Below, in pieces: positions 1 through 64,000 of a stretch of DNA of 64,000 nucleotides. The stretch spans positions 13,547 to 77,546 of the forward strand of contig JACPDY010000098.1 of assembly GCA_016183775.1 (NCBI GenBank). The letters are read 5' to 3'. The notes below the pieces were generated by a model. That model made no database searches and was not told the DNA's origin. It saw only the letters and a list, made by a program, of their open reading frames with translations. This DNA is from Bacteroidota bacterium. Its GTDB lineage: Bacteria; Bacteroidota; Bacteroidia; JABDFU01. The first letter of the stretch is position 1. The number at the start of each line of letters is the position of its first letter. Made by a program: the position numbers and the translations under genes.

Positions 1-280
1 AGGATGAGAGGAGCGAAGGGGGGCTTAGTTTTTAATAGACATCAGATTGAATAATTTCGGAAGGGGAAGTCTACGTTTGTTTTATTTTCGTTTCAAATTT
101 TTCGTAAATTTTTTCGGCGGTTTATATGCATCTTCTGTCACCTGTGTTTATCAAATCAGTATAAACAAGTAACGGATGTACTGCATTATCTCGTATCCTA
201 TTGCGCTCATAGAATTTCCTGTATACTTACATTTCTCTTCACTTCGTAACTGCTAAGAATAAATTTTAATGTAATAAAGG

Positions 281-294
281 ATGATTTTAATCAT
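281..294. promoter_or_regulatory. Candidate Crp/Fnr-family binding site ATGATTTTAATCAT (TGAT-N4-ATCA palindrome), ~48 bp upstream of the U32 gene.
   Basis: Perfect 14-bp palindrome seen in sequence. Same architecture recurs upstream of 8 other operons in the window. Confidence 0.45.
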
Positions 295-341
295 ATTCAT
301 TCTGCTTAATATCTGCCACATTAGAGTTCAAAAACTAAAAG

Positions 342-1577
342 ATGGGTAACATTGAACTGATGTCACCTGCAGGGTCATTTGAGTCATTGCATGCCGCTAT
401 TGAAGCAGGGGCTGATGCTGTTTATTTTGGTATAGAGCAATTGAATATGCGGGCCAGGTCAGGCAATAATTTTACTTTATATGATCTGGAAGAAATATAT
501 AAAATATGTTCCGGGAAAAAGGTAAAAACATACCTGACATTAAATACAATAATTTATGATCACGATATTTCTTTAATGAAGAAAATTGTAATGGCTGCAA
601 AGAAAAATCATATTAATGCCGTTATCGCCTGTGATCAGGCTGTTTTGGGATATGCAAAAAAGATTGGAATGCAGGTTCATATATCTACCCAGGCAAATGT
701 AAGTAACCTGGAAAGTGTACTATTCTACTCTGAATATGCTGATGCTGTTGTACTTGCCAGGGAATTAAGTTTGCGGCAGGTTGCAGATATTGTAAAGCAG
801 GTCAGAAGAAAAAACATCAAAGGCCCCTCAGGAGAGCTGATAAAAATAGAAGTATTTGTACATGGCGCGTTATGTATGGCTGTTTCCGGAAAATGCTATA
901 TGAGTTTGCATTCCCATTACGCTTCGGCAAACAGGGGAGCCTGTATTCAAAATTGCAGGAGAAGTTATATTGTAAAGGACAAGGAAGAGGAAATTGAATT
1001 TGAAATTGACAATGAGTATATCATGTCATCCAAAGATTTATGCACAATCGACTTTATTGATAAAATTATTGAGGCCGGCGTTAATATTATGAAAATTGAA
1101 GGGAGAGGACGCTCCGCTGATTATGTATATACTGCAACGAAGTGTTATCGTGAGGCCATTGATTCTTATATCAATGGAACATACAGCAAAACAGGAATTG
1201 ATAAATGGAAACATGAATTAGCCACAGTTTTTAACAGGGGCTTTTGGGAGGGCTATTACCTGGGGAAGAAAACCGGGGAATGGGCGGATACTTACGGTTC
1301 AAAAGCGACGAAAAGAAAAATATATATGGGAAAGGGAATAAAGTATTTCAGTAACAAAAAAGTCGGAGAATTTAAACTTGAGTCCGGGCAGCTATCTATA
1401 GGTAATAGTATAATGATAATAGGGCCGACAACAGGTATAATCCGCGATAAAGTAGCAGAATTACGTTTACAGGATACATCGGTTCAGTCGGTAAGCAAAG
1501 GAGCGGTTTTTTCTCTTCCGTTAAAGAAAAAAATACGTCCTTCTGATAAATTGTATAAAGTGGTTGAAGCCGAATGA
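342..1577 (+). CDS. Peptidase U32 family protein (collagenase-like, RlhA/TrhP/UbiU-type Fe-S protein).
   Basis: N-terminus MGNIELMSPAGSFESLHAAIEAGADAVYFG is typical of U32 (PrtC/YhbU/YegQ). Cys-rich segment ALCMAVSGKCYMS...CIQNCRR matches the Fe-S-binding region of this family. Confidence 0.8.
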   Translation: MGNIELMSPAGSFESLHAAIEAGADAVYFGIEQLNMRARSGNNFTLYDLEEIYKICSGKKVKTYLTLNTIIYDHDISLMKKIVMAAKKNHINAVIACDQAVLGYAKKIGMQVHISTQANVSNLESVLFYSEYADAVVLARELSLRQVADIVKQVRRKNIKGPSGELIKIEVFVHGALCMAVSGKCYMSLHSHYASANRGACIQNCRRSYIVKDKEEEIEFEIDNEYIMSSKDLCTIDFIDKIIEAGVNIMKIEGRGRSADYVYTATKCYREAIDSYINGTYSKTGIDKWKHELATVFNRGFWEGYYLGKKTGEWADTYGSKATKRKIYMGKGIKYFSNKKVGEFKLESGQLSIGNSIMIIGPTTGIIRDKVAELRLQDTSVQSVSKGAVFSLPLKKKIRPSDKLYKVVEAE

Positions 1578-1801
1578 TACGGATTATTCATCAGCGCGAT
1601 AAATGCATTGGATGTAATGCCTGCGTTGAAGCAGCCTGGTCAAGATGGAGAATGTCGCGGAAAGACGGGAAAAGTATTTTGATTGGCGGGATCAAAAAAA
1701 AATATATTTATTCGGCAGTTGTCGGCGATGACGAGCGAAGCGAAAATATTCAGGCATCCGTGAATTGCCCTGTAGGAATAATACAATTAATACAAATGTA
1801 A
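1574..1801 (+). CDS. Small ferredoxin-like protein with a single [4Fe-4S] motif (CIGCNAC...CP).
   Basis: CxxCxxC plus a distal CP, 75 aa. Start overlaps the U32 stop (ATGA), suggesting translational coupling. Confidence 0.45.
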   Translation: MIRIIHQRDKCIGCNACVEAAWSRWRMSRKDGKSILIGGIKKKYIYSAVVGDDERSENIQASVNCPVGIIQLIQM

Positions 1802-1802
1802 A

Positions 1803-2249
1803 ATGGGAATGGACAAAAAGATGGAATCCTTTATGGAAAGTCAGAAAAATTTAACCCTGTGTACGGCGGTTGATAATGCGCCTCATTGTGCAAGTTGTTT
1901 TTACGCTTATGTAAGCGAAGGCCATTTTGTTGTATTTAAATCTGATAAAAAAACACAACATGTATATAACGCATTTATTAATGATAAAGTTGCCGGCACA
2001 ATTATTCCGGATATTGATAAAACAGGAACCATAAAAGGCATTCAATTTATCGGAAAATTTATTGTGCCAACCGGAGCTTTTGCCGAACAGGTGAAAAAAA
2101 AGTATTATGGCAAATATCCTTTTGCCCTGGCGTTTGCCGGAGATTTATGGGGAATAGAATTGCAGTCGGTTAAAATGACCGACAATACGCTTGGATTTGG
2201 AAAAAAGCTGAGCTGGGAGAGATCAGTATCTGAAAAACAAACTTTATGA
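1803..2249 (+). CDS. Pyridoxamine 5'-phosphate oxidase-like FMN-binding protein (general stress protein 26 / YhbP-like).
   Basis: 148-aa protein. N-terminal LTLCT..D..PH..S.FYAY..EG.FVVF pattern is typical of the PNPOx-like split-barrel family. Confidence 0.5.
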   Translation: MGMDKKMESFMESQKNLTLCTAVDNAPHCASCFYAYVSEGHFVVFKSDKKTQHVYNAFINDKVAGTIIPDIDKTGTIKGIQFIGKFIVPTGAFAEQVKKKYYGKYPFALAFAGDLWGIELQSVKMTDNTLGFGKKLSWERSVSEKQTL

Positions 2250-2707
2250 AGAGAACGAAAAGTCCAAATGAATCGGAAACAATTATGACTGAAGTTGTTT
2301 TCCCAAATGACACTAATCCTATGGGAATTGTGCAGGGAGGAAGAATAATACAATTAATGGATATAGCTTGTGCCGTTTGCGCTCAAACACATTCGGGAAA
2401 GGTAGCTGTTACCGCTTCTATTGATAAAGTTTCCTTTAAGGAGTCTGCAAAATTAGGGGATATATTAACTGTGAAGGCGAAAATTACAAGGGCATTTACT
2501 ACTTCTATGGAGATTTATGCGGAAGTATGGGCCAAGCGCTTGCCGGATATGAAACCGTTCCTTGCAAATAAAGCCTTCTTTACATTTGTTGCTCTTGACG
2601 AGAACGCAAGGCCTACCGTCGTTATACCATTGAAACCCGTAACATCCCATGAAATAATACAATATGCCGAGGCATTGAAGAGAAGAAAGAGCAGAATAAA
2701 ACAATAA
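2246..2707 (+). CDS. Acyl-CoA thioesterase (hotdog fold, YciA-like).
   Basis: VVFPNDTNPMGIVQGGRIIQLMDIACAVCA motif is characteristic of the YciA/ACOT hotdog thioesterases. Confidence 0.75.
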   Translation: MKRTKSPNESETIMTEVVFPNDTNPMGIVQGGRIIQLMDIACAVCAQTHSGKVAVTASIDKVSFKESAKLGDILTVKAKITRAFTTSMEIYAEVWAKRLPDMKPFLANKAFFTFVALDENARPTVVIPLKPVTSHEIIQYAEALKRRKSRIKQ

Positions 2708-2718
2708 TAAACTTAACT

Positions 2719-4098
2719 ATGGAATTCAAAACGATAATAGAACCATTTAAAATAAAAATGGTTGAGCCGATTAAAATGACAACGCGTGAAGAGCGAAAGA
2801 TCTTTTTAGAACGGGCACACTATAATCCGTTTCTGCTAAGTTCGGAACAGGTAATGATTGATTTGCTTACGGACAGTGGTACATCGGCTATGAGCTCCAA
2901 TCAATGGGCCGGTATAATGATGGGTGACGAATCCTACGCAGGCGCTAAAAGCTGGCAAAGAATGGAAGCTGCAATCCATTCACTTACCGGATTGGAGTAT
3001 ATTTTTCCGACTCACCAGGGAAGGGCAGCCGAACGTATTTTGTATGGTTACCTCGGAGGCAAAGGAAAAACATTTATCAGTAATACACATTTTGACACCA
3101 CTCGTGCCAATATTGAATTTTCGGGTGCTGAAGCGATTGATATTCCAATTGCCGAAGGACTTAATCCGTCATTGATACATCCCTTTAAGGGAAATATGGA
3201 CTTGAAAAAATTAGAAAGGTTGATCAGGCAAAAAGGCCCGAAAAATATTGGAGGAGTTATACTTACGGTTACTAACAACAGTAGTGGTGGGCAGCCTGCA
3301 AGTATGGATAACGCGAAAGGCATAAGCCGGATATGCAAAAAATATAAGGTGAATTTTTTCCTTGATTGTTGCCGTATTGCCGAGAATGCCTACTTCATCA
3401 AACAGAGGGAGAGCGGCTTTGAAAAATATACTTACAAAGAAATCGCGCAGGAAATGTTTTCACTCACAGATGGAGCTATTATGAGCGCAAAGAAAGACGC
3501 ATTAGTGAATATGGGAGGATTCCTGGCGTTAAAAAATAAAAAGCTCGCAGATGCCTGTAGAAATCTTTTAATAATTACGGAAGGCTTCACAACATACGGA
3601 GGACTTTCAGGCAGGGATATGGAAGCTATCGCCATTGGCCTGGAAGAAGTTTTTGACGCCAATTATTTGCATTATAGAATAAGCAGTACGGCTTACCTTG
3701 GGAAAAGGCTTAATAAAATGGGTATTCCATTAATAATGCCTATTGGAGGACACGCGGTTTATATTGATGCGAAATCGCTTTATCCGCACATCCCGGTTAA
3801 TCAATACCCCGGACAAACCCTGGTATGTGAACTTTACCTGGCAGGAGGCATCCGTTCTGTAGAAATAGGTTCTGTAATGTTCGGTAAATATGACAAAAAG
3901 AAGGCACTCATTCCCGCATCAATGGAACTCGTTAGGCTGGCTATTCCAAGGAGAGTTTATACTCAAAGTCACATAGAATATGTAATAGAAATTTTTGAAA
4001 GGCTCTTGCTAAATCGAAAAAACACCAAAGGCTATAGGATTATTGAAGAACCTGAATTTTTAAGACATTTTACCGCTCATTTCATGCCGGCTTCCTGA
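2719..4098 (+). CDS. Tryptophanase / tyrosine phenol-lyase (PLP-dependent beta-eliminating lyase).
   Basis: N-terminus EPFKIKMVEPIKMTTREERK...FLLSSEQVMIDLLTDSGTSAMSSNQWAGIMMGDESYAG and C-terminal GGHAVYIDAK...ELVRLAIPRRVYTQSHIEYV closely resemble TnaA/TPL. TnaA cannot be distinguished from TPL by eye. Confidence 0.85.
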   Translation: MEFKTIIEPFKIKMVEPIKMTTREERKIFLERAHYNPFLLSSEQVMIDLLTDSGTSAMSSNQWAGIMMGDESYAGAKSWQRMEAAIHSLTGLEYIFPTHQGRAAERILYGYLGGKGKTFISNTHFDTTRANIEFSGAEAIDIPIAEGLNPSLIHPFKGNMDLKKLERLIRQKGPKNIGGVILTVTNNSSGGQPASMDNAKGISRICKKYKVNFFLDCCRIAENAYFIKQRESGFEKYTYKEIAQEMFSLTDGAIMSAKKDALVNMGGFLALKNKKLADACRNLLIITEGFTTYGGLSGRDMEAIAIGLEEVFDANYLHYRISSTAYLGKRLNKMGIPLIMPIGGHAVYIDAKSLYPHIPVNQYPGQTLVCELYLAGGIRSVEIGSVMFGKYDKKKALIPASMELVRLAIPRRVYTQSHIEYVIEIFERLLLNRKNTKGYRIIEEPEFLRHFTAHFMPAS

Positions 4099-4176
4099 CT
4101 TGCTTTATTTCAACGGATTTTAAGTTTCCCAGGCACAAGAATGACTTTTTCTCTACTCTTTTCCTATTATAAAAAT

Positions 4177-4190
4177 ATGATTCAAATCAT
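4177..4190. promoter_or_regulatory. Candidate Crp/Fnr-family site ATGATTCAAATCAT, ~28 bp upstream of the Crp/Fnr gene at 4218.
   Basis: Perfect palindrome, the same 14-mer as at 24363-24376. Confidence 0.45.
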
Positions 4191-4217
4191 ATTATATTAT
4201 GAGGAATAGTTACATCT

Positions 4218-4964
4218 TTGGGCATTCGATATCCGGTGCAGATGATAATTCCTTCAAACAAACAAAAAGAAGCACCTTCATGCGACAAGTGTGAATCTTC
4301 GCATAATTCTATTTTTTGTGTTTTAAACAAGGGAGAGTTAGCTGAGCTCTCAGAAAGCAAGTCATATATTTCATATAAAAAGGGGCAGATGATATTTTAT
4401 GAAGGGAATCATCCCCAGGGTTTGTATTGCATATATTCCGGAAAAGTAAAAATTCACAAGTTAGGACATGATGGGAAAGATCAGATCTTACGCCTTGCAA
4501 AAAAGGGGAATGTGATTGGGTATCGTGCATTGTTGGGCGATGATAGCTATCACGCATCGGCTACAGCAATGGAAGATTCAGTAATATGCTTCTTCCCTAA
4601 AGGGGTATATCAAAATCAAATCATTTCAAATGCCTCGCTTTCAATGCAGATTATAAGACTGCTCTCTGCCGACCTGAAATTAGCAGAACATAAAGCGATG
4701 AATATGGTACAAAAACAGGTGCGTGAACGAATTGCTGAAACTATTCTGATGTTAAAAGAGTTCTTCGGGCTTGAGTCTGATAATGCTACCATAAATACTG
4801 TTCTTACGCGGGAAAGTATCGGAAATATTGCAGGTACTACAACTGAAACTGCGATAAGAATTTTATCCGAGCTTAATAAAAATAAAACTATAGAGTTATT
4901 AGGAAAGAGAATAAAAATCCTGAATAGCAAGGAATTGATAAAAATTGCCAATATTAATGAGTAG
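4218..4964 (+). CDS. Crp/Fnr-family transcriptional regulator with an N-terminal Cys cluster (FNR-like).
   Basis: cNMP-binding-like beta-roll (FYEGNHPQGLYCIYSGKVKIHK) plus C-terminal HTH (TRESIGNIAGTTTETAIRIL). N-terminal CDKCESSHNSIFC cysteines. Confidence 0.8.
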   Translation: MGIRYPVQMIIPSNKQKEAPSCDKCESSHNSIFCVLNKGELAELSESKSYISYKKGQMIFYEGNHPQGLYCIYSGKVKIHKLGHDGKDQILRLAKKGNVIGYRALLGDDSYHASATAMEDSVICFFPKGVYQNQIISNASLSMQIIRLLSADLKLAEHKAMNMVQKQVRERIAETILMLKEFFGLESDNATINTVLTRESIGNIAGTTTETAIRILSELNKNKTIELLGKRIKILNSKELIKIANINE

Positions 4965-5113
4965 TATTCTCTATTCTTTTCGGCACCGAAGTAAAGTAGT
5001 TCGTTGGCATCTCTTCTCGTTGTATTGGTTAAATATGCCCGGTCAGCTCAATAAATCAGAAAGAGTAGAGTGGGTACGGCAGTCTGTTTTTTCGAATTTC
5101 CTATTTAAGTACT

Positions 5114-7081
5114 GTGAGTAAAAAGGAAAGAAAAGATAAATCTTCCAACACATCATCAGCCGGCTCCATTTCCGACAGAAAACTATATTTCTTCATTTTT
5201 GCTTTCTCTTTTTTACTCTATGGAAACACCATTAAGAATGGATTTTCTCTTGACGATGAATATGTTTCACGCAATCATGATCAGGTAAAGAAAGGCATAA
5301 GCGGTATAGCCGAAATTTTTTCGACGTATTATACGGCCGGTTCAAATACAACACATTTATATGGATATCGTCCAATTACAAAAGCAACTTATGCGATTGA
5401 ATATAGTTTGTTTGGAGAGAATCCTCATGTGAGCCATTTTATCAATATTATTATTTATGCTTTAATCGGAGTGGTTATTTTCCGTATGCTCAAAAAGTGG
5501 CTTACTAATTATAACATTGTTTTCCCCTTTTTAATTACGCTTTTATTCCTATCTCATCCCATACATACTGAAGTTGTCGCCTCTATAAAAAACCGGGATG
5601 TATTGTTAACATTTCTCGGAAGTTTTATTATGATATATTTCTCGCTCCGGTATATTGAATTAAACAAGTTTACCTATCTTCTGCTTTCAATTCTTTTTGC
5701 AGTTTTTGCTTTCCTCTCGAAACCGGAAACTGCTCCGGCCGCAGTTATTATTCCATTTGTCGTATATTTTTTCACAAATTCTTCGGTAAAGAAAGGTATT
5801 TGGATCGCGCTTCTCCTGACTGGTCTGGGGATATTGGTGCATTTAATGATAAGTGTTAATCTGCCATACCTCGGGAGACCAGAGAATACTATGGAGTTTC
5901 ACGATAATCCGCTATACTTTATAAAGGACTGGTCGATCCGGTTGGGTGTGGCTTTTAATTCACTCTATTACTACCTGCGGATGCTTATTGTACATTATCC
6001 ATTGCTTTATTTTTACGGATACAATACAATTCCTATTGAAAGTGTTTTTAATGTAGTTCCTCTTTTATCCTTGTTCATTCATCTCAGCATGGCGGTTTTT
6101 GCATTTCTGAATTTGAGAAAAAAAAGTATTCTTTCATTTGGAATTATTTGGTATCTCGTTTACGTTTCAATAATTGCAAATATTCTTATCCCGGCTGCAG
6201 GGATTGTAGCTGAGCGTTTTATTTTTGGCGCTTCATTCGGATTTTGTATTATACTTGCCTATTTCCTGTTGAAATTTTCAAAGGTGCATTTTGAATCAGT
6301 ATCCAAACGCTTTTCAGGGAATCCAACTTTTGTTTTTCTTTCAGGTATTATTCTTTTGCTATTTACGTGGCAAACAATTTCGCGAAACAATGACTGGAAG
6401 GACCAGCTCACACTTTTCCGCCACGACATACAATATCTGGACAATTCGGTAAAAGCGCATGAAACGCTAGGTGCTTCATTAATGAAAGAGAGTAATTTCG
6501 CAAAAAGTGAGGAAGAGCGTGCGCGGATAGTAGCCGAAGCCATAGGACACTATAAGCGCACATTGGAAATCTATCCGGACTTTGCAATGGGTAATAATAA
6601 TCTTGGAACCTTTTACGCTAATCTTTATAATGACTGCGAAAATGCCATTCCTCTTTTTATAAAAGCTATAGAAGTTGACAGTTCTTTCGGCGAGGCAATG
6701 ATCAATCTCGGATTGTGCTACACCCGTCAGTCAAGAATTGATGATGCGATCAGCATGCTGGAGCGCGGAATAACAATTGAACGGGGAAAATTCATGATCT
6801 CGTACACTACTTTAATAGCTTTATATTTTGAAAAAGGAAACTCAGAAAAGGGGATAAGATTATTTGAAGAAGCGGTGAAGTTTTTCCCGGATTCCGAAGT
6901 GCCATATAGGGAAATGGGAAATCAATATATCGCAAAAGGAGACACTCTTGAATCCGTAAAGTATTTTGGGTTATCCCTTAAGATTAAAGGCGACAGCCAG
7001 TTAAGTGATTTTGTTTCCAATTACTTTTACCGAAAAGGTGATACGCTCCGGGGGAAAGCGTATCAAATACAAAAAAGATAG
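5114..7081 (+). CDS. Polytopic membrane protein with C-terminal TPR repeats (PMT-like glycosyltransferase / DUF2723-type architecture).
   Basis: ~400 aa of hydrophobic TM segments, followed by TPR-like repeats (AxxxYxxAL pattern) in the last ~230 aa. Confidence 0.55.
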   Translation: MSKKERKDKSSNTSSAGSISDRKLYFFIFAFSFLLYGNTIKNGFSLDDEYVSRNHDQVKKGISGIAEIFSTYYTAGSNTTHLYGYRPITKATYAIEYSLFGENPHVSHFINIIIYALIGVVIFRMLKKWLTNYNIVFPFLITLLFLSHPIHTEVVASIKNRDVLLTFLGSFIMIYFSLRYIELNKFTYLLLSILFAVFAFLSKPETAPAAVIIPFVVYFFTNSSVKKGIWIALLLTGLGILVHLMISVNLPYLGRPENTMEFHDNPLYFIKDWSIRLGVAFNSLYYYLRMLIVHYPLLYFYGYNTIPIESVFNVVPLLSLFIHLSMAVFAFLNLRKKSILSFGIIWYLVYVSIIANILIPAAGIVAERFIFGASFGFCIILAYFLLKFSKVHFESVSKRFSGNPTFVFLSGIILLLFTWQTISRNNDWKDQLTLFRHDIQYLDNSVKAHETLGASLMKESNFAKSEEERARIVAEAIGHYKRTLEIYPDFAMGNNNLGTFYANLYNDCENAIPLFIKAIEVDSSFGEAMINLGLCYTRQSRIDDAISMLERGITIERGKFMISYTTLIALYFEKGNSEKGIRLFEEAVKFFPDSEVPYREMGNQYIAKGDTLESVKYFGLSLKIKGDSQLSDFVSNYFYRKGDTLRGKAYQIQKR

Positions 7082-7143
7082 GCTATAATATGGCCGTTAA
7101 TATTTAGAAGTGTTAAATACGCTGTGTTCAAATCCGGAGTATA

Positions 7144-8355
7144 TTAACTGCCGAAGCTTTTTTGATTTTTCGGTGTTTCAGAAAGAAGGTCTACCATGCA
7201 AACTGGAATTAACTTTCCGTTTCTGACAGTAATATCCGGACAATCTTTGCAGTACTCTATACTTCCTGATGCTGTCAAATTTGGGCCCTGCTGAAAACAG
7301 GTAAGCTTATATGTTATTTTAGATCCCGGCAATAATAGATTTAATAAGAACCCAATTGTATGAAATAAGGTAATAAAATTAAGACTGATAAAACCATACA
7401 GAAGGCAAACCGAAAATGTTTGAAATTCCGTCCAGACAACATCGAACGAATAAGTTCCGAATTTTTTTTGGTGAAGCATATTCCCTAAAATGGCAAGTCG
7501 CTTAAAGGAGGGCTTTACATGTAAAATTTTTGTTTTGCCATTTTTTTTACTGATGCTAAAAGAAAAATATATAAGCCATCGCATATCTTCTGAGTTTTCA
7601 CTTGAAGCGATGTATGCATAAGGAAGCATTTTGTAATTCCCGTATAAGCTGTGAAACACTTCCTTGTTAGTAACCTGCTGATGAACTAGGGATTCTTTGT
7701 TTGCTTCTGATTTGTAATGACGATCTTTCCCAAATTTTTCACTGATTTTTGATGAGTCGCAGCAGCAAGTGACAAGCAGCCATTGGTAGCCTGGCGATTT
7801 CAGGTAATACTCAAAAAAAGCGGGAAAGTCCTTTAAACTATCTTGATACAATGTAACTTCCAGGCCGCACTTAATCCCATGAGTTAAAATTCTATTTGAA
7901 ATTGTTTCGCGTAAAGTATTTAATTCATTTTCAGAAGCTCCGCTTTCAACATCAGGCCGTTGTTGCTGAGAATCAATATGGAGAAAGATTTTAAAAAGGC
8001 CCGCTTCTTTATATAGCTTCAACCTTTTATCTGTTAAGGCAAAACCATTGCTTAGCATTTGCACCATAACACCCTTTTGAGCAATGTATTTAATGACTTC
8101 AGGTAGTTTGGGATGCAGGCTGGGCTCGCCGCCTGCCAGTGTAATGACATGTAAATTTCTCCGGGAAACAGCGTAGTCAACTTCGGATTTAATTTCATCC
8201 AGCGGCTTGGTATAGTCGAATTTGGATTTATAACAAGCCCTGCAGGTTATATTGCATTTTTGATTTACCTCGATTATCAGGTGCGGCACATCTTTGCCTT
8301 CAAATGGCAGCATTACAGGATGATCTGTATTGTCTGGAATATCTTTGAATAGCAT
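7144..8355 (-). CDS. Radical SAM protein of unknown function, with an atypical Cys-rich C-terminal half.
   Basis: CNITCRACY is a CxxxCxxC motif, and GGEPSLHP matches the GGE SAM-binding motif. C-terminus carries CCC and CKDCPD...C clusters that do not match a canonical SPASM domain. Confidence 0.7.
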   Translation of the reverse strand: MLFKDIPDNTDHPVMLPFEGKDVPHLIIEVNQKCNITCRACYKSKFDYTKPLDEIKSEVDYAVSRRNLHVITLAGGEPSLHPKLPEVIKYIAQKGVMVQMLSNGFALTDKRLKLYKEAGLFKIFLHIDSQQQRPDVESGASENELNTLRETISNRILTHGIKCGLEVTLYQDSLKDFPAFFEYYLKSPGYQWLLVTCCCDSSKISEKFGKDRHYKSEANKESLVHQQVTNKEVFHSLYGNYKMLPYAYIASSENSEDMRWLIYFSFSISKKNGKTKILHVKPSFKRLAILGNMLHQKKFGTYSFDVVWTEFQTFSVCLLYGFISLNFITLFHTIGFLLNLLLPGSKITYKLTCFQQGPNLTASGSIEYCKDCPDITVRNGKLIPVCMVDLLSETPKNQKSFGS

Positions 8356-8502
8356 TAGGCGGGTGCTTGACTTAAATTTTTAAACCCAATAAGTAATTAA
8401 TAAACCTTGTAGTTTAGTTAGAATATTAGGGCACAGCCGTTAAAGTACAATAGATAACATTTACTCTACCCCATATTTAGCTTATGGAACAAATCCAACA
8501 GC

Positions 8503-8652
8503 TCACTTGAAGAGAACACTTAGCTCCATAAGCCCTATAATCATAAGAAGCAAAAACAGCATCAGGATAAAAAAAACACCGGACAATATCAATACTCCAG
8601 AGAAGACTTTTTTATTTACTTCCCTGTTATCTCCCTTTTTGCTTTCCAACAT
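8503..8652 (-). CDS. Possible 49-aa single-TM micro-protein (MLESKKGDNREVNKKVFSGVLILSGVFFILMLFLLLMIIGLMELSVLFK).
   Basis: Hand-translated minus-strand ORF, not in the supplied track. GGAG lies 5 nt upstream of its ATG. It sits between the 68-aa membrane gene and the radical SAM gene. Confidence 0.25.
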   Translation of the reverse strand: MLESKKGDNREVNKKVFSGVLILSGVFFILMLFLLLMIIGLMELSVLFK

Positions 8653-8699
8653 ACGTCTCCTTTTCCAAAATCTAATCGGTCCTCATCTACTCTATAATT

Positions 8700-8726
8700 C
8701 AATCACTCACCGATCCTGAGTGATTG
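8700..8726 (-). terminator. 10-bp perfect stem-loop (CAATCACTCA-ccgatcc-TGAGTGATTG) overlapping the stop of the 68-aa membrane gene.
   Basis: Inverted repeat seen directly. No clear U-tract on the minus strand, so it may be an attenuator or RNA-processing hairpin rather than a terminator. Confidence 0.3.
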
Positions 8727-8913
8727 AAACGCTGGTGCTGTTTTTATCCTGAATCCTTTTATCAATAGATGGTTTTACAACATTGATTAAAACCCAAAAC
8801 ATCACAAAAGTTATTGCGCCCCAAATAGTCAGAATAATTAACGCCCATAGTGGAGCCCTGAAAAGTAAGTCTTCCGTTATTGTCAATTTTAATTGTGCTC
8901 TGCTGATGGCCAT
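8707..8913 (-). CDS. Small single-TM membrane protein (68 aa).
   Basis: Hydrophobic core LWALIILTIWGAITFVMFWVLINVV. Sits 13 bp downstream of the hemerythrin-like gene in the same orientation. Confidence 0.4.
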   Translation of the reverse strand: MAISRAQLKLTITEDLLFRAPLWALIILTIWGAITFVMFWVLINVVKPSIDKRIQDKNSTSVSITQDR

Positions 8914-8925
8914 AATTACATGTTT

Positions 8926-9462
8926 TTATATCAAATTATTTTGTATTTCCCTTAATTGATCTTTGAATGCGGCTTTTTGTTGCTCACCAATTGCCCGGTC
9001 GCAATCTTCAAACCTGAAGTATATTTTTTCAAGTTCCTCTTTAGTCAGAAGGGTTTCTGCCATTTGAAATACTTCATCGTTTTCAACAGCAATATGATCA
9101 AGCAGCGCTTCTGTATAAATACGGAGTTGTTGTTGTACACGGAGGTAATCCTTTTTACCAAGAAACGCTTCAATATTCCTGATCAGACCGCGGAAGTCTT
9201 CGTGATTTTCAAACATTTCCTTTATTACACCGTCTGCCAACAACTCATTTTTTTTATTCATTTCCGGGAAAAGAATATCTTCTTCCTTACGGTGATGATA
9301 CTGATCCGCATAACATTTGAAAAACTTAATCAATTGACTAAGAATTGTTATATATCTTGTTTCGTCTTTTACAAGCAGCGAATCTAATTTCCCTGCTATA
9401 TCTATCGCAAGGACTATAGTTTCATGTTCATTGTACAGTGTCTTTATCGGATCCTTCATCAC
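8926..9462 (-). CDS. Hemerythrin HHE cation-binding domain protein.
   Basis: YADQYHHRKEEDILFPEM and HIAVENDEVF motifs are typical di-iron His/Glu ligands of hemerythrin-like domains. Confidence 0.7.
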   Translation of the reverse strand: MMKDPIKTLYNEHETIVLAIDIAGKLDSLLVKDETRYITILSQLIKFFKCYADQYHHRKEEDILFPEMNKKNELLADGVIKEMFENHEDFRGLIRNIEAFLGKKDYLRVQQQLRIYTEALLDHIAVENDEVFQMAETLLTKEELEKIYFRFEDCDRAIGEQQKAAFKDQLREIQNNLI

Positions 9463-9474
9463 CTAAAATTATTT

Positions 9475-10506
9475 CTATACTATCTGCCAGATTTTTTCTC
9501 CGGACAATATTTTGTTTAAGGGAAGCTTCCCCTTTTTGATTTTAGCATTTTCAACCTGAAGTCTCAATTCCTCTTCATAAATTGTCCTTTCCTCAGTGTA
9601 AACTACGCCAAATGGCCGCGGGAAATGAACTTCAGTACTATCTGAGAATCGTGCTATGATATTGGCTTTTGTTTTATTCCTTTCATCATGTATCCATAGA
9701 TCTTCAATAGATAGGCCGGCTTCTTTAATATTTACAATAACAGGTTTTAATCCGTCCAGCTTTATTCCTTTTTCTTCACTGTTGCCAAACACAAGCGGTT
9801 TCCCGTGATTGATATAAATCGCTTCTTCCTTTTTTGTTTCCTTTTCAGAAAACGGGAAAAAGGCGCCATCATTGAATATCGGGCAGTTCTGATATATTTC
9901 AACAAACGCTCCTCCTTTATGTTGATGAGCGCGCTTAATAACAGCTTGCATATGTTTCGGGTCCCTGTCGAGTGTGCGGGCTATAAATGTTGCTTTAGCA
10001 CCGAGCGCCAACTCTATCGGATTAAAGGGCTCTTCAATAGATCCATAGGGAGTTGTTTTAGTGATTTTACCTTTTTCTGAAGTCGGAGAATATTGTCCTT
10101 TTGTAAGGCTATATATCTGGTTATTGAACACAAGCATTTTGATATCAAAATTCTTTCTCATAAAATGGATAAAGTGATTCCCCCCGATAGATAGGGCATC
10201 TCCATCGCCGCTGATAATCCACACACTCAATTCGGGATTAGCCATCTTAACACCGGAGGCAATGGCCGCAGCTCTTCCATGAATACTGTGCATGCCAAAT
10301 GTATCCATGTAATATGTAAAACGCGAAGAGCAGCCAATACCGGAAATAAAAACGAAATTCTCTTTTGGAATTCCTAATTCCGGAAATACAGTTTGCACCT
10401 GTTTCAAAATGGAGTAATCTCCGCAGCCCGGACACCACTTCACATCCTGATCCGGGATAAAATCCCTGGGAATGAGTTTTGAACCTGTATTTGTAATACT
10501 GTTCAT
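9475..10506 (-). CDS. korB: 2-Oxoglutarate:ferredoxin oxidoreductase beta subunit (TPP-binding).
   Basis: WCPGCGDYSIL N-terminal motif and a TPP-binding GDG region (ISGDGDALSIGGNH). Confidence 0.9.
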   Translation of the reverse strand: MNSITNTGSKLIPRDFIPDQDVKWCPGCGDYSILKQVQTVFPELGIPKENFVFISGIGCSSRFTYYMDTFGMHSIHGRAAAIASGVKMANPELSVWIISGDGDALSIGGNHFIHFMRKNFDIKMLVFNNQIYSLTKGQYSPTSEKGKITKTTPYGSIEEPFNPIELALGAKATFIARTLDRDPKHMQAVIKRAHQHKGGAFVEIYQNCPIFNDGAFFPFSEKETKKEEAIYINHGKPLVFGNSEEKGIKLDGLKPVIVNIKEAGLSIEDLWIHDERNKTKANIIARFSDSTEVHFPRPFGVVYTEERTIYEEELRLQVENAKIKKGKLPLNKILSGEKIWQIV

Positions 10507-12395
10507 TTATCGTTTAGTGTTTTAATAATCTTGTCCTTCAATTCCCGTGTAGTAAAAGGCAACCCTTGTATTTTATTGAAGCCAGTAGCAGGAATAAGAT
10601 ATTTTGCCCGGATGAGTTGAATGAGCTGGCCTGAATTTATTTCGGGAATCAATACTTTTTTGAAATTTCTGAGAAGCTCACCGAGGTTTTTCGGGAATGG
10701 ATTAATATGCCGGAGATGTATATTCGCTACATCATATCCCTCTTCGGCCAGCTCAAGCACAGTGGTTTTAATTGTTCCGTATGTAGAGCCCCAGCTTAAT
10801 ACAACCACGCCGGCATTTTCACTGCCTGTGTCTACCTGGGCTAACGGAATATAATCGGCTATTTTTTGTATTTTTTCCGCACGCAGCTGTGTCATCAATT
10901 CGTGATTTTGGGGATCGTGGGAGACATTGCCTGTATCATTTTGTTTTTCCAGTCCACCAATGCGATGCTCAAGTCCTTTTGTGCCTGGCTTAATCCATGA
11001 GCGTGCGAGTTTCTCATTTCGCTTGTATGGGAGCAAGCCTTCTGCTTCTGAATGCGGTTTGGTGAGAAAACCTGCGTTAATTTCTCTGAGCCGATCTTCG
11101 GTAGGGAAACGCCAGGGCTCCGAGCCATTCGCGATGTATCCGTCACTTAAAAGAATCACCGGTGTCATGTGTTCAACCGCGATCCTGCATGCTTCATAAG
11201 CCGCATCAAAGCAATCGGAGGGGGAAGATGCAGCCAATACAGGGAGTGGAGATTCTCCATGTCTTCCATACATTGCCATTAAGAGGTCTGATTGTTCGGT
11301 TTTTGTAGGAAGTCCTGTTGAAGGTCCCCCTCGCTGAACATTAATAACAACCAAAGGAATCTCGAGCATTGCAGCCAGTCCGAGAGCTTCTGTTTTCAAC
11401 GAAAAACCGGGTCCCGATGTTGTGGTTACAGCCAGGTTTCCAGCGTAAGATGCGCCAATCGCTGAGCATATTCCGGATATCTCATCTTCTGCCTGGAACG
11501 TTAATACTCCGTTCGCTTTGTATTTTGAAAGCTCATGCAATATATCAGATGCCGGGGTAATTGGGTATGACCCAAGGAACAAAGGTAATCTGGCTTTTTC
11601 AGAAGCCGCAAGCAATCCAATAGCTGTAGCGTGGTTACCTGAAATGTTCCGGTAGTTCCCGGTTGGCAGCTTGGCTGAGGAGATTCTAAATCGGGTAGTA
11701 AAAATTTCCGTGTTTTCTCCGAAATTCCAACCTGCCTGCAGCGATTTGATATTCGCGTCAGCCATATCCTGATTTTTTCCAAACTTTTCCTTTATAAAAT
11801 TCAAAGTATAATCAAGCGGCTTATTAAACATCCAGAAAAGAATACCCAGAACAAACATGTTTTTACAACGTTCCCTTTCTTTTGTTCCAAGGCCTGTGCC
11901 CGAAAGCACTTCATTATTAAGCTTGCTTACTTCTACTTTATAAATGATGTAATTGTCAAGCGAGTTGTCTTCGAGGGGGTTAGTACCCGTCGTATAATTG
12001 GCCAGCTTTAAATTTTTAGCATCGAATCCGGATGTATTGGCTATCAGAATCCCGCCCATTTTTAATTTGGGGAAATCCACTTTTAATGCTGCGGCATTCA
12101 TGGCTACCAATACATCATATTGATCTCCCGGAGTAAAGATTTCTTTGCTCCCAAAGTGTACCTGAAAGCCTGAAACACCTGCCACTGTGCCGGCCGGCGC
12201 ACGAATCTCAGAAGGATAGTCCGGAAATGTATTCAGATCCTGGCCCAGAAAAGCTGCAGTGTCTGTAAATTGCATGCCTGTAAGCTGCATACCATCACCA
12301 GAATCGCCGGAAATGCGGATAACTATGCTTTCCGATTCCACACTATTTATGATTTTCTTTTCCTGTCCTTTCAATATGTCCACACTATCCTGCAA
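10503..12395 (-). CDS. korA: 2-Oxoglutarate:ferredoxin oxidoreductase alpha subunit (fused alpha/gamma).
   Basis: 630-aa pyruvate/2-oxoacid:ferredoxin oxidoreductase domains. 4-bp overlap with korB. Confidence 0.9.
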   Translation of the reverse strand: MQDSVDILKGQEKKIINSVESESIVIRISGDSGDGMQLTGMQFTDTAAFLGQDLNTFPDYPSEIRAPAGTVAGVSGFQVHFGSKEIFTPGDQYDVLVAMNAAALKVDFPKLKMGGILIANTSGFDAKNLKLANYTTGTNPLEDNSLDNYIIYKVEVSKLNNEVLSGTGLGTKERERCKNMFVLGILFWMFNKPLDYTLNFIKEKFGKNQDMADANIKSLQAGWNFGENTEIFTTRFRISSAKLPTGNYRNISGNHATAIGLLAASEKARLPLFLGSYPITPASDILHELSKYKANGVLTFQAEDEISGICSAIGASYAGNLAVTTTSGPGFSLKTEALGLAAMLEIPLVVINVQRGGPSTGLPTKTEQSDLLMAMYGRHGESPLPVLAASSPSDCFDAAYEACRIAVEHMTPVILLSDGYIANGSEPWRFPTEDRLREINAGFLTKPHSEAEGLLPYKRNEKLARSWIKPGTKGLEHRIGGLEKQNDTGNVSHDPQNHELMTQLRAEKIQKIADYIPLAQVDTGSENAGVVVLSWGSTYGTIKTTVLELAEEGYDVANIHLRHINPFPKNLGELLRNFKKVLIPEINSGQLIQLIRAKYLIPATGFNKIQGLPFTTRELKDKIIKTLNDK

Positions 12396-12646
12396 GTAAT
12401 GTCTTCTTTTTTAATTGGAGTTCTTCTTTCGATTCCATTCTTTCCTCATCCTGTATGCAACAATTAACAGGATACCGTAAAACATTGGGGTTCATCATAA
12501 AAGCCGGCACACTCAGTGCATTTTTCCGGAACAATGAAATAGATATTTTGGCTTAAGCCTGGTTGCGCGGTATCAGCATCCGCTGTAATTCCTAAATACC
12601 CTCCAATAAAACTTTGTAAATAAACTTGTTTCCGAAAATAATTACT

Positions 12647-12660
12647 ATGATGCAGGTCAT
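12647..12660. promoter_or_regulatory. Imperfect Crp/Fnr-like site ATGATGCAGGTCAT (7/8 core match) in the korA / polyferredoxin divergent region.
   Basis: One mismatch (GTCA vs ATCA). Resembles the site at 34021-34034 (ATGATGCACATCAT). Confidence 0.25.
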
Positions 12661-12927
12661 AGTTTATAATAGGCGCAAAAGATAAATTAACTTGTGCATA
12701 GCAGCATACAATGGTGAAATTCGTAATGTACTTTCATCGTTTGAGTTCAACTTATTGTGAATAATTATATCATGCGCATATGATGATATCCAGGAGATTG
12801 TATGGAGGACTATATGTTGAATTAAGGAGGAATGGCATACTTCATGAATCCATTCCCAATATTTTGCACACCGGAGAGTTCCGGAAATTTCGTTATAAAA
12901 AGAAATTATTAAATGAAATGTTGAGCA

Positions 12928-14907
12928 ATGCCTGATTACAGTCTTCGGCGATCAATAGTTCTTGGAAGTGTATACCTGTTAATTGGTCTGCATATTGCGC
13001 ACTGGAAAATTTCAGGCTGCTCCCTGGCACCACTGGAACTTAATGAAGTGTCGTATACGCTTCATTTAGGAATGATAACTGCCGGATTTATTTTTATGTC
13101 TGCTGCTGTTATTTCAACACTTATTGTGGGCCGTTTTTTTTGTTCCTGGGGATGTCATCTGCTCGCCCTACAGGATTTGTCATCATGGTTACTTTCTAAA
13201 GCCGGCATACGTCCGAAGCCTGTTCGATCCCGTATGTTATTGTGGATACCCATACTTGCCATGTTCAATCTTTTTATTTTTCCACTGGCAAAACGCCTAT
13301 GGGAAGGAAATGGATTGCCCGATTTTCATGTTGTTTCAGATGTACATCAATGGTCTTCATTTATTTCCAATAACCTTTGGAGAAATCTTCCCGGTCCCGG
13401 TATTACAGTATTAACTTTTGTGGTCTGTGGATTTCTGATGATTTACTTTTTGGGATCCAGAAGCTTTTGTAATTACGCATGTCCGTATGGCGCTATTTTC
13501 TCAGTTGTAGATCGCCTGGCTCCCGGCCGGATTGCACTTACCGGTGATTGTACTCAATGCGGGTTATGCACCGCCCGATGCCAGTCAGATATCAGGGTAC
13601 ATGAAGAAATTAACCGTTTTGGAATGGTAGTTAATCCTGCATGTCTGAAAGATCTTGATTGCGTGAGTGTTTGCAACGAACAAGCCATTCATTTCAGTTT
13701 TACCTCGCCTCCTTTATTTGGCAAAGATACCCAGGTAAAAAAATATTATTCTTACTCCCGTTTTGAGGATTTTGTAATCGGTATAATTTTTTTGCTGAGC
13801 CTGTTTATCCTCAGGGGACTTTATGAAACAATTCCGTTTCTGCTTGCAATTGCGATTTCTATTTTATTTGCCAGCTATTTCCTTTTCGCTTACCGGCTTA
13901 TAAAAGAAAAGGGGATCTGTCTTTTTAATAACAACACCCTGAAAAAAATGGGGAGATATACTTCTGTCGGCAAATTTTCGCTGATCATAGGGTTGTTTAT
14001 ATTATCTTTCATGTTACACAGTATATTTATCCGTTGGCATTATTATTCAGGAACACGGGCATATCTTTTAGTCAAAAAATATGCTGAAGTTTCGGCAGGG
14101 GGCTATATGTCGCCTCACCTGTTTAAAACTGCAGACCTGGCATTAGTACATTTTAAAAAAATTGACAGGTGGGGTTTACTGACGCCGGCGAGCATAAATC
14201 GTCAGCTGGCTTCCTTATATCTGATGCAGAGGGATTATCCGTTGGCTGTACAGCATTTGCAAAAAACCTTACTGCAATCACCCGCTGATAATGAGGCGCG
14301 GTTGCGGTTGGGAAATGCATATCACCTTTGGGGTAAAAGCGCTGAAGCTTCCGACGTATTTCGGAATCTGATCTCCGGATTTGGACAACTATTTTCGAAA
14401 CGAGATACAGCGATATTTGCGGGTGCAAATTCGCAATTGGGAGATATTTTAGTGTCTCAAAAAAAATACAGAAGTGCATTTCTTTGTTATTCTGCTGCTT
14501 TATCAATGGATTCCTGCAATGCTGTTCTGTGGCTTTCTTATGGATCCGCCCTGGTAAAAAACGGACAACTCTCCCGGGCAAAAGACTGCCTGATAAAAAG
14601 CCTGGAAATTGATCCCGGCTGTGCACCAGCACATTTTAACCTGGGAACAGTTTACGCGCTCATGAGTCAAACAGAAGATGCTGTACTGCATTACCGCTTG
14701 TCGGCTCAATTGAACCCTAAAAGGGCAGAAACATTCTGTAATCTCGGTATACTTTTTTTCAAACAGCACAAATTTAATGAAGCGGAAGTTGCTCTTGGCA
14801 AAGCAGGGGAATTGGATCCAAATTCAGCTATTATATATTCTTACATGGCCAAGGTGCTTGATGAAAAGAAGGAAAGCCACAGGTCGGATAATATTATTCA
14901 ACAGTAA
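12928..14907 (+). CDS. NapH/MauN-type membrane polyferredoxin (4Fe-4S) fused to C-terminal TPR repeats.
   Basis: N-terminal TM region with FCSWGCHLLALQDL, then CNYACPYGAIFS and CTQCGLCTARCQSD ferredoxin motifs. C-terminal ~300 aa are TPR-like (AxxYxxxG, LxPxxAxxxxNLG repeats). Confidence 0.65.
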   Translation: MPDYSLRRSIVLGSVYLLIGLHIAHWKISGCSLAPLELNEVSYTLHLGMITAGFIFMSAAVISTLIVGRFFCSWGCHLLALQDLSSWLLSKAGIRPKPVRSRMLLWIPILAMFNLFIFPLAKRLWEGNGLPDFHVVSDVHQWSSFISNNLWRNLPGPGITVLTFVVCGFLMIYFLGSRSFCNYACPYGAIFSVVDRLAPGRIALTGDCTQCGLCTARCQSDIRVHEEINRFGMVVNPACLKDLDCVSVCNEQAIHFSFTSPPLFGKDTQVKKYYSYSRFEDFVIGIIFLLSLFILRGLYETIPFLLAIAISILFASYFLFAYRLIKEKGICLFNNNTLKKMGRYTSVGKFSLIIGLFILSFMLHSIFIRWHYYSGTRAYLLVKKYAEVSAGGYMSPHLFKTADLALVHFKKIDRWGLLTPASINRQLASLYLMQRDYPLAVQHLQKTLLQSPADNEARLRLGNAYHLWGKSAEASDVFRNLISGFGQLFSKRDTAIFAGANSQLGDILVSQKKYRSAFLCYSAALSMDSCNAVLWLSYGSALVKNGQLSRAKDCLIKSLEIDPGCAPAHFNLGTVYALMSQTEDAVLHYRLSAQLNPKRAETFCNLGILFFKQHKFNEAEVALGKAGELDPNSAIIYSYMAKVLDEKKESHRSDNIIQQ

Positions 14908-16978
14908 TCTTGCCTGCTGCCAAAGTAGTTCTCTCTGAAAATATTTTGTAGAAATAAAGGCCATTTGTCAGACCCATCTTGCCAATAACTGTTGTACCGG
15001 AAGATATATTTGTCGCTGTCTTAACAATTCGTCCTGTAATATCATAAATTACAAGACGATAATTAATTACTGTACCCTCCTCAATTTTTATGTTTAATAC
15101 ATCTGTGAATAAATTACGGGTAAGCGTGTAATCTGGCATAGATTTATCAAAACGCTTTGCTCTTAGGAGGCAGGTTTTGTCAACAAATGCTGTCCCAGAT
15201 ACCCGGGCGCTTGCCGGATGAAAGTCGGCAGTTGTTATCTCCCAGTCATAAAGACAGGTATAATCACTTTTCCCTAATCCTGAAGTTTTTATTGATAAAA
15301 CACCGGGTATAGTATATGGATAGCTGAGGTTGGCGGTGTTTCCATAAAAGGCATGACCAGAATCGGCTTTAATGAAGAGCATATAATTAAATTCAGGAAT
15401 GACAGGAAATCCAAGTGGAATACGATTCTTTCCGGTAACCAGACTTACTCTTTTTGTATTAAGTTCATTGCCACTCCACTCCAACATTGACAGGGTAAAT
15501 GTTCCTGGATTTTTTGCATAAACTGTTATAGCCTCAAGTGTAAAGGGCGACATACAGTCAAATATCAAGTATGATGAACGTTTATAGTATTTCCCTTCAC
15601 CACTCGTATCTGATTTGCCAACATGACCCGACAGCCCTGGTATTGTTTTCACATTTTCTACAAAGAAGGTTGTTGAGTTTGTAAGAGAAGGGGTCATATA
15701 TGAATTTCCCTTTGCTACAACTCTCCCCCCGATTGGCTTATCGTACCATACAAGGCTTTCAGTGCCAAATGCCTTCAACAGCACAGAGTCACCTGAGCAA
15801 ATTGTATCGCCAATAGTTATGGGAGGAGCAGGTGGATCAAGCATATTCACAGTAAGCGGTGCTGATGTAGCGGTCCCACACGGGCTTGTAAGCGTCACAT
15901 AGTATATTCCTCCTGACTTCACTGTAATAAATGAAGTAGTATCACCGGTTGACCATTTGTAAGAATAGGCGGCTGTTGCAAGAAGTTTTAAACTGTCTCC
16001 CTGACAAATAGTAGTGGGCCCCTGGGGATAAATAATAGCCGTAGGATTTCCGACATTGTCCTGCCTGGACAAATTAACTGGTACTGTTATTATATTATTG
16101 CTCTTGTCCGATTCAAGAAAATGATTGTCAGGATCGATTTCTAATACCAGATAGTAATCATTTCCGTTACATGTTCCTGGTGGAATGTCTATCCACATAC
16201 CATAGAGATTTTTATCATATGTGTCAGTATAGCCGGGAGATATGCCCTGAAATCCCAAAGCACAGTCATAATATCCTTCCCTTCCGGAGTTGGGGAATTT
16301 ATCGTCAAGCAATATATTGTCTTTTGAATCCCGGCAGATACCGGGATAGGAGGAGCATTTTCGCTCATCATCTAAACAGAATGAATTTTTGTAGGCTCCT
16401 GCGACTATTGGCCATTTTTTAGGATTAGGCTCTTTCGGATTTTTAAGCCGTAAGCTCAGAAATTCAAAATTCCCAATATAAAAACTTGAGCTCAGCACGT
16501 TATATGGCATTGCACCCAATACGTGATCAAAATAAGAAACAGAATCCGATGTTTTTTGATAGATGCGCTGTATCACTATATGCTTGGGCTCAAGACCATC
16601 CGGGCATTTACCTATATACCCGGTAGAGAAGGTATCACTGCCGCATACCAAAAAATTTGTAGTACGTAATTCAAGAGGTCCTGATCCGATATTTGGTGTT
16701 GAAACAGAGAGCCTCAGCCTGCCATCATTCATACTAAAATCGGCGTTTTTTTGAGGATATTCAATATACCCTCCCGTATCCGTCAGAATTTGGCGGGAGA
16801 TAGTCATGTCAGGCAACAAATCGCAGTTTATAGTGGTTTCATTAATGCATTTGCTTCCTCTGGCGTCTTTAGTTGTGCAGGATTGGGAATACATAGCAAG
16901 TAATAAAGAAACATAACAAAGTAAAAAGGATATTGAACGTTTAACTAAATGTGAAAAATTTAATACGAATGAAAGCAT
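14894..16978 (-). CDS. Secreted T9SS cargo protein with a lysyl-oxidase-like domain, Ig-like beta repeats and a Por C-terminal sorting domain.
   Basis: Signal peptide. Segment KNSFCLDDERKC...GISPGYTDTYDKNLYGMWIDIPPG...YYLVLEIDPDNHFLESDKSNN parallels the LOX catalytic domain (ASFCLEDTSC...[33 protein letters not shown]...ESDYTNN). C-terminus GLYFYKIFSERTTLAAGKITVE is T9SS-CTD-like. Confidence 0.6.
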   Translation of the reverse strand: MLSFVLNFSHLVKRSISFLLCYVSLLLAMYSQSCTTKDARGSKCINETTINCDLLPDMTISRQILTDTGGYIEYPQKNADFSMNDGRLRLSVSTPNIGSGPLELRTTNFLVCGSDTFSTGYIGKCPDGLEPKHIVIQRIYQKTSDSVSYFDHVLGAMPYNVLSSSFYIGNFEFLSLRLKNPKEPNPKKWPIVAGAYKNSFCLDDERKCSSYPGICRDSKDNILLDDKFPNSGREGYYDCALGFQGISPGYTDTYDKNLYGMWIDIPPGTCNGNDYYLVLEIDPDNHFLESDKSNNIITVPVNLSRQDNVGNPTAIIYPQGPTTICQGDSLKLLATAAYSYKWSTGDTTSFITVKSGGIYYVTLTSPCGTATSAPLTVNMLDPPAPPITIGDTICSGDSVLLKAFGTESLVWYDKPIGGRVVAKGNSYMTPSLTNSTTFFVENVKTIPGLSGHVGKSDTSGEGKYYKRSSYLIFDCMSPFTLEAITVYAKNPGTFTLSMLEWSGNELNTKRVSLVTGKNRIPLGFPVIPEFNYMLFIKADSGHAFYGNTANLSYPYTIPGVLSIKTSGLGKSDYTCLYDWEITTADFHPASARVSGTAFVDKTCLLRAKRFDKSMPDYTLTRNLFTDVLNIKIEEGTVINYRLVIYDITGRIVKTATNISSGTTVIGKMGLTNGLYFYKIFSERTTLAAGKITVE

Positions 16979-17224
16979 CGCCTATGTTATTTGGTAAGTT
17001 GGGAATACAAATTATTTTTGATAAACATTTTAAGTATGTGAACTTTTCTGAAAAAACAGGCTTGCAAATCGCAGTTCAAAATAGCAGGTATGAGTACTTC
17101 CAGGGGAGGAAGAAATCGGCAAGTTGGTATAAAGATATTTGATGCAGGCCGAAAAAATTATGATCAAACGCAATAGAAGATTTTGTTTATGAACAGAAAC
17201 AAAATCAGATATGGGAACAGCCGA

Positions 17225-18451
17225 TCATCCTAAATTCATCTCCCTTTGACCTGAAGATATTACGCTTTCATTTAGATCAAATTTTATTATAAACGTAGTC
17301 CCCTCTCCAAGCTTGCTGGTAAAATCAATTTTCCCGTTCAATAGTTCCACATACTTTGCAACAATATTGAGTCCAAGGCCTGTCCCCTGTATGGCGGAAA
17401 CATTTTCTCCTCTGAAAAATCTTTCGAAAAGATGTACCTGGTCTTCATCAGAAATCCCCATTCCATTATCCTCAACTTTAAGAATTAAATTTGAATGGAG
17501 AGCTTCACTTTTAATGCTTATTCTGCAGTCTTCCTTCGAAAACTTAATTGAATTTGAGATAAGGTTTAATAAAATATGTTTTAATATCTTCTTATCAAGG
17601 ATAATTTCATCCTGGCCAAAGTGATGGTATTCGATTTTCTGCCCGGGTTGGGCCACTAAAAGCATTTCCCGGACAACGTCTGACACCGCATTGTATATCG
17701 AAAACTGCTCTAATGAGGTTGTCATTCCTCCTTCTTCGAGTTTACTAACAGAAAGGATATCATTTAATATATCAGTAAGATGGACTACAGCAGATTTTAT
17801 CCGGTCAATATGCCTGTTTTGTTTTGCTTTTTCGTTTTGTTCACCATATTTCGAGACCAGGGATAGCGAAGACAGAATGGTGGCAAGAGGTGTCCGGAAC
17901 TCATGGGACGCAGTTGAAACAAATCGTGTTTTAAGCTCATTTAATTCCTTTTCGTGCTCTAAAGATTTCTGCAGCTCTTCCTCCGACTTTTTAAGATTTT
18001 TAAGTGCATTTTCCAGAACAACAGTTCGTTCTTTAACACGCTCCTCAAGATAAAAATTTGACTCTTTAAGATCTGCTGTCAATTGCTGCAGGACTTCATG
18101 CTGCTCTATAGCTTTCCGTTCAATTTTTTTATACCTGACAATAACAATCGCGCATGTAATAACAACCATAATAGAAAGCAGACGATTGGCAATGGCTATA
18201 TAGGCAACCGCACCCACAGAAGCTGGCGGCGAAAAAAAATACCCGGAAATTATCAGTACAACTCCCGTCAGGGCAGAGATAACAATGTATCTCTTATCAT
18301 TAGCCCACATTGAAAGAAGCATAACACCTACATACCAGATGCCATCCGCAACACCAAGGGGTGTAAGCAGGTCAATAGCGAATATTATCAACGAGAGGGA
18401 TAGCCCTGTAATAAATATAAAATTCGAACTTGAATTTTTGTTAGGCGGCAT
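17225..18451 (-). CDS. Membrane-bound sensor histidine kinase (HisKA + HATPase_c).
   Basis: H-box ASHEFRTPLATI, plus N- and G-boxes (NLISNSIKFS, GTGLGLNIV). Four N-terminal TM segments without a periplasmic domain. Confidence 0.85.
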   Translation of the reverse strand: MPPNKNSSSNFIFITGLSLSLIIFAIDLLTPLGVADGIWYVGVMLLSMWANDKRYIVISALTGVVLIISGYFFSPPASVGAVAYIAIANRLLSIMVVITCAIVIVRYKKIERKAIEQHEVLQQLTADLKESNFYLEERVKERTVVLENALKNLKKSEEELQKSLEHEKELNELKTRFVSTASHEFRTPLATILSSLSLVSKYGEQNEKAKQNRHIDRIKSAVVHLTDILNDILSVSKLEEGGMTTSLEQFSIYNAVSDVVREMLLVAQPGQKIEYHHFGQDEIILDKKILKHILLNLISNSIKFSKEDCRISIKSEALHSNLILKVEDNGMGISDEDQVHLFERFFRGENVSAIQGTGLGLNIVAKYVELLNGKIDFTSKLGEGTTFIIKFDLNESVISSGQREMNLG

Positions 18452-18468
18452 TTTTTCAGATAATTTGC

Positions 18469-19401
18469 TTATAGCTGCAATTCCTTAAAACTCCTGTTGA
18501 GAAATACGGTTATCATTTCCTTCCGGTATTCCCGGGAGTACACGTCGTTATCCACAATCCTGGACTTTTTAACTGCTATCCGGATCATTTCCTCTTTATT
18601 ATCCGATTGATTTCCTTCAATAACAATTGGTCCGGGATCAATGCAGCCTAATACAATTTTAATTTTCCCCTGTTTATTAATGGTTACTGCGCTAGTTAAA
18701 GATCCAAAGTCCATGCTTTCCCGTGGCCTTAATTTTATAAACCGCGAACGGTGTTCTTCATGAAGCGGGAGGTAAATAGCCTTGATGAGTGATGTTCTTT
18801 TGATCTTGAGAGAATTAATTCCATTCCGGCTATAGATGTCTTCGAGACGAGACATATAGCCTTCGCTATATTCAATGACTTCTACACATGCGTTCATACT
18901 AATTAATGCAATAGCCATATCAGAAACGAACTTTGAAAAGCAATTCTTTTTCCCTCCTGTCGCAATACACGTATCTCCATTACATTTGAGACAATTACCG
19001 ACCGCATTTCTCCACCATTTGGTTTGATTGTAAAATGTACAGCGATTTTCACATAAAATATTCCCCCCGATAGTAGCTGTCTTTCGTATCACGGGCGTTG
19101 CCACTGCATTTGAGGTTTCTATCAGCAATGGGAATTCACTTACGATATCCGGATTCTCTTTTAAAGCATCTAAGGAAACGGCTGCGCCAATTTTCAGGTG
19201 TTTGCCGTTCCGGTTGATTTGTCTCATGTCATCAATATCAGATATATCAATCAGGCAGGATGATGAATTGTTACCGTGCAGCGTATTTACAATGACATCA
19301 GTTCCGCCTGCAATGAAACTAAAATCACTTCCGCATTCGTGAGCCAGTTTTACAGCTTCTTCAACTGTTTTTGGCCGGATATATTTTTCCATCGCAGTCA
19401 T
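18469..19401 (-). CDS. Xanthine-dehydrogenase-family FAD-binding medium subunit with a Cys-rich insertion (HcrB-like).
   Basis: CoxM/XdhB-type FAD domain (FSFIAGGTDVIVN, TIGGN). Has an extra CENRCTFYNQTKWWRNAVGNCLKCNGDTCIATGGKKNC loop like the 4Fe-4S insertion of 4-hydroxybenzoyl-CoA reductase beta subunit. Confidence 0.8.
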   Translation of the reverse strand: MTAMEKYIRPKTVEEAVKLAHECGSDFSFIAGGTDVIVNTLHGNNSSSCLIDISDIDDMRQINRNGKHLKIGAAVSLDALKENPDIVSEFPLLIETSNAVATPVIRKTATIGGNILCENRCTFYNQTKWWRNAVGNCLKCNGDTCIATGGKKNCFSKFVSDMAIALISMNACVEVIEYSEGYMSRLEDIYSRNGINSLKIKRTSLIKAIYLPLHEEHRSRFIKLRPRESMDFGSLTSAVTINKQGKIKIVLGCIDPGPIVIEGNQSDNKEEMIRIAVKKSRIVDNDVYSREYRKEMITVFLNRSFKELQL

Positions 19402-19402
19402 T

Positions 19403-22204
19403 TTACACTATAGCCCTTTTTTCAAGGCGCTTCTTCTTTATTTTGTTTAATACATCTTCAGCACTTATTGGCAAACGGGTTATCCTGACTCCTACTGCAT
19501 TAAATACAGCATTTGCTATGGCCGGAATTACCGGATGCAAAGCGCCTTCGCCGCATTCTTTTGCACCGAATGGGCCTTCCGGATCATTTGATTCAATAAT
19601 ATTTGTGTGAATATCAGGGGTGTCGAGCGTGGTGGGGATTTTATAATCAAGAAAATTGTTGTTCAGTAATAGGCCATTGAAATATTTCATTTGTTCAGAC
19701 ATTGCCTGTCCGATTCCCATGTGCCATGAGCCTTCCAATTGACCTTCCACAGCGAGCGGATTTATCGCCTTCCCGCAATCATGGGCTCCCCAAACATTTA
19801 ATACTTTTACAGATCCGGTTTCCACATCTACTTTTACTTCTGCCACACAAGCGCCAAAGGAATAGGATGGACTCAACCCCGCACCTGATCCTTTAAAATC
19901 GCCGCCGAGCTTTGGTGAGATATATTTGCCGCTCACACTTACCGCACCACGATGTGCTGTAAGAATATCAATCGCTTCATCCCAGGTTAAGTTAATTTCC
20001 CTGTTATTACTAAAAATCCGATTGCCGGAAAAATTCAACTCCTCAATTGCCACCCTGGTTTTTTTTGCAATTGCAGTACAAATTTCAGTCCTGAGATTTT
20101 CAGCAGCATTTTTTGCGGCATTTCCCGCCATAAATGTTACACGGCTTGAATAACTTCCTAAGTCAACAGGAGTAAGGAGTGTATCGGCGGAAAGGACAAA
20201 TATTTTATCAAAACTTATACCCAATACCTCAGCCACTATCATGGCAAGCATTGTATCGCTGCCCTGGCCTATGTCGCTTGCCCCGGAAGCGATCACTATG
20301 CGTCCATCAAAATCAACTTTAAGGTGAACCACTGATTGCGGTAATTCGTTCCATACAATAGGTAAAGCGCTTCCACTGATAAAGAAACCACAGCCTACTC
20401 CGAGACCATAACCATATTCCAGCTTTCCAAAGCGCTTCTTCCAATCGGACTGCTCCATGACTTTTAGCAGGGATTCCCGGCTTCCGTTCGAAGTAATGCG
20501 GTAATGGCCAACTGTAAGAGTGTTTGAGTCCAGAAAATTCTTCATTCTGAGTTCACAGGGGTCCATTTTAATTTCATGTGCCAGATCATCAATAACAGAC
20601 TCTACGGCAAACCGGGAATTTACAGCGCCGTGACCCCGCATTGCCCCGCATTGGGGTTTATTGGTATACACGCGAAAGGTCCGGAAACCAAAGTTGTTAA
20701 GCTTATAGGGAGCTTGCAGCAATACGCCATTGTAATAAGATGTAACTACTCCAAAGCTGCCATAAGCTCCGCCGTCAATCGCAATATCCGCATCAAGAGC
20801 CGTGAAGGTGCCATCTTTTGATAGTCCCATTTCTATTGTCATCTTTGAAGGATGTCGGCCATGATTCGTAATAAAAACTTCCTCGCGGGAAAGCCTTACG
20901 CGCACAGGACGTCCGATTTTTTTTGCCAGGTAAGAAATAATAATCTCGTGAGGAAAAGGATCACTTTTCCCGCCAAACCCGCCGCCAACATAAGGTTTAA
21001 TGACCCTGACGCGGCTTAGTGGCAGTTCCATAACCCTGGCGAGCGACCGATGAAGGTAATGAGGAACCTGAGTAGCTGATATTATTGTCAACCCGTTTTC
21101 ATTCCAAAAAGCCGTTGCAGCGTGAGGTTCGGTAAAGCCATGATTAATACCTTCAAATTCAAATGACATTTTACTTGTAACATCCGATTCACTCAGTCCT
21201 TGTTTCTGATTTCCAAAACGCAGTTCGGCTTTCTTATGTATGTTGTTATTAAACTTGCAATGTTCATGTATCTTCTCATTAGTTCCGACATCGTTCAAAG
21301 AGTCTTCAATGTGTAGAAATTCTTTAATGGTATTGTATTTAACCACGATCTTCCTGCATGCTTCAAGAGCCAGGGCCTCTGTATCAGCCGCCACTGCTGC
21401 AACAATTTCTCCAACATACCGTACTTTGTCAATTGCGAGTGCTGTTTCATCCTGTGAAATAGGCAGAACGCCGAACGTAACCGGCAACTCTTTTCCTGTT
21501 ACAATATAATGCACGCCTTCCATTCCCGCTGCTGCAGAAATATCAATGCTTTCAATTTTGGCATGAGGGTAAATACTTCTCAGAAATTTACAATGAAGGG
21601 CATTCTTAATCTCTATATCGTCTGCATATTCAGCTGTTCCCTTTACTTTCCTTTCAGATTCAATATAGGGCTTTCGTTTACCAATAACGTTCAAAGTATT
21701 TAACTCGGGTGTATCAATATTTTCCGATGGAACTATTCCTCCCGCTATTTCGGATGAATATTCAGCAACAGCCTCTATAATTTTCTTGTATCCCGTGCAG
21801 CGACATAAATTTCCTGAAAGAGCCGTCTTAATTTCTTCTGTTGACGGATTAACGGTTTTGCTGACAAATTCGAGTGCGGTAATTACCATACCGGGAGTAC
21901 AAAATCCGCACTGAATCGCACCCTTTTCAATAAATTTTTGCTGTAGTTTATGGAGTTCACCGTTTTTAGAGAGCGCTTCGATAGTTATTATTTCAGCGTT
22001 CCCGCAGCGGTGAGCCGGAGTTATGCAACTTAAGGCTGGTTTTCCATTAACTAATACCGTACATGCTCCGCAACTGCCTTGCTCACAACCAATTTTAGTC
22101 CCCGTTAATCTTACTTTCTCACGAATCACTTTCGAAAGCATTTCATGTTCCTCTGCAAGCAGGGTAATAAGACTTCCGTTTATTCTGAGTTGAAGTTCTT
22201 TCAT
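19403..22204 (-). CDS. Fused [2Fe-2S] small subunit plus molybdopterin-binding large subunit of a xanthine dehydrogenase/aldehyde oxidase-family molybdoenzyme.
   Basis: N-terminal GCEQGSCGACTV...CGFCTPGM...CRCTGY 2Fe-2S motifs, followed by ~770 aa of aldehyde oxidase/xanthine dehydrogenase Mo-binding domains. Confidence 0.9.
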   Translation of the reverse strand: MKELQLRINGSLITLLAEEHEMLSKVIREKVRLTGTKIGCEQGSCGACTVLVNGKPALSCITPAHRCGNAEIITIEALSKNGELHKLQQKFIEKGAIQCGFCTPGMVITALEFVSKTVNPSTEEIKTALSGNLCRCTGYKKIIEAVAEYSSEIAGGIVPSENIDTPELNTLNVIGKRKPYIESERKVKGTAEYADDIEIKNALHCKFLRSIYPHAKIESIDISAAAGMEGVHYIVTGKELPVTFGVLPISQDETALAIDKVRYVGEIVAAVAADTEALALEACRKIVVKYNTIKEFLHIEDSLNDVGTNEKIHEHCKFNNNIHKKAELRFGNQKQGLSESDVTSKMSFEFEGINHGFTEPHAATAFWNENGLTIISATQVPHYLHRSLARVMELPLSRVRVIKPYVGGGFGGKSDPFPHEIIISYLAKKIGRPVRVRLSREEVFITNHGRHPSKMTIEMGLSKDGTFTALDADIAIDGGAYGSFGVVTSYYNGVLLQAPYKLNNFGFRTFRVYTNKPQCGAMRGHGAVNSRFAVESVIDDLAHEIKMDPCELRMKNFLDSNTLTVGHYRITSNGSRESLLKVMEQSDWKKRFGKLEYGYGLGVGCGFFISGSALPIVWNELPQSVVHLKVDFDGRIVIASGASDIGQGSDTMLAMIVAEVLGISFDKIFVLSADTLLTPVDLGSYSSRVTFMAGNAAKNAAENLRTEICTAIAKKTRVAIEELNFSGNRIFSNNREINLTWDEAIDILTAHRGAVSVSGKYISPKLGGDFKGSGAGLSPSYSFGACVAEVKVDVETGSVKVLNVWGAHDCGKAINPLAVEGQLEGSWHMGIGQAMSEQMKYFNGLLLNNNFLDYKIPTTLDTPDIHTNIIESNDPEGPFGAKECGEGALHPVIPAIANAVFNAVGVRITRLPISAEDVLNKIKKKRLEKRAIV

Positions 22205-22205
22205 T

Positions 22206-22946
22206 TTAAATCATATTACTTCCAATACTTTTACCGCCATCCACATAAATTGTTTGACCTGTTATAAACTGTGTCGTTTCTGCAGCCAGGAAGGAAACTG
22301 CGGTTGCCACATCCTCCGGTTTTCCCATGGACTTTGTTGGCTGCGCTTCAATTAATTTTCCTAAAATTTCCTTTTCCAATTTTTGTGTAAGCGGTGTGTC
22401 AATTAGCCCCGGGGCTATTGCATTTACAAACACATTATATTTGCCGAGCTCGAGGGCTAAAGCTCGTGTAAGCGAAACAACACCTGCTTTGGATGCGGAG
22501 TAATTACTTTGTCCGCGATTCCCAAGCCATGCGCGTGAAGATATGTTAATGATTCGCCCCCCATTTTGCCTTTTCATAATTATTGCCGCTTCCCGGCACA
22601 TTAACCAGGTACCTTTCAGGTTTATATTTATTACTGTATCAAATTCGGCAGTAGTCATGTTCCAGATCAGGTTATCACGAATAACGCCGGCATTGTTTAC
22701 CAGTATATCAACCTGTTTGTGCTTCGAAATAATTTTCTGAAATAATTGTTGGATGATTTTCTCTTTGGTGATGTCGGCTTTGGCAAAGCTCAATTTGTCT
22801 TTGCCGAATTCAGCCAAAAGCTTTTTGCCGCCATTTTCATCTATATCAATCGCGATTACAAAACAGTTATCTGCAATGAGTTTCTTTACGATCGCTTTTC
22901 CAATACCTTTTCCTGCGCCGGTTACGAGTGCAATTCTTTTTCCCAT
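22206..22946 (-). CDS. SDR-family NAD(P)-dependent oxidoreductase.
   Basis: TGAGKGIGKAI Rossmann motif, NNAG, and YSASKAG catalytic triad region. Confidence 0.85.
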   Translation of the reverse strand: MGKRIALVTGAGKGIGKAIVKKLIADNCFVIAIDIDENGGKKLLAEFGKDKLSFAKADITKEKIIQQLFQKIISKHKQVDILVNNAGVIRDNLIWNMTTAEFDTVININLKGTWLMCREAAIIMKRQNGGRIINISSRAWLGNRGQSNYSASKAGVVSLTRALALELGKYNVFVNAIAPGLIDTPLTQKLEKEILGKLIEAQPTKSMGKPEDVATAVSFLAAETTQFITGQTIYVDGGKSIGSNMI

Positions 22947-23710
22947 TGTTTCACATTGTTTTTAACTAGTATTAATTTCGCCAAAATGCTAAACGCTATT
23001 TCATCCGGCCCTTCGGCTCCGATATTAATACCCATGGGCATATCAACTGTTTCCAGTTTTTCTTCCGGTATGTTTAGCCCCTGTACAAATATTTTTTTTG
23101 TCATTTCAACTTTCCGCCGGCTCCCGATCATGCCCAAATATGCGAATGGCTTTTTTAGGCAAAAGGCCAGAATATCTCTGTCCTTTGGATGACTGTGAGT
23201 CATAATACAGATAAAAGTGTTTTCATCGAATGGAAGCAGCTGCAATGCCTTTTGACAGGGTATATTCATTTTATTGACCTCCTCAGTAGTACATTGGTTA
23301 ATGTATTCTTTACGTTCATCAATTAAAACAATTTCGAAATTGAGATTGCTGGCATACCTAGCAAGTGCCTGGCCGGTATGCCCGGCACCAAAAATGTATA
23401 ATTTGTTCATTTTCATAATCGGCTCAATGTAAATGTCCACCGTTCCTCCACAACACATATTATGTTGGTTCAATAAATCATGCCGATAAAGCTTTGGCCT
23501 CTTCTCACTAATTGTCGACAATGCATTACCAATAACTTTTCTTTCTAATTCTCCTCCTCCTATGGTTCCGTAAATTTGACCATCGGAATAAACTATCATC
23601 TTTGCACCAATCTTTCTGGGAGTACTTCCATGTGTATTCACAACGGTGCATAGTGCCACTCCCTGATTAATTGCTTCAGCTTCAGCTATCTTTTTATATA
23701 AGTCCTTCAC
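22922..23710 (-). CDS. XdhC/CoxI-family molybdoenzyme maturation factor.
   Basis: Family-typical NAD-binding-like central region (KLYIFGAGHTGQALA). Sits in the Mo-enzyme operon. Confidence 0.75.
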   Translation of the reverse strand: MKDLYKKIAEAEAINQGVALCTVVNTHGSTPRKIGAKMIVYSDGQIYGTIGGGELERKVIGNALSTISEKRPKLYRHDLLNQHNMCCGGTVDIYIEPIMKMNKLYIFGAGHTGQALARYASNLNFEIVLIDERKEYINQCTTEEVNKMNIPCQKALQLLPFDENTFICIMTHSHPKDRDILAFCLKKPFAYLGMIGSRRKVEMTKKIFVQGLNIPEEKLETVDMPMGINIGAEGPDEIAFSILAKLILVKNNVKQWEKELHS

Positions 23711-24314
23711 TTATTTTTACTTTTTGCTCAATAGCCCTTTCGTAATCATCCGGAGTATTTATATTGGTCAATATATATTCGTCGTTAACAATAATGTTCC
23801 GCCTTGGAAACCCCGACAAAACACTTCTGAGATTTAAATCCTGATCAGGAATTACTGAACTCACATACCGTATAATATTTTTTGAGATTACGATAGGATG
23901 ACCGTTTTTGCCCTGGTAAGAAGGAATAGTGTATCCATATGAATTTCTGTTCTCCAGCAAATTTTTAATGGTTTCCATATTCACAAAGGGGTTATCAATA
24001 TTCTGAATGAAACAACAATCCATGTCCATCATCCTTTCCATCCCGAGTTTAATAGAATGAAATCTTCCGGCTTCACGTGCAGGGCTTCTGACTATTTCAG
24101 AAGTTGGCAGTACTTCGTCAATGTATTTGCTCCACTCATCACTGCAGAAATCTGAATTCAATACAACACAGATATTTTTTATTCCCGCATTCCAATATCT
24201 GTCAACAATTCTTTTCAGAAACGTTTCACCCTGGTACAAGAGATAGGCTTTCGGAAAATTCATCCGTTCTGATTTCCCTCCTGCCAAAATGAGTGCTCCG
24301 GTCATATTATTCAT
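23694..24314 (-). CDS. MobA/MocA-like molybdenum cofactor nucleotidyltransferase (probable cytidylyltransferase for the MCD cofactor).
   Basis: MTGALILAGGKSERM N-terminal signature. ORF opens at 24371, but the likely start is Met at 24314 or 24305, clear of the palindrome at 24363-24376. Confidence 0.75.
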   Translation of the reverse strand: MNNMTGALILAGGKSERMNFPKAYLLYQGETFLKRIVDRYWNAGIKNICVVLNSDFCSDEWSKYIDEVLPTSEIVRSPAREAGRFHSIKLGMERMMDMDCCFIQNIDNPFVNMETIKNLLENRNSYGYTIPSYQGKNGHPIVISKNIIRYVSSVIPDQDLNLRSVLSGFPRRNIIVNDEYILTNINTPDDYERAIEQKVKISEGLI

Positions 24315-24362
24315 TCTCAGTCCATTTATATACGAAAGTATTCTTATTCGCCTTTTAATATT

Positions 24363-24376
24363 ATGATTCAAATCAT
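24363..24376. promoter_or_regulatory. Candidate Crp/Fnr-family site ATGATTCAAATCAT in the divergent promoter region between the Mo-enzyme operon and the bcr/hgd-like operon.
   Basis: Perfect palindrome. 48 bp upstream of the 24424 ATG and ~50 bp upstream of the mobA-like start. Confidence 0.5.
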
Positions 24377-24423
24377 AGTATTTTCATTGGCATTGGAGTT
24401 ATTTTGTTTAAAATAAATTTGAA

Positions 24424-25587
24424 ATGAAATCTCTTGATGCCATACTGAAAGAATGCGAAGAGCTTGCTTTCGATTTAAATTTTTCACGTGCTAAAAAATG
24501 GAAAGCGGAACACAAGGATCGGATTTTAGTAGGGTATCTACCGATTTATATTCCGCGCGAGATCATACATGCCGCAAGTGGTCTTCCGGTTGGCATCATG
24601 GGGGCGGGCGACAGAAAACAAATAATCAAAGGCGACGCCTATTATCAGTCCTATATTTGCCATTTGCCCCGTGGCATTATTGAAATGGCACTCGATACTA
24701 ATTTAAGCGGGTTTGACGGGTTCCTGTTTCCTGCGATTTGCGATTGCGTAAGAAATCTTTCCGGAATGTTTAAGCTCTCTCATAAAGGAAAATTTCAAAG
24801 ATATTTTGATTACCCTCAAAACTTTGACGCTTTCGTTGGTGGAACTTTTTACGTTCAGGAAATGGAAAAAGTAATGGAAGACATGTATAATATTAACAAA
24901 GTTAAAGTTGCTGAAGAAAATATAAATAAGGCGATTATACTCTATAATAGAAATCGAAAGTTGATCGAAGAAATATATAATATCCGGCAACAATATCCCT
25001 GGAGGTTATCTGCGGTAGAAACATATTTCATCCTCCGGGCGGGAATCACAATACCTGTTGAAGAGCATAATAAAATACTAGATCAGGTATTGGTTTATAT
25101 TAATGAAGAACGGGGTGAACCAATGGATAATATTCGTGTTGTTGTTTCGGGCTCGTTTTGTGAACAACCTCCTGTCGGGTTAATAAAATCAATAGAAATG
25201 GCAGGATGTTATATTGTGGATGATGACTTTATGCTTGGGTCACGGTGGATACAGGGCGAAATTAATTCGGCTGCTGATAATCCTTTGAAATCCCTTGCGA
25301 ATGCGTATATCAATCAAAGTACATTTTCATCCGCGTATTATGATGTGGGAAATCCGAAGGGAAAACGATTGGTTGAATTGGCAAAAGCGAGAAATGCAGA
25401 CGGAATTATTTTTTCCGCGGCCAGCTTCTGTGATCCGGCTTTGCTCGATAGGCCGCAGATGCAGAAGGAATGTGATGAAGCGGGAATTCCCCATATCAAT
25501 TTTCAGTTTCATGAAAACACAGGACAGTTTAAGGTTATTAAAGAACAGGCAGGTACATTCTCAGATTCGATTAAACTATGGGCCTGA
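24424..25587 (+). CDS. 2-Hydroxyacyl-CoA dehydratase / benzoyl-CoA reductase family component (HgdB/BcrC-like).
   Basis: 387 aa, the size of BcrC (386 aa). Conserved Cys for the [4Fe-4S] cluster (ICDCVRN, SFCDPAL). HgdB-type N-terminus. Confidence 0.75.
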   Translation: MKSLDAILKECEELAFDLNFSRAKKWKAEHKDRILVGYLPIYIPREIIHAASGLPVGIMGAGDRKQIIKGDAYYQSYICHLPRGIIEMALDTNLSGFDGFLFPAICDCVRNLSGMFKLSHKGKFQRYFDYPQNFDAFVGGTFYVQEMEKVMEDMYNINKVKVAEENINKAIILYNRNRKLIEEIYNIRQQYPWRLSAVETYFILRAGITIPVEEHNKILDQVLVYINEERGEPMDNIRVVVSGSFCEQPPVGLIKSIEMAGCYIVDDDFMLGSRWIQGEINSAADNPLKSLANAYINQSTFSSAYYDVGNPKGKRLVELAKARNADGIIFSAASFCDPALLDRPQMQKECDEAGIPHINFQFHENTGQFKVIKEQAGTFSDSIKLWA

Positions 25588-25769
25588 AGCAAGTCAATAA
25601 TACCGGCTATTCTGCAATAATTTTCCATAAAGAGATTTTTGGATCGATGAAAATTGCCCTGATATCGGAATGTATAATTAAAGTCATTTCATTTGGTTAA
25701 AGGACTGTATTAAAAGCCGGGGTGATTAAATTTTTCTTCGGCAGTTATTTATTTTTTAAAAAACAGATA

Positions 25770-27071
25770 ATGGCAAATCCACAAGAGGCTATCAAGGAGA
25801 AAAGTATGAATCTCCAGAAGGAAATGCTGGCAAAGCAATTTCACGAGTTAAGTATGGCAAAAGAACTTGGGAAAAAAGTTGTATACACTTTTGTTCCCGG
25901 AAATCTTACTGAGCTGATTCTTTCATTTGATATGCTCCCTGTGTATCCTGAAATTAATGCACTTCAATCGGGAATGAGAAAAAAATCAGGTTCATTTATA
26001 AAGGATGCTGAAAAAATCGGGTTTTCGGAAGATGTGTGTACATATGTAAAATGCGACATAGGCATGATGTTGAATGGAAATATCGGACCTACAGGAGAAA
26101 AGCTTCCCAGTCCCGATTTACTTCTGCTCAGTTACACAGGCTGCTTTACTTTTCTCAAGTGGTTCGAAAACCTGGAGAGGCTTTATCCGGGAGTTCCGGT
26201 TGCTATGCTTCATACGCCCTACCAAGAGGACGGAAAGATAACCAAAGATCAGATCGAGTATATGGTAAAGCAGCTGAAGGAAGATGTAATTCCTAAAATG
26301 GAAAAGGTTTCAGGAAAAAAGTATGATCCTTCAAGATTGTCGAAAATGATGGAGAATTCGGTAAAGGCCGAAGATCTGCTTGTAAAAGTTCTGGAAAGTG
26401 CAAAAAATGTTCCTTCGCCAATTGATGCATATTTTGCCGGGGTGTATTATATAGGCCCCATATTCACTGCGTTTCGGGGAACGGAAGAATCGGTAAATTA
26501 TTATACAGAGCTTTGGAATGAGGTTCAGGATCGGATGAAACTTGGATTGGGACCGGTTACGCCGGAAGGCGAGATGAAAGAGCAAAAGTTTCGCTTAGTA
26601 GTGGAAGGCCCTCCAAACTGGACAAATTTTCGGGAATTTTGGAAAATATTTTACGACATGGGTGCAGTTATTGTGGCTTCTTCCTATACAAAAGTAGGGG
26701 GTGTTTATGACTTAGGATTCCGACATGATCCCAAAGAACCATTGGAAAGCTTATCCAGGTATTGTATGGGATGCTATACCAACATGAATTTACCGCAGCG
26801 TGTTGGCCTTCTTGAGAAATATGTGAAGGAGTATAAAGCGGATGGCTTCCTTATTAATTCCATTAAAAGTTGTAATTCCTTTTCGGCCGGACAGCTTATG
26901 ATTATGCGTGAAATTGAACAACGAACGGGAGTTCCGGTTGGCTTTATCGAAAGCGACCTGGTCGATCCGCGGTATTTCTCATATGCGAATATTAAAAACC
27001 GCCTGGAATCGTACTTCCAGATGCTGGAACAACGAAAAATTATTTTGAAGCAGGAAGGCATAGCTGCCTGA
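25770..27071 (+). CDS. 2-Hydroxyacyl-CoA dehydratase / benzoyl-CoA reductase family component (HgdA/BcrB-like).
   Basis: Track ORF opens at 25722, but the likely start is MANPQEA at 25770. ~433 aa, HgdA/BcrB-sized. Conserved Cys (CTYVKCD, GCFTF, SCNSFSAG). Confidence 0.75.
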   Translation: MANPQEAIKEKSMNLQKEMLAKQFHELSMAKELGKKVVYTFVPGNLTELILSFDMLPVYPEINALQSGMRKKSGSFIKDAEKIGFSEDVCTYVKCDIGMMLNGNIGPTGEKLPSPDLLLLSYTGCFTFLKWFENLERLYPGVPVAMLHTPYQEDGKITKDQIEYMVKQLKEDVIPKMEKVSGKKYDPSRLSKMMENSVKAEDLLVKVLESAKNVPSPIDAYFAGVYYIGPIFTAFRGTEESVNYYTELWNEVQDRMKLGLGPVTPEGEMKEQKFRLVVEGPPNWTNFREFWKIFYDMGAVIVASSYTKVGGVYDLGFRHDPKEPLESLSRYCMGCYTNMNLPQRVGLLEKYVKEYKADGFLINSIKSCNSFSAGQLMIMREIEQRTGVPVGFIESDLVDPRYFSYANIKNRLESYFQMLEQRKIILKQEGIAA

Positions 27072-27097
27072 TTAATAAATAAAAACTGTATACTAAA

Positions 27098-28516
27098 ATG
27101 AATAAATACTATCTCGGGGTTGATCTGGGATCTACTACCTCAAAAGCGGTCATCATCGACGAAAGGGATGAAATTATCGGACGTGGAATTACTAATACCC
27201 GCGCTAACTATGCAGTTGCTGCTGATATTGCCCGCGATGAAGCCCTTTATAACGCCCGATTCTTCGTGCTTCAAAAAAAATTGGAGGAAGAAATAAAAGC
27301 AAAACCTGAGTACAGGAAATACATCACCGACCTCGAAAGTGTTTTTCAATACGAGCAATTCAAAGTTCGCCTTGATAGATTGGGCTTGGAGTTATTGAAA
27401 ACGTGCAATACTTTTTTTAAAGATGAAAAACAGAAGGAAGAAATCATCGGCCACCTGAGAAATATCCGAAAGGCATTCAAGCCGGTAATCAAACGCGACT
27501 ATCTCTACAATAACCTGGGTTCTAAAAATCAATTCTTCAGGGATATTGTTTCGGAAAAATATAATGAAGAAGTGAATAAACTTGACATGTCTCTATTTGA
27601 GCCACTCATGACTGTATGGGACAAAAGTATTAGTCCCGCCGAAAATGAGCGTATTCAATTCAACTTTCAGGAACTTGTTCACAAAGCGATGGGAGAACTG
27701 AAGGATAAGTATAAAAATCTTCCTGATACGGTTGCGGATAACACAAGTGTAAATTTTGACGCGGAAATGAATTTACTTAAGGGTAATTTCAACCATGTTT
27801 CAGAAACGCTTCGCGAACATATTGATGAGATCGCTGAGATCGAATTCAACATTACCAGCATGACCGGAACAGGTTATGGTCGTGCGCTATTACCTTTTCC
27901 ACAGGATTGTATTCGGTCCGAAATTTTGTGTCATGCCTTTGGCGCGCACGCAGTTTTCCCGGAAACCAGAACAGTACTTGATATTGGCGGGCAGGATACC
28001 AAAGCTATACAAGTTGATAAATATGGCCTTGTTACAAGTTTCCAGATGAACGACAGATGCGCGGCAGGATGCGGAAGATACCTGGGCTACATTGCTGATG
28101 AAATGAGCATTTCACTGAATGAGCTTGGTCCCATGGCCATGAAGGCAGAAAAGGAAGTGACCATTTGTTCTACCTGTACCGTATTTGCCGGAGCAGAATT
28201 GCGTGAACTTACCAATCTTGGAGAGAAACGGGAAGACATACTTGGAGGATTGCACAAGGCAATAATCATGCGTGCTATGTCCTTAATTGCACGCTCCGGA
28301 GGAGTATTTAATGAATTTACATTTACAGGCGGAGTTGCACGGAATCCGGCAGTTATAAAATACCTGGGTCAGCTTGTAAAAGAAAATTACGGAGATGGCA
28401 TAAAAATAAATATTCATGCTGATTCCATATTCATGGGAGCCCTTGGCGGTGCAATGTTTGCCAGAAGAAATATTCAGGCAGATTTACCAATTGTGAAAAA
28501 AGAAAAGGTAATATAA
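27098..28516 (+). CDS. BadF/BadG/BcrA/BcrD-type ATPase (electron-transfer activase) with a ~200-aa internal insertion (BcrA-like large ATPase).
   Basis: LGVDLGSTTSKAVI N-terminal ATPase motif, TGYGR, and DRCAAGCGRYLG cluster-bridging Cys. Insertion between residues ~45 and ~250 is absent from HgdC. Confidence 0.8.
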   Translation: MNKYYLGVDLGSTTSKAVIIDERDEIIGRGITNTRANYAVAADIARDEALYNARFFVLQKKLEEEIKAKPEYRKYITDLESVFQYEQFKVRLDRLGLELLKTCNTFFKDEKQKEEIIGHLRNIRKAFKPVIKRDYLYNNLGSKNQFFRDIVSEKYNEEVNKLDMSLFEPLMTVWDKSISPAENERIQFNFQELVHKAMGELKDKYKNLPDTVADNTSVNFDAEMNLLKGNFNHVSETLREHIDEIAEIEFNITSMTGTGYGRALLPFPQDCIRSEILCHAFGAHAVFPETRTVLDIGGQDTKAIQVDKYGLVTSFQMNDRCAAGCGRYLGYIADEMSISLNELGPMAMKAEKEVTICSTCTVFAGAELRELTNLGEKREDILGGLHKAIIMRAMSLIARSGGVFNEFTFTGGVARNPAVIKYLGQLVKENYGDGIKINIHADSIFMGALGGAMFARRNIQADLPIVKKEKVI

Positions 28517-28582
28517 ATAAAATACTTTCCTTTCCGTTTCATCATAGTTTATGGGGTATTCAAGATATACCTTCGCTGAAAA

Positions 28583-29407
28583 GTGCCATTGCAAAACATC
28601 AGACAAATAGACGTTGAAGATATTATTGCGAGTAAAAACCCCGTACTGCTCAGGCTTCTCCCTCTACCGGTTTTACAATACATTAAACGAATTGTTCACC
28701 AGGAAGAATTCAACCGGTTCCTGCGGCTCACAAGGAATGAATATGCACACGATTTTGTAAATGCCGCGCTTGCAAACTTCCAGATACAGGTGATTACTGA
28801 AGGGTTGGAGAATATACCCGGGGAAGGAGGGTGCATTGTTGCCTGCAACCACCCTCTTGGCGGAATTGATGGAATTGCAGTGATGAAAGAAATAGGAAGA
28901 GTGAGAAAAGATATTAAAGCATTGGTGAATGATATATTAATGAATCTTGAAAATCTGAATAGCTTATTAGTTCCGATAAACAAGCACGGGAAAAACAACG
29001 CCGACAATGTAAGGCATATAGACCATGTGTATGCATCAAATGAGTGCGTCATTGTATTCCCGGCCGGGCTTGTTTCACGCAGGCAAAATGGAATAATCAA
29101 AGATCTTGATTGGAAAAAGAGTTTTGTTACCAAGGCCATAAAATATAAACGTAACGTCATTCCTGTGCACATTGATGCCTGCAACAGCAATTTTTTTTAT
29201 ACCCTGGCATCTATTCGCAGGATAGTTGGGATAAAAGCGAACCTGGAGATGTTTTACCTTGTTGACGAAGTCTACAAGCAAAAGGGAAAATTTATCAAAC
29301 TAACTATCGGCAAGCCTATTTCATACACCACATTTACAAAAATGCACACAGATCTTTATTGGGCCGGGAAAGTAAAAGAACATGTATATAATTTAAAAGA
29401 AAGTTAG
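28583..29407 (+). CDS. Lysophospholipid acyltransferase-family protein.
   Basis: NHPLGGIDG (H..D block I-like) and FPAG block. 274 aa. Confidence 0.55.
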   Translation: MPLQNIRQIDVEDIIASKNPVLLRLLPLPVLQYIKRIVHQEEFNRFLRLTRNEYAHDFVNAALANFQIQVITEGLENIPGEGGCIVACNHPLGGIDGIAVMKEIGRVRKDIKALVNDILMNLENLNSLLVPINKHGKNNADNVRHIDHVYASNECVIVFPAGLVSRRQNGIIKDLDWKKSFVTKAIKYKRNVIPVHIDACNSNFFYTLASIRRIVGIKANLEMFYLVDEVYKQKGKFIKLTIGKPISYTTFTKMHTDLYWAGKVKEHVYNLKES

Positions 29408-29451
29408 AGTAAAATACGGTTTAATTTATACTCCCCATATATCACGAAAAC

Positions 29452-30195
29452 ATGCAATATATTGTAGCGCCCTTTCGTATCATTTATAAAATATACTACT
29501 TCATCTTTTTTGCGCTCTCGCTCATTATTCTATTTCCCTTCTTCTATTTCCTGTTGTCAGACTCAAAGCGATTTCCCAAAGCCTTTATATTAATGAGACT
29601 TCATGCATTTGTATTACTGCTTTTCGCGGGAGTTTTTATGAAAATCAAGGGCGCCGGCAACATTCCAAAAAATGGAGCATATATTATTTGTCCGAATCAC
29701 AGTTCATTTTTTGATACTTTTTGTCTTTATAGCATATTTGATCAGTACTTTGTTTTTATAGGAAAGAAAGAAATTGAAAAATGGCCGCTCTTCCATATCT
29801 TTTATACATCCGGAATGAATATTTTGGTAGATAGACAGAATGCTGCAGGATCTGTTAGCGCCTTACGCAAAATGTGTACCGAGATTGATAAAGGACATCC
29901 CCTTGCAATATTCCCTGAAGGTACAATATCCAAAGAGGCCCCAAAACTTGGCCCTTTTAAATCAGGCGCCTTTGCTATTGCAATTCAAAAACAGGTACCT
30001 GTCCTTCCTGTTACATTCGTTACCAATTATAAACTGCTTGAGCGCGGAGGTATCTGGAAGGGCCGGGCAAGGCCTGGAATAGCTGAGATCATTATCCATA
30101 AACCAATCAATACAACTGGATTAAATAAGAAAAGCATTAACCGGCTTCAAATGGATGTACAGGCGATAATTAATACTCCACTATCAGTTAGTTGA
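29452..30195 (+). CDS. 1-Acyl-sn-glycerol-3-phosphate acyltransferase (PlsC family).
   Basis: NHSSFFD (HX4D), FPEGT, and an N-terminal TM anchor. Confidence 0.75.
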   Translation: MQYIVAPFRIIYKIYYFIFFALSLIILFPFFYFLLSDSKRFPKAFILMRLHAFVLLLFAGVFMKIKGAGNIPKNGAYIICPNHSSFFDTFCLYSIFDQYFVFIGKKEIEKWPLFHIFYTSGMNILVDRQNAAGSVSALRKMCTEIDKGHPLAIFPEGTISKEAPKLGPFKSGAFAIAIQKQVPVLPVTFVTNYKLLERGGIWKGRARPGIAEIIIHKPINTTGLNKKSINRLQMDVQAIINTPLSVS

Positions 30196-30870
30196 AATGG
30201 AAATGCCTGATGTGCCGATGAGATTTTCCCGAATCGCAAACATTACAAGTGATGCCCTGTTGTTAACATTGAGTTTACTCATGAGGTTCTTTCTGTGAGT
30301 TGTTACAGTATGCACACTTATAAAAAGCTTATCGGCGATTTGCTTGCTTGGAAGCCCATCTGCAATAAGTTGCAATATCTGAATCTCGCGCTCTGAAATT
30401 TTAACTCCGCTGCAGGAAACATTTGATGAAATGAGCATACTCTGCTCCATTAGCAGATCAACAATTTTCCCGCACAGAAATTTTTTACTCATTGAAGTAC
30501 TGTAAATAGATTCTATGATTTCTTCTTTCCCACAATCATTCCATAAATGGCTCGTAATTCCATATTCAATTGACTTTGAAACTATAGATTTAGGCTGAAG
30601 GGACGTGATGGCCAAAATATTTACCATTGGAAAATGTTCCCGGATAATAGAGATGTCATCTAAACAAAAATAGCGTGATGAGTAGTCCATTATAAGTACA
30701 TCCGGGCTATTGAGCAACAATTTTTCACTAAGTTCCTCCGCCTTTTCCGCCTCGCCTACTATAGAAAAATCTTCAACCTGGTCAATAATGGATTGAAGTC
30801 CTTTACGGATCAGGTAGCTATTATCAGCAATAAGTATTTTTATTTTTCTCATAAAACAATCCATATTCAT
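30184..30870 (-). CDS. LuxR/NarL-family response regulator (receiver + HTH_LuxR).
   Basis: KILIADNSYLIRKGL, then DVLIMD receiver region. C-terminal LSEREIQILQLIADGLPSKQIADKLFISVHTVTTHRKNLMSKL. Confidence 0.85.
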   Translation of the reverse strand: MNMDCFMRKIKILIADNSYLIRKGLQSIIDQVEDFSIVGEAEKAEELSEKLLLNSPDVLIMDYSSRYFCLDDISIIREHFPMVNILAITSLQPKSIVSKSIEYGITSHLWNDCGKEEIIESIYSTSMSKKFLCGKIVDLLMEQSMLISSNVSCSGVKISEREIQILQLIADGLPSKQIADKLFISVHTVTTHRKNLMSKLNVNNRASLVMFAIRENLIGTSGISISTN

Positions 30871-30922
30871 CCGCTACGAAGCTAATGTCATGCTAAACTG
30901 CACTTTATTACTTTTAAAAAAT

Positions 30923-30936
30923 ATGATATAAATCAT
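30923..30936. promoter_or_regulatory. Candidate Crp/Fnr-family site ATGATATAAATCAT between the luxR-like gene and the TonB-dependent receptor gene.
   Basis: Perfect TGAT-N4-ATCA palindrome in a divergent intergenic region. Confidence 0.4.
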
Positions 30937-31139
30937 CTCCTTCTCATGAATTGGCTTAAACCTTAGCAAACCTAACAGAAGTCAGTGTATACAAGCATAT
31001 TATCCGAACAAACTATAAATACCTTGTTATGGGTATTGTAATTCCATTTGTTTTCTCATTAATTTGATCCGGAAAATATAATTGCCGCATTTCATTTTCA
31101 CTTGTGACTAGAGTAAAGCGATTAAAGAGAATCCGTAAT

Positions 31140-33821
31140 ATGAAAAAAAGCAGAGTAATATTTTGGTACATGATCATTTCAGTGACAGCCTTTGCACAGC
31201 ATGCCGTTATTAGAGGTGTTGTAAGAAACGAAAGCGATGGGGCGTTAATGTCAGATGTTGCTGTAATAATTAACGGGACAGCAAATACAAATACAGATTC
31301 AAAAGGCGTATTTCAATTTTCCGAAGTCGCAATAGGAACGCATAAATTGTCCATAACTCTTTTGGGATATGAAAAGGCCGAGCGTATAATCAATATTATT
31401 TCAGAACTTGAAGTGGTTGAAATCCCGGAAATAAAATTAAAATCAAGTGCGATTCAATTTCCGGAGATCGTTATTTCTGAAAGCCTCTCCAATTATTCAT
31501 ATAAATACCAGGGCTCTAATATTATAATCTCTTCCAGGGATATTGAACTTAGCAAGCCTGTTGGAACAGAAGAGATTTTAAAAAAGGTTTCCGGGATCAA
31601 TGTTTCCGGAGATATGGGAATTTCCAACCGGTTAAATGTAGGCATCAGAGGTTCTTATCCCCGTCGCTCGGTCAATATACTGTTGATGGAAGATGGAACG
31701 CCAATTGCCCCTGCTCCTTATTTGGCTCCTGAAGCATATTATAATCCTCCGGCCGACCGGCTGGATGGAATTGAAATAATGAAGGGAACTGATATATTGG
31801 CTTATGGCAGTAATACTATGTACGGAACAATAAATTATATAACCAAGAAACCACCGTTAAAACCAACCTTGGGAGTTAATCTGTCCGGTGGCGAAAATGG
31901 GTATCACTCCGAGTATGTTACCTATGGCGGAACCTGGGATAAAGTTGGAGCTGAGCTACAGGTGTTGAACAAATATTTTGATGGATTTCAGGATAATTCC
32001 CAATCATCCATCTTTAACACTACTGCAAAATTACATTCTGAATTAACTGCGCGTTCATCCGTGTATATGAAATTAAATTATCACCAGGAGGAATCAAAAG
32101 CAAGTTATAGCGCGCTTACGCCATATACATTTAAGATGGATCCATGGCAGAATCCATTTGATGCTGATGACCTGACCACCAAACGCTATGGCGTTGATCT
32201 GTCATACAATTACAAGCTTAGCAACAACTTTATTCTGTCTTCGAAAATTTACGTATCTCAATTTCAGCGCGACTGGTGGAGACAGGAAAATACATTGATC
32301 AAAGCGTCGACTGCTAAAGCGTACCTTGGAAATAATTTATACAATGAAAGATATTCGTACCTGGATGGCCAATCTTTTGGGATTAACGATTACATAAGAG
32401 TTGGGAAAGTAACCGGAGGTAAGGAAAGTACAAGGGCCCGTAATCGTTTGTTCAGAGTAGGAGGAGCCCAGCAAACATTAAGGTATAATGTAGATAAGGA
32501 AAAGTTTAAAATGAACCTGGAAGGAACAATAAAGGGCCACTGGGAATCATTCGCTAATGTTGAAATAAAAAATGACTCTTCACGCTTTGCCAGAAGCGGG
32601 ACAATTGACAGGGACCAATATTATGAATTGGCGGCTTACTCAGGGTTTATTAAGGATAAATTAACCTATAGCAAAATAGCTTTTACGCCATCTATACGCT
32701 ATGAATTTGTAAAAATGTATGGCTTCGATAAATTGGCCATTTCCAAAATGAGCGGTAATGATGGCAGCAAATATTTCGGAAGTCAAAAAAATACTTACAC
32801 AAGTTTTATTCCGGGTGCTGCGATCGCGTATGATCTGATAAACAAACCTTCGAATAAATTAAATATTTTTGGAGGTATTTACAAGGGCTATACCGCGCCG
32901 ATAGCCGACTTTGCCTTTTTAAACGTTGAAGACGGTATTGTTTCTTCCCCAACCACTTCCAAGCCGATAAACCGTGAGCCTGAAGTAAGTTTAAATTTTG
33001 AGGTCGGGATCAGGAGTGATCTATTGAATAAGTTTGCGAATGTTCAATTAACATATTTTAATAACAACGTTAAGAATTATTATTCCGCAGGAAGGAATGA
33101 GGCTTTTCAGACATTAGGTGCTGTAAATATTAACGGAATTGAATCATCAATAAATCTGTATTTGCATAAGCTTTTTAATGCCGAGAACCATGAGTTGGTT
33201 TTAAATCTGTCGGGGACACTGATGAACGGGACAATTTTAAGCGGGTTACTTAAAGATGCAGACTTGTTGAAAGCCAAGCATACTGACGCTACAAAAGCTG
33301 AGCTTATTACTAAGATCAATTCAGAACGAAAAGGGTTTGATGTTTATTTTTCGAATGTTGCTGGACAGGATAGTTTGATAACAAGTAATTTGTCGGTGGT
33401 CGATTTCGGTAAAATAAAGCGTCTTGATTTTATTTTTGGCGAGTCGGGAATTTCAAATAATTCGATCCCATATTTACCGCCATTTATTTTAAATGCTGGA
33501 TTTACCTATGCATTCAAGGGTCTAAGTATTAGCGCTAATATAAATTATGTGGCAAGTCAATACACCGACTATTTGAATTTTGATAGTGAGACAGCAGAGG
33601 GTGCCATTGGAAAGTTACAGGCATTTAAAACTATTGATGCGAATATTGCCTATTCATTTGAAAGACATAATGCAAAATACTTAAATGGATTAAGTCTTTT
33701 TGTGGCTGCAAAAAACATTACAGATGAAGTGTATCAGGCTTCCCGATTACACAGGCTTTCTTCCGGAATTATGCCCGGCGGATTCAGACAAATTAACGCC
33801 GGCCTTAAATTCAAATTTTAA
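31140..33821 (+). CDS. TonB-dependent outer-membrane receptor (CarboxypepD_reg N-terminal domain + plug + beta-barrel).
   Basis: Signal peptide MKKSRVIFWYMIISVTAFAQ, and VIRGVVRNESDGALMSDVAVII carboxypeptidase-regulatory-like domain. C-terminal ...NAGLKFKF with terminal Phe. Track ORF opens at 31104. Confidence 0.85.
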   Translation: MKKSRVIFWYMIISVTAFAQHAVIRGVVRNESDGALMSDVAVIINGTANTNTDSKGVFQFSEVAIGTHKLSITLLGYEKAERIINIISELEVVEIPEIKLKSSAIQFPEIVISESLSNYSYKYQGSNIIISSRDIELSKPVGTEEILKKVSGINVSGDMGISNRLNVGIRGSYPRRSVNILLMEDGTPIAPAPYLAPEAYYNPPADRLDGIEIMKGTDILAYGSNTMYGTINYITKKPPLKPTLGVNLSGGENGYHSEYVTYGGTWDKVGAELQVLNKYFDGFQDNSQSSIFNTTAKLHSELTARSSVYMKLNYHQEESKASYSALTPYTFKMDPWQNPFDADDLTTKRYGVDLSYNYKLSNNFILSSKIYVSQFQRDWWRQENTLIKASTAKAYLGNNLYNERYSYLDGQSFGINDYIRVGKVTGGKESTRARNRLFRVGGAQQTLRYNVDKEKFKMNLEGTIKGHWESFANVEIKNDSSRFARSGTIDRDQYYELAAYSGFIKDKLTYSKIAFTPSIRYEFVKMYGFDKLAISKMSGNDGSKYFGSQKNTYTSFIPGAAIAYDLINKPSNKLNIFGGIYKGYTAPIADFAFLNVEDGIVSSPTTSKPINREPEVSLNFEVGIRSDLLNKFANVQLTYFNNNVKNYYSAGRNEAFQTLGAVNINGIESSINLYLHKLFNAENHELVLNLSGTLMNGTILSGLLKDADLLKAKHTDATKAELITKINSERKGFDVYFSNVAGQDSLITSNLSVVDFGKIKRLDFIFGESGISNNSIPYLPPFILNAGFTYAFKGLSISANINYVASQYTDYLNFDSETAEGAIGKLQAFKTIDANIAYSFERHNAKYLNGLSLFVAAKNITDEVYQASRLHRLSSGIMPGGFRQINAGLKFKF

Positions 33822-34020
33822 TTTTAAACGGAGACAGGACTTCGTTAAAATACTAATGCAGGGAAATGGCGCCGGTAGGATCCGACATAAAAACCCCCAT
33901 TACAACTCATAATAGGAGTCTGTAATCAGTCTCATTCTTCTCAGATAATTGTTGCCCAAAGGATATTAACAGTGCTGCGGCAGAGCTGTATTCCTCGGTA
34001 ATATTCATCCCTTATAAAAT

Positions 34021-34034
34021 ATGATGCACATCAT
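34021..34034. promoter_or_regulatory. Candidate Crp/Fnr-family site ATGATGCACATCAT, ~125 bp upstream of the BcrD-like ATPase operon.
   Basis: Perfect TGAT-N4-ATCA palindrome in a 336-bp intergenic region. Confidence 0.45.
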
Positions 34035-34157
34035 AGAATAACTGTGCATTTCAGCGTTTCTTTATTACACCTAATTGGTCATTTTCCCCAGAATGAAATA
34101 TTTCATTCGCAACACGATTGATACAAATAGCATATTAACCTCAATATATTAAAGACT

Positions 34158-34997
34158 ATGGTAAAATCTTTTTATACACTGGGAGTCGACGTAGGAAGTA
34201 ATTTTATAAAGGTGGCTCTTGTGGACTACTCTGAGAGTCCAAAAATCATCGACAAGCATACAGAAAAGATACGAAAACGGAATCCTACAACTGTTGCAGA
34301 TGAGATGATTCAAACAATCCTTCAGAAAAACGGATTGAAGGATTGTGATATTGCATATTTGGCTTCAACCGGTGAGGGAGATTTAGTAAAGCGTAAACGC
34401 GGTCATTTTTATGGAATGACGACACATTCCAAGGGCGCAAACTTTTTTTTTCCTGACGCAAAGTCTGTGGTAGATATGGGGGCATTATATGTCCGTGCAG
34501 TAAAAGTTGCAGAAGATGCGAGGGTACTGGATTATAAGATGACCGGTCAATGCGCATCCGGGTCTGGTCAATTCGTTGAAAACATTTCCCGCTATCTGGG
34601 TTTATCTATTGAGGAAGTGGGAGATGTTTCTCTCATGGCCGATGAAGCTGAAGTTTCATCAGGGATTTGCGCGGTACTCGCGGAAACAGATGTTATCAAC
34701 ATGGTTTCACGTGGTATAACTACTCCTAATATTATTAAAGGAATTCATATTTCTATAGCAGGAAGAATTATCAAGCTTCTGAGTTCACTCAAGGCAGAAT
34801 CGCCTATAATCCTGACGGGGGGTATGTCTCTTAACAAAGGAATGATTCAGGCTATCGAAGAGCAATTAAAGGAGACGGGGAAGAAATTTGTCATTAAAAC
34901 TCATTCCGATGCTATTTATGCAGGGGCCATTGGTGCTGCATTATGGGGAGGATTCAGACATATTAAACTGAAAGAAAAGCAAGCTGTAATATCATAA
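34158..34997 (+). CDS. BadF/BadG/BcrA/BcrD-type ATPase (small activase, BcrD/HgdC-sized).
   Basis: LGVDVGSNFIKVALV, then MTGQCASGSGQF cluster-binding Cys pair. 279 aa. Confidence 0.85.
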   Translation: MVKSFYTLGVDVGSNFIKVALVDYSESPKIIDKHTEKIRKRNPTTVADEMIQTILQKNGLKDCDIAYLASTGEGDLVKRKRGHFYGMTTHSKGANFFFPDAKSVVDMGALYVRAVKVAEDARVLDYKMTGQCASGSGQFVENISRYLGLSIEEVGDVSLMADEAEVSSGICAVLAETDVINMVSRGITTPNIIKGIHISIAGRIIKLLSSLKAESPIILTGGMSLNKGMIQAIEEQLKETGKKFVIKTHSDAIYAGAIGAALWGGFRHIKLKEKQAVIS

Positions 34998-36742
34998 TGC
35001 AATATTTAAGGTCAGAAAAAGATTTAGGAGATGTGATTCCGAATATCGCATTGATGCTGGAAAGGAATGTTGTCCATTTTCCGGACAACATCGTTTATGC
35101 GGAGAAACAAAATGGGAGCTATAATGGCATTACCTGGAAGATCTTTTTTGAGCAAATTCAGAATATTGCAGTCAACCTGACCAATATCGGATTTAAAAAG
35201 GGAGATAAAATGGTTATGTTTTCTCCAAACAGACTTGAGATGCTTGAGCTTGAATTGGCAGTTATGGCCAGTGGGGGGATAAGTGTTCCTATTTTTGCAT
35301 TCTTTCATAAGGAAACAGCGGAATTTCTTATAAAACATTCCAGCGCGCGGTTTTTAGCTGTAGCCGGGGAATTACAACTAAGCAGGACTGGTTCCGGAAT
35401 TCCTCTTCATAAAATTATTTCCTTCGATAAACTTGAAAAGCATAATCGCCGAAATCTTATTCCCTTTAGTGAACTGCTATCCCCTCAAAGCGAGGCTACA
35501 TCCTCTTTATTATTTAATGCGCCGGCCAATGATATTTGTCTGAACATGTATACTTCCGGTACCATGGGAACTCCGAAATGTGTGCAGCTGACTCACCAAA
35601 ATATACTATCTCAGCAAGCCGCGCTGAAAAAGATATGGGAAGTAAATGAAAAAGATCGCTTTCTCTCCTATTTACCATGGCATCACAGCTTTGGAGGCAT
35701 TTTTGAGCGATTCTCTGCACTTTATAATGGGGCTGCTATATACCAGGAATCGGGGTATGGGAAAGATTCAAAGGTTATAATGGAAAACTGGAAACTCGTT
35801 CAGCCCAACTTATTTTTTAGTGTTCCTAAAGTATACCAATCACTTGTGGATCTCACTAAAGCAGATAAAGAAGCTGAAAAGTTATTTTTTCATTCCGGCT
35901 TAAAATTCATTTTTACAGCCGCTGCCGCCCTTCCTCAAAAAATTTCTGAAGAGTTTGAACGCAAAAGAATTCCGGTGATAGAAGGGTGGGGCCTGACAGA
36001 AACTTCACCCTGCTGCACACTTACCGATCCTGCCCTGAAAAGAGAAAATGGTATAGTTGGAAAACCCATTCCCGGAGTTTGTTTGCGGATAACTGATGAT
36101 GGAGAAATCCAGGTAAAGGGGCCCAATGTAATGAAGGGATATTATAATAATGATGAAGCAAACAAAGAAGCCTTTACTGATGACGGCTGGTATTGCACAG
36201 GCGACATAGGAAAATTTACCCCCACCGGATTAAAACTTATATCACGCAAGGACAGGATTTTTAAACTGACTAATGGAGAAAAGGTTATTCCATCGGAAGT
36301 GGAGGAGCTTATTCAAACTAAATGTCATTATATCACTTTTGCTGTCATTTGTGGAAAGGGCAAAGAATATCCGGTCGCACTGTTGTTTCCAAACAAAAGG
36401 GCTCTGGATAATCCCAGTTATGAAATCTCACCGGACGAGGGCTGTTTTTGTCCCAAAAGCATGAATGAATTAGGAAAATGTCTTCAAGGTTGTTTGCACG
36501 ATGTTAATTGCGGGCTCACACAAAAATTTTCTAAAGTAAAATATGCAATGATTATTGATGATGAGTTGACAATCGAAAATAATACACTTACTCCATCAAT
36601 GAAAGTGGCACCCAATAAGTTAATGGAAACATATAAAGCTCACATCGAAAATCTTTATGGTGGGAAAAACTTCCTGAGCGGGGATGTTTATATCATAAAA
36701 CTGGAGACAGAAGGAGTGATGAAGGAAAAACACAGCATGTAA
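34997..36742 (+). CDS. AMP-dependent acyl-CoA synthetase/ligase.
   Basis: YTSGTMGTPKCV AMP-binding motif, and GWGLTETS and GDIGKF motifs. 581 aa, FadD-like in size. Confidence 0.85.
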   Translation: MQYLRSEKDLGDVIPNIALMLERNVVHFPDNIVYAEKQNGSYNGITWKIFFEQIQNIAVNLTNIGFKKGDKMVMFSPNRLEMLELELAVMASGGISVPIFAFFHKETAEFLIKHSSARFLAVAGELQLSRTGSGIPLHKIISFDKLEKHNRRNLIPFSELLSPQSEATSSLLFNAPANDICLNMYTSGTMGTPKCVQLTHQNILSQQAALKKIWEVNEKDRFLSYLPWHHSFGGIFERFSALYNGAAIYQESGYGKDSKVIMENWKLVQPNLFFSVPKVYQSLVDLTKADKEAEKLFFHSGLKFIFTAAAALPQKISEEFERKRIPVIEGWGLTETSPCCTLTDPALKRENGIVGKPIPGVCLRITDDGEIQVKGPNVMKGYYNNDEANKEAFTDDGWYCTGDIGKFTPTGLKLISRKDRIFKLTNGEKVIPSEVEELIQTKCHYITFAVICGKGKEYPVALLFPNKRALDNPSYEISPDEGCFCPKSMNELGKCLQGCLHDVNCGLTQKFSKVKYAMIIDDELTIENNTLTPSMKVAPNKLMETYKAHIENLYGGKNFLSGDVYIIKLETEGVMKEKHSM

Positions 36743-36744
36743 TT

Positions 36745-37962
36745 ATGTATGAGATAAAAGCCACACAGGAATTAAAAAAGGTAATGCGCGATTATTTTCT
36801 GTCGCTTGATAGCGGTGAAAATAAAATTGCGTGGTGTACAAGCGTGGGTCCTGCAGAATTACTCAGGTCATTTGGCTTTGAGGTTTATTTTCCTGAAAAT
36901 CATGGAGCGCTTTTAGGTGCAACACGTACTGCAATGGATCTTATTCCTGAATCCGCCAAACTAGGCTATTCCAATCATATATGCTCATATACTACTGCTG
37001 ATATTGGCTCGTACCTGGCAAAAATATCTCCGCTTAAAAATCAATATGGGATGAAAGGTGTACCAAAGCCGGATTTGATTGTATACAATACCAATCAGTG
37101 CCGTGAGGTTCAGGATTGGTTCGGTTTTTTTGCAAAAGAATTTAATTGCCCTATTGTTGGAATTCACCCTCCGAGATATATAGATGACGTGTCAAAAGAA
37201 GAGATAGCGCTTGTTGTTGACCAGCATAAAAAAATAATTACACTATGTGAAAAAGTCAGTGGTAATAAATTTGATATTGACAGGTTCCGTGAAACGCTGA
37301 GATTAAGTAAAGAAGCGACCCATCTTTGGCAGGAGGTCCTTAAAACTTCCACGGCATCACCTGCGCCAATCAGCTTTTTTGACGGAGTGATTCACATGGG
37401 TCCCATTGTAGTGATGCGGGGAACAGAACAAGCAATAGATTATTACACTTTACTTCTGAAGGAGCTGAAAGAGAATGTGATGAACAAGAATGGGGTCGTA
37501 AAAAACGAACAATTACGTATTTTTTGGGAGGGAATGCCAATTTGGGGAAAAATCCGGATGCTTTCAGATTTATTTGTTCAGAATAATACCGCTGTTGTTG
37601 CTTCCACATATTGCAGCAGTTGGGTGTTTGATGAGTTTGATGAAAGGAACCCATTCGAATCGTCAGCACTTGCGTATACAAAAATTTTTATAAACAGAAG
37701 TGAGAAGGCAAAATTAAAAATGTTAAAACTCTGGCTTGACGAATACAAGTGTGATGGTATTTTATTTCATGATACGAAAACATGCTTTAATAATTCGAAT
37801 GCAAAATTCGGAATGCCATTACGTTTAAAGGAAGAAACAGGTATGCCCTACCTTATTATAGAAGGAGATTTATGTGATTTGAGATTTTTCTCGGAAGGAC
37901 AAAGCATCACAAAAATTGAAACGTTTATTGAGCAAATTGAATCTTCAAAAATACATTCGTGA
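36745..37962 (+). CDS. Second 2-hydroxyacyl-CoA dehydratase / benzoyl-CoA reductase family component (HgdB/BcrC-like paralogue).
   Basis: 405 aa, with the same architecture as the 24424 gene. WCTSVGP N-terminal region and conserved Cys (HICSYT, YCSSW, TKTCFN). Confidence 0.7.
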   Translation: MYEIKATQELKKVMRDYFLSLDSGENKIAWCTSVGPAELLRSFGFEVYFPENHGALLGATRTAMDLIPESAKLGYSNHICSYTTADIGSYLAKISPLKNQYGMKGVPKPDLIVYNTNQCREVQDWFGFFAKEFNCPIVGIHPPRYIDDVSKEEIALVVDQHKKIITLCEKVSGNKFDIDRFRETLRLSKEATHLWQEVLKTSTASPAPISFFDGVIHMGPIVVMRGTEQAIDYYTLLLKELKENVMNKNGVVKNEQLRIFWEGMPIWGKIRMLSDLFVQNNTAVVASTYCSSWVFDEFDERNPFESSALAYTKIFINRSEKAKLKMLKLWLDEYKCDGILFHDTKTCFNNSNAKFGMPLRLKEETGMPYLIIEGDLCDLRFFSEGQSITKIETFIEQIESSKIHS

Positions 37963-39788
37963 GTAACAAACAAAAAATAAAAGCAGGTGTTATAGGCTTA
38001 GGTCCTGTGGGGATGATACTGGCTGTTCATTTACAGGAATCGGGATGTGATGTCCTGATTTGCGACAATGACAGGATCAAGATTAATCAGATAAAGAATG
38101 AGGGAATTAAACTTGAAAATATAATTCAAAAGAGAGAAAAATTTGAACACATTTATGCTTCCACTTCAGAATTGCTTGATCAAAATCCTGATTATGTTTT
38201 TATTGCTTTGAAATCCTACCAGGTGGAAAGTGTTCTTAAAGATCTCCCGGAAGATAATACTTCCATTTTCATTAGTGCCCAAAATGGAATTGACATAGAG
38301 AATATAATTGCGGAAAAGGTAGGGGCCGCCAGGACTATGCGATTAGTTATCAATTTCGCAGGTAATTCACTGTCGCCTAATTGTGTTAAAGTAACTTTTT
38401 TTAATCCCCCAAATTATCTGGCTTGCCTTGACGACAATAAAAAAGAAAGCTCCGAAGTTATTTCCGATTTGTTTAATAAAGTGGGTCTTCAAACAAAGGC
38501 AATTACTCCTTTCGAATTGACCAGGTGCGCATGGGAGAAGACCATTTTAAATGCTTCCCTCAGTCCGCTCTGCGGAATCGGGCGATTTACGATGGCTGAG
38601 GCAATGGCATTTCCGGATACAATTGAACTTGTGGAACAAATTATTGAAGAAGCCATTGAAGTGGCGGAAGCCGAAAAAATCCGCTTCCCTGATGATTTTA
38701 TCCGAAATTGCCTTCGCTATCTGAAAAATGGCGGAAATCACTATCCATCACTCGCCGGCGATTTAATGAACAAGCGACAAACAGAGATTGATTATATGAA
38801 TGGAAAAATTGTAGAGTACGGAAGGAAGCATTATATCCGGACTTCGCTCAATCTTTCGATGGTGAATATGGTAAAAGCCATGACACATAAAACGCTTCTT
38901 TCCCAATTTTCATCCAGGCCGTCAATCTCACAGAAGCCGATACTGAATATACAAAACAAAATCAACCCTAAAGGAAGTTGTTTCCTTGGCATTGATTTAG
39001 GTTCTGCATATACAAAGTTGACAGTTATTGATGAAAATAAAAATGTTGTATTCCGCTATACATTAAAGACGCTAAACCGTGATAAAATAGCCTCCAGGCA
39101 TATTATTAATGCTATACACGAGGAATTTCCCGTCAAATATAGTTGTGCTACCGGTTACGGAAGAAAAACATTTACAGATGCTGATATTGTAAAGACCGAG
39201 ATTAATTGTGCGGCCCTGGGGGCTAATGAATTTGTACCCGGAGAAAAGAACATACTTGATATTGGAGGTGAAGATATTAAGATGATTCATTGCGACACTC
39301 AGGGACGGGTGGAAAATTTTTATCTCAACGATAAATGTGCTGCCGGAACAGGTGTTTTTCTGATTGAAATTGCAGAACGTGCAGGAATCGACATAAACGA
39401 GATGAGTCGCCTCGCAGCGCAGTCAGAATACAAACAGGAATTAAACAGTTTTTGTACTGTATTTGCAAAAACTGAAATCATGAAATGGATTTTTGACGGG
39501 CAGCCGATTGAGAATCTCGCGAAAGGAATCTATCTCTCTATCGGGAATCGCATAGCCAAAATGAGAATACATCCTTCTGTACCTATTGTCATGATTGGCG
39601 GGGTAGTTGCATACCATCCATATTTAAAAATATTACTGGAGGAAAAGTTGGGAAGGCAGATTGTCGTCTTGGAGCATCCTCAGCATATTGTTTCATTCGG
39701 AGCAGCACTTATTGCCCGCGAACAGCTTCTGATGCAGACCAAACAGGAATCATTCTCAGAATCACAAAAAATAATTAAAAAATTATGA
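37959..39788 (+). CDS. Fusion protein: N-terminal 2-dehydropantoate 2-reductase (ApbA/PanE)-like NAD(P)H oxidoreductase plus C-terminal BcrAD/HgdC-type activase ATPase.
   Basis: N-terminus AGVIGLGPVGMILAVHL (GxGxxG), then a KPR C-terminal domain. Linker is followed by LGIDLGSAYTKLTVI ... NDKCAAGTGVF activase motifs. Confidence 0.8.
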   Translation: MSNKQKIKAGVIGLGPVGMILAVHLQESGCDVLICDNDRIKINQIKNEGIKLENIIQKREKFEHIYASTSELLDQNPDYVFIALKSYQVESVLKDLPEDNTSIFISAQNGIDIENIIAEKVGAARTMRLVINFAGNSLSPNCVKVTFFNPPNYLACLDDNKKESSEVISDLFNKVGLQTKAITPFELTRCAWEKTILNASLSPLCGIGRFTMAEAMAFPDTIELVEQIIEEAIEVAEAEKIRFPDDFIRNCLRYLKNGGNHYPSLAGDLMNKRQTEIDYMNGKIVEYGRKHYIRTSLNLSMVNMVKAMTHKTLLSQFSSRPSISQKPILNIQNKINPKGSCFLGIDLGSAYTKLTVIDENKNVVFRYTLKTLNRDKIASRHIINAIHEEFPVKYSCATGYGRKTFTDADIVKTEINCAALGANEFVPGEKNILDIGGEDIKMIHCDTQGRVENFYLNDKCAAGTGVFLIEIAERAGIDINEMSRLAAQSEYKQELNSFCTVFAKTEIMKWIFDGQPIENLAKGIYLSIGNRIAKMRIHPSVPIVMIGGVVAYHPYLKILLEEKLGRQIVVLEHPQHIVSFGAALIAREQLLMQTKQESFSESQKIIKKL

Positions 39789-41047
39789 AAGGGTATCATC
39801 ATAAACAAAAGGGAGTCGGAATAATCTTTGATAATATTTTTCTGGTAAATGGAGCCCGTACTCCGTTCGGAAGGTATTGTGGGACACTTTCACATGTTTC
39901 TCCGACCGATTTGGGTATATATGCAAGCCGTGGAGCCCTCGACAGGTGCACCTTATCGCCTAATGACATTGATCAAATAATTGTTGCCAACATCGGTCAA
40001 AGTTCCTGCGATGCCTATTTTCTGCCCCGACACATTGGATTATTCACCGGTATTCCCACTGAAGTACCGGCGCTGATGGTGCAAAGAATTTGTGGATCCG
40101 GATTTGAGGTGATTATAACCGCATCGGAACAGATTACTCTTAATAAAGCACAGGCCGTGTTATGCACAGGAACCGAAAATATGTCATTGGCACCTACTGT
40201 AAGTTTTGGAAACAGGATGGGATATCCTTTAGGGCGCCCGGTATTTAAAGACATGCTTTGGGAAGCTCTTGATGATACTGCTGCAGGCTATCCAATGGGA
40301 TATACAGCAGAAAATGTAGCTAAAAAGTATAATATTACCAGGAAAGACACGGATGAGTACGCGAAGCTTTCGTTTGACAGGGCAGTTATTGCTTCCGAAA
40401 GAGGAGTTTTTAAAGAAGAGATTGTTCCCATACAAAATTCCGTATTTGAAATCGAGGGATTAAAATCAAGGAAAATAACTCTTCCAAAAGGAATTGCTTC
40501 ATTGGCTTCTGATGAACACATCCGGGCCACAACCTTTGAAGCATTGTCGAAACTTCCTTCTGTTTTTAGTGATGTCGGCGTTCTTACTGCAGGAAATTCA
40601 AGTGGGATTGTTGATGGAGCTGCATCGGTTATTATCGCGGATCGTTTATTCATAGAGAACCGGGCATTAAAACCAATTTCAAGAGTTGTTGCCGCTGCAA
40701 GTTGTGGGATTGATCCGAAAATTATGGGACTCGCACCTGTTCCTGCTATCAGGCTCCTGCTTGAGATGACAGGGTTGAAGATAGATGACATAGGTCTTTT
40801 TGAGATTAACGAAGCGTTCTCAGCTCAGGTTATTGGATGCGAACGCGAACTGAATATAGACAGGAGTATACTTAATGTTAACGGAGGAGCAATTGCCATA
40901 GGTCACCCGCTGGCAGCTACTGGCGGACGCTTATCACTTACAATTTCAAAAGAAATGACCCGGAGGAAAGTGAAATATGGCATTGCCTCAGCCTGTATCG
41001 GCGGTGGACAAGGAACAGCCCTACTATTTGAAAATGTAAATTATTGA
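39785..41047 (+). CDS. Acetyl-CoA C-acyltransferase (thiolase).
   Basis: Thiolase motifs NGARTPFGRY, RICGSGFE (active Cys) and C-terminal GIASACIGGGQGTAL. Confidence 0.9.
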   Translation: MKGYHHKQKGVGIIFDNIFLVNGARTPFGRYCGTLSHVSPTDLGIYASRGALDRCTLSPNDIDQIIVANIGQSSCDAYFLPRHIGLFTGIPTEVPALMVQRICGSGFEVIITASEQITLNKAQAVLCTGTENMSLAPTVSFGNRMGYPLGRPVFKDMLWEALDDTAAGYPMGYTAENVAKKYNITRKDTDEYAKLSFDRAVIASERGVFKEEIVPIQNSVFEIEGLKSRKITLPKGIASLASDEHIRATTFEALSKLPSVFSDVGVLTAGNSSGIVDGAASVIIADRLFIENRALKPISRVVAAASCGIDPKIMGLAPVPAIRLLLEMTGLKIDDIGLFEINEAFSAQVIGCERELNIDRSILNVNGGAIAIGHPLAATGGRLSLTISKEMTRRKVKYGIASACIGGGQGTALLFENVNY

Positions 41048-41050
41048 GAA

Positions 41051-41242
41051 ATGAGCCGTTGGAAATACCCATTTAATACAAAGGCGCATGCTGAGAAATA
41101 CCTGAAACAGGCAGAGCAGGAGACAGGAAAAAGATGTTTCATTCGCCAGGTTTCAACCAGAGCGCATGTGTTTAAAATATTTTCATCTGAGACTGAATAT
41201 ATAGAATATCAAAAGAAAAAAAGTACAGGACATGGGCACTAA
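41051..41242 (+). CDS. Small hypothetical protein (63 aa) filling the thiolase-ADH gap.
   Basis: Fits exactly between neighbouring genes and overlaps the next start by 11 bp. No recognisable motif. Confidence 0.3.
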   Translation: MSRWKYPFNTKAHAEKYLKQAEQETGKRCFIRQVSTRAHVFKIFSSETEYIEYQKKKSTGHGH

Positions 41243-42296
41243 TCGATTATATCAATGGCAAATGGTGGAAACCGATCAGGAATTTCGCTTAATAGAAAGC
41301 AATTTACCTGAAGTGAAAAACGGAGAGGTGCTTGTAAAAGTTTCCGGATGCGGGGTCTGCCACACTGATTTAAGCTTTTGGCACTCGGGTGTTCAAACCA
41401 AGCATGCATTGCCACTTACACTCGGACACGAAATCAGTGGAGTAGTGATTGCCGGCAATAAAAACTGGCTAAAGAAAAAAATAATCATTCCGGCCGTTCT
41501 ACCCTGCGGAGAATGCGAATTATGTAAAAAGGGCCGAAGCAATATTTGTCGCAACCAGCTAATGCCTGGAAATGATTTTCATGGAGGCTTTGCTTCACAC
41601 ATTAAGGTTCCTTCAAAGTTTTTGTGTCCTGTTTCTGAAAATATTTTAAAAAAGTATTCGCTCGAACAATTAGCAGTAATTGCGGATGCTATATCAACTC
41701 CTTACCAGGTAGTGGAAAAATCTGAACTGGAAGCGGGCGACCTGGCTATTGTAATCGGGGTTGGCGGAGTCGGTTTGTATGGGGCGTTGATTGCAAAGAT
41801 ATTCGGAGCAAAAGTTATCGCTCTTGATCTCAGTGACGAGAAGCTGAACATTGCTTTGAATAACGGGGTAGATGCCATTCTTAATATAAAAGGAATGGAC
41901 ATAAAAGCGATTAAGGAAAGGGTGAAAGAAATTGCAAAGAGTATCAAAGCCCCGAAGATTGGCTGGAAGATATTTGAGATAAGCGGTACAAAGGCCGGTC
42001 AGGATCTTGCATTTAATCTGATCACTTTTACTTCAACGCTTTCTATAGTTGGTTTCACAATGGATAAAGTAGAAGTAAGACTGAGTAATTTAATGGCTTT
42101 CGATGCGAAACTAATCGGAACATGGGGATGCAGAGCTGAATTATATCCTAAAGTTCTGGACCTAATTGAAAGCGGGAAACTTGAAATTTCCGGATTTGTT
42201 CAGACATTCCCTATGTCAAAAATAAATGAAGTATTTAAAAATACATTGGAGCACAAATACAATAAGCGTTCCGTCCTTGTCCCTGATTTTAATTAA
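41232..42296 (+). CDS. Zinc-dependent MDR alcohol/hydroxyacyl-CoA dehydrogenase (Had-like).
   Basis: GHEISGVV catalytic Zn motif, CGECELCKKGRSNIC structural Zn Cys, and GVGGVGLYGALIA Rossmann fold. Confidence 0.85.
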   Translation: MGTNRLYQWQMVETDQEFRLIESNLPEVKNGEVLVKVSGCGVCHTDLSFWHSGVQTKHALPLTLGHEISGVVIAGNKNWLKKKIIIPAVLPCGECELCKKGRSNICRNQLMPGNDFHGGFASHIKVPSKFLCPVSENILKKYSLEQLAVIADAISTPYQVVEKSELEAGDLAIVIGVGGVGLYGALIAKIFGAKVIALDLSDEKLNIALNNGVDAILNIKGMDIKAIKERVKEIAKSIKAPKIGWKIFEISGTKAGQDLAFNLITFTSTLSIVGFTMDKVEVRLSNLMAFDAKLIGTWGCRAELYPKVLDLIESGKLEISGFVQTFPMSKINEVFKNTLEHKYNKRSVLVPDFN

Positions 42297-42312
42297 ATAA
42301 AAAATATACAAA

Positions 42313-43413
42313 ATGGAAAATTTAAAAAGTCACAAACTTGTTGATGTAAATTACAAGGAAATTATTTTTGAAAAAAGGGCTTGCCTGGATAAGGAAGGGA
42401 TACCTGTCAAAGATTTATACAACGCATGGATAGTTCTGAACAATCCAAAGCAATTCAATTCGTATACTACACAGGCCATAAAGGAAGTAATTCTTGCATT
42501 CGGAGAGGCTTCAAATGACAGAAGTATTGTTGCGGTAGTATTTACATCCGTTGGTGATAAAGCATTTTGCACAGGAGGAAATACAAAAGAGTACGCGGAA
42601 TACTATTCCGGAAATCCACAGGAATATTCACAATACATGCGCCTCTTTAATGATATGGTGAGTGCCATTTTAAAATGTGAGAAGCCGGTTATATGTCGCG
42701 TAAACGGAATGCGTATAGGTGGTGGACAAGAAATTGGAATGGCCTGCGATTTCAGTATTGCGGGCGATATGGCACGATTCGGCCAGGCAGGACCCAAACA
42801 TGGAAGCGCACCTATCGGGGGTGCTACTGATTTTCTTCCTCTTTTTATAGGTGTGGAACGTGCTATGATGTCGCTTACATTATGTGAGCCATGGAGTGCG
42901 CATCAGGCATATTATTATGGAGTTATCAGTGAAATAGTACCTGTACTCAGGCATAATGGAAAATTTATTTCTAATCCAATGGTGGTCACGGATAGGATCG
43001 TTGATGAATTCGGACGGCTTGTTTTTGGTACATCCAAAACAGGTGACGCATTAAAAGCGGCGAAGGAAATTATAGCAGCATCGGAAATAGATTTAAGTAT
43101 GCTGGATTCGGCAGTGAATAAACTCATAGCTAAACTCCTGAATACGTTCCCCAATTGTACGAATAAAACTATTTCGGAAGTACGTAAGTTCAAATTGGAG
43201 CATTGGGATAAAAACAAGGAAAGCAGCAGGGAATGGCTCGCATTAAATATGATGACCGAAGCAAAAGCCGGCTTTAAAGCATTTAATGAGGGGCCTAAAG
43301 AAAACCGCGAAGTTGATTTTATTAAACTCCGGCAATTGCTTGCCAATGGCCATGAATGGAATGAAGAATTACACAGAATAATTTCTCCACAATATCAAAA
43401 AGTAAATTCTTGA
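42313..43413 (+). CDS. Crotonase-superfamily enzyme with a long C-terminal extension (candidate ring-hydrolysing 6-oxocyclohex-1-ene-1-carbonyl-CoA hydrolase, Oah/BamA-like; MenB-like alternative).
   Basis: Enoyl-CoA hydratase core (FCTGGN...GGGQEIGMACDFSIA). At 366 aa it is ~100 aa longer than ordinary ECH, matching Oah size. Confidence 0.6.
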   Translation: MENLKSHKLVDVNYKEIIFEKRACLDKEGIPVKDLYNAWIVLNNPKQFNSYTTQAIKEVILAFGEASNDRSIVAVVFTSVGDKAFCTGGNTKEYAEYYSGNPQEYSQYMRLFNDMVSAILKCEKPVICRVNGMRIGGGQEIGMACDFSIAGDMARFGQAGPKHGSAPIGGATDFLPLFIGVERAMMSLTLCEPWSAHQAYYYGVISEIVPVLRHNGKFISNPMVVTDRIVDEFGRLVFGTSKTGDALKAAKEIIAASEIDLSMLDSAVNKLIAKLLNTFPNCTNKTISEVRKFKLEHWDKNKESSREWLALNMMTEAKAGFKAFNEGPKENREVDFIKLRQLLANGHEWNEELHRIISPQYQKVNS

Positions 43414-44189
43414 ATATGGAAAAGATAAAAATTGAATTTAAAAATGATAATTCTGTCGCACGGATAATTCTCGATGACGGCAAAGGGAATGTGTTGGACC
43501 ATGTTATGATGGAAGAGTTAAAACAGATTCTGAATTCATTTAAGAGCAGTTCTCAAATAAAGCTGATTACCATGGAAGGAAATGGAAAGCATTTCTCATT
43601 TGGAGCCAGTATTGAGGAGCATAAGAGGGAATTCGCCGCGACAATGATTCGCGAATTTCATCAATTGTTTTATATTATTCGTGATTTAACAATACCTATG
43701 GCTGCCAAAATCAGCGGAAGTTGTTTAGGAGGAGGGTTAGAACTCGCGCTCATGTGCAACTTCATGTTTGCCGACAAGACTGCCAGGCTTGGACAGCCCG
43801 AGATTTCGCTGGGAGTATTTCCTCCTCCCGCTTCCATACTTCTTCCGGAGAAAATCGGATTGGCAAAAGCCGAGGATCTGCTTATTACCGGAAGAATAAT
43901 TACCGCTGAGGAGGCAAAGTCAATCGGGCTTGTAAATGAATTATTTGATACGAGAGATACTATGGATTCAGGGGTTGAAAAATGGGTGGAGAGTTATATC
44001 CTTCCCAAAAGCGCGTCTTCGCTTCATTTTGCTGTAAAAGCTGTAAGAATAAAATTTAATCATGTTATCAGTAATTTCTTACCGCAGTTAGAATCAATCT
44101 ATGCAAATCAACTGATGCAAACACATGATGCGAATGAAGGCATCAATTCCTTTTTGGAGAAGAGAAAACCGGTTTGGAGCAATAATTAA
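43410..44189 (+). CDS. Enoyl-CoA hydratase (Dch-sized, 259 aa).
   Basis: Crotonase motifs GNGKHFSFGASIEE and GGGLELALMCNFMFA. Confidence 0.85.
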   Translation: MNMEKIKIEFKNDNSVARIILDDGKGNVLDHVMMEELKQILNSFKSSSQIKLITMEGNGKHFSFGASIEEHKREFAATMIREFHQLFYIIRDLTIPMAAKISGSCLGGGLELALMCNFMFADKTARLGQPEISLGVFPPPASILLPEKIGLAKAEDLLITGRIITAEEAKSIGLVNELFDTRDTMDSGVEKWVESYILPKSASSLHFAVKAVRIKFNHVISNFLPQLESIYANQLMQTHDANEGINSFLEKRKPVWSNN

Positions 44190-44200
44190 ATTATTTTATT

Positions 44201-46213
44201 ATGAAAACTATTAAAACAGTTGGTGTTGTTGGTGCAGGAACTATGGGTTCCGCCCTTGCACAAAAATTCTTACAGGAAGGGTTCAAAGTAATTCTTGCCG
44301 ATCGCGCTATAAATTTCGCTGAAAAAGGATTGGAAATGATCAGGAGCTCGCTTAATCAGGGCTTGCAGAAATACATTTTTACATATGAACAGCTAAGTGA
44401 ATACTTGTCCAATTTAAAAATAACAGATACGCTTACAGATTTAAAAGGATGTGATTTGATTGTTGAAGCAATTTATGAAAACTTCAACGCTAAAACTACA
44501 CTATTTAAAGAACTTTGTGTCATAATTCCTCCCGACACAATTCTTGCGACTAACACATCTTCATTTTCTGTTACGGAATTATCCGCTGCCGTAAGCCACC
44601 CGGAAAGATTTATCGGACTGCATTATTTTTATCATGCAGCCAAAAACCGGTTGGTGGAAATTATTCCGGGCGATAAAACGTCTGAAGAGACTACCCAAAC
44701 GGCATACCGGTTTTCTATCTTGTCGGGTAAAGATCCTATCTATAGCCGGGATGCTTATGGATTTGTAGTCAACAGGTTTTTTGTTCCATGGCTGAATGAA
44801 GCAGTTCGCTTATACGAAGAAAATGTAGCATCCATTGAACAAATTGAAACTGTTTGTAAAGAGCTCTTTGGAATAACAATGGGTCCATTTGAATTGATGA
44901 ATGTGACCGGAATCCCAGTCGCATATCATGCGGAAAAGACTCTTGAAGTATTCGGTAATTTATATAAAGTTGCGAAAGCACTGGAGAAACAAACCAAAGA
45001 AAATCAACTATGGACATTGAAAATTGCCGGCGAAGAAGCTGATAAGACCATTCCCATTAAAGTGAAGCAGGAAATTAAAGATAGAATGCTGGGTGTTATA
45101 TTTTTTATCTGCTCACAAATTCTGGATGAAAAAATATGCAGTGCGGCAGAGATAGATCGGGGTGCTAAAATCGGGCTAAAATGGAAAAAGGGTCCTATTG
45201 AATTGATGAAAGAACAGGGCGAAGACGAAGTGACATGTATCATAGTTAAATTAATTGACCGGTATAATATGAAATTACCGGATTCAATCGGGAAGAAATA
45301 CTGGACACCAAATTATGTAAAACTAAAAAGCAAAGGAACCATTGCAGTTATTACAATGGATCAGCCCGAAAATCTGAATGCTTTAAGCGAAGAAACTGTT
45401 AAGCAGTTGGGAGAATGTTTCAATAAAGCCGAAAGGAATCCGCTTGTTAAAACTGTTTTTATAACCGGCTCCGGAAAGGCATTTGTTGCAGGGGCGGACA
45501 TTAAATTCTTTGTTAAGAATATAAAAAAAGAAAGGATTTGCGACATAGAGACGTTTACCGAATTCGGCCAGAAAATTTTTGACAACATTGATAATTCAAG
45601 CAAAAAAGTAGTTGCCATTATTAATGGATTGGCATTGGGTGGAGGACTTGAGCTTGCGCTTTGTGCTGATGTAATACTTGCGTTGCCAAAGGCCCAAATG
45701 GCATTTCCTGAAACAGGTATAGGAATTTATCCAGGTCTTGGAGGCACACAACGTTCTGTGAGGAAAATTGGGAGAGGGCTAAGTAAATACCTTATTCACA
45801 CCGGTAAAATGCTTTCTGCCACAGAAGCAGAAGAAATAGGACTTGTTGACAAAATTATTTCAAGAGAAGAAATGTTTTCTATACTATCAGGTGAGATAGA
45901 CGCTCCACTAATCAATAAGAAAAATATGAAGTCAGAATGGATAGCTATAAGAGATTTCTTCGAGAAAAATTCCCTGAAGGCAATTCTTGATAAAAACTAT
46001 TCCGATGCTGGATTGACTTCTGAATATGCCGAAAAGCTTGCGAAAACAGTTCGATTCAAGGCGCCAATTGCGTTAAAACTTGCCGATCAACTTATTGATG
46101 AAGCGAAAGGTTGCACGTCAGAACTGGAACACTTGCGTGAAATATTTTCGACATCCGATGCTTTATTGGGGCTTACCTCCATTGGTGAAAAAGTAAATTA
46201 CCTCGGAAAATAA
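44201..46213 (+). CDS. Bifunctional 3-hydroxyacyl-CoA dehydrogenase (N-terminal) / enoyl-CoA hydratase (C-terminal).
   Basis: VGVVGAGTMGSALAQ NAD-binding N-terminus. C-terminal crotonase (ITGSGKAFVAGADI, GGGLELALCADV). Confidence 0.9.
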   Translation: MKTIKTVGVVGAGTMGSALAQKFLQEGFKVILADRAINFAEKGLEMIRSSLNQGLQKYIFTYEQLSEYLSNLKITDTLTDLKGCDLIVEAIYENFNAKTTLFKELCVIIPPDTILATNTSSFSVTELSAAVSHPERFIGLHYFYHAAKNRLVEIIPGDKTSEETTQTAYRFSILSGKDPIYSRDAYGFVVNRFFVPWLNEAVRLYEENVASIEQIETVCKELFGITMGPFELMNVTGIPVAYHAEKTLEVFGNLYKVAKALEKQTKENQLWTLKIAGEEADKTIPIKVKQEIKDRMLGVIFFICSQILDEKICSAAEIDRGAKIGLKWKKGPIELMKEQGEDEVTCIIVKLIDRYNMKLPDSIGKKYWTPNYVKLKSKGTIAVITMDQPENLNALSEETVKQLGECFNKAERNPLVKTVFITGSGKAFVAGADIKFFVKNIKKERICDIETFTEFGQKIFDNIDNSSKKVVAIINGLALGGGLELALCADVILALPKAQMAFPETGIGIYPGLGGTQRSVRKIGRGLSKYLIHTGKMLSATEAEEIGLVDKIISREEMFSILSGEIDAPLINKKNMKSEWIAIRDFFEKNSLKAILDKNYSDAGLTSEYAEKLAKTVRFKAPIALKLADQLIDEAKGCTSELEHLREIFSTSDALLGLTSIGEKVNYLGK

Positions 46214-46291
46214 CAGTAAATGATTCAAAAAAAGCATAAAAGACTTTTTAAGATCTAGATGATTTTTTACCGTTTAATTTGACTAACAATA

Positions 46292-46669
46292 TCATGCCCC
46301 GAATTTCACCGCATAAATGATTCCAGCCAGCACTAGCAATGCTATCATGATGGCAACTGTTTTCTCGTTATTGGCCATCTTTCTGATTATGGGAAAATTA
46401 AACTCAATCGTCCTGCCATTTTCATGAAGAACATTTATCGCACGGCTAAAAACATAAATAACACTTCCAATGAAGATTACTGCAAATCCACCCCAAAACC
46501 AATAAGCCAATAAATCATTTATAGGTATTTCACTAGCTGCATTTTGTGCAATTGCACTCTTGTTGCCAAGTAGTAAAAGCAACAGAAGGAATAGAGAAAT
46601 CTGTTTCGCAGTTTTGTTTTGTTTGTTCCCTGATTTCAGGAATTCAAACTTATGTCTGACAGTTTTCAT
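46292..46669 (-). CDS. Small membrane protein (125 aa), paralogous at its C-terminus to the 92-aa protein at 47207-47485.
   Basis: Signal/TM region, and C-terminus VAIMIALLVLAGIIYAVKFGA resembling IMILIVLSGIIMAIRFGV. Confidence 0.4.
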   Translation of the reverse strand: MKTVRHKFEFLKSGNKQNKTAKQISLFLLLLLLLGNKSAIAQNAASEIPINDLLAYWFWGGFAVIFIGSVIYVFSRAINVLHENGRTIEFNFPIIRKMANNEKTVAIMIALLVLAGIIYAVKFGA

Positions 46670-46795
46670 AATGATTAATGTTATATGTTAATTTATATCA
46701 ACTCCCATGTTGTAATCGTGCTATAAACAAATAATCAGAGCGAATACACAAAAAACACCCTTATAATGCAACAGGTGCTTCAAAAATTCGCTTTT

Positions 46796-47092
46796 TCATG
46801 CCTTCATATTTATATCCGGATCTTTGTCATCGTCAATTTTATGCCTGCCCCATTCAATCTTAATCCAGGCCCGTTCATGTAAATAATAAAGGATCATTTT
46901 TGTTACCACTTCAATTCCTCCTATACTCAAAGCCAAACCCATCTCTCTGCTTAAAATAAATGCGATTAAGATTGTATCTATTGTTCCTGTAATTCTCCAT
47001 GTAATTCCTTTAATTATACTTCTAAAATGATATTCTTTCATCACTATCAATTCCCCATTACGAATGGCCTGATAACATTTAAGATGAACCAA
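46796..47092 (-). CDS. Small membrane protein (DUF2061-like, 98 aa).
   Basis: Two predicted TM helices (ITWRITGTIDTILIAFIL, GLALSIGGIEVVTKMILYYL), a pattern typical of DUF2061. Confidence 0.4.
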   Translation of the reverse strand: MVHLKCYQAIRNGELIVMKEYHFRSIIKGITWRITGTIDTILIAFILSREMGLALSIGGIEVVTKMILYYLHERAWIKIEWGRHKIDDDKDPDINMKA

Positions 47093-47206
47093 ATAAATAA
47101 GGAGGCAACTCCTCCCGTTAGCTGTGTCCTTGCTTGAGTAAGCCTGGGCTTTTCTGTAATAATATTTTCCATTGGTTATTTATTGACGACTTTTATGATG
47201 AATAAA

Positions 47207-47485
47207 TTACACTCCAAATCTAATTGCCATTATAATTCCAGATAAGACGATAAGAATCATTATTACTCCGGTTTTAGTTTGATGCACAGACGTCCACTTA
47301 AAAATATTTGCAAAAGGGTTGCCAAATAAACTATATGATAATTGAATTCCTTCACCTTTCAGGATTCGGGTCGTAGTAATGATTTCCCGAACTGATATTA
47401 GTATAACAAGTAATATCACTCCGAAAAAATAGGTTAGCGGACTACTTAAGGTTAGTACATCGCCAAGGTATACATTGCTTGACAT
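47207..47485 (-). CDS. Small membrane protein (92 aa), paralogue of 46292-46669, immediately downstream of narI.
   Basis: Two TM segments. C-terminal GVIMILIVLSGIIMAIRFGV. Confidence 0.4.
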   Translation of the reverse strand: MSSNVYLGDVLTLSSPLTYFFGVILLVILISVREIITTTRILKGEGIQLSYSLFGNPFANIFKWTSVHQTKTGVIMILIVLSGIIMAIRFGV

Positions 47486-47498
47486 GATATTGGTTTTA

Positions 47499-48224
47499 TT
47501 AGTTATTCTTTGATTTATGCCCCTCAGAATGAGCCCTTGATACGCGTATATGTTTCCTTGGCCAGTTCCAGATCACCTGTTGGTAGCTTCTCCATAAATA
47601 ATCCACGGGATAAACCAGGAAGTGAATAAACCTTGTGAAAGGAATCAGGCCAATCAATAAAAATGCAGAGATCACATGGACTTTCAGTGACAATGAATTC
47701 ACACTTGAAACAGCGTCGATCTGCGGATCAAAAACAAATATAGAGCGCAGGTATGGTGAAAGGAATGCTGCAAACCATGATGATCCCCAACGGCTGTGGT
47801 ATGCCACCAATAAACCGGAAATGATCTGGATAAGCAAAACAAGAAATACAACCACATCCATTTTACTGGTTACCATTTGTACTCTTCTTGTAGTGAGCCT
47901 TCTGTATACAAGCATAATCAATCCAAGACAGGCCGATAAGCCAAAGGCAAAGGCTGTGATTTCAAGGATTAGTAATCGCACCGGCTGTCCATTCCATGCA
48001 ATTATAGCACGGGGGAAAAGGAAAGCGACAAGGTGTCCAAAAAACAGGAAGAACAATCCCCAGTGAAACGGCTGGCTTCCAATGAATAACTTTCTTCCTT
48101 CAAGAAATTGCGTTGAAAGTGAAGAAACGGTAAAACCTTTATTTATGTATCGGTAAATTGAACCGATCAGAAAGATAGCCAAACATGCGTAAGGCAAAAC
48201 GACGTACAAGAGAATATTTGTCAT
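47499..48224 (-). CDS. narI: Respiratory nitrate reductase gamma subunit (dihaem cytochrome b).
   Basis: Five TM helices with conserved His (FHWGLFFLF.GHL, HSRWG, HFLVYP). 241 aa. Confidence 0.9.
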   Translation of the reverse strand: MTNILLYVVLPYACLAIFLIGSIYRYINKGFTVSSLSTQFLEGRKLFIGSQPFHWGLFFLFFGHLVAFLFPRAIIAWNGQPVRLLILEITAFAFGLSACLGLIMLVYRRLTTRRVQMVTSKMDVVVFLVLLIQIISGLLVAYHSRWGSSWFAAFLSPYLRSIFVFDPQIDAVSSVNSLSLKVHVISAFLLIGLIPFTRFIHFLVYPVDYLWRSYQQVIWNWPRKHIRVSRAHSEGHKSKNN

Positions 48225-48226
48225 AA

Positions 48227-48931
48227 TTAATCGAGTTTAAGTTCATTAACTAATTTATTTACTTCAATATTTACACTTTGTTTTGCAAAAAATGAGTTGT
48301 GATGCTGTATATCTACTACAGGATCGGGAACTCCGCTAAAACTCACATTTTCAAAATCTTTCTTTAGTACAATCAGCAACGCAGAGAAAACATTCCTGTA
48401 TACATTGCCTTGATTCAACTCCGGCTGAATAATGGCTCTGTGAAGCTTTTTTAAGATTTTCATTTTCAATTCCACTCTCGCTTGCTTAAATTCACCGATC
48501 ATTTTTTCCAAACCAGGAATAAGAATTTTTACTGCGAGTTCATCTAATAACGACTGGTCGCTTGTTTTTGTGTAAAGGGTTAGCATATTGCAAATGTTAT
48601 CTGAAAGATCAGTTCCGCAATCATTTCCGGCCCGCAATTGCTCTTCCTGCATATGCAACAAGAAAGCGCCTCTTTTATAATCTTCCCCGAAGATTACAAA
48701 CCCAAGATCGAGATAGCAGATAGGCTGCACATCAAATGTCCTTGTATACAACTCTTCTCGTTCATCCTGGCTGTGAGCAGACATATAGTCAACAAAAGGC
48801 TTTAATTCGAGCGCTGCATCGGGATAATATTCCTCCAGTATTGCCATGCATTTATTTGCCATTTCAGTGTAGTCCTTGTTTGGATACCTTAGCAGATCAG
48901 CAAAAGCAATATAGTGCTTATAGTTTCTCAT
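48227..48931 (-). CDS. narJ: Nitrate reductase molybdenum cofactor assembly chaperone (NarJ/TorD family).
   Basis: Position between narH and narI. NarJ-like acidic helical protein (LYTRTFDV.P...YLDLGF). Confidence 0.8.
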   Translation of the reverse strand: MRNYKHYIAFADLLRYPNKDYTEMANKCMAILEEYYPDAALELKPFVDYMSAHSQDEREELYTRTFDVQPICYLDLGFVIFGEDYKRGAFLLHMQEEQLRAGNDCGTDLSDNICNMLTLYTKTSDQSLLDELAVKILIPGLEKMIGEFKQARVELKMKILKKLHRAIIQPELNQGNVYRNVFSALLIVLKKDFENVSFSGVPDPVVDIQHHNSFFAKQSVNIEVNKLVNELKLD

Positions 48932-48933
48932 AT

Positions 48934-50424
48934 TTATAGCCCCCTTGCAGGTGTTTCTTTAAATCCAAATCCTGTGTTACCTTTTACGTCAGCTGTATTT
49001 TCAAGCATTTCGATAGATTCCTCGCGGTGTGCAGGAGGAATAACAAAGCGTTCGTCAAAAGTTGCCAGCGCTGTTAGCCTGAAAATCGCGTCAGCAGTTT
49101 CTTTATCCATGTTCACCTCATTCATCGCCATTGAAATTTCCGCGGCATTTAAATCACCTACAGTAACTCCTCTTCTATGTAATCTCACTGCCATCAATCT
49201 CTTCATAACATCTACCACCTGTCCGGTATTTCCTGCAGAGAATAGAGACGCAAGGTATTTCATCGGTAAACGATTACTTTCTACCCCGTTCCAAAGTGAT
49301 TTGGACGTTGTATTATAAACTCCATCTGATACTGTTGCCATTGTTGGCAACAAAGCCGGCACATAGAATAGATTAGGTAATGTTCTGAACTCAGGGTGCA
49401 ATGGCAAAGCGAGTTTCCATACTTTAACAAATTTGTACACGGGAGAGTTTTGCGCCGCGGTAATTGTTGAATCGGCAATCCCATTTAGCTTAGCTTGTTT
49501 GATCACTTCCGGATCAAACGGATCAAGATATATATCCATTTGTGCGTTTACCAATTGGTCTTCCGGAGCTGCTGCCGCTGCTTCAATTTTATCCGCATCA
49601 TATAACATTACTCCTAAGTAACGAATGCGGCCTACACAAGAGTGGAAGCATGCAGGAGCTTGACCTGATTCTAACCTCGGATAGCACAATACACATTTTT
49701 CCGATTTGCCGGTATTCCAGTTGTAATAGCTTTTTTTGTAAGGACAAGCTGTTACACACATTCTCCATGCGCGGCAACGTTCCTGATTAATAAGTACGAT
49801 CCCGTCTTCACCTCTTTTGTAAAGAGCCCCCGATGGACAAGAAGCTACGCAGGCCGGATTTAAACAGTGATTGCATATTCTTGGTAAATAATGGAATGTC
49901 ATTCTTTCCAATTGAAACATTGCTTCTTGTTCAGCAGAACTAAGCTTTTGAAGATTTACATCCTGACGGGCATAGTCAATTGAACCACCCATATCATCAT
50001 CCCAATTCGGACCTGATTGCACATCCATATGCTCACCCGTAACAAGAGAAACAGCTGTTGCAGTAGGTTGATCATCACCCTCCGGAGCTGTGAACAGATC
50101 CTGATACTTGTATGTCCACGGCTCATAATAGTCGTCAAGTACAGGCATATGTGGGTTGTGAAAAATATTTTTCAAACCTTTGAACTTGCCGGCCCCTTTC
50201 AGGGAAACGGTATCTCCGTTTTTTTCCCAACCACCTTTGTATATATCCTGGTTTTCCCACTTGGTAGGATAACCGGTTCCTGGCTTTGTTTCCACATTGT
50301 TCCACCACATGTATTCGGCACCTTTCCTGTCAGTCCAGATATTTTTGCAGGCAATAGAACAAGTATGACACCCGATACATTTATCAAGGTGAAAAACCAT
50401 TGAGACTTGAGATCTTACGTCCAT
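48934..50424 (-). CDS. narH: Respiratory nitrate reductase beta subunit (Fe-S).
   Basis: Four Cys clusters (CIGCHTCSIACKN, CNHCLNPACVASCP, CRAWRMCVTACPY, CVLCYPR...C) and the canonical NarH N-terminus. Confidence 0.95.
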   Translation of the reverse strand: MDVRSQVSMVFHLDKCIGCHTCSIACKNIWTDRKGAEYMWWNNVETKPGTGYPTKWENQDIYKGGWEKNGDTVSLKGAGKFKGLKNIFHNPHMPVLDDYYEPWTYKYQDLFTAPEGDDQPTATAVSLVTGEHMDVQSGPNWDDDMGGSIDYARQDVNLQKLSSAEQEAMFQLERMTFHYLPRICNHCLNPACVASCPSGALYKRGEDGIVLINQERCRAWRMCVTACPYKKSYYNWNTGKSEKCVLCYPRLESGQAPACFHSCVGRIRYLGVMLYDADKIEAAAAAPEDQLVNAQMDIYLDPFDPEVIKQAKLNGIADSTITAAQNSPVYKFVKVWKLALPLHPEFRTLPNLFYVPALLPTMATVSDGVYNTTSKSLWNGVESNRLPMKYLASLFSAGNTGQVVDVMKRLMAVRLHRRGVTVGDLNAAEISMAMNEVNMDKETADAIFRLTALATFDERFVIPPAHREESIEMLENTADVKGNTGFGFKETPARGL

Positions 50425-50489
50425 AATTTTAAAATTTAGATTTTAGATTTGAGCGGGAGGTTTTGTCTCACATCTCACATCTATTTATA

Positions 50490-53400
50490 TTAAAATTCTA
50501 CTTTCTCCATTCTTCTTACTAAAACATGTGTGTCACGGTTTACTCCTACCGGTCCCCAGTAATTGAAGTGGTAAGAAAACTGTCCATAACCACCAGCCAT
50601 TAAACTTGGTTTTAAGTGAATGCGGGTAAAGCTATTGTGCCCTCCGGCTCTTCTCCCGCCACGTTCTTGCGATTTTGGAACAGTATATGTCCTTTCGGGT
50701 GAGTGATAAACAATACAAACACCGTTCGGAATACGAGCACTTACACAAGCCCGGGTACAATAAACACCATGGTCGTTATAAACTTCAACCCAATCGTTAT
50801 CTTTTACTCCAATTGATGCTGCATCTTCTTCACTCATCCAACAAGGTTCCATACCACGGGATAGAGTTAACATACGCAATGTATCCCCGTAAGTTGAGTG
50901 AATGTGCCATTTACCGTGAGGTGTTAACACATTAAACATTTTTGCTTTCCCATCATTAATTGTCTTTCTTAAATCACCATACGCTTTTGGTGTTGGGGAT
51001 GGTTTATAAGTTGGAAGGTGTTCTCCAAACGCAATATACATATCGTGATCAAGATAAAATGCCTGACGTCCGGTTAGTGTTCTCCATGGAACCCAGCAAT
51101 CCACATTATAAGTGTATGCACAATATGCTCTTCCATTGTCCATTAACCCTGACCAAAGCGGTGAGTTATTGTAACGTCTTGGCTGCGATTGTAAATCCTT
51201 ATAATCGATACGAACATCTTTGCTTCCGATACCATGTTGAACGATTGGCATGCCTATTTTTTTCTCCATGTTCTCATAAGCACGAACCGTCAACTTTCCA
51301 TTTGTTAAAGAAGAAAGCCTCAATACTGCATTCACTGCTTCAACATCTTCCTTCAAAGAAGGATATTCAACACCATTAACTTTTTGCACATGACGCTTGT
51401 CCTCTCCCATTTCCTTGTATACATCATCCGCCATAAAGTTTACACCATGAGCTCCCAATGTATTGGTATTCAGATTCGGACCTAAAGCAATATATTTGTT
51501 ATAAATCTGAGTATAATCTCTTTCAACAATTGCAATTTTGTGCATTGTTTTTCCAGGAATAGGCTCACACTCCCCTTTATACCAATCCAGTAATTTTGGT
51601 TGTGAAATCTCATCCACACTATCATGTGACAACGGTATGTTCACAACATCTTTTACAGGAGTTGGCATATAACCTTTTGCCATTTCACTTACTGTTTTTG
51701 CAAGCAATTGAAATATCTGCCAGTCGCTTTTCGACTCCCACACCGGTGCAACTGCGGCTGATAACGGGTGAATGAAGGAATGCATATCAGTAGAATTGAT
51801 ATCTGCCTTCTCGTACCACGATGCTGTTGGAAGAACTATGTCAGAATATAGTGCAGAAGTATCCATTCGGAAATTGATATCCACAATCAGATCCATTTTT
51901 CCCTTTGGTGCTTCCCTCCATAATATTTCTGTTACTTTATCCTGAGCAACTTCATCCGCAATTTTATTTGTGTGCGTACCTAAATAGTGGTCCAGCATAT
52001 ACTCATGTCCTTTTGCGCTGGCCATTAACGCATTTCCTCTCCAGATAAACCAGTTACGAGGAAAATTCACTTCGTTGTCCGGGTCAGCACAGGAATACTT
52101 TATTTCCCTTGATTTCAGTTTTTCAACTACATAATTTTTAATCTCATCATCCGTCTTGGCTCCAACTGCTGCTGCATCCGTAGCTATTGTTAAATTATTT
52201 TTATCATACTGTGGATAAAAAGGCATCCAACCATTGCGAACCGCCATTGCAACCATATCTGCTGTGTGCAAATTTCCCAATTTACTTCCCGCAGGAATGC
52301 TGTTGTATTCAGCCTGGTTACCATCATACCTCCATTGGTCGGAATTCATGTAGTGCCATATAGGAGCCTGCTGCAAACGATTGGCGCCTTGCCAGTCTTT
52401 AGCTGCCATAATTGTTCCCCATGAATCAACCGGTGCAAGTTTTTCCTGGCCTACATAGTGATTCATCCCGCCCCCATTTACACCATTGCAGCCGGTAAGC
52501 ATTTGGGTCATAATTGCAGAACGATACATCAGGTTATTATGGAACCAGTGGCAAATTGCAGCACCAACAATCACCATACATTTTCCTTTTGTAATTTCTG
52601 CGGTGCTACCCCACTCGCGTGCAAGTTGAAGAACTGTTTCCTGGCCAATTCCGGTAAATATTTCCTGCCATGCCGGAGTGTATGCCTGATTTTTGTCGTT
52701 ATAATCTTTAGGGTATTCTCCAGGCAATCCACGACCTACGCCATATTGGCCAAAAGTCAAGTCGTAAACGGTAACAGTCGGAATTCTTTTGCCATCAGCA
52801 GTTTCCACATACTTAACAGGAACTCCGCGTACTGATTTTTTATTTAAACCGAATTCAGTAAACTCAACTTGTAACACATCATCACTTTTTCCAAGGAAAG
52901 TTAATGTTGGGTCAAATTCTTCATTTGTTTCCCCATCTTCGAATTTAAGGTTCCAGTTACCTATTTTACCTTTATCCCAGCGTTGACCCATTGAACCTTT
53001 TGGCATGACCGGCTTTCCGGTTTTACTATCAACATTCAGAAATTTCCAATCACCATTCTCTGTATTTTTATATTTTGCAAGTCGGTTAGCTCTTACCAGT
53101 TTCATTGGAAGATAATGATCGCCCTGCTTTTCCAATTCAACAAGGAACGGACAATCTGTGTAACGCTTTACATAATCAATAAAGTAAGGCACCTGCCTGT
53201 CGGCATGGAATTCTTTAAGAATTACATGAGTAACTGCCATCCAGAATGCGCCATCGCTGCCGGCATGTACCGGAATCCACTGGTCAGCATGCTTAGCCAC
53301 CATACTAAAGTCCGGCGACATAACCACTGTTTTAGTTCCATTGTGTTTTGATTCAGAGAAAAAGTGAATATCTGGTGTACGTGTCATACCAAGGTTAGCA

Positions 53401-54113
53401 CCCATAGACACACAGAATTTAGAGTTGTACCAATCCGCACTTTCGCAAACATCTGTTTGCTCTCCCCAGATTTCAGGATAAGCAGTTGGCAAGTCGCAGT
53501 ACCAATCATAAAAACTAAGGTTAACTCCGCCTAACAATTGCAGGTATCGTGCTCCTGAAGCATAGCTCAACATTGACATTGCTGGAATCGGCGAAAATCC
53601 GATCACTCGGTCAGGTCCATATTTTTTAATTGTATATAAATTAGCAGCAGCGATAAGTTCAACGGCTTCTTCCCATCTTACCCGTCTGAATCCGCCTTTG
53701 CCTCTTGCGCGTTGGTATCTTTTTCTTTTTTCGGGATTGCTTTGTAAACTTTCCCAGGCCTTTATAGGGTCGCCCCCTACAGCTCTTTTTTCATTTTGAA
53801 AAAGGTCAAGCAAAGCGCCACGCATCAGCGGGTACTTAACACGGATAGGGCTGTATAGGTACCAGGAATAGGATATACCTCTTTGACACCCCCTCGGCTC
53901 ATAGGGTGGGAGAGAAGCTTCAAGCAAAGGGTAATCCAGTGCCTGCGTTTCCCATACTACTATGCCATCTTTTACGTGGATATTCCAGGAACATCCACCT
54001 GTACAATTTACACCGTGTGTACTGCGTACAACTTTATCATATTGCCAGCGATTACGGTAAAACTCTTCCCATTTACGGGTTTGCGGTGATATTATATCTT
54101 CGATCCAGCTCAT
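50490..54113 (-). CDS. narG: Respiratory nitrate reductase alpha subunit (Mo-bisMGD). No Tat signal, so cytoplasm-facing nNar type.
   Basis: 1207 aa. N-terminal [13 protein letters not shown]0-cluster motif is typical of NarG. Confidence 0.95.
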
Positions 54114-54141
54114 AGTTATTTGATTTTAATATTCGTTACGA

Positions 54142-55008
54142 TTAGATTGATTTGATCTGCCTGTTATAAATGTCTTTTTTTACAGTGAATCTTTTTCTGC
54201 TATACCATAGAATGAAAATCATAATGAGGATTCCCCCTAACCCCAAAACACCTCCGTACAATAATGGATTTGTGGTGCTTACCAGCTGATTCGGTTTATC
54301 TTTATCAATTTTATTAAGGAATGCTATAAGAGCCGCAATTTCCGTTTCCGTCAACGGCTTTTCTTTATAGGATTGCGTCATTGCCGGAAAAGGGGGTGCT
54401 CCTAAAATTCCTTGCAATCCGGCATCTCCGCCTAAGCGGCTATACGAAGCAGTTAAATCCTTTGCAAGCAAGCCGCCAGGCATAACACCGTTGTAATTAA
54501 CATTGTGACAGGAGATACAAGCAGGACCGCCATTTGCGAGCGCATAACTTCCAATGAAAATATTCTTACCTGTTTCAATTTGTTCCGGGGTGGCATTAGC
54601 TGATGCATCAGGGAGTGCTTCCTTTTTAGTGGTGTCGGCGGATGCACTTGCCGGTTCCGGAGTGCTCCTGCCAGCGATAAACGCATAAATTGACTTGATA
54701 TCAGCATCAGGAAGATGAGCCTGATCGGGCATCACAATCCCGCCAAACTCATCAAAAATTGCCTTTGCATCGGCATCTCCGCTCTTGATAAATTCTTGTG
54801 AGGATTTTGTCCATTTCAATAGCCACTCCTCAGAGCGTTTGGTCGTCACACCCATAAGATCAGGCCCTACCATTCGTCCCCCTCCCACTTTGTGACAAAC
54901 TCCGCAGTTTTGTTTGAATATCGCTTCTCCGTTTTGAGCACTCACCCCGTCGGTAAAAAGCATGAAGCACAGAGATATTGAAGCTAAATATTTTTTTATT
55001 TTTTCCAT
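54142..55008 (-). CDS. Membrane-anchored dihaem cytochrome c immediately upstream of narG (NarC-like).
   Basis: Signal peptide MEKIKKYLASISLCFMLFTDGVSAQ. Two CxxCH motifs (CGVCH, CISCH) and a C-terminal TM helix. Start taken at internal Met 55008; the ORF opens at 55125. Confidence 0.75.
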   Translation of the reverse strand: MEKIKKYLASISLCFMLFTDGVSAQNGEAIFKQNCGVCHKVGGGRMVGPDLMGVTTKRSEEWLLKWTKSSQEFIKSGDADAKAIFDEFGGIVMPDQAHLPDADIKSIYAFIAGRSTPEPASASADTTKKEALPDASANATPEQIETGKNIFIGSYALANGGPACISCHNVNYNGVMPGGLLAKDLTASYSRLGGDAGLQGILGAPPFPAMTQSYKEKPLTETEIAALIAFLNKIDKDKPNQLVSTTNPLLYGGVLGLGGILIMIFILWYSRKRFTVKKDIYNRQIKSI

Positions 55009-55134
55009 GTTATACATGTTTGAAAGTTTCATATTTCTTTTATCTGTCTTCATAGTAATTGAGATATTATCTTTTAAAGAACCTGTGAATAACATTACCT
55101 GCAACAAATGTATTTGCGATAACAATATTCAACT

Positions 55135-55148
55135 ATGATTAATATCAT
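55135..55148. promoter_or_regulatory. Candidate Crp/Fnr-family site ATGATTAATATCAT, ~127 bp upstream of the narC-like/narGHJI operon (divergent from the crp/fnr gene at 55644).
   Basis: Perfect TGAT-N4-ATCA palindrome, an FNR-box-like position for an anaerobically induced nar promoter. Confidence 0.5.
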
Positions 55149-55643
55149 ATTTTTAAAAGACATTGATCACGTGCACAAAATAGCTTCTGGAATTCAGTGT
55201 GGACCAGCATTTGGCAGGTTTCATCAAAAAGAATTAAAATCGTTCAATTCTATACATTTATTGATCCCTGAATGCAGTATTATTCTCAACAGAAAAGGTA
55301 AAATGGAGAAGTGTGCTAATCGCATGGAATTATTACAATACACGAAGGCACAAAATTGTTAGAACTGACAAGTGTTCTCAATGATAAACTCATCTATACC
55401 TGGCGGGTTTTTATAATACGATACGGACAGCTATATTATGATTGCGGTCATTGTACTGCTTTTTACACTCATTTACTTTTGAGCAAAAGATAACAAACAT
55501 GTATCGGAACGGCTTAAAAAAATAATGAATAAAGGGGCTGTGCATTCCCGATACCTGATCTCTGAGGCATAGCTTATACGTACCAGCGCTTGGTTAAATA
55601 TTGAGATAATTACAAATCCTGAGAAGTGAACTGACCAAAAAAG

Positions 55644-56387
55644 ATGAAACTCGATTGCACGAATTGTTCCCCTGAAGAATGCTATATTAATAAATACTGT
55701 AACAGTCAGTCGATCGGAATAATGGCGCAAGCAAAAAGTGTTATTCGGTATAAAAAGAATCAATATATCTTTCGTGAAGGGAATCCGGTGCAAGGCATGT
55801 ACATCATATATTCCGGGAAAGTAAAAGTGCTCAGTACCGGCTTTAATGATAAGGCTCAGATAATACGTATCGCAAGACCGGGATACCTGTTAGGGCATAG
55901 GGGATTTGGCGATAAGTTTTATCAGATATCGGCCGTGGCGATTGAGGATTCTACTATTTGTTTTATTGAAGCAGGCATTTTCACTAAGCTTCTTAAAAGC
56001 GACCCGGAGTTAACCTATCAGCTGATGCTCTTCTACGCCAACGAACTGCGGTTGGCTGAGTCAAGAATGAAAAACCTTGCTCAAATGACAGTGATGGAAA
56101 AATCAGCGGAATCTCTTTTGCTTTTGATCCAGATCTTTGGGGTAAGAAAGGGAAACGATGTTGTTCTGAATACTGTTTTAACCCGAAAAGACATGGCCGA
56201 GTTGGCCGGGTTGAGTCCCGAACAATTAACAAGATGCTTCTCGGAGCTCAGGGAGGAAAAGATAATTCGCATAGACGGGAAAACAATAACGATTCTGCAA
56301 CCGCAAATTTTGTTCAAACTTATTTCACCATATTATACAGTACAAAATTTAAAAGAAGGTCAGTCTTCCGATGTCTTTTCTCTTTAG
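55644..56387 (+). CDS. Crp/Fnr-family transcriptional regulator with an N-terminal Cys cluster (FNR-like oxygen/redox sensor candidate).
   Basis: N-terminal CTNCSPEECYINKYC, a cNMP-binding-like domain, and HTH (TRKDMAELAGLSPEQLTRCFSELR). Confidence 0.8.
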   Translation: MKLDCTNCSPEECYINKYCNSQSIGIMAQAKSVIRYKKNQYIFREGNPVQGMYIIYSGKVKVLSTGFNDKAQIIRIARPGYLLGHRGFGDKFYQISAVAIEDSTICFIEAGIFTKLLKSDPELTYQLMLFYANELRLAESRMKNLAQMTVMEKSAESLLLLIQIFGVRKGNDVVLNTVLTRKDMAELAGLSPEQLTRCFSELREEKIIRIDGKTITILQPQILFKLISPYYTVQNLKEGQSSDVFSL

Positions 56388-56404
56388 TAATTCTGAAGTT
56401 ATTT

Positions 56405-56418
56405 ATGATTTAGATCAT
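56405..56418. promoter_or_regulatory. Candidate Crp/Fnr-family site ATGATTTAGATCAT upstream of narK.
   Basis: Perfect palindrome ~100 bp upstream of the narK-usp ATG. Confidence 0.45.
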
Positions 56419-56448
56419 AAATAATACTTACAAAATTCAAATTTAGTG

Positions 56449-56462
56449 TGATTAATATCATT
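56449..56462. promoter_or_regulatory. Second candidate site GTGATTAATATCAT upstream of narK.
   Basis: TGAT-N4-ATCA core ~60 bp upstream of the ATG. Tandem sites spaced ~44 bp centre to centre. Confidence 0.4.
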
Positions 56463-56520
56463 CTTTCCCTCGCAAATCTGAACGTCCTTTGACGTGAAAT
56501 AGTAGTGTAGCTGTTAATTC

Positions 56521-58260
56521 TTGGAACTTATGGCAAACTTTAAAACATTTCTAAAAGCAGGTCACCCTCCCACTTTGTTTTCTGCCTTCATTTATTTTGA
56601 TTTTTGTTTTGCAATATGGGTGCTTAACGGAGCGATGGCTCCATTTATCAGCGAGGAGTTCCATTTAACTCCGGCTCAAAAAGGATTTATGATCTCTGTT
56701 CCCATACTTGCAGGAGCGATCATGAGATTTCCTTTAGGTGTGTTGTCGCAATATATAGGAAGAAAATGGGCGGCTATGGTTGAGATGTCTTTAATATTCA
56801 TGGCGCTCGTTTATGGCTATTTTATGGTTGATACCTATTCCGAGGTCATTAATATGGGAATTCTGTTAGGTATCGCCGGGGCAAGTTTTGGTGTTGCGCT
56901 TTCGTTAGGGTCCGGATGGTTTCCCCCCAAATATAAGGGATTAGCAATGGGGATAGCCGGAGCCGGAAATAGCGGTACCGTATTGGCAATGCTTTTTGCT
57001 CCGCCATTAGCCGTTAAATATGGATGGCAGGCTGTGTATGGTTTTGGCGCCGCATTTATGCTGCTTCCAATGGTAGTGATGTTAATTTTTGCAAAAGAAC
57101 CTCCGGATAGAGAAAAGCAATCATTGAAAGAACATTTAGCTTGCCTGTTTGAACGCGATGGATGGACATTTAATTTGATATACATCATCACATTCGGTGG
57201 TTTTATTGGGTTGTCAAATTTTTTACCAACATATTACTACGATCAGTTTCATGTATCAAAAGTAGAAGCGGGCCAACTAACCATGCTGGCCGCTTTAATG
57301 GGAAGCGCAATAAGAGTTGTGGGAGGGTGGGCGTCTGACAGATGGGGAGGCATTAATACACTTACCGCAATATTTGGGTTTGTTATTTTAACAATGGTGT
57401 TGGCAAGTTTCCAGCCTTCTATCGGAATATCAACCGCTTTATTCATGTTTTGTTTTGCCGCGTTGGGCGCCGGTAATGGCGCCTTGTTCCAATTAGTTCC
57501 GTTACGCTGGCCATTAACCACGGCTGTTGCGGGAAGTATGATCGGGGAGATCGGCGCGTTAGGAGGCAGCTTCATTCCCAACGCCATGGGGATATCAAAA
57601 CAAAGCACCGGTACTTTTGCCTGGGGTTTCATCGCCTTCGCTGTTTTAGGTGTAGTTGCGTTCGTCATACTGAGGATTGCGCAAAAAAAATGGACAAAAA
57701 CCTGGGTTGACAAAGGCGGCAAAGCCCGTATACGAAAAGAAGAAATTGAGTTTGAAATTCACACTCACATAGCGGAAGAAGGCGTTGAAATAATAAAACC
57801 AACTTATGCTAAAGGGGAATTTGCATACAGAACAATTATATACCCGGTAGGCAATTCGGAGCTGGCTGATAAGGCACGGGAACAAGCGGCATACTTAGCT
57901 AAATCGACCGGTTCTAAATTGCTACTATTATATGTAAATGAAAAATTTCACAGTACAGGATTGCTTGCATCGGACTCGCCGGAATGGTCGAAGATCAGGG
58001 AAGCATGGATCGATGAAGGGAAGGAATTACTTATTAACGAAGCAAAAAAATTAAAAAAATTGAATGTAAGCAATATTGAAGCCGTATTTGGCCAGGGAGA
58101 TGTGGCATCCGAAATAATTACCATAGCGAAAGAAAGAAGTGCGGAACTTATTATTCTTGCCAGTCATATTGCATCTCCTTTAGGAAAACTATTGATGGGA
58201 AGCCGAACATATAGCGTATTTAAAGAAGCGCCTTGTCCTGTATTAAGAATTGTACGATAA
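56521..58260 (+). CDS. narK: Nitrate/nitrite porter (MFS, NNP family) fused to a C-terminal universal stress protein (UspA) domain.
   Basis: 12-TM MFS with NNP signature-like GIAGAGNSGT. C-terminal ~150 aa (TIIYPVGNSELADKA...LLLLYVN...ILASH...GSRTYSV) is UspA-like. Confidence 0.8.
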   Translation: MELMANFKTFLKAGHPPTLFSAFIYFDFCFAIWVLNGAMAPFISEEFHLTPAQKGFMISVPILAGAIMRFPLGVLSQYIGRKWAAMVEMSLIFMALVYGYFMVDTYSEVINMGILLGIAGASFGVALSLGSGWFPPKYKGLAMGIAGAGNSGTVLAMLFAPPLAVKYGWQAVYGFGAAFMLLPMVVMLIFAKEPPDREKQSLKEHLACLFERDGWTFNLIYIITFGGFIGLSNFLPTYYYDQFHVSKVEAGQLTMLAALMGSAIRVVGGWASDRWGGINTLTAIFGFVILTMVLASFQPSIGISTALFMFCFAALGAGNGALFQLVPLRWPLTTAVAGSMIGEIGALGGSFIPNAMGISKQSTGTFAWGFIAFAVLGVVAFVILRIAQKKWTKTWVDKGGKARIRKEEIEFEIHTHIAEEGVEIIKPTYAKGEFAYRTIIYPVGNSELADKAREQAAYLAKSTGSKLLLLYVNEKFHSTGLLASDSPEWSKIREAWIDEGKELLINEAKKLKKLNVSNIEAVFGQGDVASEIITIAKERSAELIILASHIASPLGKLLMGSRTYSVFKEAPCPVLRIVR

Positions 58261-58286
58261 TAATTAATTAACTAAATAATAAAATT

Positions 58287-59630
58287 ATGGCAACATGGCT
58301 AGAAAAATGGACACCTGAAGACAATAGTTTTTGGGAAGCACAAGGCAGTAAGATCGCCTGGCGAACACTTACAGTAACAACATTTGCTCTGATACTTTCA
58401 TTTGCCACCTGGTTTATGATGAGCGCCATAGTAACAAAACTTCCCGGCATTGGTTTTAAATTTGATAAGGATCAATTATTCTGGCTGGCTGCTATGCCTG
58501 GATTAGCGGCAGGCTTATTGCGGATAGTGCATACGTTTTTGCTCCCGATCTTCGGATCGCGACACGTAATTACAATCTCAACGATCATTAAACTAATTCC
58601 TGCTGTTGGACTGGGCTTGGCGGTTATGGATCCCGCAACTCCTTTTTGGGTATTTATGATCATTGCGTTTACGGCCGGCTTCGGCGGCGGGGATTTTTCT
58701 TCGTACATGCCAAGCACTAGTTTATACTTTCCGAAAAGATTACAGGGAACAGCCTTAGGTATCCAGGCCGGAATTGGAAATTTTGGGGTTAGCGTTGCTC
58801 AATTTATGACTCCTGCAATGCTTGGCATTGCAACATATGGCGCGGCACAAGTATTCACTAAAGTAAATCCTAAAACAAAAGAAATAGTTGGCACCTCAGA
58901 AATATTTCTTCAAAGTGCGGCATTCTGGTACGTTCCCTTATTGATTATTTTGGCAATCGCGTCATGGTTTTTAATTAAAAGTATCCCGGTAAAAGCCTCA
59001 TTTAAAGAACAGCTTGATATTTTTTCGGACAAACATACCTGGTTTTGTACAATAACATACGTGATGACCTTCGGCGGTTTTTCGGGATTAGCCGCTATTT
59101 TTCCGTTGATGATTAAAACAGTTTACGGCGATTTTGCTAATGCTCCGGATCCTTTAAAATATGCGTTTCTTGGACCATTGATCGGCGCCGGCAGCCGGGT
59201 TTTATTTGGATTTATTGCCGATAAAGTAGGTGGAGCCGTATTAACAACATTAACGGGTATAGCATTGATCGCAGGTTGCGTTGCTATGGTTCAAATGGGA
59301 TTGCTGACACCAACATCCGTTGAACAATTTCCAACCTTTCTGTATTTAATGCTTTTCTTGTTCTTCATTACCGGCATGGGCAATGCGGCTACTTTCCGTC
59401 AATACCCCATCATTTTTGGCCACAACCCACGCCAGGCCGCCGGTGTAATTGGCTTTTCGGCTGCCATAGCCGCATTTGGCCCTTTTATTTTCGCAACTTC
59501 TGTTAGCAGTATAATAAAAAGTACAGGGAATGCAAATGGATTTTTTTATGCAATAGCGGCATTTTTTGTACTGGCAACTATAATTAACTGGTGGTATTAC
59601 AATAGAAAAGGATGTGAAAGGCCAAGCTGA
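58287..59630 (+). CDS. narK: Nitrate/nitrite porter (MFS, NNP family), second tandem copy.
   Basis: 12-TM MFS. GFGGGDFSS and GIQAGIGNFGVS resemble NNP signatures. Confidence 0.85.
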   Translation: MATWLEKWTPEDNSFWEAQGSKIAWRTLTVTTFALILSFATWFMMSAIVTKLPGIGFKFDKDQLFWLAAMPGLAAGLLRIVHTFLLPIFGSRHVITISTIIKLIPAVGLGLAVMDPATPFWVFMIIAFTAGFGGGDFSSYMPSTSLYFPKRLQGTALGIQAGIGNFGVSVAQFMTPAMLGIATYGAAQVFTKVNPKTKEIVGTSEIFLQSAAFWYVPLLIILAIASWFLIKSIPVKASFKEQLDIFSDKHTWFCTITYVMTFGGFSGLAAIFPLMIKTVYGDFANAPDPLKYAFLGPLIGAGSRVLFGFIADKVGGAVLTTLTGIALIAGCVAMVQMGLLTPTSVEQFPTFLYLMLFLFFITGMGNAATFRQYPIIFGHNPRQAAGVIGFSAAIAAFGPFIFATSVSSIIKSTGNANGFFYAIAAFFVLATIINWWYYNRKGCERPS

Positions 59631-59665
59631 TTTTCGTAAAATATGATTCTAAAAAAACACTAACT

Positions 59666-60949
59666 ATGAAAACAAAATTAAAAGGCGCAGTGCTTACAGC
59701 TTTGATAGCAACAACAGCACTAACAGCAAATGCACAAATGACATTGACTGGAGAAATAAGGCCCAGGTTTGAATACAGGCACGGATTTAAAGCCCTCTCC
59801 GACTCCGCGATGGATGCGGCCATGTTTGTTTCTCAGCGTACACGTATAAACTTTGGATATAGTAATGATAATTTTAAAACGAAAGTTGTCTTTCAGGATG
59901 TACGTATCTGGGGCAGCCAATCTCAATTGAATTCCACGGATGGATTGACTGCCATACATGAAGCCTGGGCTGAATACAATTTTTCCAAGAAAGTGGCGGC
60001 TAAATTTGGCCGTCAGGAAATCGTTTATGATGATGAACGAATTTTCGGGGGATTGGGATGGGCACAGCAAGGCAGAAAGCATGATGCGGCTTTGTTTAAA
60101 TACAATGACAGCACGTTCATATTACATGTGGGATTTGCATATAATCAGGATATGGAACAATTTAAAACAACCAAATATACTATTGCAAGCAGCTATAAAG
60201 CCATGCAATATTTATGGCTAAACAAAAAATGGCCGAAACTTGAATTAAGCTACCTGGCTCTTACAAATGGACAGCAGTCTTCTGTGACAAATAGTGTTTC
60301 AAGGTATAGTTTTATGACCGGGCCGCATATACAATATAAATCAGGTAAATTAAGTTTGGTTGGAAAGGGATATTACATGGGTGGAATGGATGTCGCGTTA
60401 AATGATATGCAGGCTTACCTGGCAGGAATAGATGTCTCCTACTCAATAACTCCAAAGGTGTCAGCTACATTAGGCTATGAACTTCAGTCAGGACAAAGTC
60501 AAACCGATACCACAAAAGCGTATAAAAAAATCAACCATTCATTCAATCCGCTATTCGGAACGAATCACGCTTTCAATGGCTATATGGATTACTTTTATGT
60601 TGGAAATCATATTAATAGTGTCGGATTACAGGATATATGGCTCAGATTAAAATACAAAACCGAAAAATGGTGGATTACCGCGGATGCCCATATGTTTAAT
60701 GCCGCCGCCGATATTCTTGATACAAAAGAATTTGCGAAATCAGGAAAATATACGGCCATGAATGCCAATTTGGGAACAGAGCTTGATGTTACATTCGCGT
60801 ATAATCTGGCTCCTAATGTTGTGCTGCAGGGAGGTTATTCTCAAATGTTTGGAACAGATAGCATGAAAGCTATAAGGGGTGGAAAAACAAATACCCCAAG
60901 TAATTGGGCATATCTCATGCTCACCTTCAGGCCCAATTTCTTAAAATAA
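59666..60949 (+). CDS. Outer-membrane beta-barrel protein (porin-like) following narK genes.
   Basis: Signal peptide ...ALTANAQ. Alternating amphipathic beta-strand pattern and aromatic-rich C-terminus (LMLTFRPNFLK). Confidence 0.5.
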   Translation: MKTKLKGAVLTALIATTALTANAQMTLTGEIRPRFEYRHGFKALSDSAMDAAMFVSQRTRINFGYSNDNFKTKVVFQDVRIWGSQSQLNSTDGLTAIHEAWAEYNFSKKVAAKFGRQEIVYDDERIFGGLGWAQQGRKHDAALFKYNDSTFILHVGFAYNQDMEQFKTTKYTIASSYKAMQYLWLNKKWPKLELSYLALTNGQQSSVTNSVSRYSFMTGPHIQYKSGKLSLVGKGYYMGGMDVALNDMQAYLAGIDVSYSITPKVSATLGYELQSGQSQTDTTKAYKKINHSFNPLFGTNHAFNGYMDYFYVGNHINSVGLQDIWLRLKYKTEKWWITADAHMFNAAADILDTKEFAKSGKYTAMNANLGTELDVTFAYNLAPNVVLQGGYSQMFGTDSMKAIRGGKTNTPSNWAYLMLTFRPNFLK

Positions 60950-60966
60950 CTCAGCCGAAACTGATT

Positions 60967-60998
60967 AAATAGCCTATTTATCCGGGGGCTATTTTTAT
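60967..60998 (+). terminator. Rho-independent terminator candidate after the porin-like gene (AAATAGCC-loop-GGCTATTT followed by TTT).
   Basis: 8-bp perfect inverted repeat with a 12-nt loop and a T-run, 18 bp after the stop codon. Confidence 0.45.
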
Positions 60999-61002
60999 AA
61001 TA

Positions 61003-61016
61003 TGATTGATATCATT
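61003..61016. promoter_or_regulatory. Candidate Crp/Fnr-family site ATGATTGATATCAT upstream of the hemerythrin-moaA operon.
   Basis: Perfect palindrome ~47 bp upstream of the probable hemerythrin start at 61063. Confidence 0.45.
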
Positions 61017-61062
61017 TTTTGTTTATTTGCACTTACCGTTATTTGCATTAAAACATAACGCT

Positions 61063-61731
61063 ATGATTGATTTGAAACAACTTTCCAAAAGTGATCCTGT
61101 AAAAAGGAACGTGGACAAAGGACTTGAACAGGTAGAACATACACCTATGGATCCGCCTTCGGCATATGAACAGCCGGGAAAAATGAAAGTCGATTTTGAA
61201 AACATGGATAAGCCGCTTCAAACATTTGTTGAAGAACATAAAATAGCGGCGCAGCAGGTTGAAGCATTTGAAAGAGCGCTTGTGCAGTTTAAAACAAGCG
61301 ACTATAAAGTGGATCAAAAGATAAATGAAATATTCGCAACTTTCTTTAGGTATTTTGATTCCGAACTCCTTCCGCATAACGACAAAGAAGAGAAGGCACT
61401 ATTTCCACTCCTCAACAAAAGATTGATTGAAGCGGGAGAGCATAGTACAGGCGAAACTAAATTAACGGCCATTGATGTAATGGAAGACGACCATGTGAAA
61501 TTTATTCAGTTGGGTGCTTTGTCTTTTAATTTTTTCGGACTCGCGACCAGGATTAAAGATGAAGGATCAAAAATGTTCATTCTTGACACAGCCTACGAAA
61601 CGGCCCGTGAATTGATCGAACTTCTTAAACTTCATATATACCGGGAGGATTACACATTGTTTCCACTGGCTCAAAAATACCTGAGCAAGGATGAATTTGA
61701 TGCCATTGAAAAAGAAATGCACAGCCACTAA
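61063..61731 (+). CDS. Hemerythrin-like HHE cation-binding domain protein.
   Basis: LPHNDKEEKALFPLL and HIYREDYTLFPLA repeats match the hemerythrin H-x-x-x-E ... LFP pattern. Start moved to the internal Met because the ORF's N-terminal 19 aa overlap the palindromic site. Confidence 0.65.
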   Translation: MIDLKQLSKSDPVKRNVDKGLEQVEHTPMDPPSAYEQPGKMKVDFENMDKPLQTFVEEHKIAAQQVEAFERALVQFKTSDYKVDQKINEIFATFFRYFDSELLPHNDKEEKALFPLLNKRLIEAGEHSTGETKLTAIDVMEDDHVKFIQLGALSFNFFGLATRIKDEGSKMFILDTAYETARELIELLKLHIYREDYTLFPLAQKYLSKDEFDAIEKEMHSH

Positions 61732-62735
61732 TGAGCAAAGATCAAATTATACTCACTGATCAGTTCGGAAGAGTTCATGATTACCTCCGGATATCACTCA
61801 CCGAACGATGTAATCTGCGGTGCTTTTATTGTATGCCGGAAGAAGGAATCCCGCTTCGCCCCCGTTCAGAATTCATGAGCAAAGATGAGATAGTGAGTAT
61901 CACGAATACTTTCGTTGGTTTGGGTGTAAAAAAAATACGGCTTACCGGAGGTGAACCGCTTGTAAGAAGTGACGCGAATGAAATTATCCATGAATTATCA
62001 AAGCTTCCGGTAGAACTTGCTATCACAACAAATGGCATCCTTGTGGATAAATTTATTGCTACATTCAAATCGAATCGGATGAACTCTATTAATGTTAGCC
62101 TTGATTCATTACAGGAAGAGAAATTAAATAAAATTACGCGGCGAAATTATTTTAAAAGTATCTTTTCAAATATTCAAACATTAATAAAGGAAAATTTCCA
62201 TGTGAAACTCAATGCGGTAATTATGAGAGGAGTGAATGATGATGAAATTATTGATTTCATTGAATTTACAAAGGATAACAATGTGCATTTCCGGTTTATT
62301 GAATTTATGCCTTTTGATGGTAATAAGTGGAACTGGAGCAAAGGGCTTTCGTATAAGGAAATGATGGGGATTATAAATGGCGGGTATAAAACAAAAGTGT
62401 CAAAAATTGAGGATAAGAAGAACGATACGGCAAAAAATTATCAAATAAATGGCTACAAAGGAACGTTCGCTGTAATTTCATCCGTTACCAACCCATTTTG
62501 TGATAACTGTAATAGAATACGGCTTACAGCCGATGGGAAATTAAAAAATTGCTTATTTTCGGGTTTCGAAACGGATTTGCTTACTCCACTTCGTGAGGGT
62601 ATTGATATACGGCCATTAATAGCAGAATCGATTTGGAAAAAAAAGGCAAAACGGGCCGGAATGAATACCATTAATCAATTCTCAGCTTCTGCTATATATA
62701 ACAATAACCGGTCAATGGTTGCGATAGGGGGGTAA
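61731..62735 (+). CDS. moaA: GTP 3',8-cyclase (molybdenum cofactor biosynthesis protein A, radical SAM).
   Basis: CNLRCFYCMPEE radical SAM motif, GGEPLVR, and C-terminal CDNCNRIRLTADGKLKNCLF second cluster. Start overlaps the hemerythrin stop (ATGA). Confidence 0.9.
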   Translation: MSKDQIILTDQFGRVHDYLRISLTERCNLRCFYCMPEEGIPLRPRSEFMSKDEIVSITNTFVGLGVKKIRLTGGEPLVRSDANEIIHELSKLPVELAITTNGILVDKFIATFKSNRMNSINVSLDSLQEEKLNKITRRNYFKSIFSNIQTLIKENFHVKLNAVIMRGVNDDEIIDFIEFTKDNNVHFRFIEFMPFDGNKWNWSKGLSYKEMMGIINGGYKTKVSKIEDKKNDTAKNYQINGYKGTFAVISSVTNPFCDNCNRIRLTADGKLKNCLFSGFETDLLTPLREGIDIRPLIAESIWKKKAKRAGMNTINQFSASAIYNNNRSMVAIGG

Positions 62736-62791
62736 GGCCAGTTTTATAATTTAGTTAGTCATATACATTATAAAAAGCCAGTCCAATTAAA

Positions 62792-63451
62792 ATGCAGCAT
62801 ATGTTATACGAGTATTGTTCGGAGGAATGGTATCCGATTATAAACATTAACCAGGTGCTTTATTCCATAAAAGAAGGGGATAAGATATTTTCTCAAGGCG
62901 AGAAGGTTAATGGTATCTATTTCATAAATGACGGATATGTTAAAGTAGTTTCACTATATGATAAAAATAAAGAACGGATATTAAGACTTGCCGGGAAAGG
63001 CAAATTATTGGGGCATAGGGGATTTGCAACTTCTCAATATCCTATATCAGCTATAGCTCTTACGAATACAACGGTTACATTTATTCCAAATAATATTTTC
63101 AGAATCCTGATTAAATCCAATCCGCCATTAAGTATTTATTTAATTGATTTTCTCGCAGGTGAACTTAGGGAATCTGAAGAAAGAATGAAAAGCCTGATGT
63201 ATTCCGACATTAAAAAGCGTATTGCAAAAATACTGATCAAGCTTATTGAATCATTTGGATATGACAAACAGACTCCCCGAAAATTAGCCTATACCTTATC
63301 CAGAAAAGATTTTGCGAATATGGCAGGAACAACGTATGAAACGGTGATCCGGACTTTGGCGCATTTTCAAAAGAAAAAATATATTAAACTCGAGGGGAAA
63401 GCTATTCTCATTGTTAATGCCAAAGAGCTGATAGCTATCAGCGAATTATAA
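62792..63451 (+). CDS. Crp/Fnr-family transcriptional regulator (third paralogue, no N-terminal Cys cluster).
   Basis: cNMP-binding-like domain (FSQGEKVNGIYFINDGYVKV) and HTH (SRKDFANMAGTTYETVIRTL). Confidence 0.8.
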   Translation: MQHMLYEYCSEEWYPIININQVLYSIKEGDKIFSQGEKVNGIYFINDGYVKVVSLYDKNKERILRLAGKGKLLGHRGFATSQYPISAIALTNTTVTFIPNNIFRILIKSNPPLSIYLIDFLAGELRESEERMKSLMYSDIKKRIAKILIKLIESFGYDKQTPRKLAYTLSRKDFANMAGTTYETVIRTLAHFQKKKYIKLEGKAILIVNAKELIAISEL

Positions 63452-63638
63452 GTTGCGGAGAAATATATTTAACGACCGGCAACCACCACACACATTTTCA
63501 CTTCTGTACTTCCCGTTGTAATTTTTCTCCAATTATTTCTCCTTTCGATCCCTCCCATTCACCTTGCTTACAAATTATGACCCCCATCATGTTATTTGAG
63601 AATAAATCAATGCTTCTTTGATAAAAGCAACTGTTATT

Positions 63639-64000
63639 ATGAATGAGATCCATTTACTTTCGGGAGCCGGGGTAACCCGCTCATATAATGAATATAAAGC
63701 CATGGTAGTCCGCTGCTCGGAAACGGGGAGGACAACAGGAAGAGAGGCGCTGCCTGAGCGCATTGAGGCCACCAAAATTAATGTGCAACGGATGAAGCGC
63801 ATTGACAAGCAAATTAAAATCAATGACGTGTTAAGGTTCGCACTCGAAAATATTAATAATAAGTGGACGTGGATTTTAATTGCGGAATCGTGGTGTGGCG
63901 ACGGGGCTCAAAACATTCCGCTTATTGCAATGATGGCCAAACACTCAGTCAATATTGAATTAAAAATAATATTGAGAGATGAAAATCCGGATATTATAGA
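63639..64000 (+). CDS. Thioredoxin-like fold protein (WCGDG motif), 5' partial, runs off the window end.
   Basis: Hand-translated MNEIHLLSGAGVTRSYNEYKAMVV...WTWILIAESWCGDGAQNIPLIAMMAKH. The Cys-x-x-x-(Gly) WCGDG pattern resembles thioredoxin-family proteins. Not in the ORF track because no stop is reached. Confidence 0.4.
   Translation, partial: MNEIHLLSGAGVTRSYNEYKAMVVRCSETGRTTGREALPERIEATKINVQRMKRIDKQIKINDVLRFALENINNKWTWILIAESWCGDGAQNIPLIAMMAKHSVNIELKIILRDENPDII

Follow-up and report, generated by a model that had tools for sequence, protein, structure and literature searches.

The gene at positions 42313–43413 on the forward strand of the analysed stretch of uncultured Bacteroidota DNA (64 kb in all, hereafter the window) is an uninterrupted open reading frame with an ATG start; its product of 366 amino acids, a predicted 6-oxocyclohex-1-ene-1-carbonyl-CoA hydrolase (hydratase) of the Oah/BamA type, is termed the oah protein below. 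Upstream lies had (41232–42296, forward strand), whose product, a zinc-type MDR dehydrogenase according to Pfam, matches the 6-hydroxycyclohex-1-ene-1-carbonyl-CoA dehydrogenase model TIGR03201 with 445 bits (cutoff 339) and carries the same name in GenBank (MBI2271191.1), in agreement with the Had-like dehydrogenase proposed for this position in a preliminary description of the locus. The next gene (43410–44189, forward strand) encodes an ordinary crotonase of 259 amino acids; it is tightly coupled at its 5′ end to the stop codon of oah, and translation probably begins with the ATG at 43416. The preliminary description had called this product a Dch-like hydratase of ordinary size; size and best family bear this out, as its best NCBIfam match is TIGR03189 (cyclohexa-1,5-diene-1-carbonyl-CoA hydratase, Dch), whereas the equivalog cutoff is not reached (224.4 vs. 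292.5 bits) and membership is not established by score. Since TIGR03189 is the best family and the gene occupies the dch position, its product probably works as Dch.

The three genes are flanked by a thiolase gene (acetyl-CoA C-acyltransferase; 39785–41047, forward strand; TIGR01930, 380 bits vs. a cutoff of 241) and by a gene for a fused 3-hydroxyacyl-CoA dehydrogenase::enoyl-CoA hydratase of 670 amino acids (44201–46213, forward strand; Pfam 3HCDH_N, 3HCDH, and ECH_1). Most of 80 related loci, which belong to Bacteroidota, Ignavibacteria, Gemmatimonadota, Acidobacteria, and Alpha- and Betaproteobacteria, show the had-oah-dch order anticipated from the Thauera gene arrangement; a thiolase gene stands upstream of had in most Bacteroidota and Ignavibacteria loci, and the dehydrogenase::hydratase fusion follows dch in many loci of Bacteroidota and other members of the FCB superphylum (Fibrobacterota-Chlorobiota-Bacteroidota). 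When genome contigs were scanned with the oah protein, the best 80 matches all came from uncultured genomes; a plasmid collection searched for oah homologues yielded no match. A promoter and terminator scan of the region from 33.7 to 47.6 kb gave no more hits than expected from shuffled sequence, a null result that was to be expected because promoters in Bacteroidota are, to our knowledge, of a type other than sigma-70.

Candidate genes for adjacent steps of aromatic degradation are distributed over the window. An ATP-dependent class I (Thauera-type) benzoyl-CoA reductase is predicted from NCBIfam matches of bcrC, bcrB, and bcrA (24424–28516, forward strand); BcrC (461 bits vs. 421) and BcrB (697 bits vs. 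487) exceed their cutoffs, whereas BcrA remains below (436 bits vs. 578), and the GenBank names used for these genes are BcrC and BcrA. The bcrD gene (34158–34997, forward strand) is separated from bcrCBA by 5.6 kb with unrelated genes; its product scores just under the TIGR02261 cutoff (308.4 vs. 312.85 bits) and is named benzoyl-CoA reductase subunit D in GenBank. On the reverse strand, a KorAB-like two-subunit 2-oxoacid:ferredoxin oxidoreductase (9475–12395; TIGR03710, 651 bits vs. a cutoff of 483; TIGR02177, 262 bits vs. a cutoff of 262) may supply the benzoyl-CoA reductase with reduced ferredoxin; korBA adjoins had-oah-dch in proteobacterial loci. A molybdenum hydroxylase resembling 4-hydroxybenzoyl-CoA reductase is also encoded on the reverse strand (18469–22204), in the form of a fused gamma-alpha subunit of 933 amino acids and an FAD subunit; the best NCBIfam matches, TIGR03194 (819 bits vs. 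995) and TIGR03195 (191 bits vs. 405), are both under their cutoffs. The window further contains narGHI, a Crp/Fnr-type regulator, and MFS transporters, and nitrate is the presumed electron acceptor of the host. A benzoate-CoA ligase of known type was not found in the 64-kb window, and neither was a gene for a small 2[4Fe-4S] ferredoxin in a motif scan of the same stretch.

The assignment of the oah protein itself rests on its match to TIGR03200, the NCBIfam equivalog model for Oah/BamA, with 591.2 bits against a cutoff of 464.45; the alignment joins residues 5–354 to profile positions 2–356 of 360. The closest known counterparts are the enzymes of Thauera aromatica (Oah), Geobacter metallireducens, and Syntrophus aciditrophicus (both BamA), to whose family the oah protein is linked by this full-length match above the cutoff, the protein length, the had-oah-dch order, and the peptides of the bamA primer blocks; the class I benzoyl-CoA reductase of the Thauera type and the KorAB-like oxidoreductase in the window are further common features. 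Full-length homologues measure about 349–398 amino acids, most of them 358–398, so that the 366 residues of the oah protein fall within the family range; many homologues from several phyla are named as the same enzyme in their source records. The crotonase core recognized in the preliminary description is intact (Pfam ECH_1, PF00378, 137 bits, residues 39–211), and the spiral fold and the two backbone-NH oxyanion-hole glycines of the crotonase superfamily are both present. Judged from family scores and gene neighborhood, the gene very probably encodes Oah/BamA, the ring-opening enzyme of anaerobic benzoyl-CoA degradation; its host is an uncultured member of the Bacteroidota that presumably respires nitrate. 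The earlier proposal of an Oah/BamA enzyme is supported in this respect, yet it is not new, because GenBank already names the exact protein (MBI2271192.1, from a Bacteroidota MAG, 100% identity) 6-oxocyclohex-1-ene-1-carbonyl-CoA hydratase; this PGAP annotation is correct, and the product, unexceptional within its well-known family, leaves the understanding of the enzyme unchanged.

In a neighbor-joining tree, the oah protein falls inside a Bacteroidota clade within a larger clade of the FCB superphylum, which adjoins the Thauera-type clade of Proteobacteria; the closest proteobacterial homologues retrieved, all from uncultured genomes, are 62–66% identical to it. Recent horizontal acquisition from Proteobacteria was considered and rejected, as oah does not differ in GC content from the remainder of the window and the branching of the tree agrees with FCB taxonomy. 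The operon architecture also differs from the Thauera type: had-oah-dch lies between the thiolase gene and the gene of the dehydrogenase::hydratase fusion, and dch is not followed by bcrCBAD. A separate branch with this degree of identity, an operon unlike that of Thauera, and a Dch-like partner under the Dch cutoff would be compatible with an Oah-family paralogue that performs the same chemistry on another ring substrate, such as a methyl- or hydroxy-substituted 6-oxocyclohexenoyl-CoA or an intermediate of another alicyclic pathway tied to the genes upstream of the thiolase; this reading is nevertheless improbable, given the end-to-end alignment and a TIGR03200 score well above the equivalog cutoff, the 40 positions that are invariant across 116 family members, and the presence in the window of a class I benzoyl-CoA reductase together with a canonical Had.

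The second-best NCBIfam match is BadI (TIGR03210), the 2-ketocyclohexanecarboxyl-CoA hydrolase of the Rhodopseudomonas palustris pathway variant; BadI is also a ring-opening crotonase and, like the oah protein, is associated with hydrolytic ring C–C cleavage of a beta-keto acyl-CoA, and it is not known to perform the hydration step. A BadI identity is very improbable and effectively refuted by the scores: the match amounts to 119.9 bits against a cutoff of 467.6 and aligns residues 38–211 only, the profile of about 256 positions compares with 366 residues in the oah protein, and the flanking genes score as Had and Dch-like rather than as BadH or BadK. MenB (1,4-dihydroxy-2-naphthoyl-CoA synthase) and carnitinyl-CoA dehydratase, which the preliminary description had named as competing identities, have a negligible probability; among solved structures, MenB is the nearest in sequence (e.g., 4els and 3t88; 105 bits for 4els, 133 bits with the family profile), yet the MenB models NF005637 and TIGR01929 reach only 116.5 and 106.7 bits against cutoffs of 380 and 342.7, the catalytic Asp163 of MenB (E. 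coli numbering, GSFDGG loop) is replaced by Pro167 (GSAPIGG), the window has no identified men genes, carnitinyl-CoA dehydratase structures match the oah protein more weakly than MenB does, and no carnitinyl-CoA dehydratase model appears among its 25 best NCBIfam families.

Comparison with MenB and other crotonases points to putative active-site residues of the predicted Oah. MenB and the oah protein have in common the spiral core, the two oxyanion-hole glycines (Gly86 and Gly133 in MenB), and a serine (Ser161 in MenB); the corresponding residues are Gly89 in the FCTGGN motif (codon at 42577–42579), Gly137 in the GGQEIGM block (42721–42742), and Ser165 of the Ser165-Ala166-Pro167 stretch in the GSAP motif (42805–42813), all on the forward strand. 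The GGQEIGM block also contains Glu140, which replaces a valine of MenB and aligns to the glutamate of the GGGLE motif in the neighboring Dch-like protein, at the position of the first catalytic glutamate of enoyl-CoA hydratase. In contrast to canonical enoyl-CoA hydratases (4lk5, 3rrv, and rat ECH 1dub), the oah protein has Gly160 at the position of the second catalytic glutamate and is longer by about 110 residues. Gly89, Gly137, Glu140, and Ser165 belong to the positions that are invariant in the 116 family members, and Pro167 is kept as proline in at least 90% of them. Asp265, Arg291, Lys294, and Trp308, all located past the crotonase core, are likewise invariant. Since the PDB holds no Oah/BamA structure, residue roles are carried over by analogy; by this analogy, Gly89, Gly137, Glu140, and Ser165 would take part in catalysis.

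The extra length of the protein, perceived in the preliminary description as a C-terminal extension of about 100 residues, is real, whereas its simple C-terminal placement does not agree with the AlphaFold model. An initial AlphaFold run, whose shallow alignment consisted of 48 sequences with identities of 79% or more, gave a pLDDT of 66 with disordered active-site loops and was discarded; a second run with a 116-sequence alignment, which includes a clade about 50% identical, reached a pLDDT of 92. In the resulting model, about 250 residues make up a complete crotonase fold, and the remaining 105–110 residues are distributed over an N-terminal arm, a strand-rich excursion at residues 212–243, additional helices, and a short tail. 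The excursion (42946–43041, forward strand), defined by the AlphaFold secondary structure, is an element peculiar to the Oah family and comes after the crotonase spiral core; it is modeled with a pLDDT of 95–97 and has no alignment to the sequence profiles of solved crotonases. To delimit the extra elements, the secondary-structure string was used together with a natural deletion of residues ~225–243 in one homologue (P0122). The region of about 150 residues after the crotonase core (past residue 211–219) aligns within the Oah family and shows no sequence alignment to any solved crotonase; the alignment of the family profile to the PDB ends near residue 219, and a phmmer search of the PDB with residues 285–366 gave no match. 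Sequence similarity to MenB is not detectable past residue 211–219, and the oah protein is about 80 residues longer than MenB; an hhalign comparison of the Oah and Dch alignments did align the tail region, with little visible similarity.

Taken together with its neighbors, the predicted Oah could be placed in the following sequence of reactions. The class I benzoyl-CoA reductase (bcrCBA and bcrD) would convert benzoyl-CoA to cyclohexa-1,5-diene-1-carbonyl-CoA; the Dch-like hydratase would add water, and Had would oxidize the 6-hydroxyl group to a ketone. Oah would then hydrate the remaining ring double bond and cleave a C–C bond hydrolytically, in a reaction of the retro-Claisen type, to form 3-hydroxypimeloyl-CoA, for which the fused dehydrogenase::hydratase, judged by its domains, is probably a beta-oxidation enzyme, with the thiolase as its partner.

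The most interesting feature near oah is a conserved trio of genes just upstream, in the same gene string as had-oah-dch (34997–39788, forward strand), that encodes an AMP-forming CoA ligase, a single 2-hydroxyacyl-CoA-dehydratase subunit (HGD-D; 36745–37962), and a ketopantoate-reductase::activase fusion (37959–39788). As a rather unlikely but conceivable scenario, had-oah-dch of the FCB superphylum may be part of an undescribed route by which amino-acid-derived aromatic 2-oxo and 2-hydroxy acids are converted to benzoyl-CoA via this trio, for example from phenylpyruvate to phenyllactate, phenyllactyl-CoA, and cinnamoyl-CoA. The ketopantoate-reductase-like domain would act as 2-oxoacid reductase, the ligase would activate the acid as a CoA thioester, and dehydration would fall to the single-subunit dehydratase together with the activase part of the fusion, followed by beta-oxidation through the thiolase and the dehydrogenase::hydratase fusion. 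Such a route, if it exists, would represent a peptide scavenger's use of the benzoyl-CoA pathway under nitrate respiration.

The preliminary description had suggested a search for the conserved blocks that underlie the bamA primers, and both are present in the oah protein. The SP9 site (42451–42472, forward strand) encodes the conserved protein block QFNSYTT (residues 47–53), with phenylalanine instead of tyrosine at the second position, and the ASP1 block QEIGM corresponds to residues 139–143; the two sites would delimit an amplicon of 292 bp. At the DNA level, oah is AT-rich and the standard primers are therefore mismatched, SP9 at 7 of 22 bases, three of them within the last five at the primer 3′ end, and ASP1 at 4 of 18 bases. 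FCB-type loci on average match the bamA primers more poorly than other loci, and with these mismatches in oah and its FCB relatives, PCR surveys of bamA probably under-count these Bacteroidota and FCB organisms.

Bacteroidota are usually viewed as polymer and peptide scavengers and not as degraders of aromatic compounds. In a Flavobacteriales MAG, enzymes of benzoyl-CoA degradation were expressed under nitrate-reducing conditions (PMC8099898). One 64-kb stretch of an uncultured Bacteroidota genome appears to provide most of what anaerobic degradation of the aromatic ring needs: a benzoyl-CoA reductase, Dch-like, Had, and Oah proteins, beta-oxidation enzymes, a KorAB-like oxidoreductase, a 4-hydroxybenzoyl-CoA-reductase-like enzyme, and NarGHI.

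The open reading frame at 42313..43413 (+) runs uninterrupted from an ATG start to a TGA stop, encodes 366 amino acids, and lies in DNA whose GC content (0.39) equals that of the remainder of the window. Against the NCBIfam profiles, its product scored 591.2 bits (E = 7e-178; curated cutoff 464.45) on the equivalog model of 6-oxocyclohex-1-ene-1-carbonyl-CoA hydratase/hydrolase (Oah/BamA), TIGR03200, with residues 5-354 aligned to positions 2-356 of the 360 in the profile; the next-best families were all far under their cutoffs and spanned residues 38-212 only. BadI (119.9 bits vs. a cutoff of 467.6) and MenB (116.5 and 106.7 bits vs. 380 and 342.7) were rejected accordingly. The preliminary description had read the gene as a candidate ring-opening hydrolase of the Oah/BamA type and had proposed this profile comparison as a check; its observation was essentially correct, and we regard the identification as Oah/BamA as very likely. 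Since the identical protein (100%) is deposited in GenBank as MBI2271192.1, [quoted passage not shown], the annotation pre-exists; the neighbors MBI2271174 to MBI2271194 already carry names such as Had, BcrA, BcrC, and BcrD. The gene is thus a typical, previously annotated member of a well-characterized family, and the additions made here are confined to a structural account of the extra residues, a primer mismatch, and a conserved upstream gene trio.

In alignment with Escherichia coli MenB (4els), Gly89 and Gly137 of Oah match the oxyanion-hole residues Gly86 and Gly133, and Ser165 matches Ser161; in contrast, Pro167 stands at the position of the catalytic Asp163 of MenB, which in turn has Val in place of Glu140. 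Canonical enoyl-CoA hydratases have two catalytic Glu residues, whereas Oah retains only the first: Glu140 (GGGQE) aligns with its counterpart in the neighboring canonical hydratase (GGGLE), and Gly160 occupies the second position (GQAG vs. GQPE). Among 116 family members, with identities down to 37%, Gly89, Gly137, Glu140, and Ser165 were invariant and Pro167 was at least 90% conserved. Judged from the sequence, one hydratase-type Glu would fit hydration of the ring double bond, followed by cleavage of the beta-keto thioester; a literature search turned up no Oah from Bacteroidota that had been studied biochemically. Eight residues of the C-terminal half (Gly234, Asp265, Cys282, Arg291, Lys294, Trp308, Gly320, and Asp335) were invariant in the same 116 members, which argues that this half is strongly constrained and no loose appendage.

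The PDB holds no Oah/BamA structure, and in sequence searches of the PDB, including those with the family profile, solved crotonases aligned up to approximately residue 219 and none beyond. An AlphaFold model (pLDDT 92) matched 3rrv_A over 251 of 253 residues and 3lke_A over 248 of 252, with concordant Foldseek results, which indicates that in the model a whole crotonase of ~250 residues is embedded in Oah and ~110 residues are extra. In our reading of the model's secondary structure, residues 1-16 form an extra N-terminal arm, the last core strand leads straight into a strand-rich excursion (~212-243), some of the six helices in the segment 244-357 are additional, and the remainder is a short tail. 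A 349-residue homolog lacks residues ~225-243, which supports the view of the excursion as an insertable element. The preliminary description, which had proposed a C-terminal extension of ~100 residues, was right about the amount and general location but not about the topology.

The oah gene belongs to a tightly packed same-strand string of a thiolase (39785..41047, +), the MDR-type dehydrogenase gene had (41232..42296, +), oah, a dch-like crotonase of 259 amino acids (43410..44189, +), and a 670-amino-acid 3-hydroxyacyl-CoA dehydrogenase::enoyl-CoA hydratase fusion (44201..46213, +). The upstream neighbor, previously called Had-like, exceeded the cutoff of TIGR03201 (Had) with 445.1 bits vs. 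338.65; the downstream neighbor, called Dch-like, had TIGR03189 (Dch) as its best family but remained under the cutoff (224.4 vs. 292.5 bits). The probable dch-like start is the ATG at 43416, two bases past the oah stop codon; the product, in which the two canonical motifs with catalytic Glu (GGGLE and GQPE) are retained, is only 37-46% identical to proteobacterial proteins at the same position.

The Oah family is compact, with only 134 clusters (50% identity) at E ≤ 1e-30 and full-length members of 349-398 amino acids. The best 120 relatives listed were all at least 80% identical; the named ones come from MAGs of Bacteroidia, Chitinophagaceae, and Saprospirales. A locus scan with one genome per species recovered, among the best 80 loci, Bacteroidota MAGs (Oah 70-86% identical to that of the window), Ignavibacteria (~70%), and a group at 62-67% of Gemmatimonadota, Acidobacteria, and Alpha- and Betaproteobacteria that includes Magnetospirillum, Phaeospirillum, and Rhodoferax MAGs. 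In a neighbor-joining tree, the window Oah falls inside a Bacteroidota clade nested within a clade belonging to the superphylum Fibrobacterota-Chlorobiota-Bacteroidota (FCB), beside the proteobacterial clade; this placement and the unremarkable GC content argue against a recent transfer of oah from Proteobacteria. Benzoyl-CoA degradation has been reported from a Flavobacteriales MAG expressing the enzymes under nitrate-reducing conditions (PMC8099898) and, as a potential, from the FCB lineage Krumholzibacteriota (PMC10936416); the presence of the pathway in Bacteroidota is therefore already known.

When the window proteins were compared with these 80 loci by tblastn, the had-oah-dch order was present in most, and many loci lacking had or dch stop close to oah. 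The proteobacterial architecture consists of korBA on the opposite strand, then had-oah-dch-bcrCBAD, which is the published Thauera aromatica arrangement. The second architecture, to which the window belongs, runs (ligase), HGD-D, ketopantoate-reductase::activase, thiolase, had, oah, dch, and dehydrogenase::hydratase fusion, and often continues with an SDR and a molybdenum hydroxylase, directly after the fusion in several related loci. The Dch proteins of FCB-type loci give the impression of a separate subgroup, one that the current TIGR03189 model fails to cover.

In Thauera aromatica-type loci bcrCBAD directly follows dch, whereas the window has its class I benzoyl-CoA reductase genes upstream, in two places: bcrC, bcrB, and bcrA adjoin one another (24424..28516, +; 461, 697, and 436 bits vs. 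cutoffs of 421, 487, and 578), and bcrD (34158..34997, +; 308.4 bits vs. 312.85) follows 5.6 kb downstream. The gap holds a GlsA-like lyso-glycine-lipid acyltransferase, a second acyltransferase, a 905-amino-acid TonB-dependent receptor, and, on the opposite strand, a LuxR-type response regulator. The window also encodes a two-subunit 2-oxoacid:ferredoxin oxidoreductase (9475..12395, -) and a 4-hydroxybenzoyl-CoA-reductase-like molybdenum enzyme (18469..22204, -) below the family cutoffs (alpha 819 vs. 995 bits, beta 191 vs. 405), with the gamma (2Fe-2S) subunit fused to alpha in one 933-amino-acid protein; next to these, in a stretch that extends to 24371 (-), come genes for an SDR, an XdhC-like protein, and a MocA-like cytidylyltransferase. 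Past the aromatic-degradation operon, ~1.3 kb downstream and on the other strand, is a group of genes (47499..59630) that comprises narG, narH, and narI, a cytochrome c gene, a gene for a Crp/Fnr-type regulator, and two MFS transporter genes; the narJ position is taken by an unassigned ORF (48227-48931), and one transporter is an MFS::universal-stress-protein fusion. On the basis of the bcr genes, the oxidoreductase, the molybdenum enzyme, and narGHI, the organism has the appearance of a nitrate-respiring bacterium whose benzoyl-CoA pathway is of the Thauera type. Elsewhere (342-4964 and 7144-9462) are genes for a U32 peptidase-family protein (UbiU/TrhP-like), a 4HBT-fold thioesterase, a second Crp/Fnr-type regulator, a radical SAM protein, and a hemerythrin-domain protein. 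A tryptophanase- or tyrosine-phenol-lyase-like gene (2719..4098; tryptophanase subfamily model, 674 bits) could serve in the supply or removal of aromatic amino-acid products.

Directly upstream of thiolase-had-oah-dch (34997-39788, +) lies a trio of an AMP-forming CoA ligase (34997..36742, +), a single HGD-D subunit resembling 2-hydroxyacyl-CoA dehydratase alpha (36745..37962, +; closest solved relative 3o3m_A, the alpha subunit of 2-hydroxyisocaproyl-CoA dehydratase, 174 bits), and a 609-amino-acid fusion protein that joins a ketopantoate-reductase-family domain to a HadI/BcrAD-type activase (37959..39788, +; activase 4eht_A, 140 bits), named only "2-dehydropantoate 2-reductase" in GenBank. 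One dehydratase subunit gene is unusual; two are normal. The trio, like the second architecture as a whole, is found again in loci from Bacteroidota, Ignavibacteria, Fidelibacterota, Acidobacteria, and Zixibacteria, and was detected in none of the proteobacterial loci among the 80; it is conserved in FCB-type loci, and the textbook pathway offers no explanation for it. By their family assignments, its parts would suffice to convert a 2-oxoacid via 2-hydroxyacid and 2-hydroxyacyl-CoA to enoyl-CoA. Because beta-oxidation genes adjoin the trio and the window also has the lyase-like gene (2719..4098) and the 4-hydroxybenzoyl-CoA-reductase-like enzyme, we speculate that this putative route may take aromatic 2-oxoacids of amino-acid origin to benzoyl-CoA.

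The published bamA primers SP9 (CAGTACAAYTCCTACACVACBG) and ASP1 (CMATGCCGATYTCCTGRC) target the peptides QYNSYTT and QEIGM (PMC3794298). Both BamA-specific blocks, which the preliminary description had suggested looking for, are there, as QFNSYTT (residues 47-53) and QEIGM (139-143), with the 292-bp spacing that was expected. The window gene is AT-rich, and its DNA mismatches the primers though the encoded peptides are kept: 7 of 22 bases differ at the SP9 site (42451-42472), including three of the final five at the primer 3' end, and 4 of 18 at the ASP1 site (42725-42742). Across the 80 loci, FCB-type members averaged 3.4 (SP9) and 1.9 (ASP1) mismatches, with at most two at each primer in 8 of 34, vs. 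1.5 and 0.5 in the others (37 of 46). PCR and amplicon surveys of bamA probably under-sample the FCB-type clade.
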